From assembly GCA_902575835.1 (NCBI GenBank), contig CACGSX010000001.1, positions 146,065 to 210,064 on the forward strand: a DNA stretch of 64,000 nt, given 5' to 3'. The notes beneath the pieces are model-generated. The model saw only the letters and a list, made by a program, of their open reading frames with translations, was not told the origin of the DNA and ran no database searches. Source of the DNA: an uncultured Pelagibacteraceae bacterium (GTDB taxonomy: Bacteria > Pseudomonadota > Alphaproteobacteria > Pelagibacterales > Pelagibacteraceae). Shown piece by piece: positions 1-64,000 of this stretch (positions within the stretch are counted from its first letter, which is position 1; each line of letters opens with the position of its first letter). A program made the translations under genes and the position numbers.

Positions 1-361
1 AAAGGTAAATTCCTTGCCAAGTTCCTAACAAAAGTTGTTTGTTTTTTATACTGAGGGATATTTGATTGTTAGTTAAAGCTGACTTTATATGAGCTGGCAT
101 ATCGTCCTTACCTTCTATTGTATGAATATATAATTTATTATCCATTGGAGCAATTTTATCAAAATAATTAATTAAATCTGATTGAACATCAGGATCAGCA
201 TTTTCTTGAACTATTAAAGATGCACTAGTGTGCTGAATGCTTAAATTTAAAATACCATTATTAAAATTATTTTTATTTATCCAGTCTATCGTTTGATTGG
301 TAAATTCATATAATTTTTGACCATTTGTTTTAAGTTCAAGATTAAAAAATTCTTGTCTCAT
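1..361 (-). CDS. yjbQ: YjbQ/UPF0047 family (secondary thiamine-phosphate synthase), runs off the window start
   Basis: Not in the ORF track. My translation from ATG at 361 gives MRQEFFNLELKTNGQKLYEFT...QHTSASLIVQENADPDV...EGKDDMPAHIKSAL...LGTWQGIYL, with the HTSA/ENADP/AHIKS/GTWQ family motifs. ATGA overlap with the zapE stop. Confidence 0.88.
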   Translation of the reverse strand, partial: MRQEFFNLELKTNGQKLYEFTNQTIDWINKNNFNNGILNLSIQHTSASLIVQENADPDVQSDLINYFDKIAPMDNKLYIHTIEGKDDMPAHIKSALTNNQISLSIKNKQLLLGTWQGIYL

Positions 362-1413
362 AAATGCTTTTTAGATGTTAATTCATATAATCTGCTAATG
401 GTTCGTTTAAATGGTTTTTCCAATAATCTTGATGATGTGAGTTTGTCAATATTTTGTTCTGCACTAATAGCCATAGGTATATTTTGATCATACACGATAT
501 CTAAAAAAGTAATAAATCTTTGTTGTTGATTTGAATTTAAATCATTAAATGCTGGTACATTTTCCATAACTATAAAAAAACAATTTTTTACTATTTTAAT
601 ATAATCTTCTGATCCTAAATTTTTATCACATACTTCTTTAAAAGTTAATCGAACAATACCATCATAAAAATTTTTTAAAATAAATTTTCTTCCTTTAATG
701 TTTAAAATCTTTTCTTTTAAAGCCTTATCTTTAGTCATCACTCTAAATAATTTGTTTATTTTAAAATTGTTTTCTTGATTTAAAGGTGAGTAATATCTTT
801 GAGTTTTATTACCTTTGGACTTTCTATAATCATCATCTATATTTAATTGATATTCAAATGATTGTTTTTGCATTATTTTTATAAAAGGTTTGAATTGATC
901 TCTTTGCAACCCATCTTTGTACAAATTTTCTATTTTTATATTAGAAGTTACAATAATTTTTAAATCTTCTTTAAATATTTCGTCAAATAATTTTCCAAGT
1001 ATCATTGCATCTACTATATTTGTAACTTGAAACTCGTCAAAATATATTAATTTTGCTTTCGATTTTAATTTTTTAACAAATTTACTTAATTTATTTTCAT
1101 CATTTTTATCTTTGGATTGATGTACAAAGTCGTGAAAGCTAAGCATAAACTCATTGAAGTGAAGTTTTAATTTTTTACCATCAACTATGTTGAAAAAAAA
1201 ATCTAATATCATGGTTTTGCCGACACCAACATCTCCATAAAGATAAAAGCCTTTTTTATAATTTTTTTTTGATAAAATTTTTGAGATAAATGATTTGTAG
1301 TTTAATTTATAATATTCTTCTAATTTTTTTATGAGTTTTATCTGGTGAGAATTAACATCTAAATTTTTTTTTTTGCAGTAAAGTTTAAACTCTTTAACAA
1401 AACTTTTTTGCAT
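358..1413 (-). CDS. zapE: Cell division ATPase ZapE (AFG1 family)
   Basis: Walker A YLYGDVGVGKT, HFNEFM, FDEFQVTNIVDAMIL, LYKDGLQRDQF, FKRTISRLYE. Confidence 0.92.
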   Translation of the reverse strand: MQKSFVKEFKLYCKKKNLDVNSHQIKLIKKLEEYYKLNYKSFISKILSKKNYKKGFYLYGDVGVGKTMILDFFFNIVDGKKLKLHFNEFMLSFHDFVHQSKDKNDENKLSKFVKKLKSKAKLIYFDEFQVTNIVDAMILGKLFDEIFKEDLKIIVTSNIKIENLYKDGLQRDQFKPFIKIMQKQSFEYQLNIDDDYRKSKGNKTQRYYSPLNQENNFKINKLFRVMTKDKALKEKILNIKGRKFILKNFYDGIVRLTFKEVCDKNLGSEDYIKIVKNCFFIVMENVPAFNDLNSNQQQRFITFLDIVYDQNIPMAISAEQNIDKLTSSRLLEKPFKRTISRLYELTSKKHL

Positions 1414-1844
1414 TAATTCTTTTTTGAATTAAAATCGATACCATATTCTGATCTTGGTCCTTTTCTTAATCCAAAAGGTCCAGAGATAAAGATTGTCATT
1501 GGCCTTGTTCCTGGCTCAAGGTCTACTCTATGATATGCATTGGCTGATCTAAATCCAATATATCCAGGTTTTCTCCAGAACTTGCCTTTTTTTGTAGTTT
1601 CCCAATAACCGCCTCTCAAAATTATTGTAATATAAGGGAATAGATGATTATGAACTCCATCCCCATGATCATCATCCAACATTTCATGAATTAATATATT
1701 AAATGGAAACCATTTTGGTCTATTCCTAAATAATAAATAATATCTATTCATCCATGGTTTAGCTTCATTAAATTTTGGGTGAGACGGCCCCCTATCTAAA
1801 ACTACCTTTTTTCTTCCGATTTTTTCTAAAAATTTTAATAACAT
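1413..1844 (-). CDS. Hypothetical cupin-like protein resembling a family common in marine phages
   Basis: HNHxxPYITIILRGGYWE...PG...SANAYHRVDL two-motif cupin pattern; 1-nt overlaps with both neighbours. Confidence 0.6.
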   Translation of the reverse strand: MLLKFLEKIGRKKVVLDRGPSHPKFNEAKPWMNRYYLLFRNRPKWFPFNILIHEMLDDDHGDGVHNHLFPYITIILRGGYWETTKKGKFWRKPGYIGFRSANAYHRVDLEPGTRPMTIFISGPFGLRKGPRSEYGIDFNSKKN

Positions 1845-3112
1845 TAATTTGATCTTATAATTCCATTATTTTTAATTAAAAAAATATTAGCATTATTAAT
1901 AAATGGCCTCGATATTTTTTCATTATTAAATTTAATTACTTTCTCTGTTTGTGAATTAGTTAAATTAATAATCAAAATTCGTCCATTATCGGTAGACAAA
2001 TAAATTTTATTTTTAGCAATAACAAAGCCTACTGGTATAATTTTTTCTCTTTTTTTAATTGTTGAAAAAACATCAGTGATCCTGATTATATTTCCAGTCT
2101 CAGTATCAATTACAAATAAATATCCTTCCTCAGAAATATTAAAAATATAATTTTCAGAAATCGTAGGCTTTAAACTGGAATTTAAAGTTTGTTTCCATTT
2201 TACTATACCAGTTCTTGTGTCAATTGAGAATAACTCATTTTTGTTATTTGAAAAATATATTGTTTCATTATTTAAAATCATTTCTGAATTTTTTAGACTA
2301 AATGCATTTAAGATAATTTCGTTACTTTGAGTAGGTGTTTGCCAAACTAAACTACCATCATTAATTTTTAATGCTGTAAGATCACCCAAATTATTGAGTG
2401 AATAAACAATTTCGTCTTTAATAATTACAGATAACTTTTTTTGTGATTTAATGAATGTGTTTTCTGTTTTAAAATTCCATAATTCATTCCCATCTACTAT
2501 TGAGAAACATCTAATTACATTATCAAAATCAATAGTAACAAATTTATCATTTTTTATAGCAATATTTGAATTAAATGGAGATAAACTGTCCTTCTTCCAG
2601 TTTAGTTCCCCATTATCTAAATTTAATGAAAAAATATTCGAAAGAGTATCAGCAGCAATAATTTTGTTATCTATATAATTAAAATATAATATTGGATTAA
2701 GTTTTCTCTCTTTCTTTGAGTAATGATTTACTTTCCACAAAGTTTCAAAATTTTCATTAATTCTGAATATCGTTCCTTTATTATCGAAATAAATAAGATC
2801 ATTATTTTCGATAAGTAAAATTTCTGTATCGATTGAATTAAACTGTTTAATCTTTGAAAATTTAAACGTTTTCTTTTTTTCAAATATTGGCTCAAAGTTT
2901 ATATTTCCATTATTATTTGTATTGTTATTTATAAAACTATTATCTTTAACAAATTTAGATAAATTTATTTGTATATTTGGATTTAATTGTTGTTGAATTG
3001 GTTTAATTTCTTCAAATAAAATTTTAGAATTAGTATTTTCTACAGATTTATCACTTTGACCACAACTTGATAATAAAAGTAAAAAGACGAAATATAATAC
3101 TATCCTACTCAC
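1844..3112 (-). CDS. bamB: PQQ-like beta-propeller lipoprotein, BamB family
   Basis: Lipobox LSSC, repeated G..xW propeller blades (GELNWK, GNELWN, GSLVWQ, GIVKWK), directly downstream of a YfgM-like gene. Confidence 0.75.
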   Translation of the reverse strand: MSRIVLYFVFLLLLSSCGQSDKSVENTNSKILFEEIKPIQQQLNPNIQINLSKFVKDNSFINNNTNNNGNINFEPIFEKKKTFKFSKIKQFNSIDTEILLIENNDLIYFDNKGTIFRINENFETLWKVNHYSKKERKLNPILYFNYIDNKIIAADTLSNIFSLNLDNGELNWKKDSLSPFNSNIAIKNDKFVTIDFDNVIRCFSIVDGNELWNFKTENTFIKSQKKLSVIIKDEIVYSLNNLGDLTALKINDGSLVWQTPTQSNEIILNAFSLKNSEMILNNETIYFSNNKNELFSIDTRTGIVKWKQTLNSSLKPTISENYIFNISEEGYLFVIDTETGNIIRITDVFSTIKKREKIIPVGFVIAKNKIYLSTDNGRILIINLTNSQTEKVIKFNNEKISRPFINNANIFLIKNNGIIRSN

Positions 3113-3749
3113 TGAAACTAGATCTTAGCCTTTTTTGAGCTTTGGTTTTTATTTTAGAGTTATTATTTTCAAGACTAACTATTTGCTCAAAAAATTCTTT
3201 TGATTTTTGCATTTGATTTTTTGATAAATAATATTCTGCCATAATATAAAGACTATGTGGTTTCCATATACTATCCGCTTTAATTAAAGGATTAAAAATA
3301 GCTAGCAATTCATTTTCATTTGAAAAATCTGAATTATATAGGCCTTTTTTAAAGATTGTTAGCTCTTTAAACTTTTTATCCAAGCCAATATCATTAATTA
3401 AAATATCAAAGTAATTGTTAATTTCATCTTTTGAATTTATCAAATCGTTATCTAGCAAAAAATAAAAAGCTAGAGGAGAATATGTTTTGTCTTTAGCATT
3501 AATCACCTCTTTAAGATCTGGGATCACATTGTATTTATTATCAGCTTCATATCTTATTACAGCTAAGTCGTATTTATCAGCTAATTTTTCTCTTTTGCTA
3601 GATTGATATTCTTCAAAAGAAAAGTAGCCAATTAAAGCCAAAATAATTATTACTAATATCGAAATTAAAGAATTTTTATTATTTATAAAAAAGTTTTTAA
3701 TTTTTTCATTACGTGTTTGGGTATTTATTATTTCAATATCTTCATCCAT
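3105..3749 (-). CDS. YfgM-like single-TM/TPR ancillary membrane protein
   Basis: Acidic N-terminus, one TM segment (LISILVIIILALIGYF), helical TPR-like C-terminus; conserved position upstream of bamB. Confidence 0.7.
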   Translation of the reverse strand: MDEDIEIINTQTRNEKIKNFFINNKNSLISILVIIILALIGYFSFEEYQSSKREKLADKYDLAVIRYEADNKYNVIPDLKEVINAKDKTYSPLAFYFLLDNDLINSKDEINNYFDILINDIGLDKKFKELTIFKKGLYNSDFSNENELLAIFNPLIKADSIWKPHSLYIMAEYYLSKNQMQKSKEFFEQIVSLENNNSKIKTKAQKRLRSSFSE

Positions 3750-6418
3750 TAAATCATGTTCCTAAGTACATATTGTAAAATTCCGCCATTTTTGTAATAC
3801 TCTAATTCGTTCTTAGTATCTATTCTACTTAACATTTTAATTCTCTTGATGTCACCAGAGACATATTTGATTTCAACATCAACTTCATCTCTAGGATCTA
3901 TACCTTTTTCTAAGTCAATAATAGAAAATAGTTCTGAGCCATCTAATTTTAGATTAGTTCTATTTATTCCATCTTTAAACTGTAATGGTAGTATACCCAT
4001 TCCTATAAGATTTGATCTATGAATTCTCTCAAAACTTTCTGCAAAAACAGCTTTTATACCTAAAAGTTTAGTTCCTTTGGCCGCCCAATCTCTTGAGGAA
4101 CCAGTTCCATACTCTTTACCACCAATTACAACTAAATCAGTACCTCTTTTTTTATATTCAACAACCGCATCATAAACTGGCATTACTTTTTCCTCAGGGT
4201 ACAACTTTGTAAAACCTCCCTCAGTACCAGGTGCCATTTCATTTCTAATTCTTATATTAGCAAAAGTCCCTCTCATCATAACCTCATGATTACCTCTTCT
4301 TGCTCCATAGGAATTATAGTCTTTAGGAAGTATTTGATGTTTCATAAAATATTCTCCAGTCGGACTATCTTTTTGAATTGATCCAGCAGGTGAAATATGA
4401 TCAGTGGTAATACTATCACCTAATATTAATAGTGGTCTTGCATCCTTAATTTCTTTAAATCCTTCAGGTTTATCAGGAAGATTATCAAAAAATGGAGGTT
4501 TTTTTACATATGTTGAATTATCTTCCCAATTATAAATATTGGTTTCTTCTGTTTTAATTTTTTGCCATTGTTCTGGTCCTTGAGAAACATTTGAGTATCT
4601 TTTTATAAACATTTCTGCATTTAACGAATTTCTCAATGTTTCTTCTATTTCTTTGTTAGATGGCCATATATCTTTTAAAAAAACATCTTTACCATCTTTA
4701 TCTTTACCCAACGGATCCTTATACAAATCAAATCTCATAGTTCCTGCTATTGCATAAGCAACAACTAATGGCGGAGACGCTAAATAGTTTGCTTTTATTA
4801 GAGGTGAAATTCTTCCTTCAAAGTTTCTGTTTCCAGATAAAACTGAAACAGCATAAATATTATTATTTTTTATGGAGTCTGATATGTTATCAGCTAATGG
4901 ACCTGAATTACCAATACAAGTAGTGCATCCATAACCAACTAAATTAAATCCTAACTTATCTAAATAAATATTAAGCCCAGCTTTTTCTAGATAATCTGTA
5001 ACTACTTGAGATCCAGGTGCTAAAGATGTTTTCACCCATGGCTTAGTCATTAAACCTTTTGCAATTGCATTTTTTGCAAGTAAACCTGCTCCAATTAGCA
5101 CACTTGGATTAGAAGTATTAGTGCAAGAAGTGATTGCAGCAATTAAAACATCTCCATCCGTTATTTTAAATTCTTCTTTTTCAACATTGTAAATATTTGG
5201 TTCTTCTTTTTTAGTAACTTCTGAAAACACTTTTTTAAAATTTGATGATGCATTAGTTAGCAAAACTTTATCCTGGGGACGTTTTGGTCCTGAAATAGTC
5301 GGCACTATAGTTGACATATCTAAAGATAGAGTGTCTGTAAATTCTACATCTAAACTTGCCCAAAGTCCTTGTTCTTGGGCATACTGTTTTACAATTTCAA
5401 CATTTTGATCATCTCTTCCTGAGAATTTTAAATATTTTAAAGTTTCATCATCAATTGGGAAAAAACCACAAGTTGCACCATACTCAGGTGCCATATTTGC
5501 TATAGTAGCTCTATCTGCTAAAGTCAGATTTTTTAGTCCTTCACCATAGAATTCAACAAACTTTCCAACAACTCCTTTGTCTCTCAACATTTTAACTACA
5601 GTTAAAACAAGATCAGTTGCAGTTGTACCTTCTGGCATTTTTGATTTCATTTCAAACCCAATAACTTCAGGTATTAACATCGAAATAGGTTGACCTAACA
5701 TTCCAGCTTCAGCTTCAATTCCACCTACGCCCCAGCCCAAAACCGATAGACCGTTTACCATAGTTGTATGACTATCTGTTCCAACTAAAGTATCTGGAAA
5801 TAGGTATTCTTCATCTTTATATTTTTCATTCCAAACAACTTTTGAAAGGTATTCCAGATTGACTTGATGACATATTCCAGTTCCCGGTGGAACTATTCTA
5901 AAATTATTGAATGCTTGTTGCCCCCATTTAAGAAAAGAATATCTTTCAGCATTCCTGTTAAATTCAATATCAACATTTTCTTTTAATGAATTTTTATTTG
6001 CAAATTTATCTACTTGTACAGAGTGATCAATTACCAAATCAACTGATGATAATGGATTGATAGTGCTTGGATCTTTATTTTTTTCTTTTACAGCCTCTCT
6101 CATTGCAGCTAAATCTGCAACTGCAGGAATTCCTGTGTAATCTTGAAGTAAAACTCTTGCAGGCCTATATGCAATTTCTGTATTAGAACTTTTAGATTTT
6201 AACCAATCTTTAATAGCTTCAATTTGATTTTTATTAACCGTTATATCGTCTTCAAATCTTAACAAATTCTCAAGTAAGACCTTCAATGATTTTGGAAGCT
6301 TTGATATACCTGCTAAACCATTTTTCTCAGCTTCTTTCAGTGAGTAAAAATTATAACTTTTGCCGTTAACTGAAATTTTAGTTAACGAATTGAACGAGTT
6401 TTTGTCTCCTGGTTTCAT
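3749..6418 (-). CDS. acnA: Aconitate hydratase AcnA
   Basis: LLQDYTGIPAVADLAAMR, DLVIDHSVQVD, GTDSHT, AITSCTNTSNP, GYGCTTCIGNSG, GSSRDWAAKG. Start moved to ATG 6418 (MKPGDK) to avoid a 61-nt overlap with the LysE gene. Confidence 0.97.
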   Translation of the reverse strand: MKPGDKNSFNSLTKISVNGKSYNFYSLKEAEKNGLAGISKLPKSLKVLLENLLRFEDDITVNKNQIEAIKDWLKSKSSNTEIAYRPARVLLQDYTGIPAVADLAAMREAVKEKNKDPSTINPLSSVDLVIDHSVQVDKFANKNSLKENVDIEFNRNAERYSFLKWGQQAFNNFRIVPPGTGICHQVNLEYLSKVVWNEKYKDEEYLFPDTLVGTDSHTTMVNGLSVLGWGVGGIEAEAGMLGQPISMLIPEVIGFEMKSKMPEGTTATDLVLTVVKMLRDKGVVGKFVEFYGEGLKNLTLADRATIANMAPEYGATCGFFPIDDETLKYLKFSGRDDQNVEIVKQYAQEQGLWASLDVEFTDTLSLDMSTIVPTISGPKRPQDKVLLTNASSNFKKVFSEVTKKEEPNIYNVEKEEFKITDGDVLIAAITSCTNTSNPSVLIGAGLLAKNAIAKGLMTKPWVKTSLAPGSQVVTDYLEKAGLNIYLDKLGFNLVGYGCTTCIGNSGPLADNISDSIKNNNIYAVSVLSGNRNFEGRISPLIKANYLASPPLVVAYAIAGTMRFDLYKDPLGKDKDGKDVFLKDIWPSNKEIEETLRNSLNAEMFIKRYSNVSQGPEQWQKIKTEETNIYNWEDNSTYVKKPPFFDNLPDKPEGFKEIKDARPLLILGDSITTDHISPAGSIQKDSPTGEYFMKHQILPKDYNSYGARRGNHEVMMRGTFANIRIRNEMAPGTEGGFTKLYPEEKVMPVYDAVVEYKKRGTDLVVIGGKEYGTGSSRDWAAKGTKLLGIKAVFAESFERIHRSNLIGMGILPLQFKDGINRTNLKLDGSELFSIIDLEKGIDPRDEVDVEIKYVSGDIKRIKMLSRIDTKNELEYYKNGGILQYVLRNMI

Positions 6419-6420
6419 AT

Positions 6421-7011
6421 TTAATAATAAAATGTAGCTATACAGCCTAATAAAAGCGCTGACATAACATAATTGAACCATTTAATAAATTTCTCATTTG
6501 TCGCGAATTTTCTCATAAATTTACCAATTAAAGTCCAGAATAAGATACTAAATATAGCAAAGAAAAAGGCAGAAGTTAGGAGCCAAAAAGAATAATTAAA
6601 AAAGTTATCTCCAGATTCGATATAAGTTGATACTGCAATAATAGCAACGATTACTCCTTTAGGATTTAAGAATTGAAAAAGAAATGTTTCTATAAATTTA
6701 ACAGGCTCTAATTTTTCTTTTTGATTTGATGATTTAGAAAATGAAATTCTGTAAGCCAAATAAACTAAAAATGCGGACCCTGTAAAAACTAAAATCTTTT
6801 GAATTATTGGATATAATTTAAAAACATTAATTAGCCCAAAATTGACTAAAGATAACATTGAGGTAAAACCAAATATAACGCCTAACATTAGAGGTATCGT
6901 TTTTTTTACTCCGTGATTAAAACCTGAATGAGATGCTACAATATTATTTGGGCCAGGCGAGCAACTGGTAACAAAAAAAAATAAACTTAATGATAATAGT
7001 TCTGGATGCAT
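6421..7011 (-). CDS. LysE/RhtB family amino-acid exporter (EamB-like)
   Basis: SPGPNN motif, FQFLNPKG motif, about 6 TM segments. Confidence 0.85.
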   Translation of the reverse strand: MHPELLSLSLFFFVTSCSPGPNNIVASHSGFNHGVKKTIPLMLGVIFGFTSMLSLVNFGLINVFKLYPIIQKILVFTGSAFLVYLAYRISFSKSSNQKEKLEPVKFIETFLFQFLNPKGVIVAIIAVSTYIESGDNFFNYSFWLLTSAFFFAIFSILFWTLIGKFMRKFATNEKFIKWFNYVMSALLLGCIATFYY

Positions 7012-7353
7012 TTAAGCAATTGGTAATCCATTCTCTGCTTCTTGAGATGGATGAACTAAAGTTACTCTACCTTCTGCATCTATAGCTCCGAGAATTAATA
7101 CTTGTGATACAACTCCTGCAATATTTTTTTCTGCAAAATTACAAACACCAATTACTTGTTTTCCTTTAAGATTCTCTTCATTATAATAATGAGTAATTTG
7201 AGCTGAAGATTGTTTTATCCCTATCTTTTCTCCAAAATCAACTTCTACAACTAATGAAGGTTTTCTTGCTTTTTCATTTTTTCTTACAGAAATAATTGTT
7301 CCCAATCTAATATCGACTTTATCAAAGTCTTCATACGTAATTTGTTCTTTCAT
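7012..7353 (-). CDS. csaA: CsaA / tRNA-binding OB-fold protein
   Basis: ITYEDFDKVDIRLGTI, KQSSAQIT, SQVLILG; start set to MKEQ at 7353. Confidence 0.85.
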   Translation of the reverse strand: MKEQITYEDFDKVDIRLGTIISVRKNEKARKPSLVVEVDFGEKIGIKQSSAQITHYYNEENLKGKQVIGVCNFAEKNIAGVVSQVLILGAIDAEGRVTLVHPSQEAENGLPIA

Positions 7354-7378
7354 AAATTTAATATATAATGATTTGTAA

Positions 7379-8566
7379 ATGAGTACAGAAAATAATCCTG
7401 ACAAAATTTATAAAGATTCGATACGAATATTGACAGATTTGATTGCTTTCAAAACTATTTCTGGAAACGATAATAATAGTCTCATTAATTACTGTGATGA
7501 TATTTTAAAAAATTTAGGAGCAACTTCATTTAGAATTTTTGATGGAGATAAAAAAAGAGTTAATCTTTTTGCTTCTCTAAAATCTAAAAATGGAAATGGT
7601 AAAAAACCTATTATTCTTTCAGGTCATACAGATGTAGTCCCAGTTTCAAAAGGCTGGTCTACTGATCCATTTGTTGCAACTATAAAAAATGAGAAATTAT
7701 TTGGGAGAGGCTCTTGTGATATGAAAGGTTTTATTGCATGTGCTCTAGCATATGCTCCTGTATTTAAAGAAAATAATTTAGATAGAGACATTCACTTTTC
7801 ATTTACATTCGATGAAGAAACCGCATGCATCGGCGCACCATTATTAATAAAAGAATTAAAAAAAAGAGATATTAAAGATGGAATTTGTATTATTGGTGAA
7901 CCAACCAATATGAAAATCATTGATGCCCATAAAGGTATGAATGAATATACAGTTCACTTTGGAGGTTTAGCTGGTCATAGTTCTAAACCTGGCCAAGGTG
8001 TTAATGCGGTTGAATATGCATCGAGGTATGTAAACAAATTACTAGAAATTAGATCAAAACTAAAAGATAGAGCTCCTAAAGATTGTATATTTAATCCACC
8101 ATATTCTACATTATCAGTTGGTGGAATTTCAGGTGGTATAGCTCATAATGTTATCGCTGATAAATGTAAAGTTGAATGGGAAACTAGACCAGTGGTCAGA
8201 GAAGATGGAGATTTTGTAAATCAAATAATAGACGATTATGTTGATAAAGAATTATTGCCAGAAATGAAAAAAGTTTTTTCAGATGCTTATATTAAAAAAG
8301 AAATTATAGGTGAAGTAGTTGGATTTAATAGAATGAATGATTCCGAGGCTTGTGAATTTGTTTCTAGTATAACTGGTGACAATTCAAGAGAAGCTGTTTC
8401 ATTTGGAACAGAAGCTGGACTCTTTCAAGAAGTTGGTATTAGCACTGTAGTTTGTGGACCAGGTTCGATTGAACAGGCTCATAAAATTGATGAATATATA
8501 GAACTTAGTGAATTAAAGAAATGTCTAGACTTTTTAAAAGGTGTAAAAGATAAATCTATAAATTAA
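7379..8566 (+). CDS. argE: Acetylornithine deacetylase, M20 family
   Basis: LSGHTDVVP, GRGSCDMKGF, DEE, IIGEPT, FGTEAG, GPGSIEQAH. Confidence 0.85.
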   Translation: MSTENNPDKIYKDSIRILTDLIAFKTISGNDNNSLINYCDDILKNLGATSFRIFDGDKKRVNLFASLKSKNGNGKKPIILSGHTDVVPVSKGWSTDPFVATIKNEKLFGRGSCDMKGFIACALAYAPVFKENNLDRDIHFSFTFDEETACIGAPLLIKELKKRDIKDGICIIGEPTNMKIIDAHKGMNEYTVHFGGLAGHSSKPGQGVNAVEYASRYVNKLLEIRSKLKDRAPKDCIFNPPYSTLSVGGISGGIAHNVIADKCKVEWETRPVVREDGDFVNQIIDDYVDKELLPEMKKVFSDAYIKKEIIGEVVGFNRMNDSEACEFVSSITGDNSREAVSFGTEAGLFQEVGISTVVCGPGSIEQAHKIDEYIELSELKKCLDFLKGVKDKSIN

Positions 8567-9996
8567 TTCCAACCACCTACAGATTTAACTTCTAGAAATT
8601 CAAGCAATCCTTCTTTACCTGCTTCCCTTCCAATTCCAGAATGTTTGAAACCTCCAAAAGGTGCATCAACTGCAATACCAGCGCCATTTACATCAACCAT
8701 TCCAGATCTAAGTTTTCTGGCAACTCTTTGTACCTTTTCCTTATCTTGAGTTTGAATATAGTTTGTTAATCCATAATCAGTATCATTTGCAATTTTAATT
8801 GCCTCTTCTTCGGTTTCAAATGGAATAACAGATAAAACAGGACCAAATATTTCTGTTCTTGCAATTTCCATTTCATTTTTTACATCTGCAAAAACTGTCG
8901 GTTTTACATAATAACCATCATTTAATCCGTTTGGTTTTCCAACTCCACCTGCAACTAATTTTGCTCCTTCATCTATTCCTTTTTGAATTAAACCTTGAAT
9001 TTTATTGAATTGAGTTTCAGAAATCACAGGACCAATATGCTCTCCACTTTTATTTGGATCATCTACTTTAAATTCATTTGCGTATTTTCTCAGTCTTTCT
9101 ATCGCTTCATTATATATTGATTTTTCAACAAGCATTCTTGTAGGGGCATTACATGATTGTCCTGAATTTCTAAAACATCTAAATGCACCTCTTTCAATTG
9201 CTTCAGCATCAGCATCTTCAAATATAATATTTGCACCTTTTCCTCCTAGCTCCAAACTTACTCTTTTAAAGTCCTTTGCAGCATTTTGAGAAATTAAAGC
9301 CCCTGCTCTTGTAGAACCGGTGAATGAAATCATATTTACATCTGGATGACTTGTTAATGCATCTCCAGTTATTTCCCCATCTCCATTTACTAAATTAAAA
9401 ACACCTTTCGGAAATTTTGCTTCATCTATTAACTCAGCTATGATCATTGCCGATAAAGGTGCTAGTTCTGAAGGTTTTAAAATCATAGTACAACCAGAGG
9501 CCAATGCAGGAATGACTTTTAGAGTAACTTGATTTATTGGCCAGTTCCACGGTGTTATTAATGCACACACACCTTTAGGCTCGTATATTATTCTTTGATT
9601 TTTTGCATGATCTCCCAAAGGTTTTTCGAATTCAAATTCTTTTAGATAGCGAATAAATGATTTTGTATGACTTGCACCAGTTCCTGTTTGTAGTTTTGAC
9701 GCAAAGTCTTTTGGCGCTCCCATCTCTTGAATAATTGCATCTGTAATATCATTCCATCTTTTTTTATATAATGAATAAAAAACTTCTAATAATGACAATC
9801 TTTCTTCTTTAGAGGTAAATCCCCAAGTTTTAAAAGCTTCTTTAGCTGCTAAAACTGCATCATTGATATCCTCCTTACTGCCTAAAGAAATTACTGCACA
9901 ATTTTTTTCTGTTGCTGGATTTATGACCTTAATATCTTTTGGGTTTTTTGGGGGAACCCATGAACCATTAATATAAAAATTTCTCTTTTCAATCAT
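8563..9996 (-). CDS. Aldehyde dehydrogenase (NAD+)
   Basis: ITPWNWP, LKPSE, FTGST, LELGGK, catalytic NSGQSC, EIFGPV. Confidence 0.92.
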   Translation of the reverse strand: MIEKRNFYINGSWVPPKNPKDIKVINPATEKNCAVISLGSKEDINDAVLAAKEAFKTWGFTSKEERLSLLEVFYSLYKKRWNDITDAIIQEMGAPKDFASKLQTGTGASHTKSFIRYLKEFEFEKPLGDHAKNQRIIYEPKGVCALITPWNWPINQVTLKVIPALASGCTMILKPSELAPLSAMIIAELIDEAKFPKGVFNLVNGDGEITGDALTSHPDVNMISFTGSTRAGALISQNAAKDFKRVSLELGGKGANIIFEDADAEAIERGAFRCFRNSGQSCNAPTRMLVEKSIYNEAIERLRKYANEFKVDDPNKSGEHIGPVISETQFNKIQGLIQKGIDEGAKLVAGGVGKPNGLNDGYYVKPTVFADVKNEMEIARTEIFGPVLSVIPFETEEEAIKIANDTDYGLTNYIQTQDKEKVQRVARKLRSGMVDVNGAGIAVDAPFGGFKHSGIGREAGKEGLLEFLEVKSVGGWN

Positions 9997-10016
9997 GCGC
10001 GCAAATTATCCTTTCT

Positions 10017-10970
10017 TCATGATTTTGCAAATAAATTAGTTAATTCATAAACAATTGTTGCTGCAGCTAGAGAGGTTACTTCTGCATGGTCATAAGCAGG
10101 CGCAACTTCAACTACATCTGCAGAAATCAAATTTAAACCTGATAAACCCCTGAGGACGTTTACCATTTCTCTTGTGGTCATTCCTGCAATTTCAGGTGTA
10201 CCTGTGCCTGGTGCAAATGCCGGATCTAATACATCAATATCAATGGACAAATATAATGCATTATCACCTACCCTTTTTTTTATTCTTTCAACAATTTTAT
10301 CAATTCCTTCTGTTTGAAATTCATCACAATGAATAATTTTAAATCCAAAGCTTTCATCATTTTTTATATCATCACTGCTATAAAGTGGACCTCTTATACC
10401 TACATGCATAGAGGCGTCATCTAAAAATAAATTTTCCTCGCGAGCTCTTCTAAATGGAGTGCCGTGCGTATATGGTGCTCCAAAGTATGTATCCCAAGTA
10501 TCTAAATGGGCATCAAAATGAACAAGTGATACGGGTCCATTATTCTTTTTATTGGCTGCTCTAAGCAAAGGCACAGCAATTGTGTGATCTCCTCCAAGGC
10601 TTATTATTCCTCCAACCTTATTTAATAAATCGGTTGCTCCTACTTCGATTTGTTTGATAGCTTCATCAATATTAAATGGATTGCAAGTAATGTCACCTGC
10701 ATCTGCAACTTGTTGTACTTTGAATGGTTCTACGTCATAATTAGGATGATAATTTGTCCTTAAATGTCTAGATGCTTGTCTAATACTTTGTGGGCCAAAT
10801 CTTGCACCTGGTCTATAACTTGTTCCTGAATCAAATGGAACTCCGACAATAGCAACATCACAACTTTCTACATCTCTTAGCTCAGGTAATCTTGCAAATG
10901 TAGAAGGGCCCGCATATCTTGGCACTTCTGTGCCACTAACAGGCTGAATAGGTTTTTTAGACTTTGTCAT
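10017..10970 (-). CDS. speB: Ureohydrolase of the agmatinase/guanidinobutyrase subgroup
   Basis: GGDHT, DAHLD, SIDIDVLDP, PGTGTP, VEVAP Mn-binding motifs; substrate uncertain. Confidence 0.8.
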   Translation of the reverse strand: MTKSKKPIQPVSGTEVPRYAGPSTFARLPELRDVESCDVAIVGVPFDSGTSYRPGARFGPQSIRQASRHLRTNYHPNYDVEPFKVQQVADAGDITCNPFNIDEAIKQIEVGATDLLNKVGGIISLGGDHTIAVPLLRAANKKNNGPVSLVHFDAHLDTWDTYFGAPYTHGTPFRRAREENLFLDDASMHVGIRGPLYSSDDIKNDESFGFKIIHCDEFQTEGIDKIVERIKKRVGDNALYLSIDIDVLDPAFAPGTGTPEIAGMTTREMVNVLRGLSGLNLISADVVEVAPAYDHAEVTSLAAATIVYELTNLFAKS

Positions 10971-11101
10971 TTTAGTAATAAGAATATTATTAAAATGATC
11001 CAGAAAAAGGGATAATAGAAATAAATGTATTTTTTTGCAAACATCTTAGGCACTGACTCATGATCTCTATTAATATTTTTTTTTCTTTTTCTTTTTTTCA
11101 T
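10967..11101 (-). CDS. Uncalled 44-aa small membrane protein, translationally coupled to the ureohydrolase
   Basis: My translation: MKKRKRKKNINRDHESVPKMFAKKYIYFYYPFFWIILIIFLLLK*. Basic N-terminus plus C-terminal hydrophobic helix. The TGA overlaps the ureohydrolase ATG (ATGA). It fills most of an unusually long spacer. Confidence 0.6.
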   Translation of the reverse strand: MKKRKRKKNINRDHESVPKMFAKKYIYFYYPFFWIILIIFLLLK

Positions 11102-11154
11102 TAAATAAATCCTATCACATTCATATTATATCTAATATCATCAAAATTATTAAA

Positions 11155-11886
11155 ATGAGATATATTATATTAATATTTATATTATTTTTTAAATTTTCAT
11201 ATGTAAATGCAGATGCAATATATAATTTAATTAAAATCCCAAATTTAGAAGTTCATAAAGTTGATGATGTTAATGGTATCAAATATTTGGTATCTAAAAG
11301 AGGTTTTGTAATTGGTGATACAAATAATATTAAATGTAACGGAATAAATAATAGTGATTTGGATCGTGAATTTAATACAATTCAAAATAATCTGAGAGAT
11401 TATAACTCAAATTTCTTAAGGAAAATAAATTTGAAATTTGTAGTTCTTTGCAAAAACTTAGAAATTTCAGGCATTAATACAGGAGGTATACCAGATAATA
11501 AATTCAGGACTTTAATTTTAGACTTAACATTTAACCGAAATTATTTTGAAAGAATGATCCATCATGAAATATTTCATATGATTGATAACAGTTTTCCTGA
11601 GCTTTTTAAAAAAAATAAGTGGAGCAAACTTAATAATAAAGATTTTTCTTACGCATCATGTTCTACATGCACTGATTTACTAGGTTTGGATTTAGAAATT
11701 ACGAAAGGCTTTTTAACAGAATATTCAATGAGCACAGCTGAAGAAGACATGGCTGAAATTTATTCATTATTAAAAACAAACTTTAAAGAAATAGATTTAT
11801 TAATTAAAAAAGATAATATTTTAACTAAGAAAAAAAATTTCCTAATTAAAGGTCTTAAAGAAATAGATGAAAAGTTTATTTTTTGA
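11155..11886 (+). CDS. Secreted putative zinc metallopeptidase (zincin-like)
   Basis: Signal peptide, HHEIFH (HExxH) and downstream EDMAE. Confidence 0.65.
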   Translation: MRYIILIFILFFKFSYVNADAIYNLIKIPNLEVHKVDDVNGIKYLVSKRGFVIGDTNNIKCNGINNSDLDREFNTIQNNLRDYNSNFLRKINLKFVVLCKNLEISGINTGGIPDNKFRTLILDLTFNRNYFERMIHHEIFHMIDNSFPELFKKNKWSKLNNKDFSYASCSTCTDLLGLDLEITKGFLTEYSMSTAEEDMAEIYSLLKTNFKEIDLLIKKDNILTKKKNFLIKGLKEIDEKFIF

Positions 11887-12534
11887 ATGATAAAAAAAAT
11901 TAAACCATCGCTATATGAAAAAATATTATTTATTTTTCTGATTCTGCTTATTATTTTAACTTTAGGTTCATTTTATATTTTAAATAATAAATGTCTTTTT
12001 GTAAAAAAAATCGATTTAAATAACATTGATTTTAAAGATAAGCAGAATATTGCAATTATGGAAGTTGAATGCGGTAACGTTCTAATAGAATTAGATCCCA
12101 AAATTGCACCTAAAGCTGTAAATCGATTTAAGAATTTAATAAATAGAGGTTCCTATAATGGTTCAACTTTTTATCGAGTAATAGAAAATACTTTAATACA
12201 AGCTGGAGATATTGAATATGGAAATGTATCTAATCTAAATTATTCTAAAGTAGGAACTGGAAAGTCTGGTTTAGGAACAATTAAATCTGAGCTTAATGGT
12301 AATTTTTTATTTAATGCTGGCTCTGTGGCTTTTGCTAGGAAAGATCAATTCGACACAGAAGACAGTGAATTTTTTATTACTTTAATAGATATACCAATAT
12401 ATCAAGGTGAATATACTCCAATTGGAAGAGTAATTGCAGGGATGGACTCTTTAAAAAAAATTAAAGTGGGAAATAAATCAACTTATGTATTAAAACCTGA
12501 TTATATTAAAAAAATAAAGTTATTAGTTAACTAG
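11887..12534 (+). CDS. Membrane-anchored cyclophilin-type peptidyl-prolyl isomerase
   Basis: APKAVNRF, FYRVI, QAGD, SEFFITL, YTPIGRVIAGM; N-terminal TM. Confidence 0.85.
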   Translation: MIKKIKPSLYEKILFIFLILLIILTLGSFYILNNKCLFVKKIDLNNIDFKDKQNIAIMEVECGNVLIELDPKIAPKAVNRFKNLINRGSYNGSTFYRVIENTLIQAGDIEYGNVSNLNYSKVGTGKSGLGTIKSELNGNFLFNAGSVAFARKDQFDTEDSEFFITLIDIPIYQGEYTPIGRVIAGMDSLKKIKVGNKSTYVLKPDYIKKIKLLVN

Positions 12535-14745
12535 AGGTTTACCAGTAGATAATGTGTGTTTAATTCTATCTTGGGTTTTACTTGTCTCAATTAATTTCAT
12601 GAAAGCATCTAACTCTAATTTAAACAACTGATCTTCTGTAAGAGTTTTATCTATAGTTGTATCACCACCACTTAAAACATTTGCTAGCTCTGTTCCAACC
12701 ATCATTCCATGATCTAATATAATTTTATCGTTATACAGTTTTTCTAACAAACCAACCATTTTGTCTTTTAAAGATTTACCAGATAAATTAAATGTGCATT
12801 CTTCAGGAGGAGTAAATTCCTTATTTTGATCCAAAATTTTTCTTGCTTCATTTAATAGACTATTTCTGCTCATAATTTTTTTATTTTCAGGGATTAAGTA
12901 CTTTAGAGGTTCAGCTTCGACTGGGGATGTTGCGGTTTTTGCATAACCAATGATATCAAAAACTTTTAAAGGCGCAAAATCTGGATCATTTTTTGCCTCT
13001 TCTGTTTGAGACCATCTCCATAACATTTCTTTACATCCTCCTCCGGCTGGAACTAAACCAACCAATGTTTCAACTAATCCAACAACAATATTTGTATGCG
13101 AAGCAACAAAGTTACTTTGGACTAAAACTTCAAAACCCCCTCCAAGTGTAAGACCTGATGGTGCTGAAACGACTGGAAATTTTGAGTATTTTAAGTGTTT
13201 GCATGTTTCTTGAAAATAACCGACAAACTTTTCTATTGATTTAAAGTCACCTTTATCTGCAAAATTCATAGTATATGTTAAATTAACACCAGCAGAAAAC
13301 TGCATACTTTCATTAATAATTATCAATGGTTTGTCTGTAGCGTTTTTTAAAGAGTCCATTGAGTCGTAATCCAAAGCGTTTGCTTTAGTTGTAAATTCGA
13401 CAATGTTAAATTCAGGAAATCTGTAAATTTCAGCAGAATTATTTTTATCAAGTTTAAGGGCTCTTGGTTTAATTTTTCCTAAAGTTTCAATTTCAGTATA
13501 TTGTTGTCTCTCACCATAAAAATTTTCATCTTTGGATTTTGATAAATTTTCTAAAAATTTATTTCCCTCAAAATTATCGATTTTTTGAAAAAAATTATTT
13601 ACTCCAATTTCTTTTAACATTTCAAAAGGCCCTCTAGACCAATTGAAACCAAGTCTCATTGCTTCATCGATGTCGTTAAACTTATCTGTAATACCTGGAA
13701 CTAATGAAGAAGAATATTTTATTATTTTAGAAATTACTGACCAAGCATAATCTCCATATTTATCTCCACGATTAATTAATTTTTTTAAATCGACTTTTTC
13801 AGATTTAATATCTATTTTTTTTGAGGGAGAATATTCCCCAGTTTCAAGATTGATGGCCTCTAAAATTTTCTTACCACCCTCCTTATTCATTCTATAAAAT
13901 CCACCTTTTCCTTTTCTACCAGTATATCCAGTTTCTATTAATTTTTTTACTAGCGGCATTTCTCTTGCTACAGGTTGAAATGGATCGCTTTCAGGTAATT
14001 CTTTAATAAAACTTTTTAATACATCTGCCATTAAATCAATACCAATTAGGTCATACAATCCAAATACTCCAGTTTTAGGTATACCCATTGGTCTGCCAAA
14101 AACAGCATCAGCCTCTTCTACACTGAGTTTCATATTAAATGCCTCTGTCATTGCAATTTGCATTGCATAAACTCCAATTCTATTGCCTAAAAATCCTGGG
14201 GTGTCATTACAGATAATTGCACCTTTACCTAAGTCTATTTCGCAAAAATCTTTTAAAAGTTTAACTTTATCTAAATCACTTTCATTACTTTTTACTATTT
14301 CTAGTAAATCCATGTATCTAACAGGATTAAAGAAGTGAGTTATGCAGAAATCCTTTTTGTCTTGATCTGATAATTTTTCTGATAGAACACTTATTGGAAT
14401 AGATGAGGTATTAGATGAAACAACAGACTCTTTTTTTCTATGCTTAAATATTTTTTCGTAAATATTATGTTTGATATCTATTCTTTCTACAACAGCTTCT
14501 ACAATCCAATCTGCATTCGAAACCACATCAAAGTTTACCTCAATGTTTCCTACATTTATATTATCTAATTTTGATTTATCTATTAACAAAGGAGGTCTAG
14601 ATTTTCCTATTCTCTCTTTAGCCTTTTGACTAATTTCTGTAGTTAAATCCAACAAAGTAACAGGAACATTTGCGTTACACAAATGTGCAGCTATACCGCT
14701 ACCCATTGTTCCAGAACCGATTACAACTACATTATTTATTTTCAT
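12523..14745 (-). CDS. 3-hydroxyacyl-CoA dehydrogenase / enoyl-CoA hydratase (FadN-type domain order)
   Basis: GSGTMGSGIA, EAVVE, SNTSS, HFFNP, DTPGFLGNR; C-terminal crotonase FSAGVNL, GGGFE, GLVPAGGG. Confidence 0.9.
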   Translation of the reverse strand: MKINNVVVIGSGTMGSGIAAHLCNANVPVTLLDLTTEISQKAKERIGKSRPPLLIDKSKLDNINVGNIEVNFDVVSNADWIVEAVVERIDIKHNIYEKIFKHRKKESVVSSNTSSIPISVLSEKLSDQDKKDFCITHFFNPVRYMDLLEIVKSNESDLDKVKLLKDFCEIDLGKGAIICNDTPGFLGNRIGVYAMQIAMTEAFNMKLSVEEADAVFGRPMGIPKTGVFGLYDLIGIDLMADVLKSFIKELPESDPFQPVAREMPLVKKLIETGYTGRKGKGGFYRMNKEGGKKILEAINLETGEYSPSKKIDIKSEKVDLKKLINRGDKYGDYAWSVISKIIKYSSSLVPGITDKFNDIDEAMRLGFNWSRGPFEMLKEIGVNNFFQKIDNFEGNKFLENLSKSKDENFYGERQQYTEIETLGKIKPRALKLDKNNSAEIYRFPEFNIVEFTTKANALDYDSMDSLKNATDKPLIIINESMQFSAGVNLTYTMNFADKGDFKSIEKFVGYFQETCKHLKYSKFPVVSAPSGLTLGGGFEVLVQSNFVASHTNIVVGLVETLVGLVPAGGGCKEMLWRWSQTEEAKNDPDFAPLKVFDIIGYAKTATSPVEAEPLKYLIPENKKIMSRNSLLNEARKILDQNKEFTPPEECTFNLSGKSLKDKMVGLLEKLYNDKIILDHGMMVGTELANVLSGGDTTIDKTLTEDQLFKLELDAFMKLIETSKTQDRIKHTLSTGKPLVN

Positions 14746-14802
14746 AAAGAAGTTTTCTTATATTAAATTGAGACTGAGTAGGAAATAAAATAAATGTCAT
14801 AA

Positions 14803-16830
14803 CTACTGCTGTAAACTTGCTAATTCTTCAATATTAATATGACATCTAATAGCATTACCATTTTCACCTATTTGCCATGGTGGAACCTCTGAATTACAAA
14901 TATCACCTATTTTCCTAGGGCATCTTCCTTGAAAAGAACAGCCTTTCTCAGGGGGTTTTTCTTCTACTATATCCTCGGCTACTAATTTTGGTTTTATATC
15001 TGGATCTGGTTCCAAAACAGCACCTAATAATACTTCAGTATAAGGATGTGATGGAAATTTGTAAACATTTTGAGAAGGACCAATTTCACATAACCTTCCT
15101 TGATATAAAACTGCAACTCTATCACTAATTGCTCTAACAACAGCCAAATCATGAGAAACAAAAACGTAGGTTGTTCCTAGATCTTCTTTTAATTGTTGCA
15201 ATAAGTTTAAAACAGCTGCTTGAACAGAAACATCTAAAGCTGATGTAACCTCATCACACAAAATTATATCTGGCTTAGCAGCAAATGCTCTTGCAACTGC
15301 AACTCTTTGTTTCTCACCACCTGATAATTGTCTAGGATATCTTGACATATAAAATTCTCCTAACCTTACTTTTTTTAGTAAATCGATTATATTTTTTTTT
15401 AATTCTTCTCCTGATAAATTAAAATACAACTTTAGAGGTTGAGAAAGTATTTGCTCAACTGTGTGGTTTGGATTTAATGACTCGTCTGGGTTTTGAAATA
15501 TAAGTTGTATTGCCCGCAGATCATTTGGATTTCTCATTTTTAAATCAGAAGATAAAATACGATCATTTTCAAATTTAATTTGACCATCTTTTGTTTTGAG
15601 TAAGCCAGCAATTGATTTTAAGATGGTAGACTTACCACTTCCTGATTCACCAACCAGGGCAATAGTTTCTCCTTTTTTTATATCTATATTTATATCTTTA
15701 ACTGTTGGGTTCTGATCAGAAATTTTATTTAATAATTGATCGAAAAATTTCTGCTTTGCATAACTAATTGAAACATCCTTTAATTTTAAAACTTCATTTG
15801 CTTCACTATTATTTGTTTTTTTTGTTATTGAAGTTTGTAGATTATTATTTTGGTTTATTAATTCTTTATAATTAAAACATCTGACATTGGTATCTAATTC
15901 TTTAATATGTTCCAGATCTGGTGAATTTTTTTTACAATTATCATTTGCTAAATTACATCTATCATAAAAACTACAACCTTCATTTATGCTTCCAGGCTGA
16001 GGTTGGCTTCCAGGCATAGAAGCTGGAAGTCCAGCTAGTGAAAGTTTAGGTATCGATTTTAACAATCCATAAGTATAAGGATGAATAGGTTCCTTTAATA
16101 TTTTTCTTGCTGGTCCTTCTAAAACAATTTCTCCAGCATACATTACAACTATTCTATCGCTGACTTGTGCTATGGCTCCTAGGTCATGACTAACATAGAT
16201 CATAGATGTTCCAGTATCTTTTGCTATAAATCTTAATAGTTCTAATACATGAGCTTGTGTTGTAACGTCTAATCCAGTAGTTGGCTCATCTAATAAAAGT
16301 AAATCTGGTTTACCAGCCAATGCCATTGCAACAGCCACTCTTTGTTGCTGCCCTCCAGAAAGCTCGTGAGGATAACGAAAAGCCATAGTTTCTGGTGAAG
16401 GAAGTCTAACTTTATTTAGTAACTCAGAAATTTTTTTATCTCTCTCTGTTTTTTTTAGATCTGTATGTAATCTTAATGCTTCATCAATTTGGTATCCAAT
16501 TTTTAAATTTGGTGTTAGTGCTTGTCCTGCATTTTGTGGTATCATGGCTATTTTTCTACCTCTAATTTTTTCAAGCTGTCTACTGCTCATCTTCAATAAA
16601 TCCTCAGATTTAAAGAGGCATTCACCCTTAAGATGAAATAAGCCTTGTTTTATATAGCCCATCATAGCAAGTGCTAATGTGCTTTTTCCAGAACCCGACT
16701 CCCCTACAATCCCTACAGTCTCTCCTTTTTTTATATTGGTTGAAACATTTCTGAGTATTGAAATTTGTTTGCCCTTCTGACTGTTAAATCCAATTGATAA
16801 ATTTTTAACGCTTTCAATTATTTCATTCAT
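14803..16830 (-). CDS. Dpp/Opp-type ABC ATPase, fused DppD+DppF
   Basis: Two GESGSGKS Walker A, two LSGG signatures, HPYT and C-x-F-x-x-R-C tails. Confidence 0.93.
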   Translation of the reverse strand: MNEIIESVKNLSIGFNSQKGKQISILRNVSTNIKKGETVGIVGESGSGKSTLALAMMGYIKQGLFHLKGECLFKSEDLLKMSSRQLEKIRGRKIAMIPQNAGQALTPNLKIGYQIDEALRLHTDLKKTERDKKISELLNKVRLPSPETMAFRYPHELSGGQQQRVAVAMALAGKPDLLLLDEPTTGLDVTTQAHVLELLRFIAKDTGTSMIYVSHDLGAIAQVSDRIVVMYAGEIVLEGPARKILKEPIHPYTYGLLKSIPKLSLAGLPASMPGSQPQPGSINEGCSFYDRCNLANDNCKKNSPDLEHIKELDTNVRCFNYKELINQNNNLQTSITKKTNNSEANEVLKLKDVSISYAKQKFFDQLLNKISDQNPTVKDINIDIKKGETIALVGESGSGKSTILKSIAGLLKTKDGQIKFENDRILSSDLKMRNPNDLRAIQLIFQNPDESLNPNHTVEQILSQPLKLYFNLSGEELKKNIIDLLKKVRLGEFYMSRYPRQLSGGEKQRVAVARAFAAKPDIILCDEVTSALDVSVQAAVLNLLQQLKEDLGTTYVFVSHDLAVVRAISDRVAVLYQGRLCEIGPSQNVYKFPSHPYTEVLLGAVLEPDPDIKPKLVAEDIVEEKPPEKGCSFQGRCPRKIGDICNSEVPPWQIGENGNAIRCHINIEELASLQQ

Positions 16831-17724
16831 TTAAACAGGTGCCTTTGTTGAACGATCAATTCCTAAAGCTTTTGCAAATGCATCAGCAGTTAAATTTATT
16901 CCAATTATTAACGAACTTAATCCTACTATCGGAGCAATTACAGACCAATATGCAAACGACATCAATCCTCTGGCATTGGAGATCATTAAGCCCCAATCGG
17001 GTGTTGGAGGGCTTACACCAAAACCTAAGAATGACAACGAGCTAAATCCTAACAACATCCAAGACCATCTCATTGCTCCTTCTACTAATATAGCATCTCT
17101 AACATTTGGAATAATTTCATTCCATATAATAGACATGTTGCTATGACCTCTAGCTCTAGCTGAAACTATAAAGTCTTTAGCAATAACATCGTGAGTAGCA
17201 GCTCTAGCAACTCTTACTATTCCTTTACCATAAAAAAAACCAAGTGCGGGAATTAAAACTTCTGTTGATGTTCCTAAAAGAGAAACAATTAATAGCATTG
17301 CAAGTATCCAAGGAATAGAGAGAAACGCATCAACAACTCTCATTACAACATCGTCAATTTTACCTCCAACTAAACCACAAAAAATTCCAAGTAAACCTCC
17401 CCACAGAAGAGCTATCAGTGATCCGAAGAAAGTTACAGTAAGAGCTGTTCTCCCTCCAAGTATTGTCCTTGTAAAAACATCTCTACCCAAGCTATCTGTT
17501 CCAAACCAATGCTCGGCTGAAGGTGCAAGTAACATGGTATTTGGGCTAATTGCTTTATAATCGTATGGTGCAATGTAAGGGCTAGTTAATGCTAAGACTA
17601 CATGAAATAAAACAATTGTAAGTCCAATTAATCCAGAAGGCTTGGAGGCCATAGTTTTTAAAATTTCAAAAGCCTTTTCTAGCTTATTTTTTTGTTTATC
17701 TTCTGTAATTAAATTATTCTCCAT
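16831..17724 (-). CDS. Dpp/Opp ABC permease (DppC-like)
   Basis: HWFGTDSLGRD, EAA-like loop (SARARG), LSFLGFGV..PTPDWG. Confidence 0.92.
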   Translation of the reverse strand: MENNLITEDKQKNKLEKAFEILKTMASKPSGLIGLTIVLFHVVLALTSPYIAPYDYKAISPNTMLLAPSAEHWFGTDSLGRDVFTRTILGGRTALTVTFFGSLIALLWGGLLGIFCGLVGGKIDDVVMRVVDAFLSIPWILAMLLIVSLLGTSTEVLIPALGFFYGKGIVRVARAATHDVIAKDFIVSARARGHSNMSIIWNEIIPNVRDAILVEGAMRWSWMLLGFSSLSFLGFGVSPPTPDWGLMISNARGLMSFAYWSVIAPIVGLSSLIIGINLTADAFAKALGIDRSTKAPV

Positions 17725-17725
17725 T

Positions 17726-18682
17726 TTATTTTCTTATCTGTAAACTTTTTAATCTTGGATTAAGCATAAGTGTCATTAAATCTGCTATTAAATTTATTCC
17801 CACATATATTGATGCCAATATTATTGCTAATGCTTGAACAACAGGTAAATCTCTATTTGATATAGACTCAATTACCAGTCTGCCTAAACCTGGATAATTA
17901 AAAACAACTTCTGTAACAACAACACCACCTAGCAACCAAGCAATTGTTAACGCCACTACATTTATTGCTGGTAATAATGCATTTGGCAGTACATGTCTAA
18001 ATACCATTTTCCAATATGGGACACCTTTTAAAATTGCCATTTGCACATAATCACTAGCCATTACTTGAATTACACTTGAACGTACCATTCTTGCCATGTG
18101 TGCGGTCATAATCATTGAAATTGCAACAACAGGCAAAATTATATTTGAGAGTAATTCATAAAAAGTTGCATCCGATGGTATAATCACAATGCCTGGTAGC
18201 CAACCAAGCCAAATTGCAACAATTAAAATAAGTAAAGTAGCACTGATAAACTCGGGAATAGTCATTGAAAAAATTGTGATAGCTGAGATCATAATATCTG
18301 GAAGCTTATCTCTCCAAAGAGCAGTTATTATTCCTAATACGATTGCTAAAGGAATTCCTATAAGTATTGAAACAGAGGCTAAAACTAATGAGTTTTTAAC
18401 TCTTGGACCCAGTACTTCATTAATTGGCATTTCTCCACTTAAAGAGTAACCAAAATCACCTCTTACAACATTTGATGCCCAGTCCAAATATCTTTCATCA
18501 GCAGGAATATCTAGACCAAGTCTTTTTATGCAAGCATCAAGAGCTGCTCCATAAGCTTCTCTTTCTAAATATGTTGTGCATGCATCCCCAGGTAAAACTT
18601 CAACACCTACAAATGTAATCAATGAAACTATAAATAAAGTGATAAGCCCTAGTCCAATTCTTTTTAAAATTAATAAAAGCAT
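17726..18682 (-). CDS. Dpp/Opp ABC permease (DppB-like)
   Basis: LPGD, GDFGYS, DYVQMAILKG, HVLPNA, EVVFNYPGLG. Confidence 0.92.
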   Translation of the reverse strand: MLLLILKRIGLGLITLFIVSLITFVGVEVLPGDACTTYLEREAYGAALDACIKRLGLDIPADERYLDWASNVVRGDFGYSLSGEMPINEVLGPRVKNSLVLASVSILIGIPLAIVLGIITALWRDKLPDIMISAITIFSMTIPEFISATLLILIVAIWLGWLPGIVIIPSDATFYELLSNIILPVVAISMIMTAHMARMVRSSVIQVMASDYVQMAILKGVPYWKMVFRHVLPNALLPAINVVALTIAWLLGGVVVTEVVFNYPGLGRLVIESISNRDLPVVQALAIILASIYVGINLIADLMTLMLNPRLKSLQIRK

Positions 18683-18729
18683 AAGATTAACTAGAACTTT
18701 GTAACAAAAATAATTTAAATAGAAATAGA

Positions 18730-18757
18730 ATAAAGGCCGCTTATATGCGGCCTTTAT
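18730..18757 (-). terminator. Stem-loop between the SBP and permease genes (terminator or mRNA stabiliser)
   Basis: ataaaggccgc-ttatat-gcggcctttat, 11-bp perfect inverted repeat 10 nt after the SBP stop. Confidence 0.75.
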
Positions 18758-18767
18758 CTAAATACTT

Positions 18768-20255
18768 TTAGTCAACTTTAACTTTATGCCACTGTATAGA
18801 AAAGTGATCTACAGCATCAAGGTTTTTAACTTTTGATGAAGTAACTACAAGTCTAGATACGTGGTATGGAATCATTGTTCCACTTTGTTCCCATAAAGTC
18901 ATTTGAGCATTTTGATATGCTTTCTTTCTTTTATTGAAATCCAACTCACTTCTAGCATCAGCTAAGTTTTTATCAAAGTCAGCATTTTTGAAGTAAGACT
19001 CATTCCATTTAGCTCCACTATGATAAGCTTCATGCAAGATTGTGTCTGCTGGTCTTTGGTTCCAACGTGTCATTGAAACTGGTTTTTTCATCCATACTTC
19101 ATTCCAATAACCTTTAGATGGTACCATTTCTATATTAACTTTAATTCCAGCTTTTGCAACTTGCTGCTGAACGACTTCTGCAATCGTAGGCCAAGTTGGT
19201 TCTAAAGTTGCTGGATAAACAGTCAATTCAATTCCATTTGGAAATCCCGCTTCTCTTAGTAAATTTTTTGCTTTACTAATATTTTGAGGACAATCCATTT
19301 GTAAACGATATTGATCAGAAGGCATTACAGGTGTATCACAAGATACAGTTGCTGCTCCACCCATAACTAGATCTACAAGTTCTTGTCTATCAACTGCTAA
19401 CCTAAAAGCTTTTCTCACTTTAGGATTATCAAATGGAGCAGTATCAGTTCTCATAACCACACCTCTCCAGTTTCCAGTTGGAATTACAGACGTTGTAAAT
19501 TTAGAATTACTGTCAAATATCTTTTTTTGATTGAAAGGAACATATCTATTCATATCAATTTGACCCGTTAAAAGAGCTTGAATTCTTGCTTGAGCATCTG
19601 GTATCGCAATGACATGAACTTCCGCAACTCCTGGTGCACCTTCCCAGTAATCTGGGTTAGCTTTTAGAATTGTAGTTCCTTCTGGATCAAATTTATCAAC
19701 CATGAATGGTCCAGTACCAACTCCAGTTTGTCCAATAGTATCTCCTGATCCTTCAGGTATCATTCTTAATCTGTAGTCTGTTAATAATAACGGAAAGTCA
19801 GCAAATGAAGTTGATAACTTCATTTTAACAGTATGCTGATCAACTACCTCAATATCTTCAACTACATTTAAACTTTTTCTTACCGGAGATCCAATATCAG
19901 GATCTTTAGCTCTCATTAGAGAATATTTTACATCTGGGGCATCAAATGCTGATCCATCATGGAAATATATTCCTTTTCTTAAATTAAATGTCCATTCAGT
20001 TGCATCAGAATTAGCACTCCAATCTGTTGATAATGAAGGTGATGGAACACCATTCATATCAGGTCTTACTAATCTATTTTGTGTTTTGATGACAACTTGA
20101 AACAAACGCCCCTTTGTTATGGCATCTAAGTTAGTATCTTTTCCAAATCCAAGATCATGTGATACTTTAAATACTCCACTTGATGCATTGGCAATAGAAA
20201 AAGATAATATCAGAGACATAAAAGTCGCTGAAAAAACTTTAAGTATGTATTTCAT
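18768..20255 (-). CDS. Family 5 (DppA/OppA/NikA) substrate-binding protein
   Basis: Signal peptide, WTFNLRKGIYFHDG, GTGPF, PFDNPKVRKA; SD-like AGAGGGA upstream. Confidence 0.92.
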   Translation of the reverse strand: MKYILKVFSATFMSLILSFSIANASSGVFKVSHDLGFGKDTNLDAITKGRLFQVVIKTQNRLVRPDMNGVPSPSLSTDWSANSDATEWTFNLRKGIYFHDGSAFDAPDVKYSLMRAKDPDIGSPVRKSLNVVEDIEVVDQHTVKMKLSTSFADFPLLLTDYRLRMIPEGSGDTIGQTGVGTGPFMVDKFDPEGTTILKANPDYWEGAPGVAEVHVIAIPDAQARIQALLTGQIDMNRYVPFNQKKIFDSNSKFTTSVIPTGNWRGVVMRTDTAPFDNPKVRKAFRLAVDRQELVDLVMGGAATVSCDTPVMPSDQYRLQMDCPQNISKAKNLLREAGFPNGIELTVYPATLEPTWPTIAEVVQQQVAKAGIKVNIEMVPSKGYWNEVWMKKPVSMTRWNQRPADTILHEAYHSGAKWNESYFKNADFDKNLADARSELDFNKRKKAYQNAQMTLWEQSGTMIPYHVSRLVVTSSKVKNLDAVDHFSIQWHKVKVD

Positions 20256-20395
20256 AAGTTCCCTCTTTTTCTTTAGTTGTTTAAATAATTAAAAAGATAA
20301 CAATTCCAGAACTAGATAACAACATGCAAAATGTAGTGATTCATCTACTAATTGAATAGATATTTTAATTAATATACACTTTTTCTAAATTATAA

Positions 20396-21619
20396 ATGCA
20401 AAACGAATTAAACAAAGTCAGATTTTCAGTAAAACCTTTAAAATCCAATGATAATAAAGTTGTTGAACTTGCTAGAACTGTAGGAATACATCCTTTGGCA
20501 TATCAAGAACTTCCTTACGATCCCGAGTATTCTTTTTATGCTGGAAGATTAAATCCAGAAGTACTTTCACACGCTACTGCTGATGAAATGTATTGGAAAG
20601 TAAGACAGGAAGTAATTTTTCGTCATACTGGTGAACATCCATATGAAATTTCTGGTCCAGATGCAGAAAAACTTTTACAAAAAATATTCACAAGAGATAT
20701 ATCAAAAGTAAAAGTAGGAAGATGCTCATACCAATTTGCTTGTTACAATGATGGAGGCATGCTTACAGATGGAGTTTTGCTAAAACTTGAAGAAAATAAA
20801 TTTTGGTTTGTTCAAGCTGATGGTGATCTTTTTTCATGGTATAAAGCTCACACTGATAATCTTAATGTAAAAATTTCTGACCCAGACGTTTGGGTAAGTC
20901 AAATTCAGGGACCAAAATCTATGGATCTTTTAAAAGTTTTAAGTAAAGAAACTTTTCCTGTTAATTGGAAATATTTTGATTGGAAAGAAATTACTATACT
21001 TAATGAAAAAGTGATCATAAGTAGATCGGGATTTAGTAATGAACTAGGTTGGGAAATTTATTTTAGAAAAAATAATAATACTGAAAAAGTCGGGGATTAT
21101 ATTCTTGAAGAAGGAAAAAAAATGGGAATGATACTCACAGGCACTCCTGGTTTCAGATGTAAAAGAATAGAATCTGGATTATTATCAGCTGGGCAAGACT
21201 TTAACCATGAAACAAATCCATATGATGTCGGGTTAGGTAAGTATGTCGATTTAAAAAAAAATTATTTTATTGGAAAATCAGCATTGATGACTGCCGATAA
21301 AGAAAAAAGATGTTGGGGAATACGAGTTGAAAATGGAACAGGTTTAAAAGGAACTTACATAAAATTTAATAATGAAGTAATTGGAAAAATTACATCAAGT
21401 ACCTGGTCTCCTTTTCAAAAATGTGGTGTTGGAATAGTTTTAATGAATTCTACAAAACATAAACCAGGATTAATAGTGGATGTTAGTTGCAATGATAATA
21501 AAATTCATAAAGGTGAGATATGCGCCTTACCAATGTATGACTTTAAAAATGAAATTGTAAGAGGTTTAAAAATCGATATTCCAACAGGTCCTTCTCCGTG
21601 GTCAGGAATAAAAAAATAA
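20396..21619 (+). CDS. GcvT/aminomethyltransferase-family THF-dependent demethylase (not canonical GcvT or DmdA)
   Basis: EISGPDAEKLLQ, GGMLTDG, QIQGPKS, SRSGFSNELGWEIY, RIESG, DFNHETNPYDVGL. Confidence 0.82.
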   Translation: MQNELNKVRFSVKPLKSNDNKVVELARTVGIHPLAYQELPYDPEYSFYAGRLNPEVLSHATADEMYWKVRQEVIFRHTGEHPYEISGPDAEKLLQKIFTRDISKVKVGRCSYQFACYNDGGMLTDGVLLKLEENKFWFVQADGDLFSWYKAHTDNLNVKISDPDVWVSQIQGPKSMDLLKVLSKETFPVNWKYFDWKEITILNEKVIISRSGFSNELGWEIYFRKNNNTEKVGDYILEEGKKMGMILTGTPGFRCKRIESGLLSAGQDFNHETNPYDVGLGKYVDLKKNYFIGKSALMTADKEKRCWGIRVENGTGLKGTYIKFNNEVIGKITSSTWSPFQKCGVGIVLMNSTKHKPGLIVDVSCNDNKIHKGEICALPMYDFKNEIVRGLKIDIPTGPSPWSGIKK

Positions 21620-22293
21620 TAATAGCAATTGGTGGTGGTGGATTTACACATTCTTCTGACGAAGACTTGGATGAATATGTTATAAATCAAGTTAATAAAT
21701 CAAAAATCAATATAGGTTTTTTACCTACAGCTAGCAATGATAATCAAGAAAAAACCGATCTTTTTTATAAAAGATTTAAATCACAAAAATTTAAATTATC
21801 TCATTTTAATCTCTGTTCAAGTGTCGAAGGTTTTAATGAATGGTTGTTAAACAAGGATATAATTTATGTGGGAGGTGGTAATACCTCTGACATGATTAAT
21901 ATTTGGAAAAGACATGATCTTATCAAAGTCTTTAAAGATGCATATGAAAAAGGAGTAATTCTGAGTGGAATAAGCGCAGGAGCTGTTTGTTGGTTTGATT
22001 GGATATTATCAGATTCAGTCAATAAAGAGTTGAGTCCATTAAAAGGAATAAATTTTTTAGACGGAAGTTGCACACCGCATTCTTCAGATAATAATCGACT
22101 TCGACAATTTATTTCAGAAATTAAAGATGGAAATTTGCCAGATGGAATAGCTATTGATGATGGTGTAGCTGTGCTTTTTATTGACGGAGTTCCTTCTGAG
22201 GTTTATTCTTCAAGAATTAATCATGACGCTTATTATGTGACTAGACATGATAAGATAAGTTTAAAAACATATATAGAAAATTTAAATGGATAA
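21598..22293 (+). CDS. pepE: Peptidase E / S51 family serine hydrolase
   Basis: IAIGGGGF, FLPTAS, YVGGGNT, nucleophile GISAGA, CTPH; GTG start overlapping the upstream gene. Confidence 0.8.
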   Translation: MVRNKKIIIAIGGGGFTHSSDEDLDEYVINQVNKSKINIGFLPTASNDNQEKTDLFYKRFKSQKFKLSHFNLCSSVEGFNEWLLNKDIIYVGGGNTSDMINIWKRHDLIKVFKDAYEKGVILSGISAGAVCWFDWILSDSVNKELSPLKGINFLDGSCTPHSSDNNRLRQFISEIKDGNLPDGIAIDDGVAVLFIDGVPSEVYSSRINHDAYYVTRHDKISLKTYIENLNG

Positions 22294-23446
22294 CATTAAA
22301 GCCAGTAACAAAATTTTTAGCATTGAAGATGCAAAAAAACTATCAAAGAAAAGATTACCAAAACTAGTTTATGATTTTATTGACGGTGCATCTGGAGATG
22401 AAAAATTATCAGAAATTAATAGTTTTGCTTTAGATCAAATACGACTTGAGCCAAGAGTATTAAGAAATGTAGAGGAAAGAAAGCTAAAAAAAAATATTCT
22501 TGGATTTAACTATGACTATCCATTTGGTTTTGCTCCAATGGGTATGACAAATCTTTCATGGCCAGGCGCAGACTCAATGCTGGCAAAAGAAAGTTCAAGA
22601 AATAATATACCAACTTGTGTATCGATGGCTTCCACAACTACCCTAGAAAAAATGTATGAGCTTTCAGAGGGTCATTCATGGCTTCAACTTTATATTTTTC
22701 AGGATGAAGCTTTTGTCATGGAATTGCTCGATAGAGCAGAAAAAACTGGTTATGAGGTTGCTATACTTACTGTTGATGTTCCGGTTTTATCTAGGAGAAC
22801 TAGAGATGATAAAAATGGATTTTCATATCCATTTAAAATTGGACCTAAACAATTTTTTGATTTTGCAACTCATCCAGTTTGGTCAATATCTACATTACTT
22901 AATGGAATACCAAAGCCAATGAACTACGAAACTTCAAAAAGTGGAAAAGGTATTTTTAAAAGAAAAGAAAGTAGAGGAAAAACAGATTGGGAAACTTTAA
23001 AAAGAGTAAGAAATAAATGGAAAGGCAAATTAATTGTAAAAGGTGTCATGTCATCTGATGATGCAGTTAAAATTAAAGAAATGGGCGCTGATGCTATTCA
23101 AGTTTCAAATCATGGAGGTAGACAATTAGATAGTGCCTCAGCAGCAATAAATATTCTACCTTTTATTAGAGAGGCAGTAGGAAATAATTTTCCAATTATT
23201 TTTGATAGTGGAATAAGAAGTGGAAGCGATATTGTAAGATCATTAGCTTTAGGAGCAGATTTTTCAATGATTGGAAGACCTGTAATGTACGCGATGGGTG
23301 CTGACGGAGCCAGCGGGCTAAGAAGAATTGTAGACATAATTAAAGAAGAAACTAGCACAACACTAGGTTTGGTTGGATTAAATGATATTAATGAAGTTTC
23401 TTCTGATATAATTGAACAGAAACTTTTTATGAATACAACTTACTGA
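22286..23446 (+). CDS. FMN-dependent alpha-hydroxy-acid oxidase/dehydrogenase (LldD/MdlB/glycolate oxidase family)
   Basis: YDFIDGA, APMG, WLQLY, LTVDVP, VKGV, VSNHGGRQLD, DSGIRSGSD, GRP. Confidence 0.92.
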   Translation: MDNIKASNKIFSIEDAKKLSKKRLPKLVYDFIDGASGDEKLSEINSFALDQIRLEPRVLRNVEERKLKKNILGFNYDYPFGFAPMGMTNLSWPGADSMLAKESSRNNIPTCVSMASTTTLEKMYELSEGHSWLQLYIFQDEAFVMELLDRAEKTGYEVAILTVDVPVLSRRTRDDKNGFSYPFKIGPKQFFDFATHPVWSISTLLNGIPKPMNYETSKSGKGIFKRKESRGKTDWETLKRVRNKWKGKLIVKGVMSSDDAVKIKEMGADAIQVSNHGGRQLDSASAAINILPFIREAVGNNFPIIFDSGIRSGSDIVRSLALGADFSMIGRPVMYAMGADGASGLRRIVDIIKEETSTTLGLVGLNDINEVSSDIIEQKLFMNTTY

Positions 23447-23447
23447 T

Positions 23448-25187
23448 ATGGAAAAAAAAATAAGAGGTGGAGCGTTAATTGCAAGAGCATTAAAAGATAA
23501 AGGTATTAATAAAGTTTTTACTCTATCTGGTGGGTTTTGTAATCCTGCAATTGAAGGTTTCATGGAATGTCAAATTGATGTAGTTAACTGTCCTCATGAA
23601 CAAATAGCTGGACACTTAGCAGATGGACACACAAGAATTACAAGAAAACCATCTGTATGTTTAGTTGGGCCAGAAGGTTTTGCAAATGCAGTACCATCCA
23701 TGATGGAAGCATGGGGAGAAAGAACACCGATAATTTATATAACTGGATCAAGTAGTTTAAAAAGACAAGGTTCTGGTGGCTTTAAAGAAATTGATGATGT
23801 TTCAATAGCTGCTCCTCTTACAAAATATAGTGCAAGCATTACAGATGGAACAAGAATAAGAGAATTTGTTGATAAAGCGTACAGAATTGCAACTAATGGA
23901 TATCCTGGAGCTGTTCATCTAAGTTTACCAGTAGATATAATGTTTTCTTCATTTGAAGAAAATGTTGGACTGGACGAAAGACCATTTTCACATAAAGCAA
24001 AGCCAGTTGCTAAGGCATGGCCAGATCCAAATGCTCTATCAAAAATACTTGAGCTAGCATGTAATGCAAAAAAACCTGTCATAATTGGAGGACATGGTGT
24101 TTGGTGGTCAAACTCAGAAAAAAATTTAGAGACTGCGGGTGAAAGTTTAAATATTCCAGTTTTTAATGTGCCATATCATCAAAAACTTTTGGGAGAAGAG
24201 GTAAACGCATATATGGGTTTAGCAGATATTCACCAATATCCACCCTCAGAATTTGCATTACATAACTCAGACTTAGTTTTAATGATTGGTGCAAGGTTAG
24301 ATAACCAAATGAATTTTGGTAACCCTCCTTTCATTCCAAAAACAACAACTTTAGTTTGCGTTAACGGTTCCCATGAAGAAATTGAATTTAATAGAGTTGC
24401 TGATCATAACCTTTTATGTGATCCAGGAGTATTTTTAGATACTCTATGTAATTTAAAGAAAAATAATAAATGGAATTTAGGAAATAGTTGGTTTCAAGAT
24501 AATAAAAATAGAAAAAAAGATTGGGTGGATAAATCTTTAAATGAATTAAAAATTGAAGCGGATAAAGCCAAAAAAAATGGTGGAAAAATTCATCCGCTGC
24601 AATTAGCGTTAGATGTTCAAGACGCAATGGATGAGAAAGATTGGCTTGTAATTGATGGAGGAAATACTCATTTCTGGTCGGAGATCGCAATAAATTTAGC
24701 TGGTGCTCAAGGAAAAAAATTAGGTGGAATTTTGCATCCTGGCACATTTAGTATGCTGGGTGTTGGTGTATCATTTGCATTATCTGCAAAAAATAATAAC
24801 CCTAAATCGAATGTAATTTTAATTAGTGGAGATGGTGCCTTTTTATCTGGAGGCATGTCTATAGAAACTGCATTTTTTGAAAAGAAACCAATCGTTGTTG
24901 TTATTGACAATAATGGTGGCTTAGCATCAATTGGTCAACAACAAGAAAGACTATTTGAAAGCGGAAAAAGAGTTGCAACAGACTTTAGAGATATACCGTT
25001 CCACAGTATATTTGAAGGTTTTGGGGGTCATGGAGAATTGGTAACGAAAAGAGAAGAATTGGGTCCAGCATTAAAAAGAGCTATTGCAAGCGGTAAAACT
25101 GCTTGTGTAAATGTAAAAGCTAAACCAGTATTAAGTCCAATTGTTGCTGCTGTGGCCAGCAAGAGAGAGAAATCTTCAATAGAGTAA
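23448..25187 (+). CDS. ThDP-dependent enzyme of the 2-hydroxyacyl-CoA lyase / benzaldehyde lyase / ALS-like group
   Basis: Catalytic HE (PHEQ), PGAVHLSLPVD, PGTFSMLGVG, ThDP motif GDGAF...DNNGG. Confidence 0.88.
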   Translation: MEKKIRGGALIARALKDKGINKVFTLSGGFCNPAIEGFMECQIDVVNCPHEQIAGHLADGHTRITRKPSVCLVGPEGFANAVPSMMEAWGERTPIIYITGSSSLKRQGSGGFKEIDDVSIAAPLTKYSASITDGTRIREFVDKAYRIATNGYPGAVHLSLPVDIMFSSFEENVGLDERPFSHKAKPVAKAWPDPNALSKILELACNAKKPVIIGGHGVWWSNSEKNLETAGESLNIPVFNVPYHQKLLGEEVNAYMGLADIHQYPPSEFALHNSDLVLMIGARLDNQMNFGNPPFIPKTTTLVCVNGSHEEIEFNRVADHNLLCDPGVFLDTLCNLKKNNKWNLGNSWFQDNKNRKKDWVDKSLNELKIEADKAKKNGGKIHPLQLALDVQDAMDEKDWLVIDGGNTHFWSEIAINLAGAQGKKLGGILHPGTFSMLGVGVSFALSAKNNNPKSNVILISGDGAFLSGGMSIETAFFEKKPIVVVIDNNGGLASIGQQQERLFESGKRVATDFRDIPFHSIFEGFGGHGELVTKREELGPALKRAIASGKTACVNVKAKPVLSPIVAAVASKREKSSIE

Positions 25188-25188
25188 A

Positions 25189-25524
25189 ATGGCAAAATTT
25201 AGCTCACATTTATTGAATGGTTCTGATGGAGCTCATGCGAGTAACGTCAAAGTAAAGATTTATCAAATACAGTCCTCAAAATTAAAAAAGCTTTTTTTGA
25301 ATACAAAGACTGATGGAAATGGTAGGATTAATCAGCATTTCAATCTTAGCAAAAAAGATTGTAAATGCGATTATGAAATGATTTGTTATATTAAAAGATA
25401 CTTTAAAAAGAAAAAAATTGTGGGTGAAATAGTCGTAAAATTTAAAATGACTGATAATAAAAAAAATTATCACTTGCCAATAATAATTTCTCCTAACAGC
25501 TATACAGTTTGGTGGTCAAAATAA
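25189..25524 (+). CDS. Transthyretin-like / 5-hydroxyisourate hydrolase-like protein with atypical C-terminus
   Basis: SSHLLN, TDGNGR, YHLPIIISP; ends YTVWWSK instead of YSTYRGS. Confidence 0.78.
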   Translation: MAKFSSHLLNGSDGAHASNVKVKIYQIQSSKLKKLFLNTKTDGNGRINQHFNLSKKDCKCDYEMICYIKRYFKKKKIVGEIVVKFKMTDNKKNYHLPIIISPNSYTVWWSK

Positions 25525-25527
25525 TAT

Positions 25528-26691
25528 ATGGCTTCGTTGATACAAAGCAAAATTAGCACAAAACTAAATATGTCTAGGAGAATAAGAAGAACTCCTTACA
25601 CCAAGAGAGTTGAAGAATGTGGTGTAACTGATTTTACTGTTGTAAATCATATGCTCTTACCAAAAAGATTTCAGAAATCAGTTGAGGATGATTATTGGCA
25701 TTTAAATGAGCATGTTCAACTATGGGATGTTTCTTGTCAAAGACAAGTTCAGATATCAGGTCCAGACGCTAGTTTATTAGTACAAAAAATGACGCCAAGA
25801 TCATTAAAAAATATGGAGACTGGAAAATGTTTTTATATACCTATGATAGATGAAAATGCTGGAATGATAAATGATCCAGTGTTGTTAAAGTTAGATGATG
25901 ATATGTTTTGGATTTCAATAGCAGATTCTGATGTATTGCTTTGGGCAAAAGGTATTGCAGTTGGTTTAAATTTGAATGTAAAAATAACAGAACCAGATGT
26001 ATATCCTCTCGCAATACAAGGTCCAAAGTCTGAAGATTTGATGGCATCAATATTCGGAGAAGATATTAGAAAATTAAAATTTTTTAATTTTAGAATATTT
26101 GATTTTTTAGGAACTAAACAAGTTATTGCGAGATCGGGGTATAGCAAACAAGATGGATTTGAGATTTATTTTAAATGCTTTGAAGATTACTTCGACAAAA
26201 ATGAAATGGGAGAAAAAATTTGGGATATAATATGGAAAGCGGGGAAAGAATTTAACATTGCTCCAGGATGCCCAAATTTAATTGACAGAATAGAAGCAGG
26301 ATTAATGTCTTACGGAAATGATTTCACGAAAGTAAATAATCCAATTGAATGTAACTTAGAAAAATATTGTAGTGACAAAAGCGATCACGATTTCATTGGA
26401 AAAAATGCTTTAGATAATATCAAGAAACAAGGTGTAAAACAAAAATTAAAAGGGGTATTATTTGATGGTGTAGATTGTCCTCCATGTTCAATTCCTTTTC
26501 CACTTTATTCAAAAGATAAGAAATTAATTGGTAAAATTACTTCAGGGATTTATTCTCCAAAATTCAAAAAAAATATTGGTTTATCTATGATTTTAAATGA
26601 ATTTTGTAAAATAGGATCAGAAGTTTTAGTTCACACTCCAGATAATAAATTAAGAAAAGGAATTGTGTCCTCTTTACCATTTTCAAAATAA
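25528..26691 (+). CDS. dmdA: DmdA-like THF-dependent demethylase (variant)
   Basis: SRRIRRTPYT, NHMLLP, HVQLWDV, NDPVLLKL, WISIADSD, RSGYSKQ, GCPNLIDRIE, SYGNDF are DmdA-family signatures. Confidence 0.82.
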   Translation: MASLIQSKISTKLNMSRRIRRTPYTKRVEECGVTDFTVVNHMLLPKRFQKSVEDDYWHLNEHVQLWDVSCQRQVQISGPDASLLVQKMTPRSLKNMETGKCFYIPMIDENAGMINDPVLLKLDDDMFWISIADSDVLLWAKGIAVGLNLNVKITEPDVYPLAIQGPKSEDLMASIFGEDIRKLKFFNFRIFDFLGTKQVIARSGYSKQDGFEIYFKCFEDYFDKNEMGEKIWDIIWKAGKEFNIAPGCPNLIDRIEAGLMSYGNDFTKVNNPIECNLEKYCSDKSDHDFIGKNALDNIKKQGVKQKLKGVLFDGVDCPPCSIPFPLYSKDKKLIGKITSGIYSPKFKKNIGLSMILNEFCKIGSEVLVHTPDNKLRKGIVSSLPFSK

Positions 26692-26714
26692 TAATTAGTG
26701 TGTATAACACTTAC

Positions 26715-27839
26715 ATGAAAAGAGCAGTAATAGCAGGATATTCAAGATCACCTTTTACTATGGCAAGAAAAGGTGAATTGATTGATGTTAAGCCTGTAAA
26801 TATGTTTGCAGAAGTTGTTAAAAATCTTGTATCTAAAACTAAAGTAAATCCTGCTGATATAGAAGATATTGTTGTTGGGTGTGCATTTCAAGTTGGAGAG
26901 CAGAGTTTTAATATTGGGAAACTCACAACATTTTTATCTGGAATGGAAATACATACATCTGGAATGACAGTTGATAGATGGTGTGGCTCATCTATGGAGG
27001 CTATTCATGTTGCAGCAGGTAAAATAGCAATGGGCGCAGGAAAAGTTTTCGTATGTGGAGGTGTTGAAAGTATGACTAGAGTTACAACTGGCTTTGAACC
27101 AATACCTTATCCTTACACAGATAAAGAAAATCCAAATGTCTATTTTTCAATGGGAATAACTGCAGAAAATGTTGCCAAGAGATATAAAATTTCGAGAACT
27201 GAACAACAAGAGTTTGCAATTCAAAGTCATCAAAAAGCTAATGATGCTGAATTTAATGGTAAATTTAAAAATGAAATTGTTGAAATTGCTGGCTGCACAA
27301 AAGATGGAAACATACGTCCAAAAAGTAATCAAGAAACTTTAGATGGTTTAAAACTTGCATTTGATCAAGAAGGAACTGTTACTGCAGCAACATCATCACC
27401 TCTTACAGATGGAGCAGCAGCAACATTGATATGTGAAGAAAGCTATGCAAAAGAAAATGGATTAGAAATTTTGGGTAGAATTGTTGCAACTGGGGTTAAA
27501 GGATGTGAGCCTGATGTAATGGGACTTGGACCTATAGGGGCAACTAAAAAAGCATTAGAGAGAGCAAATTTATCAATTAATGATATCGATATTGTAGAAA
27601 TTAATGAAGCTTTTGCTTCTCAATCAATAGCATGTTTGAAAGATCTTGGTATCGATCAAAAGAAGGCTAATTTAGATGGTGGAGCACTAGCTCTTGGACA
27701 TCCATTAGGAGCAACAGGAGCTAGAATTACTGGTAAAGCTGCAGATTTGCTAAGACGTGAAAATAAGAAATACGCTTTATCTACTCAATGTATTGGTTTA
27801 GGTATGGGTATTGCAACAGTAATTGAATCGGTAAATTAA
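26715..27839 (+). CDS. Thiolase (acetyl-CoA C-acyltransferase)
   Basis: VDRWCGSS, GGVESM, NEAFA, GHPLGATG, CIGLGMG; start set to MKRAVI at 26715. Confidence 0.92.
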   Translation: MKRAVIAGYSRSPFTMARKGELIDVKPVNMFAEVVKNLVSKTKVNPADIEDIVVGCAFQVGEQSFNIGKLTTFLSGMEIHTSGMTVDRWCGSSMEAIHVAAGKIAMGAGKVFVCGGVESMTRVTTGFEPIPYPYTDKENPNVYFSMGITAENVAKRYKISRTEQQEFAIQSHQKANDAEFNGKFKNEIVEIAGCTKDGNIRPKSNQETLDGLKLAFDQEGTVTAATSSPLTDGAAATLICEESYAKENGLEILGRIVATGVKGCEPDVMGLGPIGATKKALERANLSINDIDIVEINEAFASQSIACLKDLGIDQKKANLDGGALALGHPLGATGARITGKAADLLRRENKKYALSTQCIGLGMGIATVIESVN

Positions 27840-28694
27840 TTATCTATTTATTCCTCTTAAACGTTCAGATCTTCTTCTTAATAATTCAGCACTAATCAAT
27901 ATTAAGGTTGATAAAACGATTAAACATGTAGCGACTGCTAAAATTGTCGGGCTTAATTGTTCTCTTAAACCTGTCCACATTTGAATTGGAATTGTTGTGT
28001 TTTCAAGACCAGCTAAAAATAAAACGACTACAACTTCATCAAAAGAAGTTACAAAAGCAAATAAACCTCCTGATATTACTCCAGGTAAAATTAATGGAAG
28101 TGTTACTTTCATAAATGTATTTACTGGATTACTGCCTAAACTGGCTGCTGCTCTCGTCACACTATGATCAAAACCTGATAATGTTGCAGTAACTGTTATT
28201 ACAACGAAAGGTGTTCCTAAAATTATATGAGCTAAAACTATTCCTGTATGAGTTGCTGCTAAACCTGCCTTTGCCATAAAAAAGAATATTGCAACACCTG
28301 ATATAATAAGTGGAACTATCATTGGTGAAATCAAAGTTGCCATTATTATTCCTTTAAAAGGCATGTGTCTGCTGCTCAATCCTAATGCAGCAACCGTTCC
28401 TAAAATTACTGATCCTAAAGTTGCAAATATAGCAATAATAAAACTATTCTTTGCAGCAAGCCCCCACGGGTTTTTTGTGCCATAAACCATATCTTTGTAC
28501 CATCTTAAGGAAAAAGCATCTGGGTCTAAATTCTTCATTCCTTCTGAAAAAACAAGAAACTCTTCTGCATTAAATGATAATGGAAATATTACAAACAAAG
28601 GTGCTATTAAAAAAATAAAAACAAATGTACATATAGCAATGTAAAAGTAGTGCCAAATTCTATATCTAGTTTCTGTATACTTTGGTAATGCCAT
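27840..28694 (-). CDS. potC: Pot-type ABC permease II
   Basis: PLSFN, SLRWY, RAAASLG, SFDEVVV, TIPIQMW. Confidence 0.85.
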   Translation of the reverse strand: MALPKYTETRYRIWHYFYIAICTFVFIFLIAPLFVIFPLSFNAEEFLVFSEGMKNLDPDAFSLRWYKDMVYGTKNPWGLAAKNSFIIAIFATLGSVILGTVAALGLSSRHMPFKGIIMATLISPMIVPLIISGVAIFFFMAKAGLAATHTGIVLAHIILGTPFVVITVTATLSGFDHSVTRAAASLGSNPVNTFMKVTLPLILPGVISGGLFAFVTSFDEVVVVLFLAGLENTTIPIQMWTGLREQLSPTILAVATCLIVLSTLILISAELLRRRSERLRGINR

Positions 28695-28695
28695 A

Positions 28696-29958
28696 CTAAC
28701 CTAACTTAATATTATCAACTCCAACTAATTTATTATAAAGCCAATAGATAACCAAAACTCCTCCAAGCAACATAAGTCCCATCGCTGAAGCAAAACTCCA
28801 ATCTAAAGTAGTTTTCATATGATATGCAATTTGGTTACTAATTAAGGTTCCTGATGCTCCCCCAACTAATGCAGGTGTAATGTAATATCCAATTGCTAAA
28901 ATAAAAACTAAGAGACAACCTGCCCCAATACCTGGTATTGTTAATGGAAAATATACTTTCCAAAAAGCCACAAAAGGTGTTCCGCCAAGAGATTTACCTG
29001 CTCTCATTAAACTTGGCGAGATAGTTTTCATCACACTGTAAAGTGGTAAAACCATAAACGGTAAGAGAATTTGAGTCATTGCAACATAAGTTCCGACTTT
29101 GTTGTACATCATTTCTGGCCTATTATCGTCTGACACAAGGCCAATCAATACAAAGAAATCATTAACTACTCCTTGCTGTTGAAGCAAAATCATCCAGCTA
29201 GCTGTTCTAACTAATAATGATGTCCAAAACGGAAGAAGAACACAAATCATTAATAAATTACTATACTTCATTGGAAGTGTTGCAAGTAGATGGGCTATTG
29301 GATAACCCATTAAGAAACAGAATACAGTAACAAAGAAAGCAACTTCTACGGTTCTCAACCATAAAATTCTATGTATTCTTCTATCTTCACTAACTTGAGT
29401 AATTTTGTTATCTTCATTCAAATACATATCCATAGCTTTTAAATATTTAGCTGAAGTGTAAGGAGGTGCAGTCCTTTTAATAGCTTGCCAATATTCTACA
29501 TTTCTCCATCTCTTATGAACTTTCATTATTTGTTCTTTAATACTTTGTGTCTCGTCAATTTTATTTCTTTTTACCTGTCTGAATAATTTTTTTGTAATGG
29601 TGTTGAACCCATTTTTTTCTTTATTAAGTCTTTGAGCTAGTTTTCCATGTTCTTTTTTTTCTACAAGAATTTTAAAATCAGATAAAAATGAAGCAAATAC
29701 TTCTTCAGATGGAAGTTCTTTACCGTCCCATGTCTCCATAGACTTAAATGTTTTTGGAAGCATGTTTGTAATCATTTTATCATCAATACTTCTTGTAAAC
29801 ATTTCTCCGATTGGAAAAATATAAGTAATAATCAAAAAAAGTAGTAATGGCGCAACAAGTAAAAATGCTCTAATTTTGTTTTTTCTTTCAGCTTTTTTTA
29901 AACTTATCTCTAAAGGAATTCCGTCAGTTGTAAGTATTTGTTTTGTTTCGCTGCTCAT
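28696..29958 (-). CDS. potB: Pot-type ABC permease I with large periplasmic insertion
   Basis: LLPFWTSLLVRT, LPFMVLPLY, RAGKSLG, YITPALVGG. Confidence 0.85.
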   Translation of the reverse strand: MSSETKQILTTDGIPLEISLKKAERKNKIRAFLLVAPLLLFLIITYIFPIGEMFTRSIDDKMITNMLPKTFKSMETWDGKELPSEEVFASFLSDFKILVEKKEHGKLAQRLNKEKNGFNTITKKLFRQVKRNKIDETQSIKEQIMKVHKRWRNVEYWQAIKRTAPPYTSAKYLKAMDMYLNEDNKITQVSEDRRIHRILWLRTVEVAFFVTVFCFLMGYPIAHLLATLPMKYSNLLMICVLLPFWTSLLVRTASWMILLQQQGVVNDFFVLIGLVSDDNRPEMMYNKVGTYVAMTQILLPFMVLPLYSVMKTISPSLMRAGKSLGGTPFVAFWKVYFPLTIPGIGAGCLLVFILAIGYYITPALVGGASGTLISNQIAYHMKTTLDWSFASAMGLMLLGGVLVIYWLYNKLVGVDNIKLG

Positions 29959-29962
29959 AAAT

Positions 29963-29990
29963 AAAAAGGGCGACTTAAAAAAGTCGCCCT
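29963..29990 (-). terminator. Intrinsic terminator-like hairpin after the Pot-type SBP
   Basis: agggcgactt-aaaa-aagtcgccct 10-bp stem followed by a short U run on the minus strand. Confidence 0.75.
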
Positions 29991-30025
29991 ATATATATTA
30001 TATTATTCTAGTCTTTTATACTCTT

Positions 30026-31141
30026 TTATAGACCAGCTTTCATAGCTTCCCACTTCTCACCAAGTTCTGTACCGTTATCAGCCCAGAAAAATGGATCAAC
30101 TAAAAAGTATTTTTTAGTGTTTGAAGGAGCAGTTGGCATTTGTGGCATCATTTCAGTTTTACCATCTTTGTACCAAGGCTCATTTGCTTTGATAATTTCT
30201 AAAGATGATAATCTGTATGGAGCATATGCAATATATTTAGCACTTCCAGCTAACATTTCAGTGTTAGTCATCATTGCTAAAGCTTTTTTAGCATTTGCTT
30301 CATCTGGTCCACCTTTAACAAGTGCGAAATATTCATAGTCAAGACCTTGTCCATCCCATACTTGTTTAATTGGAGCACCTTCACCGATTTCAGCATTAAA
30401 GAATCTTCCATTCCAACCAGTTGCCATAACAACTTCACCAGATACTAATAATTCAGGTGGTTGAGCACCTGCAGACCAGAATACACATCCACCATTTGGA
30501 TCTGTACAAAGCTCTTTAATTTTATTCATAGCTCTATTAACACCAGCTTCAGTTTCTAGTAATTTGTAGATCTCTGATCCACCTTTACCCATATAAACAC
30601 CGTCACCAGCTAATGCTATTTCTAGGTTTGTTAGAGCAGATTTGTAAATAGCTCTTTTTCCTGGAAATTTTTTAGTGTTAAAGAAATCTTTTATAGTCGA
30701 TGGTGTGCCGTCAACATTGTTTACGTTGTAAGCATAGTTCCAAGAATATAAAATGTTTCCTACAGCACATTTACTCGGCATTGGAGCAAAGAAATCTTCA
30801 CTTGCAGGAGTTCCATCTGGAGCTGCAGGGAAGTCTTTGTCAAAATCGAATTCGACAAAAATTCCTTCGTCACATCCGTTGATAGTATCAAATGCGAATA
30901 CATCGATAATATCCCAAGTAATTGCACCTGCTTCTTTTTGAGCTTTAATCTCAGATAATCCACCTGAATAGTCTACCCAGTTGATATCAACACCAAGAGC
31001 TTTTGCAGTTGGATCACCATACCCTAGCTTTTGAGACTCTGTATAAGCTCCACCCCAAGATGCTACTGTAACCGCAAATGCAGATGAAGTTATTGAAAGA
31101 GCAAAAGAAAGAGCAAGTAATAATTTACTTAATTTTTTCAT
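30026..31141 (-). CDS. potD: PotD-family substrate-binding protein (polyamine/osmolyte)
   Basis: Signal peptide, SWGGAY, TWDIID, KFPGKR, WNGRF; strong SD GGAGGA. Confidence 0.85.
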   Translation of the reverse strand: MKKLSKLLLALSFALSITSSAFAVTVASWGGAYTESQKLGYGDPTAKALGVDINWVDYSGGLSEIKAQKEAGAITWDIIDVFAFDTINGCDEGIFVEFDFDKDFPAAPDGTPASEDFFAPMPSKCAVGNILYSWNYAYNVNNVDGTPSTIKDFFNTKKFPGKRAIYKSALTNLEIALAGDGVYMGKGGSEIYKLLETEAGVNRAMNKIKELCTDPNGGCVFWSAGAQPPELLVSGEVVMATGWNGRFFNAEIGEGAPIKQVWDGQGLDYEYFALVKGGPDEANAKKALAMMTNTEMLAGSAKYIAYAPYRLSSLEIIKANEPWYKDGKTEMMPQMPTAPSNTKKYFLVDPFFWADNGTELGEKWEAMKAGL

Positions 31142-31144
31142 TTA

Positions 31145-31215
31145 TCCTCCGTTTAAACGTTTAATATAAATAATTTATATAAGCGAAGTACAACAAAAAC
31201 GATATTCAGAGTCAA
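31145..31215 (-). promoter_or_regulatory. Probable internal promoter and RBS of the SBP gene
   Basis: TTGACT (-35-like) at 31215-31210 and GGAGGA at 31150-31145 in a 114-nt spacer; the -10 is not clear. Confidence 0.4.
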
Positions 31216-31255
31216 CAGGCCATTTTGTTATAGGAATACTGGGATATTTAAGAAA

Positions 31256-32341
31256 TTATTTAGGATCTAGAGCTCTTGCGTCTTGACTGTTCCATCCTAC
31301 TTTAATCTCATTACCTAATTTTAAATCTAACTCGTTTGAGCTATTTGGAACTTTTAAAATAAATTCTTTATTACCTAAAAGATCTAATCTTACTCTAGTG
31401 TGATCACCATGGTAAATAACTTCTTCGATTTTTCCCGTTTGATTATTATCCATTTTATCTTTTGGATTTATCAATGCCCTCTCAGGTCTTATTGAAACTG
31501 TTGTTTTATCACCTTTGGAAGTTACTGAAACTGGATTAGCTAAAATTTCTCCATTTTGTAGTTTAACTTTACAAACATCTTTTGAAATGTCAGTTACTTC
31601 TCCTCCAAATGTATTATTTTCACCTATAAACTCTGCAACGAAAGAATTAACTGGTTCTTCGTACAATTTATCAGGACTTGATAATTGTTGAACTTTACCA
31701 TCATTAAAAACTGCGATCCTATTTGACATTGTTAATGCTTCTCCTTGATCGTGTGTAACGTAAACTACAGTAACACCAATATTTTCATGAATATGTTTAA
31801 TTTCGTATTGCATACTTTCTCTTAAGTTTTTATCTAAAGCTCCAAGAGGTTCATCCATTAGAACTACTGCTGGATCAAATACTAGAGCTCTTGCAACAGC
31901 TACTCTTTGTTGCTGACCACCAGATAATTGCGCTGGCATTCTACTTTCAAATCCTGATAAAGAAACCATTGATAAAGCTTTATCTACTTTTTTATCAATC
32001 TCATCTTTTTGAACTTTTCTAACTCTTAAAGGAAATGCTAAATTTTCATAAACTGTCATATGAGGAAACAATGCATAATTTTGAAAAACCATTCCAATTC
32101 CTCTTTTGTGTGGTGGAATATTAGAAATAGGATTAGAATCTAAATAAATTTCACCATTGGTTGGTGTTTCGAATCCAGCCAACATCATCAGACAAGTTGT
32201 TTTTCCTGAACCAGATGGACCAAGCATAGTAATGAACTCGCCCTCTGAGATATTAAGATTTAAATCTTTTACTACTAAGACTTTACCATCGTAACTTTTG
32301 TCAACTTTATCGAACTTAACGAATTCTGTATTTTTAGACAT
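31256..32341 (-). CDS. potA: Pot-type ABC ATPase
   Basis: GPSGSGKT, FQNYALFPHM, LSGGQQQR, DEPLGALD, TOBE tail. Confidence 0.9.
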   Translation of the reverse strand: MSKNTEFVKFDKVDKSYDGKVLVVKDLNLNISEGEFITMLGPSGSGKTTCLMMLAGFETPTNGEIYLDSNPISNIPPHKRGIGMVFQNYALFPHMTVYENLAFPLRVRKVQKDEIDKKVDKALSMVSLSGFESRMPAQLSGGQQQRVAVARALVFDPAVVLMDEPLGALDKNLRESMQYEIKHIHENIGVTVVYVTHDQGEALTMSNRIAVFNDGKVQQLSSPDKLYEEPVNSFVAEFIGENNTFGGEVTDISKDVCKVKLQNGEILANPVSVTSKGDKTTVSIRPERALINPKDKMDNNQTGKIEEVIYHGDHTRVRLDLLGNKEFILKVPNSSNELDLKLGNEIKVGWNSQDARALDPK

Positions 32342-32379
32342 CTAGTGTTTAAAACATTTAAGAAGTTAATTATCAATAG

Positions 32380-33552
32380 CTAATAGTTCTTAATATGTAG
32401 CTCTTTTGGAAATTTACAGAATAATTCACAACCTTTGTCGGTAACTCGGATTGCTTCAGATGCTTCTACTCCCCAATCACCAAACTGCATTACTGCAATC
32501 ATATGAAAACAAACATTTGGTTCAAGCACTGTCATATCGCCTTTATAAATATTTAAAGTATGCTCTCCCCAATCTGGTGGATATCCTATGCCTATTGAGT
32601 AACCCGTTCTTGATTTCTTCTCGATACCATATTTATCTAAAATTTTCCAAAAGGCTTGGGCAACATCATTTGCTGTATTTCCGGGTTTTGTAGCATTAAT
32701 TCCAGCTTGTAAAGCTTCTATAGTTTTATTCATTGTATCTATTTTTAATTGATCAGGTTTACCTAATAAAATTGTTCGAGCCATAGGTGCGTGATATCTT
32801 TTATAAACACCTGAAAGTTCAATTATAGTTGCTTCACCTTCAATAAATTTATCTTGGGTTGCTGTTAAATGTGAAGCAGATGTGCCTTTTCCAGTTGGAA
32901 GAAGCGTTGCGATACTAGAATATTCACCTCCAAATTCTTCTGTACCATAAAATAAAGACTTTTGAATTTCTCCAACAGCATCACATTGTCTTGTACCAGG
33001 TTTAATTACTTCCATTGCAGTTTGCATTCCTTTTTGAGAAATTAAAGCAGCAGACTTCATATAATTTATCTCTGCATTAGATTTAATTAATCTAGCCCAA
33101 TTAACTAGTCGATCAGAATCGATAATGTTTGCATTTGGTAGCCCCTGTTTAATCTTTTCATAACAAAAAGCTGTAAAATAATGAGCATCCATTTCAACTC
33201 CAATAGACAGTTTATCCCATTTTTTTTCTTTAATTACTTTGGTCAAGTAATCATAGGGATGTTTTGGCCAAGTATGAATATAACTCTCATCATAAACAAT
33301 AATATTGTCTTTATTTAAATAGGTCTTTATGTATGCCCCACCTGCATCCTGATCTCTAACAAAGCAAATTGGCTCTTTTGAATCAACGTGCACTAATACA
33401 CATTGTGCATAATAAAAAGACCAAGCATCGTAGCCTGTAAGATAATTCATATTATTTGTGTCGTGAGAAATGATTAAATCAATTTTTTTCTCTCTCATCA
33501 GAGATTGAACTTTTAATAGTCTTTGTTTGTATTCTTCTTTTGAAAAAGACAT
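32380..33552 (-). CDS. doeA: Ectoine hydrolase DoeA/EutD-like (M24 fold)
   Basis: LTGYDAWSFY, LVNWARLIKS, ASHLT, YKRYHAPMART, RTGYSIGIGYPPDWGEHT match recalled EutD/DoeA motifs. Confidence 0.78.
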   Translation of the reverse strand: MSFSKEEYKQRLLKVQSLMREKKIDLIISHDTNNMNYLTGYDAWSFYYAQCVLVHVDSKEPICFVRDQDAGGAYIKTYLNKDNIIVYDESYIHTWPKHPYDYLTKVIKEKKWDKLSIGVEMDAHYFTAFCYEKIKQGLPNANIIDSDRLVNWARLIKSNAEINYMKSAALISQKGMQTAMEVIKPGTRQCDAVGEIQKSLFYGTEEFGGEYSSIATLLPTGKGTSASHLTATQDKFIEGEATIIELSGVYKRYHAPMARTILLGKPDQLKIDTMNKTIEALQAGINATKPGNTANDVAQAFWKILDKYGIEKKSRTGYSIGIGYPPDWGEHTLNIYKGDMTVLEPNVCFHMIAVMQFGDWGVEASEAIRVTDKGCELFCKFPKELHIKNY

Positions 33553-33555
33553 AAA

Positions 33556-34296
33556 TTAATCAAACAGTCTTCCAAATCCTTTTACAGATTTATTTTCACC
33601 TATGTTTTCTAAAGATTCCCAGATTAAAGCCTGATTGCTTGAAAGAACTGGTATTCCAAGTTTATCTTCTAATTTTTGTATTAGAGGAAGAACTGGTAAA
33701 GCGGTGCAAGATACAAATAAAGCATCTGCCTCACTTACATCTAAATTTATTAGCACATCAAACAGATAATTTTGATCTACTTTACCAATCTCCATATCAG
33801 AATGAATATCAAAGTATGAATTTGAGGTGATTTCAAAACCAGATGATTTAAAATAATCAACAACATCATCGTTAACTTTTTTACTATAAGGTGTGAATAT
33901 AGAAAGTTTTTTAATATTTAATTTTTTCAATGCTTTCAAAGCTGCTGTACTTGGTGTTGAAAGTTTTGCGTCAGGTTTTGCTGCTTGTATTTTATTTTTA
34001 ATATTATCGTACCCTGCTGCAATAGTTCCTGATGTACAAGCATATACAACACAGTCTAATTTTTGCTCTGGCAAGATATCTCTTGTTACTTGAGTAATAT
34101 TCTCTGACATTTTGATCAAATTCTCTTTGGTTAAGGGATTATAACATTCTATTCTATTTACAAAAAAATCTATTTTTTTATCTTTAATTACACTTATAAA
34201 ATCTTTTTCAATCACTAGATCGGTTGCTAAAGCGATAAGTCCAATACGTGGATTTTGGTTATTTTCAAACTTTGGTTCTATTTTTTGTGATTTCAT
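33556..34296 (-). CDS. eutA: EutA / maleate cis-trans isomerase (Asp/Glu racemase superfamily)
   Basis: IGLIALATD..IEKDF, YACTSG, FTPY, FVSCTAL, SSNQA; start set to MKSQ at 34296. Confidence 0.75.
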   Translation of the reverse strand: MKSQKIEPKFENNQNPRIGLIALATDLVIEKDFISVIKDKKIDFFVNRIECYNPLTKENLIKMSENITQVTRDILPEQKLDCVVYACTSGTIAAGYDNIKNKIQAAKPDAKLSTPSTAALKALKKLNIKKLSIFTPYSKKVNDDVVDYFKSSGFEITSNSYFDIHSDMEIGKVDQNYLFDVLINLDVSEADALFVSCTALPVLPLIQKLEDKLGIPVLSSNQALIWESLENIGENKSVKGFGRLFD

Positions 34297-34412
34297 AAAT
34301 ACAATATACCACCACATATTGATTAATCATTAAAATTTAAAAACTGTATCTAATTTCTTGAATGGTTATAGTAAATAAACGTATAATAAGAAAAATTAAT
34401 TTTGAAATATAA

Positions 34413-35846
34413 ATGCTCGATAAAAAAAAATTTTATATCAATGGCAAATGGGTTGAGCCAGTTAACAAGAATAAATGTGAAGTTATTAACCCATCAACAG
34501 AAGAAGTTTGTGCAATTATAAGTCTTGGAAGTTCTGATGATACAAATGCTGCAGTCAAAGCAGCAAAATCTGCATTTGAGACTTGGAAAGAAACTTCAAA
34601 AGAAGAAAGGTTAAATTTATTAGAAAAGTTATTAAAAATTTATAATTCTAGATGGGATGATATGACTGATGCTATTACTACAGAGCTTGGTTGTCCTAAA
34701 GATTGGTGTTCAGCTAATCAAACATCTTCTGGCGCAGGTCATATCGAAGACTTTATAAAAAGATTAAAAGAATTCGAATTCGAACCAGGTTTTGATAAAG
34801 GATCTACTAATCATATTGTATATGAGCCAATTGGAGTTTGCGGATTAATTACACCTTGGAATTGGCCTATAAATCAAATTGCTTTAAAAGTAATTCCAGC
34901 TTTTGCTACTGGGTGTACAATGGTACTTAAACCATCTGAAATCGCACCATTGTCAGGAATGCTATTTGCAGAGATGATAGATGAGGCTGGATTTCCAGCT
35001 GGAGTATTTAATTTGGTAAATGGTGATGGGCCTGGTGTTGGAACTGACCTGTCAGGACATCCTGATGTTGATATGGTCTCATTTACAGGATCTACTAGAG
35101 CTGGAAAATTAATTACAAAGAATGCTGCTGAAACTATAAAAAGAGTTTGTCTTGAACTTGGTGGTAAAGGTGGAAATATTGTTTTTGCTGATGCATATCC
35201 TGATGCAGTCAGAGATGGTATTAGAAACGTAATGAGTAATTCAGGTCAATCCTGTGATGCCCCAACTAGAATGCTTGTTGAAAAATCAATTTATAAAAGA
35301 GCTGTTGAAGAAGCTGTAGATGAAGCAAATAAAATTAAAGTTGATCTTGCTTCAAAAGCTGGTGACCATATTGGGCCTGTAATTTCAAAAACTCAATTTG
35401 ATAAAATTCAAAGTTTAATAAATAGTGGAATTGAAGAAGGTGCTACTTTAGTAGCAGGTGGTCCTGACAAACCTGAAGATCTAAAGAAAGGTTATTTTAT
35501 TAAACCAACAGTATTCACTGATGTTAATAATAATATGAGAATTGCAAAAGAGGAAATATTTGGACCAGTATTGTCAATTATTCCTTTTGAGAATGAAGAG
35601 GAAGCTATCCAAATTACTAATGACACAGAATATGGATTAGGAAACTATTTACAAACAGAGGATAATGAAAAGGCAAAAAGAGTCTCAAAAAAATTAAGGT
35701 CCGGAATTGTGTATGTAAATCATAAAGCAGCTGACTCTGGGACTCCTTTTGGTGGGTATAGACAATCTGGAAATGGACGTGAAGGTGGAACCTGGGGATT
35801 GCATGAATATCTAGAGGTAAAAACTATTACTGAATGGAAAAATTAA
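34413..35846 (+). CDS. Aldehyde dehydrogenase, paralog of 8563..9996
   Basis: ITPWNWP, FTGSTRAG, LELGGK, NSGQSC, EEIFGPV. Confidence 0.92.
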   Translation: MLDKKKFYINGKWVEPVNKNKCEVINPSTEEVCAIISLGSSDDTNAAVKAAKSAFETWKETSKEERLNLLEKLLKIYNSRWDDMTDAITTELGCPKDWCSANQTSSGAGHIEDFIKRLKEFEFEPGFDKGSTNHIVYEPIGVCGLITPWNWPINQIALKVIPAFATGCTMVLKPSEIAPLSGMLFAEMIDEAGFPAGVFNLVNGDGPGVGTDLSGHPDVDMVSFTGSTRAGKLITKNAAETIKRVCLELGGKGGNIVFADAYPDAVRDGIRNVMSNSGQSCDAPTRMLVEKSIYKRAVEEAVDEANKIKVDLASKAGDHIGPVISKTQFDKIQSLINSGIEEGATLVAGGPDKPEDLKKGYFIKPTVFTDVNNNMRIAKEEIFGPVLSIIPFENEEEAIQITNDTEYGLGNYLQTEDNEKAKRVSKKLRSGIVYVNHKAADSGTPFGGYRQSGNGREGGTWGLHEYLEVKTITEWKN

Positions 35847-35847
35847 A

Positions 35848-36228
35848 ATGCTTGGTTATGTAATGGTAGGAACCAATAACTTAGAAAAAGCAATAATTTT
35901 TTATGATGAAGTCTTAAAAGTTTTAAATCTAGAAAGAAATTATAAAGATGAAGTTTGCGCTGGTTACACAGAAAAAAATGGCGATGGAACTATAGAGTTT
36001 TATGTGACCAAACCTGTCAATATGAAAGAGGCAACTAATGGAAATGGAACGCAAGTTTCATTTATTACATCATCTAGAGATATAGTTGATAAGTTTCATG
36101 AGATTGGACTTAAGGCAGGTGGAAAAAGTGAAGGAGCTGGAGGTGAAAGACCAGAAGGTTCTGGAGTTTACTATTCTTATATTCGAGATCTTGATAATAA
36201 TAAAATTTGTGCATTCACAAACAATTAA
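35848..36228 (+). CDS. VOC/glyoxalase family protein
   Basis: GYVMVGTNNL, ATNGNGTQVSF, YYSYIRDLDNNKI. Confidence 0.82.
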   Translation: MLGYVMVGTNNLEKAIIFYDEVLKVLNLERNYKDEVCAGYTEKNGDGTIEFYVTKPVNMKEATNGNGTQVSFITSSRDIVDKFHEIGLKAGGKSEGAGGERPEGSGVYYSYIRDLDNNKICAFTNN

Positions 36229-37139
36229 TGTCTTACAATTTAATTCAAGAAAAAATCAATGAAGGAAAAATTATTTTACTTGATGGAGGTATAGGTGCTG
36301 AGCTTGAAAAAAAAGGAGCTAAAATGGATCAAAACCTCTGGTGTGGAAAATGTTCGGTAGATAGCCCAGAATTTCTAAAAGAAGTTCATGAAAATTATAT
36401 TGATGCAGGTGCTGATGTTATTACAACAAATACTTATGCTACAACTCCTATTTCTCTTAGAAAACACGGATATGAAGACTCAATTGAATTATTTAATAAA
36501 CAAGCAGTTCAAATTGCAAAACAAGCAATTAATAATTCAAAAAAGAACATCTGTTTAGCAGGAAGTGTTTCGAGTTATGGAAGCTTTCTTAAACTTGGAA
36601 CAAAGAACATGAAGCCATGTTTTAATGAACATATTAAAATTTTATCAAATGAGGGTGTTGATTTAATAATTTTAGAAGCAATGACATCTCAAGCAGAAAT
36701 CGTGGAGACTATGCTTGAGTGTTCTTCAAATATAAAGTTACCTGTTTGGCTTTCTATCTCCTGTGTAATAGATCAGAATACAAAAAATATTACACTTGGT
36801 TATGATGATGTGAAGAATAAAACTGAAATTTACGAGGATTTAGAAGTATCGTTGAAAAATTTTAGTAAATTACATAAGGGGCCAATTTTAATTGCTCACT
36901 CAGATATTAAAACAACGAGTGCAGCTTTAGATACTGCATTAAAAAATTATAATGGAGTTATTGGTGCTTACCCTAATAAAGGCTATTACGAAAAACCAAA
37001 TTGGAAGTTTGTAGATAATTTTTCACCCAATGATTATTTGGAAGTTGCAAAAAAATGGGTTAGCAAAGGTGTAAAAATTGTTGGTGGTTGTTGTGGTATA
37101 GGAGTTGAAGAGATAAAAGCTGTTTCAATTTTGAAGTAA
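36228..37139 (+). CDS. Homocysteine S-methyltransferase family protein
   Basis: LLDGGIG, HENYIDAGAD..TTNTY, AGSVS, GAYPN, VGGCCG; start set to ATG 36228 (TAATG overlap with VOC). Confidence 0.85.
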   Translation: MSYNLIQEKINEGKIILLDGGIGAELEKKGAKMDQNLWCGKCSVDSPEFLKEVHENYIDAGADVITTNTYATTPISLRKHGYEDSIELFNKQAVQIAKQAINNSKKNICLAGSVSSYGSFLKLGTKNMKPCFNEHIKILSNEGVDLIILEAMTSQAEIVETMLECSSNIKLPVWLSISCVIDQNTKNITLGYDDVKNKTEIYEDLEVSLKNFSKLHKGPILIAHSDIKTTSAALDTALKNYNGVIGAYPNKGYYEKPNWKFVDNFSPNDYLEVAKKWVSKGVKIVGGCCGIGVEEIKAVSILK

Positions 37140-37156
37140 TAATATATTGTAAAATA

Positions 37157-37612
37157 ATGAAAACTTTTATTGGTGGTATTGGTTGTTTTTGGGACGAAAC
37201 TAAATACGATGGTATAAAAGGAATATTATCTACAGAATGTGGTTACTGCGGAGGTGATAATCCTAATGTTACTTACAAAGCAGTTTGTGGTGGGGATACA
37301 GGTCACATAGAAGTAGTTAAAGTTCAATATGATGAAAATATTTTAAGCTATGAAGATATGGTCAGATTATTTTTTAAACTCCATGACTCAACTCAAAAAA
37401 ATAGACAAGGAACTTATGTAGGAATTCAATATCGGTCTGAGATATTTTATAATAATGATAATGAAAAAAATACAGCAGAGAAAATTTTAAAAGAAATGAA
37501 TGAGAAATTAGATGGAAAAGTTACTACAAAGATTTCCAAAGAAAAAAACTATTGTAAAGCAGAAGGCTATCATCAAAATTACGAGAAAAATAAATCTCTT
37601 AAGTTTGGATAA
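37157..37612 (+). CDS. msrA: Peptide methionine sulfoxide reductase MsrA (short)
   Basis: GCFW, GYCGG, TGHIEVV, NRQG..VGIQYRS, AEGYHQNY. Confidence 0.85.
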   Translation: MKTFIGGIGCFWDETKYDGIKGILSTECGYCGGDNPNVTYKAVCGGDTGHIEVVKVQYDENILSYEDMVRLFFKLHDSTQKNRQGTYVGIQYRSEIFYNNDNEKNTAEKILKEMNEKLDGKVTTKISKEKNYCKAEGYHQNYEKNKSLKFG

Positions 37613-37623
37613 AAAATACTAAT

Positions 37624-38781
37624 TTGAAAAAAATTATTTCAGAAAAAAATCCAGAATTAGTTACAAGAAAAGATAATAAAGCTCAATGGAATCTCCCAAA
37701 TAAAAGGAGGTTGGGTTTTAGAAATTTATATAAAATTAATAGATATGGAATATACCTTAGATCAGATTTTGTTTTAAAATTAAAAAAAAAAATTAATAAG
37801 AAAATTGGTAAATTATCTTCTGTAAAAAAGGTAACTAAAAATAAAGCTTTTTGCTCTTTAATAGTTGGTAAAGATCAGGATATTTTATTCGAGCAGTATG
37901 CAAAGGACTTTTCTACAAATCAGCCACAAACAATTATGTCAATTACAAAAATGTTTATACATTTATTTGTGGGAGAGCTGATAGACAGAAAACTAATAAA
38001 CCTAAATAAGAAAATTTCATTTTACTTGCCAAAAATTGGCAGTGGTTATGCAAATGCAAAAGTAAAAGACGTTTTAGACATGAACATTGTAAATCTATAT
38101 AGCGAAGATTATACAAAAGCTTATTCGTCTTCATTTTTACATGAGCCTGTGGGAGGATGGAGATTGCCTATTAAAGGTAAAAACATTCAAAGCCAGGAAC
38201 AATATTTAAATTCAATTAAATCTTTAAAAAGCAGAGATTTAAAAAATTACACCGATCTGGCGCATTATAAATCAGCTAATACCGATGTTATTGGGTTAAT
38301 TGTAGAAAAAGTAAGTAAAAAAAGTTTAAGACAATGGTTGTTGGAAACAGTTGAAGCAACAGGATTTGAAGAAGGATTGTATATAGGCACTGATAGATTT
38401 GGAACACCGTGGATGTCTGGAGGTGGAAGTTTAATTACAAGAGATTTTTTAAGAATGGGTTTACTTTTTTCTAGGTTTGGAAAAGGTATAAATGGAAAAA
38501 ATATTGGTTCTAAAACTTTTTTGAGTAAAACTATTAATAGTGAGGGACCCAAATACATTCAATTATCTAAAGATAAATTTGTCTGTTATGTTAATTCTTT
38601 GATGAAATGTGGTAACTGGATTGGTCACTCTGGGTATGGGGGCCAATTTTTAGGAATAAATTTGAAAACAAAAGTTGTTGCTGCTTTTTTTTCAGTCTTA
38701 GAGACTAAATCTGCAACAAATGAAAAATATAAAAAAGATATGGTAAATATGATAGACCAAATAATTAGTAAAGATTACTAA
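37624..38781 (+). CDS. Serine hydrolase, beta-lactamase class C / NylB-like
   Basis: MSITK (SxxK), YKSANT, HSGYGGQ; TTG start. Confidence 0.78.
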   Translation: MKKIISEKNPELVTRKDNKAQWNLPNKRRLGFRNLYKINRYGIYLRSDFVLKLKKKINKKIGKLSSVKKVTKNKAFCSLIVGKDQDILFEQYAKDFSTNQPQTIMSITKMFIHLFVGELIDRKLINLNKKISFYLPKIGSGYANAKVKDVLDMNIVNLYSEDYTKAYSSSFLHEPVGGWRLPIKGKNIQSQEQYLNSIKSLKSRDLKNYTDLAHYKSANTDVIGLIVEKVSKKSLRQWLLETVEATGFEEGLYIGTDRFGTPWMSGGGSLITRDFLRMGLLFSRFGKGINGKNIGSKTFLSKTINSEGPKYIQLSKDKFVCYVNSLMKCGNWIGHSGYGGQFLGINLKTKVVAAFFSVLETKSATNEKYKKDMVNMIDQIISKDY

Positions 38782-38782
38782 A

Positions 38783-39766
38783 TTAAGAAAATTTAGTTAT
38801 TAATGATTTTAAATGTTTATCTGTGACGCCACAACACCCCCCAATAATTTTTACCTGATCGTCTATTAACTCAGAACACTTATCAACAAATTCAATTTCA
38901 TTTTCAGTTATTAATGCCTGCATAGTACTAGTGTCAAATTTATGAATCTCTGGATAGAACATAATTGGCCCATTCCAATTTGATTTTAAAACTTTCATTC
39001 CCTCTTTTGTATCAATAAACCAACTATGCATTATGCCATAAACATCTCCACCGATAGATTTGAGTGAATTAATTATTTCAGCAAAATTAATAATTTTATC
39101 TTCAGGAAGGAATTTTGGCTCATCAGGATATTTTAAAGGGTCATATATAATAGATCTCTCTTTTTCTGCTCTAAAATTTCTACCTACTACGGTTTCATCA
39201 AATTTACTTATGCAGCAACTTAATCCAACCCAGACAGGCAAACCTGTTTCTAAAGCGGAATTTAACAAAATTTTAGCGTGATCAATATCTAAAAGCATTT
39301 CAAGAATAAGCACTTCGACTCCCTCTTCTTTTAATACCTTCGCTTGTTCTTTATAATTTTTTTCTTCTTTTGCAAATGATGGTACAAATTTTGTGTCAGG
39401 TCTAAATTCATTTTCAGCCAAAGCTAAATATGTTGACATACTTCCAGCAATTTTAATTTTTTTTCCAGAATTTTTGACTGCTTGTCTTGCTAACTTAACT
39501 GTATCAATGTTAATTTTTATAGTCTGATCTCCTAAATTTGAAGGCTCAAGACAATGTCTTGCAGTTCCAAAAGTATTGGTTGTTATCATATCACATCCAG
39601 CCTTTATATGACTTTCGTGTACTTTGATTACTATTTCTGGTGAGTAAACATTTGCTAAACCAGAAAAAGCTGGTCCCATAGTTCCACCAAGTCTCTGAAT
39701 TTCTGAGCCTGTTCCACCATCTAAGAAGACTTTTTTTTTTGATTTCAATAATTCATTAATATTCAT
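38783..39766 (-). CDS. Homocysteine S-methyltransferase family protein (second copy)
   Basis: FLDGGTG, HIKAGCDMITTNTF, AGSMS, IGGCCG. Confidence 0.85.
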   Translation of the reverse strand: MNINELLKSKKKVFLDGGTGSEIQRLGGTMGPAFSGLANVYSPEIVIKVHESHIKAGCDMITTNTFGTARHCLEPSNLGDQTIKINIDTVKLARQAVKNSGKKIKIAGSMSTYLALAENEFRPDTKFVPSFAKEEKNYKEQAKVLKEEGVEVLILEMLLDIDHAKILLNSALETGLPVWVGLSCCISKFDETVVGRNFRAEKERSIIYDPLKYPDEPKFLPEDKIINFAEIINSLKSIGGDVYGIMHSWFIDTKEGMKVLKSNWNGPIMFYPEIHKFDTSTMQALITENEIEFVDKCSELIDDQVKIIGGCCGVTDKHLKSLITKFS

Positions 39767-40668
39767 TATGCTAATTTCTTCTCTGACTTTGGAACATATA
39801 CAACTTCAATTACACCACCAAGAATTATTAGAATACTACCTATTGTTTCTCTCCAACCAAAAGGTTCATTTGTTAAAATACTAGCACTAACAACACCAAC
39901 AATTATTTCAGCTAAAAATAAAATAGATGATAAGCCGGCTCCTAGTTTGCTTGGAGCCCAAAAGATTATTACTCCTGTAGGAATAAAATAAAATATCGAA
40001 ATAAGTAATAAAAAAGTGGACATTGACATGATAACCTCCACTGATGGAACTGGTCCTAAATAATCTACTAAGAATAACCCAATAGGTATACTGGCTAAAC
40101 CTCCATAAAAAAAGAATGTGAATATAATTGGAAATACTCCATCTGTTTTAATTATTTCCATTCTAATTAAACCAGCACCAAATAGTGCACCTCCAGCAAG
40201 AGCCAACCAATCCCCTGCATTTTGAGGTAATGGAATTATATTTTCTTGACTGAATACAATCCATAAACCTCCTAGTGCCAAACCTAATGTGATTACCCTC
40301 TTCCAACCAAATTTCTTTTTTAAAAATATAATTTCAAATATTGTTGTCCAAACAGGTATCATGTAAAACATGATTAATGCTTTAACTACATCAGTAAGAA
40401 GAAAGCTAAGAGCATAACAAACAAATCCACTTCCAACAAAAAAACCAGTGAGAGGAAATTCCAATCCAATAGACTTTCCTTTTATAACTCTCCAAATTGC
40501 GACTGGTGATAATATTAATATTCCAACCGCCATTTGGGATATTGTTCCCCAGCCACCAGTCAAACCTCCATCTTCTAATATTCTTTGAGGTAACCAATAA
40601 ATTCCCCATGAACCAGCAGCAATAGCTAATGCAAATGAAATTTTAAAATGATGAGGGTGTCTGGTCAT
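39766..40668 (-). CDS. DMT/EamA family transporter
   Basis: About 10 TM helices, two EamA repeats, PVW and terminal G..LI motifs. Confidence 0.82.
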   Translation of the reverse strand: MTRHPHHFKISFALAIAAGSWGIYWLPQRILEDGGLTGGWGTISQMAVGILILSPVAIWRVIKGKSIGLEFPLTGFFVGSGFVCYALSFLLTDVVKALIMFYMIPVWTTIFEIIFLKKKFGWKRVITLGLALGGLWIVFSQENIIPLPQNAGDWLALAGGALFGAGLIRMEIIKTDGVFPIIFTFFFYGGLASIPIGLFLVDYLGPVPSVEVIMSMSTFLLLISIFYFIPTGVIIFWAPSKLGAGLSSILFLAEIIVGVVSASILTNEPFGWRETIGSILIILGGVIEVVYVPKSEKKLA

Positions 40669-40670
40669 TA

Positions 40671-42083
40671 TTATTCCGATAATTCTGGTTTAAATTTTGA
40701 AAAGTTAAAAATTTCTTCATAAGATTTGGCAAAGTTAATTAGTTTATTATCTTCTTTAACATTTGCTATAATCTGCATTCCCATTGGTAGCCCTTTATTA
40801 TTAAAACCAACTGGAATAGATATAGTTGGCAAACCAAGCAAACTTGATAATGTATAGACTTCCATATATCTATGATAAGTGTCAATTTTATTGTTATTGA
40901 TAAATTCTGGATTGTTTAGGTTCTTTTCAAAAGGAAATAGTTGAGCCGATGGTAATGCTAAAAAATCGTAATGTTTAAATAGGTTTTGTATTTTATCCAT
41001 ATATTTATTTCTTATTTCTATTGCTTTTAAAACATCGTTTGTTTTGATGCTTTTCCCTTTTTCATATTCCCAATATGCTTGGGAAGGTAATTCATTTAAA
41101 TTTTTTAAATTATATAACAAAAAGTTTTCATACAAAAATTTGGCTCTTAATATTATCCAAGAATACCACAATTCTTCTGAATTAATTTCAGTTTTTAAAT
41201 CTTCAATATTTAAATTATTTGACTGTAATTTTTTTAAAATATTTTCACATAAGTCGATGATTCCATCTTCATACTTATATTGTTCGTTTAGATCAATGCA
41301 CCATCCAATTTTTAAATCTGAAAGTTTTTTAATATTTATAACTTCAAGATCGAAAGATAATTTATCCTTTACATTCTTCCCTTTTATATAGTTAAATAAA
41401 AATTCCATGTCATTAGGAGTCCTAGCAAAACATCCAGTTGTAGATATTAAAGGAAAATCTTTTAAATTTTTAATTTCAAATCTATCTTCTGCAATCGCAC
41501 CAGGTGTTGGTCTTAATCCATAAATATTTGCAAATGCTGCTGGGTTTCTACAAGATCCCATCATATCTGTGCCATCTGCAAAAGGAATTAAATTTGCCGC
41601 AACAGCTGCTGCTGCACCACCAGAAGACCCTCCCGCTGACTTACTATGGTCATAAACATTTGAAGTTGCTCCATAAACTCTGTTAGTAGTATGACAACCA
41701 ACAGCAAATTCAGAGAGATTTGTTTTACCAATTAAAATTGTGTTTTTTCTATAATTATCTACTAATAAAGAGTCCTGTTTTGGGATATTTTTTAATAACT
41801 CTTTATATCCATAACAAGTTACCTCATTTTTAATATCAAATAATTCTTTAACAGCAATTGGAAGTCCATAAATATCATCTTTGTCATTATCACTATTAAA
41901 ATTTTCATCTTTTAATTTTGCTTCTTCAGTAATTTTTGTTTCATCTATATGTGAAATAATAGCATTTAATTTTGGGTTGAATTTTTTTATTCTATCTAAA
42001 TAGAAATTTATTACCTCTGCAATTTTAATTTCCCTATCTTTAATTTTTGAAATTATTTGATGGACAGAAAAATTCTCAAGCAC
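40671..42083 (-). CDS. Amidase (amidase-signature family)
   Basis: AVKE, GKTNLSEF, GGSSGG, GTDMMGSCRNPA; GTG start. Confidence 0.88.
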   Translation of the reverse strand: MLENFSVHQIISKIKDREIKIAEVINFYLDRIKKFNPKLNAIISHIDETKITEEAKLKDENFNSDNDKDDIYGLPIAVKELFDIKNEVTCYGYKELLKNIPKQDSLLVDNYRKNTILIGKTNLSEFAVGCHTTNRVYGATSNVYDHSKSAGGSSGGAAAAVAANLIPFADGTDMMGSCRNPAAFANIYGLRPTPGAIAEDRFEIKNLKDFPLISTTGCFARTPNDMEFLFNYIKGKNVKDKLSFDLEVINIKKLSDLKIGWCIDLNEQYKYEDGIIDLCENILKKLQSNNLNIEDLKTEINSEELWYSWIILRAKFLYENFLLYNLKNLNELPSQAYWEYEKGKSIKTNDVLKAIEIRNKYMDKIQNLFKHYDFLALPSAQLFPFEKNLNNPEFINNNKIDTYHRYMEVYTLSSLLGLPTISIPVGFNNKGLPMGMQIIANVKEDNKLINFAKSYEEIFNFSKFKPELSE

Positions 42084-42093
42084 TTAATTAAAC

Positions 42094-43284
42094 CTATCTT
42101 GCTTGTCTAATACTCTCTAAAACTAAAGTCTTGACCTCGTCTAATGATGCCTTTTTAGGATTTTGTCCATAAGCTTGATCTAGCATTGATTTCTTTGCTA
42201 TTCTCTCCTGGCAATCTTCTGGTACTCCCAATTCATTTAATCCTTTAGGGATTTTTAATTTATCTAGAATTATATTTAAGTTGTCTTGAAAACTTTCAAT
42301 TGAATGATTTTCAAACTGCATAGCCTCTGACATTCTTTTAACTTTTTCTTCTAATCCAGGCAAATTATATTTCATGACTGCGGGAAGTATAATTGCATTA
42401 GTCAATCCATGATGAGTATTATATTCAGCTCCAACCATATGTGAAATTGCATGAACTAAACCTAGGCCTTTTAAGAAAGCTATTCCGCCCAAATAAGATC
42501 CAATAATCATTCCTCCTCTAGCTAAAAGATTATCGGGTTCTTCCACAGCTGAATAAAGTGATTTTGAAATTAAATTTAAACTTTCTAATGCAGAACCATC
42601 ACAAAGTGGATGAAACATAGGAACACTATAACCTTCAATTGCATGTATCATTGCATCTATACCGGTCCAAGCAGTAAGATTTGCTGGTAATTTTAAAGTT
42701 AGCTCTGGATCTACTAAAGCTAAACATGGTCGGGCATCTGGATGCCATAAACAAAACTTCATTCCTTTTTCAAGATGAGTAACCATAGCTGTAACTTCTG
42801 TTTCAGCACCAGTTCCTGCTGTAGTTGGAATAGTAATTATTTTTGGAAAAGGATTTTCCATAGTTAATTTTGGTGGCTCTTTTTCAAATTCAAAATCCCA
42901 TAACGGTACTCCGCTATTAACTGTAAGAGAAATTGCTTTGCCTCCATCCATTGCACTTCCACCTCCTATTGCAATTATTGCATCATGATTGCCTTCACGA
43001 AATTTTTTACATCCAGAATCTATTTCATCATCTCTAGGATTTGGCGATATATTTGAATAAATATCTGATTTGATTTTTGAATCATTAAGCAAATTTTGTA
43101 AGTCACTTATAAATGATAAATTTACACTACCACTATCAGTAACGATTAATGCGTTATTTATTTTAAAATTTTTACAAAAATTTCCAATTTCTTTAAATCT
43201 TCCAGGACCATAAGCTGTAAAAGTTGGAAATGTCCAATCCTGATTATTTAATAAAAATTCTTCATTGAGCTTAAAATTTTGCAT
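42094..43284 (-). CDS. Iron-containing alcohol dehydrogenase
   Basis: GGGSAMD, PTTAGTGAE, DAMIHAIE, GLVHAISH, HHG. Confidence 0.9.
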   Translation of the reverse strand: MQNFKLNEEFLLNNQDWTFPTFTAYGPGRFKEIGNFCKNFKINNALIVTDSGSVNLSFISDLQNLLNDSKIKSDIYSNISPNPRDDEIDSGCKKFREGNHDAIIAIGGGSAMDGGKAISLTVNSGVPLWDFEFEKEPPKLTMENPFPKIITIPTTAGTGAETEVTAMVTHLEKGMKFCLWHPDARPCLALVDPELTLKLPANLTAWTGIDAMIHAIEGYSVPMFHPLCDGSALESLNLISKSLYSAVEEPDNLLARGGMIIGSYLGGIAFLKGLGLVHAISHMVGAEYNTHHGLTNAIILPAVMKYNLPGLEEKVKRMSEAMQFENHSIESFQDNLNIILDKLKIPKGLNELGVPEDCQERIAKKSMLDQAYGQNPKKASLDEVKTLVLESIRQAR

Positions 43285-43322
43285 AATATTTTAAAAACTT
43301 ATACTAATTTCAATATTATTAA

Positions 43323-44255
43323 ATGAAAATTTCATCCGAAAAAACAGATCTAAAAAAAACATATTTAGCAATTGCTACAATGCTCTTAGCAATTTTGTGT
43401 ATAGATCTTTACATGGTTATTATTAAATTTTTAGGTGATGAATACTCAATAATTCAATTAACTTTATTTAGAAATGTAGCAGCAATTATACCTTTGCTAT
43501 TATTGATCTTATTCACAAATGAATTTTCAACAATATTCAAAAACTTAGGAAATAATTTTTTGATATTGAGTTGCTTGAGAGGAATATGTTTTCTTTCTAT
43601 GAATGTATTCATTTTTATTTCGGTAGTAAATCTGGAGTTTGCAACTGCAATGACGCTAACCTTTTCGTCACCTTTCTTCATAGTAATACTATCAATAATT
43701 TTATTGAGTGAAAAAATTGGTATTTATAGATGGTCAGCAGTTATAATCGGTTTTGTTGGTGTAGTTATGATAATGAAACCAACAAGTGAAATTTTTAGTT
43801 TATACTCAATCTTTCCAATTTTAACCGCTATAGCATGGGCTTTCACAGTCATAATTTTAAAATTCATTCAAGGCAATCATTCAACTGCTAAAATTCAATT
43901 ATACACGTTAATATTTAATGTCATTGGTGGTTTAATATTATTTTTTGTTACTACAGGACATGTTGAAATTAAGAATTTTAAAGATTTTATTTTGATGACA
44001 ATGACTGGGGTTTTGGGTGGTACAGCAGCAATATTATTTATTTACTCTTACCGTTTAATTTCAGCAAGTAAAATTGCTTCATTTGAGTATCTTGGTATAC
44101 CATCATCTTTTATTCTTGGTTGGATTTTCTTTAATGAAGCTCCATGGGGACAACTATTTCCTGGAGTGATAGTAATTATTTTTGCTGGTATGATTATTAT
44201 ATGGAGAGATAATATTAAAAAGAAATCAATAGAGGGTAATAAGCAAATTTATTGA
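43323..44255 (+). CDS. DMT/EamA family transporter
   Basis: Multi-TM; LSEKIGIYRWSAV..GFVGV; FEY motif. Confidence 0.85.
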   Translation: MKISSEKTDLKKTYLAIATMLLAILCIDLYMVIIKFLGDEYSIIQLTLFRNVAAIIPLLLLILFTNEFSTIFKNLGNNFLILSCLRGICFLSMNVFIFISVVNLEFATAMTLTFSSPFFIVILSIILLSEKIGIYRWSAVIIGFVGVVMIMKPTSEIFSLYSIFPILTAIAWAFTVIILKFIQGNHSTAKIQLYTLIFNVIGGLILFFVTTGHVEIKNFKDFILMTMTGVLGGTAAILFIYSYRLISASKIASFEYLGIPSSFILGWIFFNEAPWGQLFPGVIVIIFAGMIIIWRDNIKKKSIEGNKQIY

Positions 44256-45295
44256 TTTGATCTCATAGATTTCATGACTATTACTCTATCTATTTCACCT
44301 AATAGCTTTCCACTTTCGTTACAAACTACTGGATAAGTTTTATCATTATCAATTAGCCTATCTATTAAATTTTCAATTTTAGAATTATCTAAAATATTAT
44401 CTTTTCCATTCTCAAATAAATTTTTTGTTTCATTGCAGCATTCTGTTCTCATGACTTTGCCTGCACTTAATACTTTATATTTAGGAACATCTTCGCAAAA
44501 ATCTTTAACATATTGATCTTTTGGATTAGATACAATTTCTTCAGGTGTGCCAACTTGAGAAACTTCTCCATCTTTCATAATTGCTATGTGATCTCCCATT
44601 TTAATTGCCTCTAAAAAATCGTGAGTTATAAATACCATAGTTTTTTGGAGCTTCTCTTGGATCTTTAAAAGCTCATCTTGCATTTCTCTTCTAATCAAAG
44701 GATCCAAAGCTGAAAAAGGTTCATCAAAAATTAATATTTCAGGATCCACAGCTAACGCTCTTGCAAGTCCTACCCTTTGCTGCATACCTCCAGATAATTC
44801 TCTTGGATAATTATTATGCCAACCATCTAGGCCAACCATTTTTAAAACTTCCATTGACTTTTCTGTTCTTATATCTTTTTTTGTTCCTCTTACTTCTAAT
44901 CCATAACCAATATTTTCTAGGACTGTTCTATGAGGAAATAAACCAAAATGTTGGAAAACCATGCTCATTTTATTTCTTCTTAATTCTAATAATTCACTTG
45001 CACTCATTTTTGTAACTTCAACATCATCCATTTTCACTATGCCAGCTGTTGGTTCAATCAATCTCGAAATACATCTCACAAGTGTTGATTTTCCACTACC
45101 AGATAATCCCATTACTACAAATGTTTCACCTTTTTGAATTGAGAAACTGACATCTTTAACAGCAACAACATGTCCAGTCTTTTCTTGAACTTCCTTAATA
45201 CTTAAATTTTTATCAAGGTTTTTAATAATTCTTTTTTCGTCGGGTCCAAATAACTTCCATATATTTGTACAAGTGATTTTTTGTTCTAAGGCCAT
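44249..45295 (-). CDS. proV: Glycine betaine/proline-type ABC ATPase (ProV/OpuAA), copy 1
   Basis: MGLSGSGKST, LSGGMQQRVGLAR, DEPFSALDPLIR, FITHD. Confidence 0.88.
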   Translation of the reverse strand: MALEQKITCTNIWKLFGPDEKRIIKNLDKNLSIKEVQEKTGHVVAVKDVSFSIQKGETFVVMGLSGSGKSTLVRCISRLIEPTAGIVKMDDVEVTKMSASELLELRRNKMSMVFQHFGLFPHRTVLENIGYGLEVRGTKKDIRTEKSMEVLKMVGLDGWHNNYPRELSGGMQQRVGLARALAVDPEILIFDEPFSALDPLIRREMQDELLKIQEKLQKTMVFITHDFLEAIKMGDHIAIMKDGEVSQVGTPEEIVSNPKDQYVKDFCEDVPKYKVLSAGKVMRTECCNETKNLFENGKDNILDNSKIENLIDRLIDNDKTYPVVCNESGKLLGEIDRVIVMKSMRSNQ

Positions 45296-45372
45296 TTTTA
45301 ATAAATAATATTACCCCAAAAATAGACAATATTTTACTTTAAATGTAAAATTATTTATTTTAACTTGCTAAC

Positions 45373-47487
45373 ATGGCTACTAGAACTGATTTAATAGATA
45401 AATCAAATCAATCAAAAAACATAATAACTTATGTAATTATTGGAGTTGTTTTTTTGGTAGCTCTGTGGCTATCGACTCAAAGTGAAGGGCCTTCAAAATT
45501 TCCTAAAGAAGTCACTGATAAATTTACATTTACAGCTTGGGTGAATGATGGAGAAGATTATTTAAAAAAAAATTACAGATGGGTAACTAAACTTATAGCA
45601 AGCTATATAAAAGAAACTTATTATTTTTTAGAAGACTTTTTACTAGAGTCTCCTTGGATTTTGATAGCTGCAATAATTGTTATACCCTGCATAATTGCAG
45701 GTGGTTTGCGATTAGGAATTTATTCTTCCTTTGTAGTTTATTTTTGGGGAGCAACAGGAATGTGGGAACCATCCTTGCAAACAGTGGCATTAATGGGTTT
45801 ATCAGTTTTATTATGTGTGTTTTTTGGATTTATACTGGGTGTCTTGTGTTCACAAAGTAATAGATTTGAAAATTTTATGAAGCCAGTCTTAGATACTATG
45901 CAGGTAATGCCAGCATTTGTGTATTTGTTCCCAGCATTATTTTTTTTTGGGATAGGGGGTGCACCAGCAATATTAGCTACAATGATATATGCAATGCCTC
46001 CAATAATAAGATTGACAAACACTGGTATAAGACAAGTGCCAGCTCAAACTATTGAGTCTGCAACTTCCTTTGGTTCAAGTAAACTTCAATTGTTATTTAA
46101 AATTAAAATTCCATTATCTTTACCAAGTATAATGATGGGTATTAACCAGGTAATAATGATGGCATTAGCGTTAGTGGTTCTTGCATGTTTTATAGGTGCT
46201 GAAGGTATTGGTGGTCAAGTTTGGCAAGCAATAAGAAGATTGGATGTTGGTTGGGCAATGGAAGGTGGGTTATGCATTTTATTTATGGCGATAATGTTTG
46301 ATAGATTTAGTCTAGCGTTTAGTAAAAATAAAGAAAGGCTTCCTTCAGATGTACAAAGATTTTATTTGCTTCCTCAAAGTTGGGAAAAATACCAAATCGC
46401 AAAAATTTTAGAAATACCACTAAGTTTTGGAAATAAGATTTTAAAAAGTATATGTCAAACAGTTACATCTGCTATAGCAGTAGTATTTAGAATCTTAATT
46501 TCGGTTTTTAATAAATCTACAGCAGAAAACATTGGTGAATTTATTAGTAAAAGATTTTATGTTATTCCTTATTTTCTAGTTTTATTTCTAATTGCATTTA
46601 TAGATCATTACTTTTTAGAAATTGGAACATTTCCAAAAGAATGGAAATTATCGATAAGACAACCAATTACTAATGCAGTGGAAAGCCTGACTGTAAATCC
46701 AGGATTTATTTCTTTTGCAAAAGGTTTAAGAGCTTTTGTTTATTTAAATTTGTTAAGACCTTTAGATGTTTTTCTAACCCAAATACCTTGGTGGTATACA
46801 TTGGCAGTATTTGCAGCTTTGGGTTATATAACTGTTGGAATAAGATTTGCAATAATTACTGCAGTCCTTCTTCTATTTATTGGTGCATGTGGAATATGGA
46901 CTCAATCAATGATAACTTTATCGTCAGTACTTGTGTCAGTTGTGCTATGTTTTGTTATAGGAGTTCCTCTTGGAATAATTGCATCTTACAATGAAAGATT
47001 TAGAAATATTCAAAACGTTGTGTTAGATGCAATGCAAACACTTCCTTATTTCTGTTATTTAATTCCTGTTCTAATGTTTTTTGGAGGTGGAACAGTTTCA
47101 GCTGTTCTTGCAACTGTAATATATTCAATACCACCAATAATTAGATTAACATCACTAGGTTTAACACAGGTTTCTGGTACTTACTCTGAAGTATCAAGAT
47201 CATTTGGTGGAACACTTATTCAAACATTAAATAAAGTCAAATTCCCATTAGCTGTTCCAAGTTTAGTTATTGGATTTAATCAGACTGTAATTATGGCTTT
47301 TGCTATGCAAATAGTTACACCGCTTATTGGTGGTAAGGGCTTGGGTTTAGAGGTATTTAATGGTCTAGCAAGGTCCGATACTGGTAGAGGTCTAGCGGCA
47401 GGGATTGGAATTGTACTGTTAGCTATAATCATCGATAGAATTACACTTGCATATACAAAGAAACAAAGAGAAGCCTTGGGTTTATAA
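45373..47487 (+). CDS. proW: Fused double ProW/OpuAB-type permease
   Basis: Two permease modules (LDTMQVMPAFVYL / LDAMQTLPYFCYL; PPIIRLT twice). Confidence 0.88.
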   Translation: MATRTDLIDKSNQSKNIITYVIIGVVFLVALWLSTQSEGPSKFPKEVTDKFTFTAWVNDGEDYLKKNYRWVTKLIASYIKETYYFLEDFLLESPWILIAAIIVIPCIIAGGLRLGIYSSFVVYFWGATGMWEPSLQTVALMGLSVLLCVFFGFILGVLCSQSNRFENFMKPVLDTMQVMPAFVYLFPALFFFGIGGAPAILATMIYAMPPIIRLTNTGIRQVPAQTIESATSFGSSKLQLLFKIKIPLSLPSIMMGINQVIMMALALVVLACFIGAEGIGGQVWQAIRRLDVGWAMEGGLCILFMAIMFDRFSLAFSKNKERLPSDVQRFYLLPQSWEKYQIAKILEIPLSFGNKILKSICQTVTSAIAVVFRILISVFNKSTAENIGEFISKRFYVIPYFLVLFLIAFIDHYFLEIGTFPKEWKLSIRQPITNAVESLTVNPGFISFAKGLRAFVYLNLLRPLDVFLTQIPWWYTLAVFAALGYITVGIRFAIITAVLLLFIGACGIWTQSMITLSSVLVSVVLCFVIGVPLGIIASYNERFRNIQNVVLDAMQTLPYFCYLIPVLMFFGGGTVSAVLATVIYSIPPIIRLTSLGLTQVSGTYSEVSRSFGGTLIQTLNKVKFPLAVPSLVIGFNQTVIMAFAMQIVTPLIGGKGLGLEVFNGLARSDTGRGLAAGIGIVLLAIIIDRITLAYTKKQREALGL

Positions 47488-47578
47488 ACCAATAAAATAG
47501 TGGTGATTTGCAAGGTTTACAGACAGTTATAATTTGTTCTAAAATAGGACTTTAATTAATTAAAAAGAGAGGAAGTAA

Positions 47579-48589
47579 ATGAAGTTATCAAAGAAAATAT
47601 CAACACTTATTCTTTCTGTAGTGTTGCTAATTGGATCTTTTGGTCATGCCAATGCTGCCAAAAGACTTCATGCGGCTATAGCAGATTGGACTGGTGGGAT
47701 AATTACATGTGAAGTTGCAGTTGCAATCCTTGAAAGAGAAATGGGATACAAAATTAAACAAACAGTATTCCCATCTGGAACTGGATTATGGGAAGCTATT
47801 GCTGCTGGAGAACTAGATTTTGCATGTGAAAGTTGGCCAAGTTATGCTGAAGCTGATTCTGTAATGTTAAAAGAAGACCTAATATACGAAGGTAAAGTCG
47901 TTGGAACATACAACGGTGATGGAAGTGTAGATCTTTTAGGGACATCTGGAATAATTGGTTTATCTGATTATTGGATACCTAGATATGCAGCAGAGGAACT
48001 TGGCATAAAAACTTGGAAAGATTTAAACAAACATAAAGCAAAATTTGCAACTATTGAAAGTGGTAAGAGAGGTAGACTAATTGGATGTCCGGTTGCAGGT
48101 TGGAACTGTCATGACCAAAAAAGACTTGATCTCTTAGGAATAGACTTCCAAGCTGACGAACTTGGAACAGAAGCTGCTGCTATCGCAGAAGCAAAAGCTG
48201 CTTACATGCGTAAAGAGCCATTCCTACTTTATCTATGGTCTCCGCATTGGTTCTTTGGAGAGTTTGATATGGTTGGAGTGCAACTACCTGAACATAAAGT
48301 TTGTGATCCAGATACGTTCACAGAAGCAGGAAACTGGAAAGATTGTGGAACAAAAGGATGGCCAGCAACTGGTTGGGCTAAAGATTACACGATGAACTAC
48401 GGAAACCCAGCTACTTTTGCTAGTGCAGAACATGCTGATGCTAAGAAGTTCTTTGAAAAAATGTCTTTACAAAATATTGACCAAGCTAAAATGTTAGTTG
48501 AAGTTGATATTAAGAAAAGAGATGTAAAAGAAGTTGTTAATGAGTGGTTAGACAATAATCCAGATAAATGGAAAAGTTGGCTTCCATAA
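47579..48589 (+). CDS. proX: OpuAC/ProX-family quaternary-amine substrate-binding protein
   Basis: Signal peptide, DW..G, ESW, GCPVAGWN, YLWSPHW aromatic-cage-type motifs; SD AGAGGAAG. Confidence 0.82.
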   Translation: MKLSKKISTLILSVVLLIGSFGHANAAKRLHAAIADWTGGIITCEVAVAILEREMGYKIKQTVFPSGTGLWEAIAAGELDFACESWPSYAEADSVMLKEDLIYEGKVVGTYNGDGSVDLLGTSGIIGLSDYWIPRYAAEELGIKTWKDLNKHKAKFATIESGKRGRLIGCPVAGWNCHDQKRLDLLGIDFQADELGTEAAAIAEAKAAYMRKEPFLLYLWSPHWFFGEFDMVGVQLPEHKVCDPDTFTEAGNWKDCGTKGWPATGWAKDYTMNYGNPATFASAEHADAKKFFEKMSLQNIDQAKMLVEVDIKKRDVKEVVNEWLDNNPDKWKSWLP

Positions 48590-48610
48590 TAACTTTTAAA
48601 TAACTTAAAT

Positions 48611-48645
48611 AAAAAGGGCTTTGATTTTCAAAGCCCTTTTTTTTT
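48611..48645. terminator. Bidirectional intrinsic terminator
   Basis: aaaaagggctttga-ttt-tcaaagcccttttt(tttt) between convergent genes. Confidence 0.88.
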
Positions 48646-49768
48646 ATTTCTTAAGATAATTTAATCGACCCACAATTTCATCTCTATCCATGTAATAACC
48701 TTGTAGGTGTCTGTGTCCAGAATTTGGATCAAATTCTGTTCTTCCGTGAAGTACTCTTCTATTATTAAATGTATATATATCTCCTGGTCTTAGCCTAAAT
48801 TTTATTTGAAATTTGTCATCGTGTAAAAGTTTTCCAAATTTATGATGAGATTTATAAACTTTATCCATTTGATCTGGATGACAATCTAAGGCGTCCATAG
48901 TTGCAGTACTAAATCTAACATCATTATAATCACCATCTTTTGTTAGACTTATTGCAGTGCCATAAAAGCTTCTATGAGCTTCTTGTGTATAATCTTTGTC
49001 TCTAAACTTTAAAGGAATTTTTGTTAGCGTATCAAAAGTATCTCTATCGTTATTCTTTAGATATTCTGCAACAGCGAATGCATCTACTGCTGATGAGTCA
49101 CCTCCTTTTGCTGAATTAACTAAACAATGCAAAAATTGATACCCAGGAGGATTTTCAAACCATGGTAAATCCATATGATTTTGAAGTGCATGAGCTGTAT
49201 AAGCTGAGTTATTTGGTTTTGGTATATTTATAACTTCAAAAGGTGTTTTAAAAAATGTCTCTCTTGTGTGGCTAATTCTATTTAAAACAGGAAATGCAGA
49301 ATTTTTTTCTACTGGAGCATTATAAACTATGGCTATTCCTTTATAATGGAGAAGTTCTAACCATTTAATTAATCCCTGTTCAGAAGATATTATTTCATTA
49401 TGATCTATATAAATACTATCAATATTTTTTTCTAAACTGGCATCCCACAATTGATAAGGTGATTTGTATTCCTCATTATTTTTCATTGTGTAGCAATTTT
49501 CTCTAAGCCAATTAATATCATAATGGCTTACATGATTTCCCTCACTCCACTCTATTTCTAATTTACCATCATTATTAAGATTATATTTTTTTGGGTTTAT
49601 ATTTTCTGATACTTCTAAAATATTAAACATTCGATGCCTAGAATCTTTATCGTGTGCTGATGGACAATTATCTCTCAGCCACATATAATTAAATTTACTT
49701 TCTTTACCGTCATCCCAAATTACTTGGAGATAAGTCCCATTTTTTGAGATTTTTGAAATTGAGTGCAT
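48644..49768 (-). CDS. Gamma-butyrobetaine dioxygenase-like Fe(II)/2-oxoglutarate oxygenase
   Basis: N-terminal WLRDNC Zn domain, AYT..L..HMD, QFLHCL, NNRRVLHGR, RHLQGYYMDRDE. Confidence 0.85.
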   Translation of the reverse strand: MHSISKISKNGTYLQVIWDDGKESKFNYMWLRDNCPSAHDKDSRHRMFNILEVSENINPKKYNLNNDGKLEIEWSEGNHVSHYDINWLRENCYTMKNNEEYKSPYQLWDASLEKNIDSIYIDHNEIISSEQGLIKWLELLHYKGIAIVYNAPVEKNSAFPVLNRISHTRETFFKTPFEVINIPKPNNSAYTAHALQNHMDLPWFENPPGYQFLHCLVNSAKGGDSSAVDAFAVAEYLKNNDRDTFDTLTKIPLKFRDKDYTQEAHRSFYGTAISLTKDGDYNDVRFSTATMDALDCHPDQMDKVYKSHHKFGKLLHDDKFQIKFRLRPGDIYTFNNRRVLHGRTEFDPNSGHRHLQGYYMDRDEIVGRLNYLKK

Positions 49769-49885
49769 AATTAATGATTATATAAAATAATTTGCATTTC
49801 AATTCAATTAATAGTTGACTTAATTTTTTTTGAGAGATTTATTAGCGTTAAGTTATTTGTTAAGATAACAACTAAGTTTGTTCGA

Positions 49886-50911
49886 ATGTCTAAAATTGAA
49901 ATAAATAATGTATTTAAAATATTTGGTCCAAAACCATCCAGTGTTTTGCAGATGGTTAAAGATGGTTCAAGTAAAGAAGAAATTTTAGAAAAAACAGGTC
50001 ATACAGTTGGGTTAGACAATGTAACTCTAAAAATTAATGAGGGTGAAACATTTGTTTGTATGGGTTTATCGGGTTCAGGTAAATCAACTCTCATAAGACA
50101 TTTAAATAGATTAATAGATCCAACTGATGGTGAAATCCTAATTGAAGGAACTAATGTAATGAGCCTTAAAAAAGAAGAGCTAATTGATTTTAGACGACAT
50201 AAAATGAGTATGGTTTTTCAAAGGTTTGGTTTGTTTCCTCACAAAACAGTATTGCAAAATGTTGGGTATGGACTTGAAATGCAAGGTGTAGAACTTGAAA
50301 AGAGAAACAATGTGTCTATGGAAAAAATTGAATCTGTTGGATTAACAGGTTTTGAAAATCAATTTCCAAATCAGTTATCTGGAGGTATGCAACAACGAGT
50401 TGGACTAGCAAGAGCATTAGCAACTGATACAGATATAATGTTAATGGATGAAGCTTTTTCAGCTTTAGATCCTTTAATTAGAAGTGATATGCAAAAACAG
50501 TTACTAGCTCTTCAATCGGAACTAAAAAAAACTATTGTGTTTATAACTCATGACTTAGATGAGTCATTAAAGCTTGGTGATCACATTGGAATTCTTAATG
50601 CTGGCAAACTAGTTCAAGTTGGAACGCCTGTGGATATTATTATGAATCCAGCTGATGATTATGTTGAAGCTTTTGTCAAAGATGTAAATAGAGCAAAAGT
50701 GATTAAAGCTAAAATCATAATGAAATCTATAAATGAAACTACTAACGAAGAAAAAAATAATCTTATTAAAATACATGAAGACCAATTTATTGAGGAGTTT
50801 TTGCCACAAGTTGTTTGTAATAATGCCAATTGCGAGGTGGTTGATAAACAAGGAAATGTTAAAGGATATATCACTAATAAAGAGCTACAATACTCTTTGA
50901 GTAAATCTTAA
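49886..50911 (+). CDS. proV: Glycine betaine/proline-type ABC ATPase (ProV/OpuAA), copy 2
   Basis: MGLSGSGKST, LSGGMQQRVGLAR, DEAFSALDPLIR. Confidence 0.88.
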   Translation: MSKIEINNVFKIFGPKPSSVLQMVKDGSSKEEILEKTGHTVGLDNVTLKINEGETFVCMGLSGSGKSTLIRHLNRLIDPTDGEILIEGTNVMSLKKEELIDFRRHKMSMVFQRFGLFPHKTVLQNVGYGLEMQGVELEKRNNVSMEKIESVGLTGFENQFPNQLSGGMQQRVGLARALATDTDIMLMDEAFSALDPLIRSDMQKQLLALQSELKKTIVFITHDLDESLKLGDHIGILNAGKLVQVGTPVDIIMNPADDYVEAFVKDVNRAKVIKAKIIMKSINETTNEEKNNLIKIHEDQFIEEFLPQVVCNNANCEVVDKQGNVKGYITNKELQYSLSKS

Positions 50912-50914
50912 ATT

Positions 50915-51700
50915 ATGAGTATAGATTTAAAAAACAAAAGAATAGTTATTTCCGCTGGAGGTTCAGGGATAGGCTGGAGTTCAGCAAAAATATTTTTAGA
51001 GAAAGGTGCAACAGTATATCTTTGTGATATCAATGACACTTTTCTTAATAAATGCAAAAAGCATAAACTAAATAATAAAAAATTATTTGTTTTTCAATGT
51101 GATGCTTCAGACGAGAACCAAGTAAAGAATTTTTTTACCAAAGTATATAAAAAAACAAAAAAAATTGATGCTCTTATAAATAACGTTGGAATTGCTGGGC
51201 CAACTGGGACACTTGAAAAATTAAAAAGTAAGGATTGGGAAAATACATTAAAGGTAAATGTTATAAGCCATTTTTATTTTTCAAAGTATTCAATTCCAAT
51301 GCTTAAAAAAAATAAAGGTGGAGCTATAATAAATTTATCATCAACAGCAGGTATATTTGGATTTCCGTTAAGATCTCCTTACTGTGCAAGTAAGTGGGCG
51401 GTGGTTGGTATAACCAAAACATTAGCAATGGAACTAGGAAAATTTAAAATTAGAGTAAATGCTATTTGTCCAGGAACAATTAAGGGAGATAGAATGGGAA
51501 GAGTGATAAGAGATAAATCTAAATTTTTAAATGTTTCAAAAAAATTAATAGAAAAAGAGTTTGTTTCAATGACATCAATGAATACATGGGTATACGAAGA
51601 AGACATCGGAAAAATTTGTAGTTTTTTAATTTCTAATGATGCTCCAAGAATATCTGGTCAAGTAATTGCCGTAGATGGCAATACCTTAAGAATGCACTAA
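50915..51700 (+). CDS. SDR family oxidoreductase
   Basis: SAGGSGIG, NNVGIAGPT, YCASK, VNAICPG. Confidence 0.9.
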   Translation: MSIDLKNKRIVISAGGSGIGWSSAKIFLEKGATVYLCDINDTFLNKCKKHKLNNKKLFVFQCDASDENQVKNFFTKVYKKTKKIDALINNVGIAGPTGTLEKLKSKDWENTLKVNVISHFYFSKYSIPMLKKNKGGAIINLSSTAGIFGFPLRSPYCASKWAVVGITKTLAMELGKFKIRVNAICPGTIKGDRMGRVIRDKSKFLNVSKKLIEKEFVSMTSMNTWVYEEDIGKICSFLISNDAPRISGQVIAVDGNTLRMH

Positions 51701-51703
51701 CAA

Positions 51704-52117
51704 TTAAACTTTTATATTTTTTTCACTTATTTCCATAAATGGAAAATGAGACTCTTTAAAATGTATATTTTCTGCTTTTTTTAAAAAACTGATATCATCC
51801 AGTAAACCTGCATATAAATAGTATTTCTTGTATTTTTCCACATAAGTTAAAATTGGTGCTGCGCACTTTTCACAAAAATGTTTTTTTATTTTATTACCGC
51901 TACCTCCTTCGTGTTCATAAATTTTCAATTTTGATTTATCTATATCTATTGCTCCATCTCTAAGCAGTATTATTGTCATCATTCCCCCTATTTTTTTTCT
52001 ACAATCAATGCAATGACAATTAAAAACTAAAGGAACTTCATCAAGCTTAACCTTAAAAGTTATATCTCCACAGATGCATCCGCCAGTTTTATTTATAAAA
52101 ATTTTTTCTTTCATCAA
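51704..52117 (-). CDS. GFA/CENP-V family Zn protein
   Basis: GGCICG, CHCIDCRK, FCEKC. Confidence 0.85.
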   Translation of the reverse strand: MMKEKIFINKTGGCICGDITFKVKLDEVPLVFNCHCIDCRKKIGGMMTIILLRDGAIDIDKSKLKIYEHEGGSGNKIKKHFCEKCAAPILTYVEKYKKYYLYAGLLDDISFLKKAENIHFKESHFPFMEISEKNIKV

Positions 52118-53055
52118 TTTCTAATTTTATTCTCGTATTTTTTTCTAATTTTTAAGACATCAACTAAATATTGATCCCTAATATTTGAAAGCATATTAAT
52201 TGATTTACCCTTAGCTTGTTTTTTTGTGCCTGATATAAGTTTACTAGATAATTTATTTGTTAATTTTGGAGCTTTTAATTTTGTCCAAGGTAATTTTAAG
52301 GCTGGACCAAATTGCTTTAACATATGTTTCATTCCTTCATTACCTCCTGCAAGATGAAAGGTTAAAAAAGTACCCATTATTGAGTATCTAAGACCTGGTC
52401 CATCTTCTATTGCACGATCTAATTCCTGAGTTGTTGCATAATTTTCGTTAATTATATGCAAACCTTCTCTCCACAGTGCTTCTTGAAGTCTATCTGATAA
52501 ATAACCCGGTAGTTCTTTTTTTAGCATAATTGGTTTCATTGAGATTGATTTGTAATATTTGTTTGCGTCTAAAAGAAATTTTTTTGTGGTTTTTTTTCCA
52601 GGAACTATTTCAACTGCTGGCAACAAATATGCTGGATTAAATGGATGCCCAATTATGCCTCTTTGTGGATTTTTACTCTTAGAAAAAATTTTAGAAGGTA
52701 AAAGTCCTGAGGAACTTGAGGAAATAATTATATCTGATTTTACATATTTTGAGATTTTGTGTATCAAATCGGTTTTAACTTTATAATTTTCTAATACACT
52801 TTCTTGAACAAAATCGACATTTACAAGAGCTTTTTCAAGTGAATTAAAAAATTTTAAATTTTTAATTAAAATCTTTTTTCCAAAAAGTTTTTTTATATTT
52901 TTTGAAGTTCTTTTTATCTCTTTTAAAACATACCTTTTAAGATTTTTATTTTGATCATATGCATGCACGATTTTATTGTGTGCTAAATTTCTTATTATCC
53001 ATCCAGTCCCTATGACACCAGTTCCAACAATTCCCACAGTTTTAATTTTTGACAT
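52114..53055 (-). CDS. cdhA: L-carnitine 3-dehydrogenase (3-hydroxyacyl-CoA dehydrogenase family)
   Basis: GTGVIGTGW, SSSSG, GHPFNP, DRLQEALWRE, GPGLR, HMLKQFGPALKLPWTKL; adjacent to BKACE. Confidence 0.85.
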   Translation of the reverse strand: MSKIKTVGIVGTGVIGTGWIIRNLAHNKIVHAYDQNKNLKRYVLKEIKRTSKNIKKLFGKKILIKNLKFFNSLEKALVNVDFVQESVLENYKVKTDLIHKISKYVKSDIIISSSSSGLLPSKIFSKSKNPQRGIIGHPFNPAYLLPAVEIVPGKKTTKKFLLDANKYYKSISMKPIMLKKELPGYLSDRLQEALWREGLHIINENYATTQELDRAIEDGPGLRYSIMGTFLTFHLAGGNEGMKHMLKQFGPALKLPWTKLKAPKLTNKLSSKLISGTKKQAKGKSINMLSNIRDQYLVDVLKIRKKYENKIRN

Positions 53056-53942
53056 TACTTGTGTTTTACAAGTTTTAATTTTTCTCTTGTTTCTGAAGGT
53101 GACATAATCTCTACACCAAGATCTGTAACTATTCTTATTGCTTTCTCAACTAATTGAGGATTTGTTGCTAATTTACCTTTAGATAAATATAAATTATCCT
53201 CTAATCCAACTCTTGGGTTACCTCCCATTACTACAGTTTGTGCAACATATGGCATTTCATTTTTAGATATTGCAAAACCTGACCATATACCTTCTTTGGG
53301 CATTATATCTTTCATTGCTTGCATAGCTAAAGGTGTTGCGGGCGCTCCCCACGGAATTCCTAAACACATTTGAAAAAGAGGTGGATCACTTAACAATCCT
53401 TCTTTAAATAATTGAGCTCCAAACCACATATTTCCCAAATCAAAAGCTTCTATTTCAGGTTTAACTTTTATTTCCTTAAGCTTTTTTGCAGCTTTTCTTA
53501 AATCGTTAGGTGTATTAACTGTAATAACAGAACTGTCTCCAAAATTTAATGTACCACAATCAAGTGTACATATTTCTGGAAGAAATTGTTCAGCATTGGC
53601 TATTCTCTCCATTACATTTGCCATGTCTGTCATCGGACCAAATTCTAAAGGGTTCTTGCCTTGGCCTATATCTAAATCACCACCCATTCCTGTTGTAAGA
53701 TTAAGAATTACATCAGTTTCAGATGATCTTATTCTATCAACTACTTCTTTATAAAGCTCGAGTCTTCTACTTGGAGTTCCATCCTCTTCTCTAACATGAA
53801 TATGAGCAATGGCAGCACCAGCTTTCGCAGACTCTATTGCTGCTTTTGCAATTTGCTCTGGAGTTTTGGGCAAATCAGGATGTTTGCTTGCTGTATCACC
53901 AGATCCTGTAACTGCGCATGAGATGAAGACTTTATTGTTCAT
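53055..53942 (-). CDS. cdhC: Beta-keto acid cleavage enzyme (BKACE/Kce), 3-dehydrocarnitine cleavage type
   Basis: ISCAVTG, AHIHVR, NLTTG, LDCGTLNF, KPEIEAFD, RVGLEDN. Confidence 0.85.
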   Translation of the reverse strand: MNNKVFISCAVTGSGDTASKHPDLPKTPEQIAKAAIESAKAGAAIAHIHVREEDGTPSRRLELYKEVVDRIRSSETDVILNLTTGMGGDLDIGQGKNPLEFGPMTDMANVMERIANAEQFLPEICTLDCGTLNFGDSSVITVNTPNDLRKAAKKLKEIKVKPEIEAFDLGNMWFGAQLFKEGLLSDPPLFQMCLGIPWGAPATPLAMQAMKDIMPKEGIWSGFAISKNEMPYVAQTVVMGGNPRVGLEDNLYLSKGKLATNPQLVEKAIRIVTDLGVEIMSPSETREKLKLVKHK

Positions 53943-54000
53943 TTTTATTTATAGAAAAATATAATATCATATCATTAATAATTATAGGAAATAAAATTAA

Positions 54001-54861
54001 ATGGACTTAAATAAACTAAGAGTAAGACGTAGTTTTATATTTACCCCAGGTCTTCAACCAGAAATGTTTCCAAAAGCCTTGGCTTCAGGTGCTGATATGG
54101 TTTGTATTGAATTAGAAGATGGAATAGCCATGAAAGATAAAGATGAAGCAAGAAAAAATACTATTGATGCATTAAAGTCACTAGAAGTAAAAAATGATGT
54201 TGAATTAGTTGTTAGATTAAATTGCCAAAGAACCAAGCATGGACTTCTAGACTTAGAAGCTATTGCTTCAAATAAACTAAAAGTTAAAGCTATCATGTTA
54301 CCTAAAGTTAAAACGCCTGACGAAATTTCATTTATTGATGACATGCTTACTGATTGTGGTTTAGATACTGATCTTCATGTTATAATGGAAACTAATCAAG
54401 CTCTTGAAAGTATTTATGATATTGCACATTCTAGCGATAGAATAGTTGCTCTTTATTTCGGTGGAGAAGATATGGCAGCAGAATTGAGAGTGGAAAACAA
54501 ATTAGAGAATTTAGTTTATGCAAGATCAAGATTAGTTCATGCTGGTGCAAGTAAAGGAGTTGATGTTATTGATGTTCCGTATTTAAATCTTGAAAATATG
54601 GAAGGGATGAAAAAAGAAGCACAGTTTGTTAAAAACTTAGGTTTTACTGGAAAAGGATCTATTCATCCAAAACAAATAAGTATTTTAAATGAAATTTTTA
54701 CTCCATCAGAAGAAGAAATAAGTAAAGCTAAAAGAATTATGGATCAATTTAAAAAAGCTAATACAGGTTTGGTTGTGATTGATGGCAAATTAATAGAAAG
54801 ACCAGTTTTACGAGAAATGCAAAGAAAATTGTTAGTAGCAAATAAAATAAATAAAAGCTGA
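54001..54861 (+). CDS. CitE/malyl-CoA lyase-like CoA-ester lyase (HpcH/HpaI family)
   Basis: RSFIFTPG, ELEDG, VRLN, LPKV, IMET, GGEDM, GFTGKGSIHPKQI. Confidence 0.85.
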   Translation: MDLNKLRVRRSFIFTPGLQPEMFPKALASGADMVCIELEDGIAMKDKDEARKNTIDALKSLEVKNDVELVVRLNCQRTKHGLLDLEAIASNKLKVKAIMLPKVKTPDEISFIDDMLTDCGLDTDLHVIMETNQALESIYDIAHSSDRIVALYFGGEDMAAELRVENKLENLVYARSRLVHAGASKGVDVIDVPYLNLENMEGMKKEAQFVKNLGFTGKGSIHPKQISILNEIFTPSEEEISKAKRIMDQFKKANTGLVVIDGKLIERPVLREMQRKLLVANKINKS

Positions 54862-54865
54862 TAAA

Positions 54866-55333
54866 ATGTCATTTCATTTGGCTTCGAGAAAAATAATTAA
54901 AGATTGGACAGATTATAATGAGCATATGAACATGGCTTATTATGTTTTAATTTTTGATGAAGCTTGGGAGACGATGCTTAATAAATTTGAAATGGGTGGA
55001 GCTAAAGCACAAATTAATAAAAGAAGCACTATGGTGGTTGAAACAAGAACAACTTATAACAACGAAGTTAAAGAGAATGAAGAAGTAGATGTTTATTGCA
55101 CTTTTTTTGATCATGATAAAAAAAGATTACATTTAAAATGTGAAATGATTGAAAAAAGAACAAAAAAACTTGCTGCAACAACAGAAAGTCTCTCTCTTTA
55201 TATTGATCTAGATAAACGAAAAGTTACAGAATTTGAAGAAGACAAAATAAAAATTATGGATGATTTTATTAATGATAATAAAAATAATTTTAAAACTGAT
55301 AATCTTGTACTTACAGGTAAATTAAAAAAATAA
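54866..55333 (+). CDS. cdhB: Hotdog thioesterase, betainyl-CoA thioesterase-like
   Basis: WTDYNEHMNMAYY motif; located in the carnitine cluster. Confidence 0.72.
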   Translation: MSFHLASRKIIKDWTDYNEHMNMAYYVLIFDEAWETMLNKFEMGGAKAQINKRSTMVVETRTTYNNEVKENEEVDVYCTFFDHDKKRLHLKCEMIEKRTKKLAATTESLSLYIDLDKRKVTEFEEDKIKIMDDFINDNKNNFKTDNLVLTGKLKK

Positions 55334-55870
55334 ATGCAAATTGTAGAAGAAATTATTTATAATTTTGAAAATAATAAATCTTTATATATAGGTGAAAATA
55401 TAACGATAGCAGATCACATGATTCAATCTGCAATGCTTGCAGAAAAGGCTAAATGTGACGATGATCTAATATGTTCTTGCTTACTTCATGATTATGGACA
55501 TTTTGTTATCGATGATCCAGATAAATTAGTAGAAAATAATAAAGATGGTGAACATGAGGTAATTGGATACAAATTTCTAAAAAAATACTTTAGCAATAAG
55601 GTTGTGAACCCAATTAAATATCATGTTTTAGCCAAGCGATACTTATCAAGAGACAAAAGGTATTATAACAAATTGTCTAAAGCATCGAAGATTAGTCTAA
55701 AACTTCAAGGGGGAGTTTTAAATTATAAAGAGTGTGAAGATTTTGAAAACAAAGATTATTTCAAAAGTTCCATACTTCTCAGAAAATTTGATGAAGCATC
55801 AAAAAAAGTTGGTATTAAAATGAAAAATATTAATCAATACAAAGAATTATTAAAATTAAAATTAAAATGA
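55334..55870 (+). CDS. HD-domain diiron oxygenase, TmpB/PhnZ family
   Basis: YIGE..I.DHMIQ, LLHDYGH, HE..G, HVLAKRYL, LSKAS..SL.LQGG, R.FDEASK. Confidence 0.82.
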   Translation: MQIVEEIIYNFENNKSLYIGENITIADHMIQSAMLAEKAKCDDDLICSCLLHDYGHFVIDDPDKLVENNKDGEHEVIGYKFLKKYFSNKVVNPIKYHVLAKRYLSRDKRYYNKLSKASKISLKLQGGVLNYKECEDFENKDYFKSSILLRKFDEASKKVGIKMKNINQYKELLKLKLK

Positions 55871-57447
55871 ATTTTGATTATATAATAATCGGTGCTGGCA
55901 CAGCAGGTTGTGTTCTTGCAAATAGACTAAGCGAAAATGGTAAATTTAAAGTTGCTTTATTTGAAGCGGGTGGATCTAGTGATATTTGGAAGGTTAATAT
56001 GCCTCTGGCAATTTTGTATGCAATGCATGATCCAAAATATAATTATAAATATTATTCGGAACCAGAACCTAATTTAAATAATAGGAGATTATTTTGCCCA
56101 AGAGGAAAAATGATAGGTGGATGTTCTGCACATAATGGGATGGTTTACGTTCGAGGAAACAAAAATGATTATGAAAGATGGGCTTCATTTGGTCTAAAAT
56201 CATGGTCTTATGAAAATGTTTTACCATTTTTTAAAAAAATTGAGACATGGTCTGAAGGAGAGAATAAATTCAGAGGTGGGAAAGGAATTTTACCAGTAAA
56301 TCAATCCAAAAACAAAAATCCATTGTTTAGTGCTTTTATTAATGCTTCTGTCGAAGCAGGGTACAAAAAAAATGATGACATGAACGGAGAAGATCAAGAG
56401 GGATTTGGAATGTATGACATTACAATTCATAAAGGACAAAGAGCTAGCGCCTCTAAATATTATCTAGAACCAGCAAAAAAAAGAAAAAATTTAAAAGTCT
56501 TTACAAATTCGTTTGCAGAAAGAATTATTTTTGAAGGAAAGAAAGCAGTCGGAATAGAAGTAAATATAAAAAATAAAGTCACAAAAGTTTATGCAAATAA
56601 AGAAGTTGTGCTGAGTGGAGGTTCAATCAATTCACCACAACTATTAATGTTATCAGGTGTTGGACCTGAAAAAGATTTAAAAGATAAAGGGATTAATGTT
56701 ATCCACTCTTTAGAAGGAGTGGGTCAAAATTTACAAGATCACTTAGAAACCTACATTCAGCAAGAATGCAAAACTAAAGATACACTCTATTCTTATGTTA
56801 ACAAAATAAATATGCTTAAAATTGGTCTTCAATGGTTTCTTTCAAAAAGTGGCCCATGTTCTACTTCATTTTTAGAATCAGGTGGTTTTTGCAAATCTTC
56901 AGAAGACAAAAGCTATCCGAATATTCAATTTCATTTTTTTCCAGCATTTGTAATCGATCATGGATTAGTTGACCCTGACAGACATGGTTATCAATTACAT
57001 GCAAGTTTGAATCAACCTAAAAGTAGAGGACACATTAAATTAAATAGTTCAAATCCATACGATTACCCAAAAATTCAATTTAATTATTTAGAAGATGAAT
57101 ATGATTTAAAAGAAACAATTAAATGTGTTCGTGTAGCTAGAAAGATTTTAGGTCAAGACTCAATGAAGCCTTATGCTGGAAAAGAGATTGGTCCAGGTGA
57201 AAGTGCAACTGATGATGAACAAATTACAGAGTATATTAGATCAAAAGCCGAGACAGCTTATCATCCATCCTGCACATTAAAAATGGGTGTGGACAAAATG
57301 GCAGTAGTTGACGAAAAATTGAAAGTTCACGGTTTAGAAAATTTAAGAGTTGCAGATGCCTCTGTTATGCCAGAGATTACAAGTGGTAATTTAAATGCAC
57401 CTACTTTAATGATAGGTGAAAGAGCATCTGATTTTATCCTTAATTAG
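55867..57447 (+). CDS. betA: Choline dehydrogenase (GMC oxidoreductase)
   Basis: GAGTAG, SEPEPNLNNRR..PRGK, NGMVYVRG, GQNLQDHLE, IQFHF.P, AYHPSCT, GNLNAPT. Confidence 0.85.
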   Translation: MNFDYIIIGAGTAGCVLANRLSENGKFKVALFEAGGSSDIWKVNMPLAILYAMHDPKYNYKYYSEPEPNLNNRRLFCPRGKMIGGCSAHNGMVYVRGNKNDYERWASFGLKSWSYENVLPFFKKIETWSEGENKFRGGKGILPVNQSKNKNPLFSAFINASVEAGYKKNDDMNGEDQEGFGMYDITIHKGQRASASKYYLEPAKKRKNLKVFTNSFAERIIFEGKKAVGIEVNIKNKVTKVYANKEVVLSGGSINSPQLLMLSGVGPEKDLKDKGINVIHSLEGVGQNLQDHLETYIQQECKTKDTLYSYVNKINMLKIGLQWFLSKSGPCSTSFLESGGFCKSSEDKSYPNIQFHFFPAFVIDHGLVDPDRHGYQLHASLNQPKSRGHIKLNSSNPYDYPKIQFNYLEDEYDLKETIKCVRVARKILGQDSMKPYAGKEIGPGESATDDEQITEYIRSKAETAYHPSCTLKMGVDKMAVVDEKLKVHGLENLRVADASVMPEITSGNLNAPTLMIGERASDFILN

Positions 57448-57916
57448 TCTTGAGATATTCTTTATATCTATCTAAACTTTCTTTAGGCCAAGCAATTTTT
57501 GGATCATACATTTCATCATAGCAAATATTTTTGTCTGCAATATTAATCCATGGATCCTTATCTTTTACAAATATATGTGCTTGAGGTGGAAAGTCTTTCG
57601 GTTTCAAAAGAGTCTTTGTTCTAACTGTTAATCTTCTAATTGCAAATTCATAATCGGCATAAATATAAACCCCACATTTTTTACAAAAGTAATGGGTACA
57701 TTTTTTTCCACTCCCTGCAATCAATTCAGCTTTTAAAAGTTCACCACTAATTTTTAGAGAATCTTCAAAAATACTAGTATTCATTACATAAGATGATCCA
57801 GTTAATTTTTTGCAATCTAAACAATGGCAGACCTGAGTAAAAAGAGGTTTGCTATTTATTGAATACTCTACACTCCCACAAATACATCCACCATAAATTG
57901 GTTCAAAATCACTCAT
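57440..57916 (-). CDS. GFA/CENP-V family Zn protein (second)
   Basis: GGCICG, CHCLDCKK, FCKKCG, HIFV..K.PW. Confidence 0.85.
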   Translation of the reverse strand: MSDFEPIYGGCICGSVEYSINSKPLFTQVCHCLDCKKLTGSSYVMNTSIFEDSLKISGELLKAELIAGSGKKCTHYFCKKCGVYIYADYEFAIRRLTVRTKTLLKPKDFPPQAHIFVKDKDPWINIADKNICYDEMYDPKIAWPKESLDRYKEYLKTN

Positions 57917-57974
57917 TTCTTTAAGAGTATCTTATTAATTATGAAGGTTAAAGTTTTTTTGATATAGGTGCGAT

Positions 57975-58922
57975 ATGCAAACAAACGATAATACAAAAGG
58001 TATTTTGTTTATTATGACTGGAATGGCCTTTTTTTCTATTCAAGACTCATTAATAAAGTTCATTTTTGAGGATATTGCATTATTTGAATTATATTTGGGA
58101 AGAACTTTAATACAGGCGACTATTCTCATATCTTTTTTTTTAATAACAAAAAAAAAATTTACACTTAAAACTCATTATCCTTTTTTAACTTTAGTTAGAG
58201 TTATTTGTTTTTTTTTTGGATTTGCTTTTTTTTATATTTCTTTAACTTTTATGTCTTTAGCGATGGTTAGTGCTTTGTTTTTCTCATGTCCTTTTTTTAT
58301 GTCTATGTTTGCTAAATTTTTCTTAAAGGAACAAATTGGAATTAGAAGATGGAGTGCAATTGTTGTAGGTTTTATAGGAGTATTAATTGTACTTAATCCA
58401 ACACTTGAAGAATTTAATTTTTTTAAATTAGCACCCGTTGGTTGTGCACTTTGTTATGCGTGCTCAATGACAATTACAAAATATACCTCTGATAAAGATA
58501 ATATTTATACTCAAATGACTTTACTTTATATTTTTGCTGTTGTTGTAAGTTTAATTATTTATCTTATTAGTGGAGATGGGAAATTTAATAATTTTTCTGA
58601 TCCTACTTTACAATTTATTGTTAGAGAGTGGTTTACTAACCCTTCGGCTTCTTGGCCTTATGTTTTTGTAATGGGAGTGGTTGCTTCTATATCTTTCTTT
58701 TGTGTCTTTTCAGCTTATAGTATTGCTTCACCGTCAATTGTATCTTTGTTTGAATACTCTTATATAATTTTTGCGATGATTGCAGGATACATATTATTTG
58801 AAACAATACCTGAGCCAAGAACGTTTCTTGGGGCAGCTATTATTATTTCTGCTGGAGTATATATTTACTTTAGGGAAAAAGTCAGAGGTCAAATGATTGC
58901 GACAGACACTCCTAATAGATAA
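57975..58922 (+). CDS. DMT/EamA family transporter
   Basis: Multi-TM; LKEQIGIRRWSA..VGFIGV; FEYS. Confidence 0.85.
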   Translation: MQTNDNTKGILFIMTGMAFFSIQDSLIKFIFEDIALFELYLGRTLIQATILISFFLITKKKFTLKTHYPFLTLVRVICFFFGFAFFYISLTFMSLAMVSALFFSCPFFMSMFAKFFLKEQIGIRRWSAIVVGFIGVLIVLNPTLEEFNFFKLAPVGCALCYACSMTITKYTSDKDNIYTQMTLLYIFAVVVSLIIYLISGDGKFNNFSDPTLQFIVREWFTNPSASWPYVFVMGVVASISFFCVFSAYSIASPSIVSLFEYSYIIFAMIAGYILFETIPEPRTFLGAAIIISAGVYIYFREKVRGQMIATDTPNR

Positions 58923-59034
58923 TTGCTAAAATTATAAGTATTTGTTCGAAAATTGAGATAATTTTCTCATTGAAATAATAAATTAATAGGATTTAATTTT
59001 GATTATACAAATTGTTAACAATTAAAGGGAAAAT

Positions 59035-60225
59035 ATGAAAAAATTACTAATAGGTATATTCGTGTTTATCTTAAGCTTTACTTCAAAAGCTTTTTCAGAT
59101 GGACATGGAATTAAAATGGGTATTATTTTAGGATTTACTGGTCCTATTGAAACCCTTACACCCGCAATGGCTGCTTCTGCTGAACTTGCTTTTAAAGAAG
59201 CTTCAGACTCAGGTTCATTACTTGGTGGAAAGAAAATATCTGTAGAAAGAGCTGACTCAACTTGTGTTGATTCTGCTGCTGCTACAACTGCTGCTGAAGG
59301 TTTAGTTTCAGGTGGTGTTGTTGCTATTATGGGTGCTGATTGTTCTGGTGTTACAGGTGCAATAGCAACTAATGTTGCCGTACCAAATGGTGTTGTTATG
59401 ATTTCACCATCAGCTACATCTCCAGGATTAACTGATCTTAATGATAATGGTTATTTCTTCAGAACTGCTCCATCAGATGCGAGAGGAGGACAAGTTTTAG
59501 CAGATATTACAAAGGACAGAAAAATTAAATCATTAGCGGTAACTCATACTAACAATGACTACGGAAAAGGTTTGGCTGATGTTTATGTAGCTGCAGTTAA
59601 AGCTCATGGTATTAAAGTAACAGCTGTTACAGCACACGAAGAAGGTAAAGGTGACTATGGTGCAGAAGTAGCGACACTTGCAGCAGCAGGTGGAGATGCT
59701 CTTGCTGTTTTAGGTTACTTAGATCAAGCCGGTGGTAGTATAATTCAAGGATCATTAGACTCTGGATCATTTGATACTTTTGTTCTTTCAGATGGAATGA
59801 TTGGTGACTCTCTTACTGACAGATTTGGAAAAGATTTAAATAAATCGTTTGGATCTTTACCGGGATCAATGGGTAAAGGTGCTGGTATATTTAAAGAAGT
59901 TGCTAGTGCTGGTGGTATTGACTCATCAGGTCCTTACACAGGTGAAAGCTATGATGCAGCAGCCTTGATCACGCTTGCAATGCAAGCTGGTGGAAAAGCT
60001 GACAGAATGACTGTTCAAAAAAATGTAATGTCAGTTGCCAATGCTCCTGGAACTAAAATTTATCCAGGTGAATTAAAGAAAGCACTTGATTTATTAGCTA
60101 AAGGTAAGGCGGTAAACTATGAAGGTGCTACAGCTGTTGAGTTTACAGATGTTGGTGAAGCTTTTGGATCTTTTATTGAAAAAGAAATAAAAGGTGGAAA
60201 GTTTAAAGACAAAAAACAGAGATAA
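59035..60225 (+). CDS. Branched-chain amino acid-type (LivJ/K) substrate-binding protein
   Basis: Signal peptide, GADCSG, ISPSATSP, FFRTAPSD, NNDYGKG, YDAA. Confidence 0.88.
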   Translation: MKKLLIGIFVFILSFTSKAFSDGHGIKMGIILGFTGPIETLTPAMAASAELAFKEASDSGSLLGGKKISVERADSTCVDSAAATTAAEGLVSGGVVAIMGADCSGVTGAIATNVAVPNGVVMISPSATSPGLTDLNDNGYFFRTAPSDARGGQVLADITKDRKIKSLAVTHTNNDYGKGLADVYVAAVKAHGIKVTAVTAHEEGKGDYGAEVATLAAAGGDALAVLGYLDQAGGSIIQGSLDSGSFDTFVLSDGMIGDSLTDRFGKDLNKSFGSLPGSMGKGAGIFKEVASAGGIDSSGPYTGESYDAAALITLAMQAGGKADRMTVQKNVMSVANAPGTKIYPGELKKALDLLAKGKAVNYEGATAVEFTDVGEAFGSFIEKEIKGGKFKDKKQR

Positions 60226-60232
60226 TTAGAAA

Positions 60233-60264
60233 TTAAAACCCCAGTTTCTTAACTGGGGTTTTAA
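60233..60264. terminator. Bidirectional intrinsic terminator
   Basis: ttaaaaccccagtt-tctt-aactggggttttaa, 14-bp perfect stem between convergent genes. Confidence 0.88.
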
Positions 60265-60328
60265 AATATATATTTGTCAGATAAATAAAATATTAATCCT
60301 AAAACAATACCTAATAAAATATAATACA

Positions 60329-61699
60329 TTATTGTTTAATAATTTTTTCCGGAATAATTCCTTGTGGTCTATAACGCATTATTAAAAGTAAACCAATTCC
60401 AATAACTAAGAATCTAAAATATGGAGCACTTTCAATTAAGTGAACTCTCACTGCATTAGTTTCTGGCAGATGGGATGTAAACAAATTAATTAAAAATAAT
60501 GCAATTGGAGCAGCTTCGACCCATAAAAACCAAACTACAAATCCCCCTAATATTGCTCCGAAATTATTTCCTGTTCCACCTACTATAACCATGACCCAAA
60601 TTACAAAAGTATATCTCATAGGTCTGTAGCTACCTGGTGTAAACAAGCCGTCATTAGTAACCATCATAGCTCCAGCTAAGCCAACAATTGCAGATCCCAA
60701 AATAAAAATAAGAAGATGCTCTTTAACAATATTTTTACCCATTGCACTTGCCGCCTCTTCATTATCTCTTATAGCTCTCATTTTTCTTCCCCAAGGTGAA
60801 TAAAGGGCTTTCTGTGTCACAATTAACAAGATAATAACAACAGTAAGAAATAAACCTGTAAAACATAATTTTACATAAACTGAGGATGCATCAATAACCA
60901 TTTGATTTAGAGCTTCTTGCTTATCAGAGATTGAATTAATTAAATTTAATTTTGATGAATTAAATTTTGTAACTAAATTTATAAACCATTCTGAAGTTTG
61001 TAGATCTATTTCGTATGGTGCTGGTCTTTTTAATCCTATTACATTTTTTACACCTCTTGCCAACCATTCCTCATGTTTAATAATTGAAACGATAATTTCT
61101 GCTATTAATAATGTTGCAATAGCTAAATAATCTGCACGAAGACCTAATGCGATCTTTCCTATGACAAATGCTAAACTGCCTGCCAACAGCGCACCAAAAA
61201 TCCAGGAAAATAAAACTGGCAATCCCATGCCACCAAGAAATCCTGTCTTTGCTGGATCAACTGACTCGATTGCCTCTATTCCCGGTGCAGCAGTTACTCT
61301 TAGTAAAATTATTCCACCTAAAATTACAGAGGCTACTGAGTAATTTCTTAATTTAGATTTATCAAATCTGTTAAGAATAAATTTAACTACAAAGATAATT
61401 GCAACAATTATCCATATACAAGCCAAAATATTTAAACCTCCAACTTGCCAAGCTTTTTTGACTGGTTCAACCGAAACTAAGACTACAGCTAATCCTCCTA
61501 ATGCAGTGTATCCCATTATCCCAAAATTAATTAATCCAGCATAACCCCATTGTATATTTGCTCCAATTGTCATAACTGCAGAAATTAAACAATAATTTAA
61601 AATAGTTAATGCAATAGACCAGGATTGAAATATCCCAACCAAAATAATTAAAAATATCATGATTGAATATGCAGCGATGACATTTTTATAGTTCTTCAT
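60329..61699 (-). CDS. livM: Liv-type ABC permease LivM
   Basis: GYAGLINFG, LRADYLAIATL, SPWGRKMRAIRDNE, IVGGTGN. Confidence 0.88.
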   Translation of the reverse strand: MKNYKNVIAAYSIMIFLIILVGIFQSWSIALTILNYCLISAVMTIGANIQWGYAGLINFGIMGYTALGGLAVVLVSVEPVKKAWQVGGLNILACIWIIVAIIFVVKFILNRFDKSKLRNYSVASVILGGIILLRVTAAPGIEAIESVDPAKTGFLGGMGLPVLFSWIFGALLAGSLAFVIGKIALGLRADYLAIATLLIAEIIVSIIKHEEWLARGVKNVIGLKRPAPYEIDLQTSEWFINLVTKFNSSKLNLINSISDKQEALNQMVIDASSVYVKLCFTGLFLTVVIILLIVTQKALYSPWGRKMRAIRDNEEAASAMGKNIVKEHLLIFILGSAIVGLAGAMMVTNDGLFTPGSYRPMRYTFVIWVMVIVGGTGNNFGAILGGFVVWFLWVEAAPIALFLINLFTSHLPETNAVRVHLIESAPYFRFLVIGIGLLLIMRYRPQGIIPEKIIKQ

Positions 61700-62706
61700 A
61701 TAACTTTTCCTTTAAAGATACCTGAGGGCCTTATTAATAAAACAATTACTAAAATTGAAAACGAAACAGCAAACTTGTAATCTGTCGATAATAATTGAAG
61801 TAAAGAGTCTGGCTCAAGATGTTCAGGTAATAGATATGAAATAAATCTTTTGTATGCGTAAGTTACAAATATTTCTGCAAAAGCTATAACATATCCACCT
61901 AAGAAAGCTCCAAATGGATTTCCGATTCCTCCAACAATTGCTGCAGCGAATATTGGAAGCATATTATTAAAATAAACAAAAGGTCTATAACTTTTATCTA
62001 AACCGTATAATACTCCACCAATAGTAGCCAAAATTCCTGCGATGACCCATGTTATCAAAACAACTCTCTTAGGATCTATACCAGACAATAATGCTAAATC
62101 TTCATTGTCTGAATAAGCTCTCATACTTGTTCCAGTTTTAGTTCTATTTAAAAACCAAAACATTATTGAAACAACAATTAAGGTTACGATTATTGTTATT
62201 GCTTGTGTTGATTTTAAAGTTATACCTTCTGCAAGACCAGTTATTTCTTTAAATTCTGTTGCTTTAATTATAAATTTTTCACCGTCTAAAAATCTTCTAT
62301 CAGATGGTCCAATGATTATTCTAATTAAGGCTTGGGTAACAAACATAACCCCAACACTGACCATTGCAAACTGGACTGGGGGACTTTTTTTTATCCTATA
62401 ATAACTGAAAACAAATTTATCTATAATTAACATGTATAAAATCATCATTAGGATGGCGAAAGGAATTGTTAAAAGTGCTGTTGGCAAAATACCTAATCCA
62501 ATACCTAAGGACTGAAAATAATAAGTTAGAATAACTGCGAACATTGTTCCAAAAGACATCATGTCTCCTGTTGCAAAATTAGCAAATCTTAAAACTGCAT
62601 AAATTAAAGTAACAAAAATAGCACCTAAAGCTAATTGTGAACCATAAGCTAAGGCTGGTATCACTGTGAAATTAAAAAGTACAATTATTGCATTTAAGAA
62701 ATCCAT
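61696..62706 (-). CDS. livH: Liv-type ABC permease LivH
   Basis: FANFATG, TKTGTSMRA.SDNE..A.LSGID, AAIVGGIG. Confidence 0.88.
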   Translation of the reverse strand: MDFLNAIIVLFNFTVIPALAYGSQLALGAIFVTLIYAVLRFANFATGDMMSFGTMFAVILTYYFQSLGIGLGILPTALLTIPFAILMMILYMLIIDKFVFSYYRIKKSPPVQFAMVSVGVMFVTQALIRIIIGPSDRRFLDGEKFIIKATEFKEITGLAEGITLKSTQAITIIVTLIVVSIMFWFLNRTKTGTSMRAYSDNEDLALLSGIDPKRVVLITWVIAGILATIGGVLYGLDKSYRPFVYFNNMLPIFAAAIVGGIGNPFGAFLGGYVIAFAEIFVTYAYKRFISYLLPEHLEPDSLLQLLSTDYKFAVSFSILVIVLLIRPSGIFKGKVI

Positions 62707-63413
62707 TATGCTCCCAAAAATGATCTACGAACCTCAGGATCCTCAAGTAAATCATTACCGGATCCCTCAAATTTATTTTGACCTGTTACCAATACATAGC
62801 CTCGGTCTGAAATACTTAATGCTTGCTTTGCGTTTTGCTCAACCATAATAACGGCAACATTTGTTTTTTTAACTTTTATTATATGTTCAAACAATTCATC
62901 CATTACAATTGGAGAAACTCCAGCTGTGGGCTCATCTAACATAAGAACTGATGGATCGCTCATTAAAGCTCTTCCAAGCGCAACTTGCTGACGTTGTCCA
63001 CCAGATAATTGTCCGACGACTTGGGATTTTTTTTCACTCAAGATCGGAAATAAACTATAAATACTCTCAATTTTATTTTCTAAACTCCCTTCTGTCAAAA
63101 AGCCACCGATCTCTAAATTTTCTCTAACAGTTAATTCTGCAAATACATTTCTTGTTTGTGGAACGAATGAAATACCTTTTTTTACTCGATCTTGAGGATT
63201 AATTTTTGAAATATCTTCACCATTCAAAGTTACAGAGCCTGATTTTAATTTTAGTAATCCGAGCATCGCTTTCATGGCTGTTGATTTGCCAGCACCATTG
63301 GGACCTAGAATAGCTACTATCTCTCCTCTATTGGCAGTTATGGAACATGAACTAATAATATCAGGGCCATCCCCATAACCTGCAGTCATTTTTGCTCCTT
63401 CAAAGTATGCCAT
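62706..63413 (-). CDS. livF: Liv-type ABC ATPase LivF
   Basis: GPNGAGKST, VPQTRNVF, LSGGQRQ, LDEPTAG, VEQNA. Confidence 0.9.
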   Translation of the reverse strand: MAYFEGAKMTAGYGDGPDIISSCSITANRGEIVAILGPNGAGKSTAMKAMLGLLKLKSGSVTLNGEDISKINPQDRVKKGISFVPQTRNVFAELTVRENLEIGGFLTEGSLENKIESIYSLFPILSEKKSQVVGQLSGGQRQQVALGRALMSDPSVLMLDEPTAGVSPIVMDELFEHIIKVKKTNVAVIMVEQNAKQALSISDRGYVLVTGQNKFEGSGNDLLEDPEVRRSFLGA

Positions 63414-64000
63414 TAAATTTCTTTTTTTGTTAAGTTTGACTTTCCAAGATAGCTTTCAATTACTTTTTCATTTTTTTTGACTTCTTCAGATGTTCCTTCA
63501 AATAAAACTGAACCATCTGCCATTACTATTACTGGATCACACATTCTGCTTATAAAATCCATATCATGCTCTATCATACAAAAAGTGTAATTTTTTTCTT
63601 TATTCAATTTTAATATTGCAGTTCCTAGATCTTTTAAAAGTGTTCTATTAACTCCCGCTCCTACTTCATCAAGTAAAACCAATTTTGCATCAACCATCAT
63701 AGTCCGTCCTAATTCTAATAATTTTTTTTGACCTCCTGATAGGTTTCCTGCCCTTTCATTAGCTAAATGTGTTAAATTAAGAAAATCTACAACCTCATAG
63801 GCTTTTTCTCTTATAACTTTTTCCTCTTTTTTAACTAGTCCAGGTTTAATAAGTGCATTTAATAAATTTTCTCCACTTTGATTTGATGGCACCATCATTA
63901 AGTTTTCTAAAACTGTTAGGTTTGAAAATTCATGTGCAATCTGAAAGGTTCTTAATAATCCTCTGCCAAACAACTCATGCGATGGTATATCAGTAATATT
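63413..64000 (-). CDS. livG: Liv-type ABC ATPase LivG (5' end beyond the window)
   Basis: RTFQ, LSGGQKKLLE, LLDEVGAGVN, IEHDM; the frame stays open to base 64000. Confidence 0.88.
   Translation of the reverse strand, partial: NITDIPSHELFGRGLLRTFQIAHEFSNLTVLENLMMVPSNQSGENLLNALIKPGLVKKEEKVIREKAYEVVDFLNLTHLANERAGNLSGGQKKLLELGRTMMVDAKLVLLDEVGAGVNRTLLKDLGTAILKLNKEKNYTFCMIEHDMDFISRMCDPVIVMADGSVLFEGTSEEVKKNEKVIESYLGKSNLTKKEI

Follow-up and report, generated by a model that had tools for sequence, protein, structure and literature searches.

A DmdA paralog of subclade C/2 lies in a conserved accessory gene island of Pelagibacter and is the probable marker of an undescribed pathway for a DMSP-like sulfur compound

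Introduction

The DMSP demethylation pathway, described in 'Ca. Pelagibacter ubique' HTCC1062 and Ruegeria pomeroyi, comprises DmdA, DmdB and DmdC together with DmdD/AcuH. Other described systems resembling parts of the locus analyzed here are the mandelate pathway of Pseudomonas putida (MdlB, MdlC), carnitine breakdown, which employs carnitine dehydrogenase, BKACE and betainyl-CoA thioesterase, the 5-hydroxyisourate (HIU) hydrolases HiuH/PucM, and the HACL/OXC/benzaldehyde lyase group of ThDP enzymes.

The locus is part of a 64,000-nucleotide stretch of DNA from an uncultured Pelagibacteraceae bacterium, which will be referred to as the window. As in DMSP demethylation, it encodes a tetrahydrofolate (THF)-dependent methyltransferase of the DmdA family; it is located beside a FadB gene, in one genus even within a dmdA-dmdB-dmdC cluster, and in other lineages genes for ACAD, CoA ligase and crotonases are appended to its core. 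Nevertheless, its demethylase is a separate ancient paralog differing from the canonical SAR11 enzymes, the ThDP enzyme and the transthyretin-like protein encoded ahead of this paralog do not figure in the known pathway, and the canonical dmdCBA genes sit elsewhere in the genome. The mandelate pathway is resembled in that the gene of an FMN dehydrogenase immediately precedes that of a ThDP enzyme belonging to the decarboxylase superfamily, an adjacency which suggests conversion of a 2-hydroxy acid via the 2-oxo acid to a decarboxylated product. However, the locus contains neither a racemase nor an aldehyde dehydrogenase, its ThDP enzyme is not an ortholog of benzoylformate decarboxylase (HACL, OXC and benzaldehyde lyase are equally close), and its context is onium-methyl rather than aromatic. 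Carnitine breakdown is resembled in two lineages, where BKACE and a 3-hydroxyacyl-CoA dehydrogenase/thioesterase (HCDH-thioesterase) fusion come after the core, and in SAR11 a 3-hydroxy onium acid could undergo beta-keto cleavage in an analogous way by the thiolase together with the adjacent FadB. In contrast to carnitine breakdown, the BKACE and fusion genes are not part of the island in the window, cleavage here would proceed as a thiolysis dependent on CoA, and the demethylase linked to it is a sulfonium-type enzyme.

Results

ORF and domain searches of the window identified an 11-gene accessory island (14803-27839), in which an importer diverges from a plus-strand enzyme operon encoding, in this order, a GcvT-like protein, an S51 hydrolase, an FMN 2-hydroxyacid dehydrogenase, a ThDP enzyme, a transthyretin-like protein, a DmdA paralog and a thiolase. 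Its boundaries are defined by island-less Pelagibacter genomes, in which FadB directly abuts PotC. All ten ORFs of the initial annotation were recovered with their coordinates and families, but the thiolase, located 8 nt past DmdA, had been left out of the unit. The junctions from the GcvT-like gene through DmdA range from -22 to +3 nt, as had been reported, and the operon is translationally coupled. Likewise, dmdB, dmdC and dmdD are indeed missing from the operon, the canonical dmdCBA cluster being present elsewhere in the same genome. Neither a CoA ligase nor an aldehyde dehydrogenase is encoded within the island, and genes for mandelate racemase, benzaldehyde dehydrogenase or ring cleavage were not detected in it by domain searches. 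The divergent promoter region (20256-20395) contains a partly conserved block, evident in an alignment of 49 distinct orthologous spacers and 4 added variants; no Rfam riboswitch was found in it.

The island is carried by approximately 20% of the Pelagibacter species sampled. Its layout was intact in 80 out of 80 loci (the best 80 species-representative loci), where synteny was kept even though the fastest-evolving genes fall to 54-66% identity, and the arrangement is also preserved in two other genera. The core, consisting of the genes for the ThDP enzyme, the transthyretin-like protein and the DmdA paralog, was found again on unrelated metagenomic contigs of 31-70% GC and is adjacent in 39 of the 41 non-SAR11-type loci with room. 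Based on this conservation, the gene arrangement is far beyond chance and the gene set proposed initially represents a real conserved functional unit. Sequence comparison demonstrated intact catalytic motifs in all island enzymes. In agreement with the earlier statement that no characterised pathway is known to have this gene set, a literature search turned up no paper describing it.

The importer is encoded on the minus strand by four genes. The fused double ABC ATPase of the DppD/F type (14803-16830; two ABC_tran plus oligo_HPY domains) was seen only where the island is present when island-bearing and island-less genomes were compared, and orthologs with 56-60% identity adjoin the core in high-GC lineages. 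It is followed by a DppC/OppC-type permease (16831-17724; BPD_transp_1 and OppC_N), syntenic in every locus long enough to show it, and a likewise syntenic DppB/OppB-type permease (17726-18682; BPD_transp_1 and its N-terminal domain). The family-5 substrate-binding protein (18768-20255; SBP_bac_5, 280 bits) scores far under the cutoff on all equivalog models (e.g., GsiB, 176 bits versus 594; DppA, 100 bits versus 1005), its nearest solved structures being GsiB, HbpA and AgaA, the last of which binds opines. In the gap between the binding protein and permease genes, a terminator-like scan located a 12-bp GC-rich hairpin (18729-18758, minus strand), which probably serves for attenuation within the operon or for stabilising the mRNA. 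It overlaps with an sraL match that stayed below threshold.

The plus-strand gene at 21598-22293 encodes an S51-family serine hydrolase (Peptidase_S51, 123 bits) retaining the GxSAG and PH motifs. Its former label PepE needs correction (28 bits versus a cutoff of 156), the protein being only distantly PepE/cyanophycinase-like. In high-GC lineages it occurs together with the orthologous importer, and both were found beside the core in lineages of 46-62% GC.

The first gene of the operon (20396-21619, plus strand; GCV_T and GCV_T_C) encodes a GcvT-fold protein, here named GcvT2, which reaches 206 bits on the DmdA model (NF009133, cutoff 410) and forms a separate long-branch clade in the tree. 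GcvT2, which retains the folate-site Asp and the E-x-Y motif, probably transfers a methyl or aminomethyl group in a THF-dependent manner; a second family (G868) likewise has it together with the core. The O-demethylase models LigM and DesA yielded only 66 and 62 bits, respectively, and we know of no precedent for alkyl methyl ether demethylation via THF. The 2-O-methyl ether considered as a substrate in the initial annotation is thus a weak candidate and was left without support.

The FMN-dependent 2-hydroxyacid dehydrogenase (22286-23446, plus strand; FMN_dh, 394 bits) is LldD/MdlB-like with L-lactate oxidase and (S)-mandelate dehydrogenase as closest structures. It possesses the full catalytic set of Tyr, Asp, Arg, Lys and His/Arg, and Phe occupies the position of Tyr24 in glycolate oxidase. 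The subsequent ThDP enzyme (23448-25187, plus strand; TPP_enzyme_N/M/C) is encoded by the gene that is conserved best within the island, with 70% of the residues invariant among 80 orthologs. It shares the three-domain architecture, the catalytic Glu (HEQ) and the ThDP motif (GDG-X26-NN) with HACL, OXC and benzaldehyde lyase, its nearest solved structures. Unlike these, it scores far under the cutoffs on all family models and constitutes a narrow family of its own, the next full-length relatives showing 65%, 47% and 35% identity in a library made up of representatives of 50%-identity clusters. The proposed order of hydroxy acid, oxo acid and ThDP step is consistent with the comparative data: in one lineage an SDR takes the place of the FMN enzyme, and many variants have an extra class-IV aminotransferase paralog appended.

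The transthyretin-like protein (25189-25524, plus strand) belongs to a distinct subfamily (TIGR02962, 70 bits versus a cutoff of 87). It has the same fold as HiuH/PucM with the catalytic His7, Arg45 and His95 kept; however, a conserved S-x-W-W-S replaces the C-terminal YRGS and a purine-catabolic context is absent. Judged by these features, it is not a canonical HIU hydrolase.

The DmdA paralog, DmdA2 (25528-26691, plus strand), scores 530 bits and passes the NF009133 cutoff. It is the already named environmental dmdA subclade C/2, as the published C/2 qPCR primers match its gene with zero mismatches (25848-25873 and 26017-26039). In the tree DmdA2 forms an ancient sister clade of all canonical SAR11 DmdAs (support 98/96), with which it shares 47-49% identity. 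The folate-site residues are kept, but DmdA2 shows 13 fixed differences and, in addition, the loss of the canonical-only Arg322; Tyr32 and Arg322, both invariant among canonical SAR11 DmdAs, are missing. The signature V32, Q63, P82, W217 and T322 is retained in 44 copies on contigs of 31-70% GC. Among the residue changes noted earlier, E63Q and W197Y both also occur in canonical DmdAs. A canonical dmdA was present in all six DmdA2-bearing genomes of the sample.

The last gene of the operon (26700-27839, plus strand; Thiolase_N/C) encodes a degradative FadA-like thiolase (TIGR01930, 407 bits), which is missing from this site in island-less genomes and is the sole thiolase in island-bearing complete genomes. 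On the other flank, the FadB-like 3-hydroxyacyl-CoA dehydrogenase/enoyl-CoA hydratase fusion (12523-14745, minus strand; 3HCDH_N, 3HCDH and ECH domains) is a core gene outside the island that is present without it as well, and it adjoins the island in all loci reaching that flank. In genus G019 (g19), the gene order is dmdA1-dmdB-dmdC-FadB-island-leuB; this position within the canonical dmd cluster links the island to the DMSP demethylation route.

The methylated onium substrate suggested earlier is backed by the partner genes of the core in other lineages, namely a homocysteine S-methyltransferase in the G868 variant, MetF-like and PurU genes after DmdA2 in some variants, and the carnitine-type BKACE system. 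Beta-keto cleavage appears to recur in non-orthologous forms, as thiolase and FadB here and as BKACE and HCDH fusion elsewhere.

Discussion

We infer, at even odds (probability about 0.5), that the island serves the uptake and catabolism of a zwitterionic, DMSP-related methyl-sulfonium compound other than DMSP, best read as a sulfonium hydroxy or amino acid degraded via its 2-oxo acid. The compound would be imported by the Dpp-type transporter, possibly in the form of a conjugate, resembling an amide or peptide, that is opened by the S51 hydrolase. DmdA2 would then transfer the S-methyl group to THF, as suggested by its family membership and the folate-recycling genes linked elsewhere. Subsequently, the FMN dehydrogenase would oxidize the 2-hydroxy acid to the 2-oxo acid, a product which in many variants the class-IV aminotransferase would form from the 2-amino acid, and the orphan ThDP enzyme would decarboxylate or cleave it. 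The shortened product may finally enter CoA-linked breakdown by the thiolase and the neighbouring FadB, thereby joining the canonical DmdB/DmdC route. DMSHB and S-methylmethionine are candidate substrates, and gonyol-type 3-hydroxy sulfonium acids are candidates for the beta-keto cleavage branch.

Several observations argue against this reading. HACL and OXC act on CoA esters, and a 2-hydroxyacyl-CoA lyase fits the ThDP enzyme equally well as a 2-oxo acid decarboxylase. One SAR11 variant combines FMN dehydrogenase, ThDP enzyme, transthyretin-like protein and thiolase with a TRAP transporter but without DmdA2, indicating that the oxidative module can work without the paralog, and in one lineage the core lacks any adjacent dehydrogenase. 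Moreover, the thiolase may be the general enzyme of the cell rather than pathway-specific, and DmdA2, passing the curated DmdA equivalog cutoff, may be no more than a demethylase of DMSP.

The last point leads to the most probable alternative, in our judgment unlikely, in which DmdA2 is an ordinary isozyme for DMSP demethylation and acts on DMSP that the other genes supply from its precursors or homologs. DMSHB-decarboxylase activity would here be provided jointly by the FMN dehydrogenase and the ThDP enzyme, and gonyol-like 3-hydroxy homologs would enter via beta-keto cleavage. The score and conserved folate site of DmdA2, the island abutting dmdCBA in G019, and BKACE and thiolase partners suited to cleaving a 3-hydroxy homolog are in line with this, as is the fact that the majority of the enzymes behind DMSHB-decarboxylase activity still await identification (PMC11306096). 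On the other hand, a canonical DmdA was present in each of the genomes with DmdA2 that were checked, so that a further DMSP demethylase would be superfluous in genomes this streamlined, the replacements of Tyr32 and Arg322 are fixed across lineages of 31-70% GC, and the island lacks an aldehyde dehydrogenase.

Still less probable is a nitrogen onium substrate, i.e., a hydroxylated betaine (a trimethylammonium hydroxy acid, carnitine-like or otherwise), with DmdA2 and GcvT2 as N-methyl:THF transferases. The BKACE and HCDH-thioesterase pair adjoining the core in two lineages is an architecture we take to be that of carnitine breakdown; GMC oxidoreductase and ALDH genes flank the G868 variant, OpuAC and a GMC oxidoreductase lie beside a distant ThDP relative, and the homocysteine S-methyltransferase family includes betaine-using enzymes. 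However, among the paralogs of the sulfonium-specific DmdA it is DmdA2 that is closest, in the tree it lies much nearer to DmdA than to any other aminomethyltransferase clade, the G019 island is inserted in a dmd cluster, and we know of no GcvT-fold enzyme that demethylates a quaternary amine directly.

A mere co-location of an importer and S51 hydrolase for ordinary Asp-containing peptides, a housekeeping thiolase and further genes is very improbable: the peptide/opine family of the binding protein, the peptidase family of S51, the single thiolase per genome and the variable partners of the core would agree with it, but not the translational coupling, the recurrence of importer and S51 beside the same core, or the near-constant adjacency within this core. 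Finally, degradation of a methoxylated aromatic 2-hydroxy acid by two LigM-like O-demethylases, an MdlB-like dehydrogenase and an MdlC-like decarboxylase is the least probable reading, as despite the GcvT fold of LigM and DesA and the kinship of the FMN and ThDP enzymes to (S)-mandelate dehydrogenase and benzaldehyde lyase, the LigM/DesA models gave 49-66 bits versus cutoffs of 580-800, DmdA2 falls in the DmdA clade, the mandelate and ring-cleavage genes are missing from the island, and partner genes elsewhere indicate onium and CoA chemistry.

The C/2 primer identity, the ancient sister-clade position, the recurring core and the island inside the dmd cluster are new here. Ocean surveys score dmdA C/2 as ordinary DMSP breakdown; judging from its genomic surroundings, the gene is more probably the marker of an undescribed pathway by which an algal sulfur compound similar to DMSP is used.

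Extent and Distribution of the Island

All ten genes that the initial annotation had listed for the island were confirmed in the window with respect to coordinates and families, but the unit had been ended one gene short. A FadA-like thiolase gene (26700-27839), starting 8 nt past the gene for DmdA2, the DmdA paralog of the window (25528-26691, + strand), belongs to it as well. Beyond the ABC ATPase gene at the opposite end, a FadB-like 3-hydroxyacyl-CoA dehydrogenase/enoyl-CoA hydratase fusion is encoded (12523-14745). In three complete Pelagibacter genomes without the cluster, FadB and the PotC permease gene directly abut each other, and we therefore define the unit as an 11-gene insertion (14803-27839) that includes the thiolase and excludes FadB. 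FadB was the neighbour of the island in every locus reaching this flank; it is also present without the island, and its membership was rejected for Pelagibacter. The eutA-doeA-potA-potD-potB-potC block beside the island (27840-34317) is part of the core genome and occupies the same place in island-less genomes with 58-92% identity. One island-less genome (G120) carries approximately 1.3 kb of extra DNA between a cyclophilin gene and FadB (contig L101, 5078-6374), which argues for the FadB neighbourhood being a variable spot.

The host genome is of the Pelagibacter type (1.15 Mb, 82% complete), with a GC content of ~31% in the window. The gene set proposed as one system co-occurs in other genomes, and the complete gene order was intact in all 80 of the best species-representative loci, the lowest identities (54-66%) being obtained for the S51 protein, the transthyretin-like protein and the GcvT-fold protein GcvT2. 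Among 300 sampled Pelagibacter species, 58 had the gene for the ThDP enzyme, as did 15 of 56 high-quality genomes. An order-wide sample yielded it in 40 of 200 genomes of the window's genus and in none of 100 from ten other genera; in a different sample, the whole island was found in two genomes of other genera. In metagenomes the ThDP enzyme is very abundant, with 3,479 clusters at 90% identity (E <= 1e-100).

In four island-bearing complete genomes, a small sample of related genomes, the island thiolase was the only thiolase. Three island-less genomes, likewise few and related, possess a single thiolase that is 37-40% identical to that of the island and encoded beside pyruvate dehydrogenase E1/E2 (thiolase compared with window 26700-27839: G213:C1:1181961-1183127, corresponding to L111 5959-7131). 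Since each tested genome has just one thiolase, the island enzyme may also serve as the general one.

DmdA2 Is a Second DmdA Paralog

DmdA2 scored 530.2 bits against the DmdA model NF009133 (cutoff 410; 529.7 bits in the genome search), and two genes of the window's genome exceeded this cutoff. The canonical dmdA of the same genome reached 572 bits and lies on a different contig, within a dmdC-dmdB-dmdA array of canonical order flanked by leuB and asd. As this higher-scoring gene sits elsewhere in the genome, DmdA2 represents a second paralog. Canonical dmdA was also present in all six DmdA2-bearing genomes of one sample.

Maximum-likelihood analysis placed DmdA2 in a separate clade (support 98/96), sister to all canonical SAR11 DmdAs (100/99); judged by this topology, the split between the two is older than the divergence of the SAR11 genera. 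The clades share 47-49% identity and are separated by 13 fixed differences. In addition, Arg322 is found exclusively in canonical enzymes, its position being occupied by Thr or Ala in the paralog. The folate-site residues (Asp108, Glu204 and Tyr206 in 3TFH numbering) are kept, with NDPV and E-I-Y in all DmdA2 copies; the set of residues invariant in canonical SAR11 enzymes (Tyr29, Tyr32, Cys82, Tyr94, Tyr217, Arg322 and others) is not retained. Val32, Gln63, Pro82, Trp217 and Thr322 are conserved in 44 further DmdA2 copies from contigs of 31-70% GC. The exchanges E63Q and W197Y, flagged separately in the initial annotation, were rejected as markers of altered specificity and are not diagnostic for DmdA2, since both also occur in canonical enzymes from other SAR11 genera. 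No biochemical data on clade C were found in the literature searched. To our knowledge, the characterised DmdA enzymes belong to clades A and D only.

One metagenomic contig (L186) has DmdA2 as two neighbouring ORFs, which could reflect a frameshift, pseudogene formation or misassembly. Most sampled Pelagibacter genomes contain a further DmdA-like paralog of ~400 bits, presumably of the SAR11_1265 type that adjoins metF. It was not found in the 82%-complete genome of the window, which carries instead a DmdA-like paralog of 237 bits and 451 aa (C1:97273-98340).

DmdA2 Belongs to dmdA Subclade C/2

The qPCR primers published for subclade C/2 of dmdA (Varaljay et al. 2010; sequences taken from PMC6309047 Table S4) match DmdA2 with zero mismatches at 25848-25873 (+) and 26017-26039 (-), yielding a predicted product of 192 bp. 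DmdA2 thus belongs to the primer-defined subclade C/2. The primer pair did not fit canonical dmdA genes; the D/1 forward primer matched the canonical gene at all but two positions. Allowing at most one mismatch per primer, the C/2 pair fits ~40 of 89 island loci, which represent the window's own sub-lineage. C/2 and D/1 are reported to be the most prevalent dmdA subclades in the sea (PMC13360808), and C/2 has been taken to reflect the DMSP-demethylation potential of a SAR11 genotype distinct from the carriers of clade D (PMC7370799). In contrast to this assignment to different genotypes, the genome of the window carries both.

Other Proteins of the Island

The FMN enzyme (PF01070, 393.7 bits) possesses the complete catalytic set of alpha-hydroxyacid dehydrogenases (Tyr, Asp, Arg, Lys and His/Arg), and the motifs QLY, TVDVP, RR, VKGV and SNHGGRQ are present and conserved; Phe is found at the position of Tyr24 of glycolate oxidase. 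The family assignment of this protein, previously named a 2-hydroxy-acid oxidase, holds. However, it contains an insertion where LldD/MdlB-type enzymes have their membrane segment, and for this reason we prefer the term dehydrogenase. With 223.5 bits it stays below the cutoff (550) of the LldD model NF033901.

The ThDP enzyme comprises three TPP domains, the catalytic Glu and GDG-X26-NN (family pattern GDG-X(24-27)-NN), and 70% of its residues are invariant across 80 orthologs. It scored 237 bits on the 2-hydroxyacyl-CoA lyase model NF058623 (cutoff 600) and 193 bits on the oxalyl-CoA decarboxylase model TIGR03254 (cutoff 739), the nearest solved structures being HACL, OXC and benzaldehyde lyase. 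A library of 1.8 billion representative proteins (clustering threshold 50% identity) was searched for relatives. The family is narrow, with full-length relatives above ~33% identity obtained only at 65%, 47% and 35%, and the homolog search was dominated by near-identical SAR11 variants without diversity. Two distant relatives (P0003 and P0009) lie in unrelated gene contexts and were considered unsuitable for inference.

The transthyretin-like protein (25189-25524, + strand) reached 70.1 bits with TIGR02962 (cutoff 87.45). His7, Arg45 and His95 align with the catalytic residues of HIUase and are invariant; the C-terminus ends in WWSK and lacks YRGS, and 62 family members share the conserved motif S-x-W-W-S. 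We speculate that the two C-terminal Trp residues could cage an onium group. An Atlas search returned only automatic "hydroxyisourate hydrolase" labels for this protein.

The S51 domain (PF03575, 122.7 bits) retains the Ser nucleophile (GxSAG, with SAG conserved) and the PH His motif, and the protein scored 28 bits on the PepE equivalog NF003642 (cutoff 156). GcvT2 (20396-21619, + strand) forms a separate long-branch clade of the GcvT fold with folate-site residues kept. The model scores lent no support to the earlier idea of a 2-methoxy ether. The importer shows the features of the Dpp/Opp type (family 5), namely SBP_bac_5, two permeases and ATPase(s) with oligo_HPY; its substrate-binding protein (SBP, 18768-20255, - strand) remained far below the cutoffs of the peptide-specificity models DppA (100/1005 bits), OppA (67/947) and GsiB (176/594).

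Regulatory and Noncoding Features

A 12-bp hairpin with six G-C pairs (18729-18758, - strand) lies in the gap that separates the SBP gene from the first permease gene, and is probably an intra-operon attenuator or stabiliser raising SBP over the permeases. No riboswitch or known RNA was detected in the island, the sole match being a sub-threshold sraL over this hairpin, and promoter-like sites were no commoner than in shuffled sequence. The divergent spacer (20256-20395) contains a block, ATA.CA..ACA...AAAAT ... T.T..T..TTG, which is partly conserved across island variants and may be an operator. The island itself carries no regulator gene; in high-GC relatives a LysR or AraC gene is found at the position of the spacer.

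Contexts of the Core Genes in Other Lineages

A context search seeded with the 65%-identity ThDP relative yielded 80 metagenomic loci. On contigs not of the SAR11 type, the transthyretin-like gene (TTR) follows ThDP in 50 of 53 loci with room, and DmdA2 lies within the next two genes in 39 of 41. The gene upstream of ThDP (n = 42) encodes the FMN dehydrogenase (FMNdh) in 30 cases, an NAD-dependent SDR in five and the SBP in four. From these contexts we take ThDP-TTR-DmdA2 as the minimal conserved unit.

An orthologous importer of the Dpp type (51-67% identity), usually together with S51 and a LysR-type regulator, occurs in lineages of 46-62% GC. In two lineages of 37-41% GC, DmdA2 is followed by BKACE and a 3-hydroxyacyl-CoA dehydrogenase/thioesterase fusion, and in one of the two the series goes on with genes for ACAD, an ADP-forming acyl-CoA synthetase, a crotonase and a hydrolase. 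In lineages of 60-70% GC, a weak MetF-like gene is added, accompanied by PurU on the contigs of 60-62% GC. A genome of another alphaproteobacterial family (G868) shows the order homocysteine S-methyltransferase, GcvT2, FMNdh, ThDP, TTR, DmdA2, OsmC, crotonase.

Many SAR11 variants have an extra class-IV aminotransferase gene appended, and the core ilvE was also kept in both complete genomes checked. At the site of the island, a SAR11 variant with a TRAP transporter and without DmdA2, S51, GcvT2 and the ABC system has the order FadB< FMNdh> ThDP> TTR> thiolase> DctM< DctQ< DctP< PotC< (L194 6176-16035; L192). Genus g19 shows the order asd-dmdA1-dmdB-dmdC-FadB-island-leuB, dmdA1 being canonical dmdA. 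A genome with this order, G019, has a gap of ~780 nt between dmdA1 and dmdB (L110 3137-3920), which probably holds the alpha/beta hydrolase gene mhpC; mhpC is listed for the dmdA region of HTCC1062 (PMC3160333).

Interpretation

The interchange of FMN and SDR dehydrogenases, together with the appended aminotransferase, suggests that the ThDP enzyme acts on a 2-oxo acid, and the homocysteine S-methyltransferase, MetF-like/PurU and carnitine-type BKACE partners point to methyl-onium chemistry with production of 5-methyl-THF. Thiolase plus FadB in SAR11 and BKACE plus the dehydrogenase-thioesterase fusion elsewhere seem to be non-orthologous ways of achieving beta-keto cleavage. Since FadB adjoined the island in all loci reaching that flank and the FadB-island pair lies beside dmdC in one genus, the output appears tied to the route through MMPA-CoA.

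The most economical reading of these gene contexts would be that the island breaks down a sulfonium hydroxy or amino acid related to DMSP, which keeps the 2-hydroxy acid part of the original proposal. For the 2-oxo acid branch, 4-dimethylsulfonio-2-hydroxybutyrate (DMSHB) and S-methylmethionine would be fitting candidate substrates, and for the beta-keto branch a gonyol-type acid. DsyD, the only known DMSHB decarboxylase, was rejected as a relative, having an unrelated PF04115 ureidoglycolate-lyase-type domain. We suggest tentatively, with a probability of roughly 0.3, that dmdA C/2 encodes something other than a DMSP demethylase. With the orphan ThDP enzyme and an onium-binding transthyretin-like enzyme of a new kind, its product would then make up the core of a bacterial pathway, widespread but hitherto unknown, for other algal sulfonium compounds (such as DMSHB, S-methylmethionine or gonyol-type acids).

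No paper describing the island's set of genes or any catabolism of DMSHB was found in the literature searched. New are the limits of the island, FadB as its constant neighbour, its insertion into the dmd cluster and the direct C/2 primer test, as well as the residue signature shared across the clade, the pattern of one thiolase per genome, the TRAP variant and the tabulated partner genes.

SAR11 cells depend on external reduced sulfur, and demethylation is taken to be the main fate of oceanic DMSP. C/2 represents a second, diverged paralog in cells with canonical dmdA, and it invariably lies inside a conserved module containing enzymes foreign to the known pathway. If it is not a DMSP demethylase, a considerable part of what is counted as oceanic "DMSP demethylation potential" would be wrongly assigned, and field estimates of this potential would need revising if its substrate is another sulfonium compound. 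This reading, if true, would make a missing catabolic route for DMSP precursors or analogs, as well as new functions of the ThDP and transthyretin-like enzymes, directly testable, and would add a new organosulfur sink in SAR11 and other bacterioplankton.
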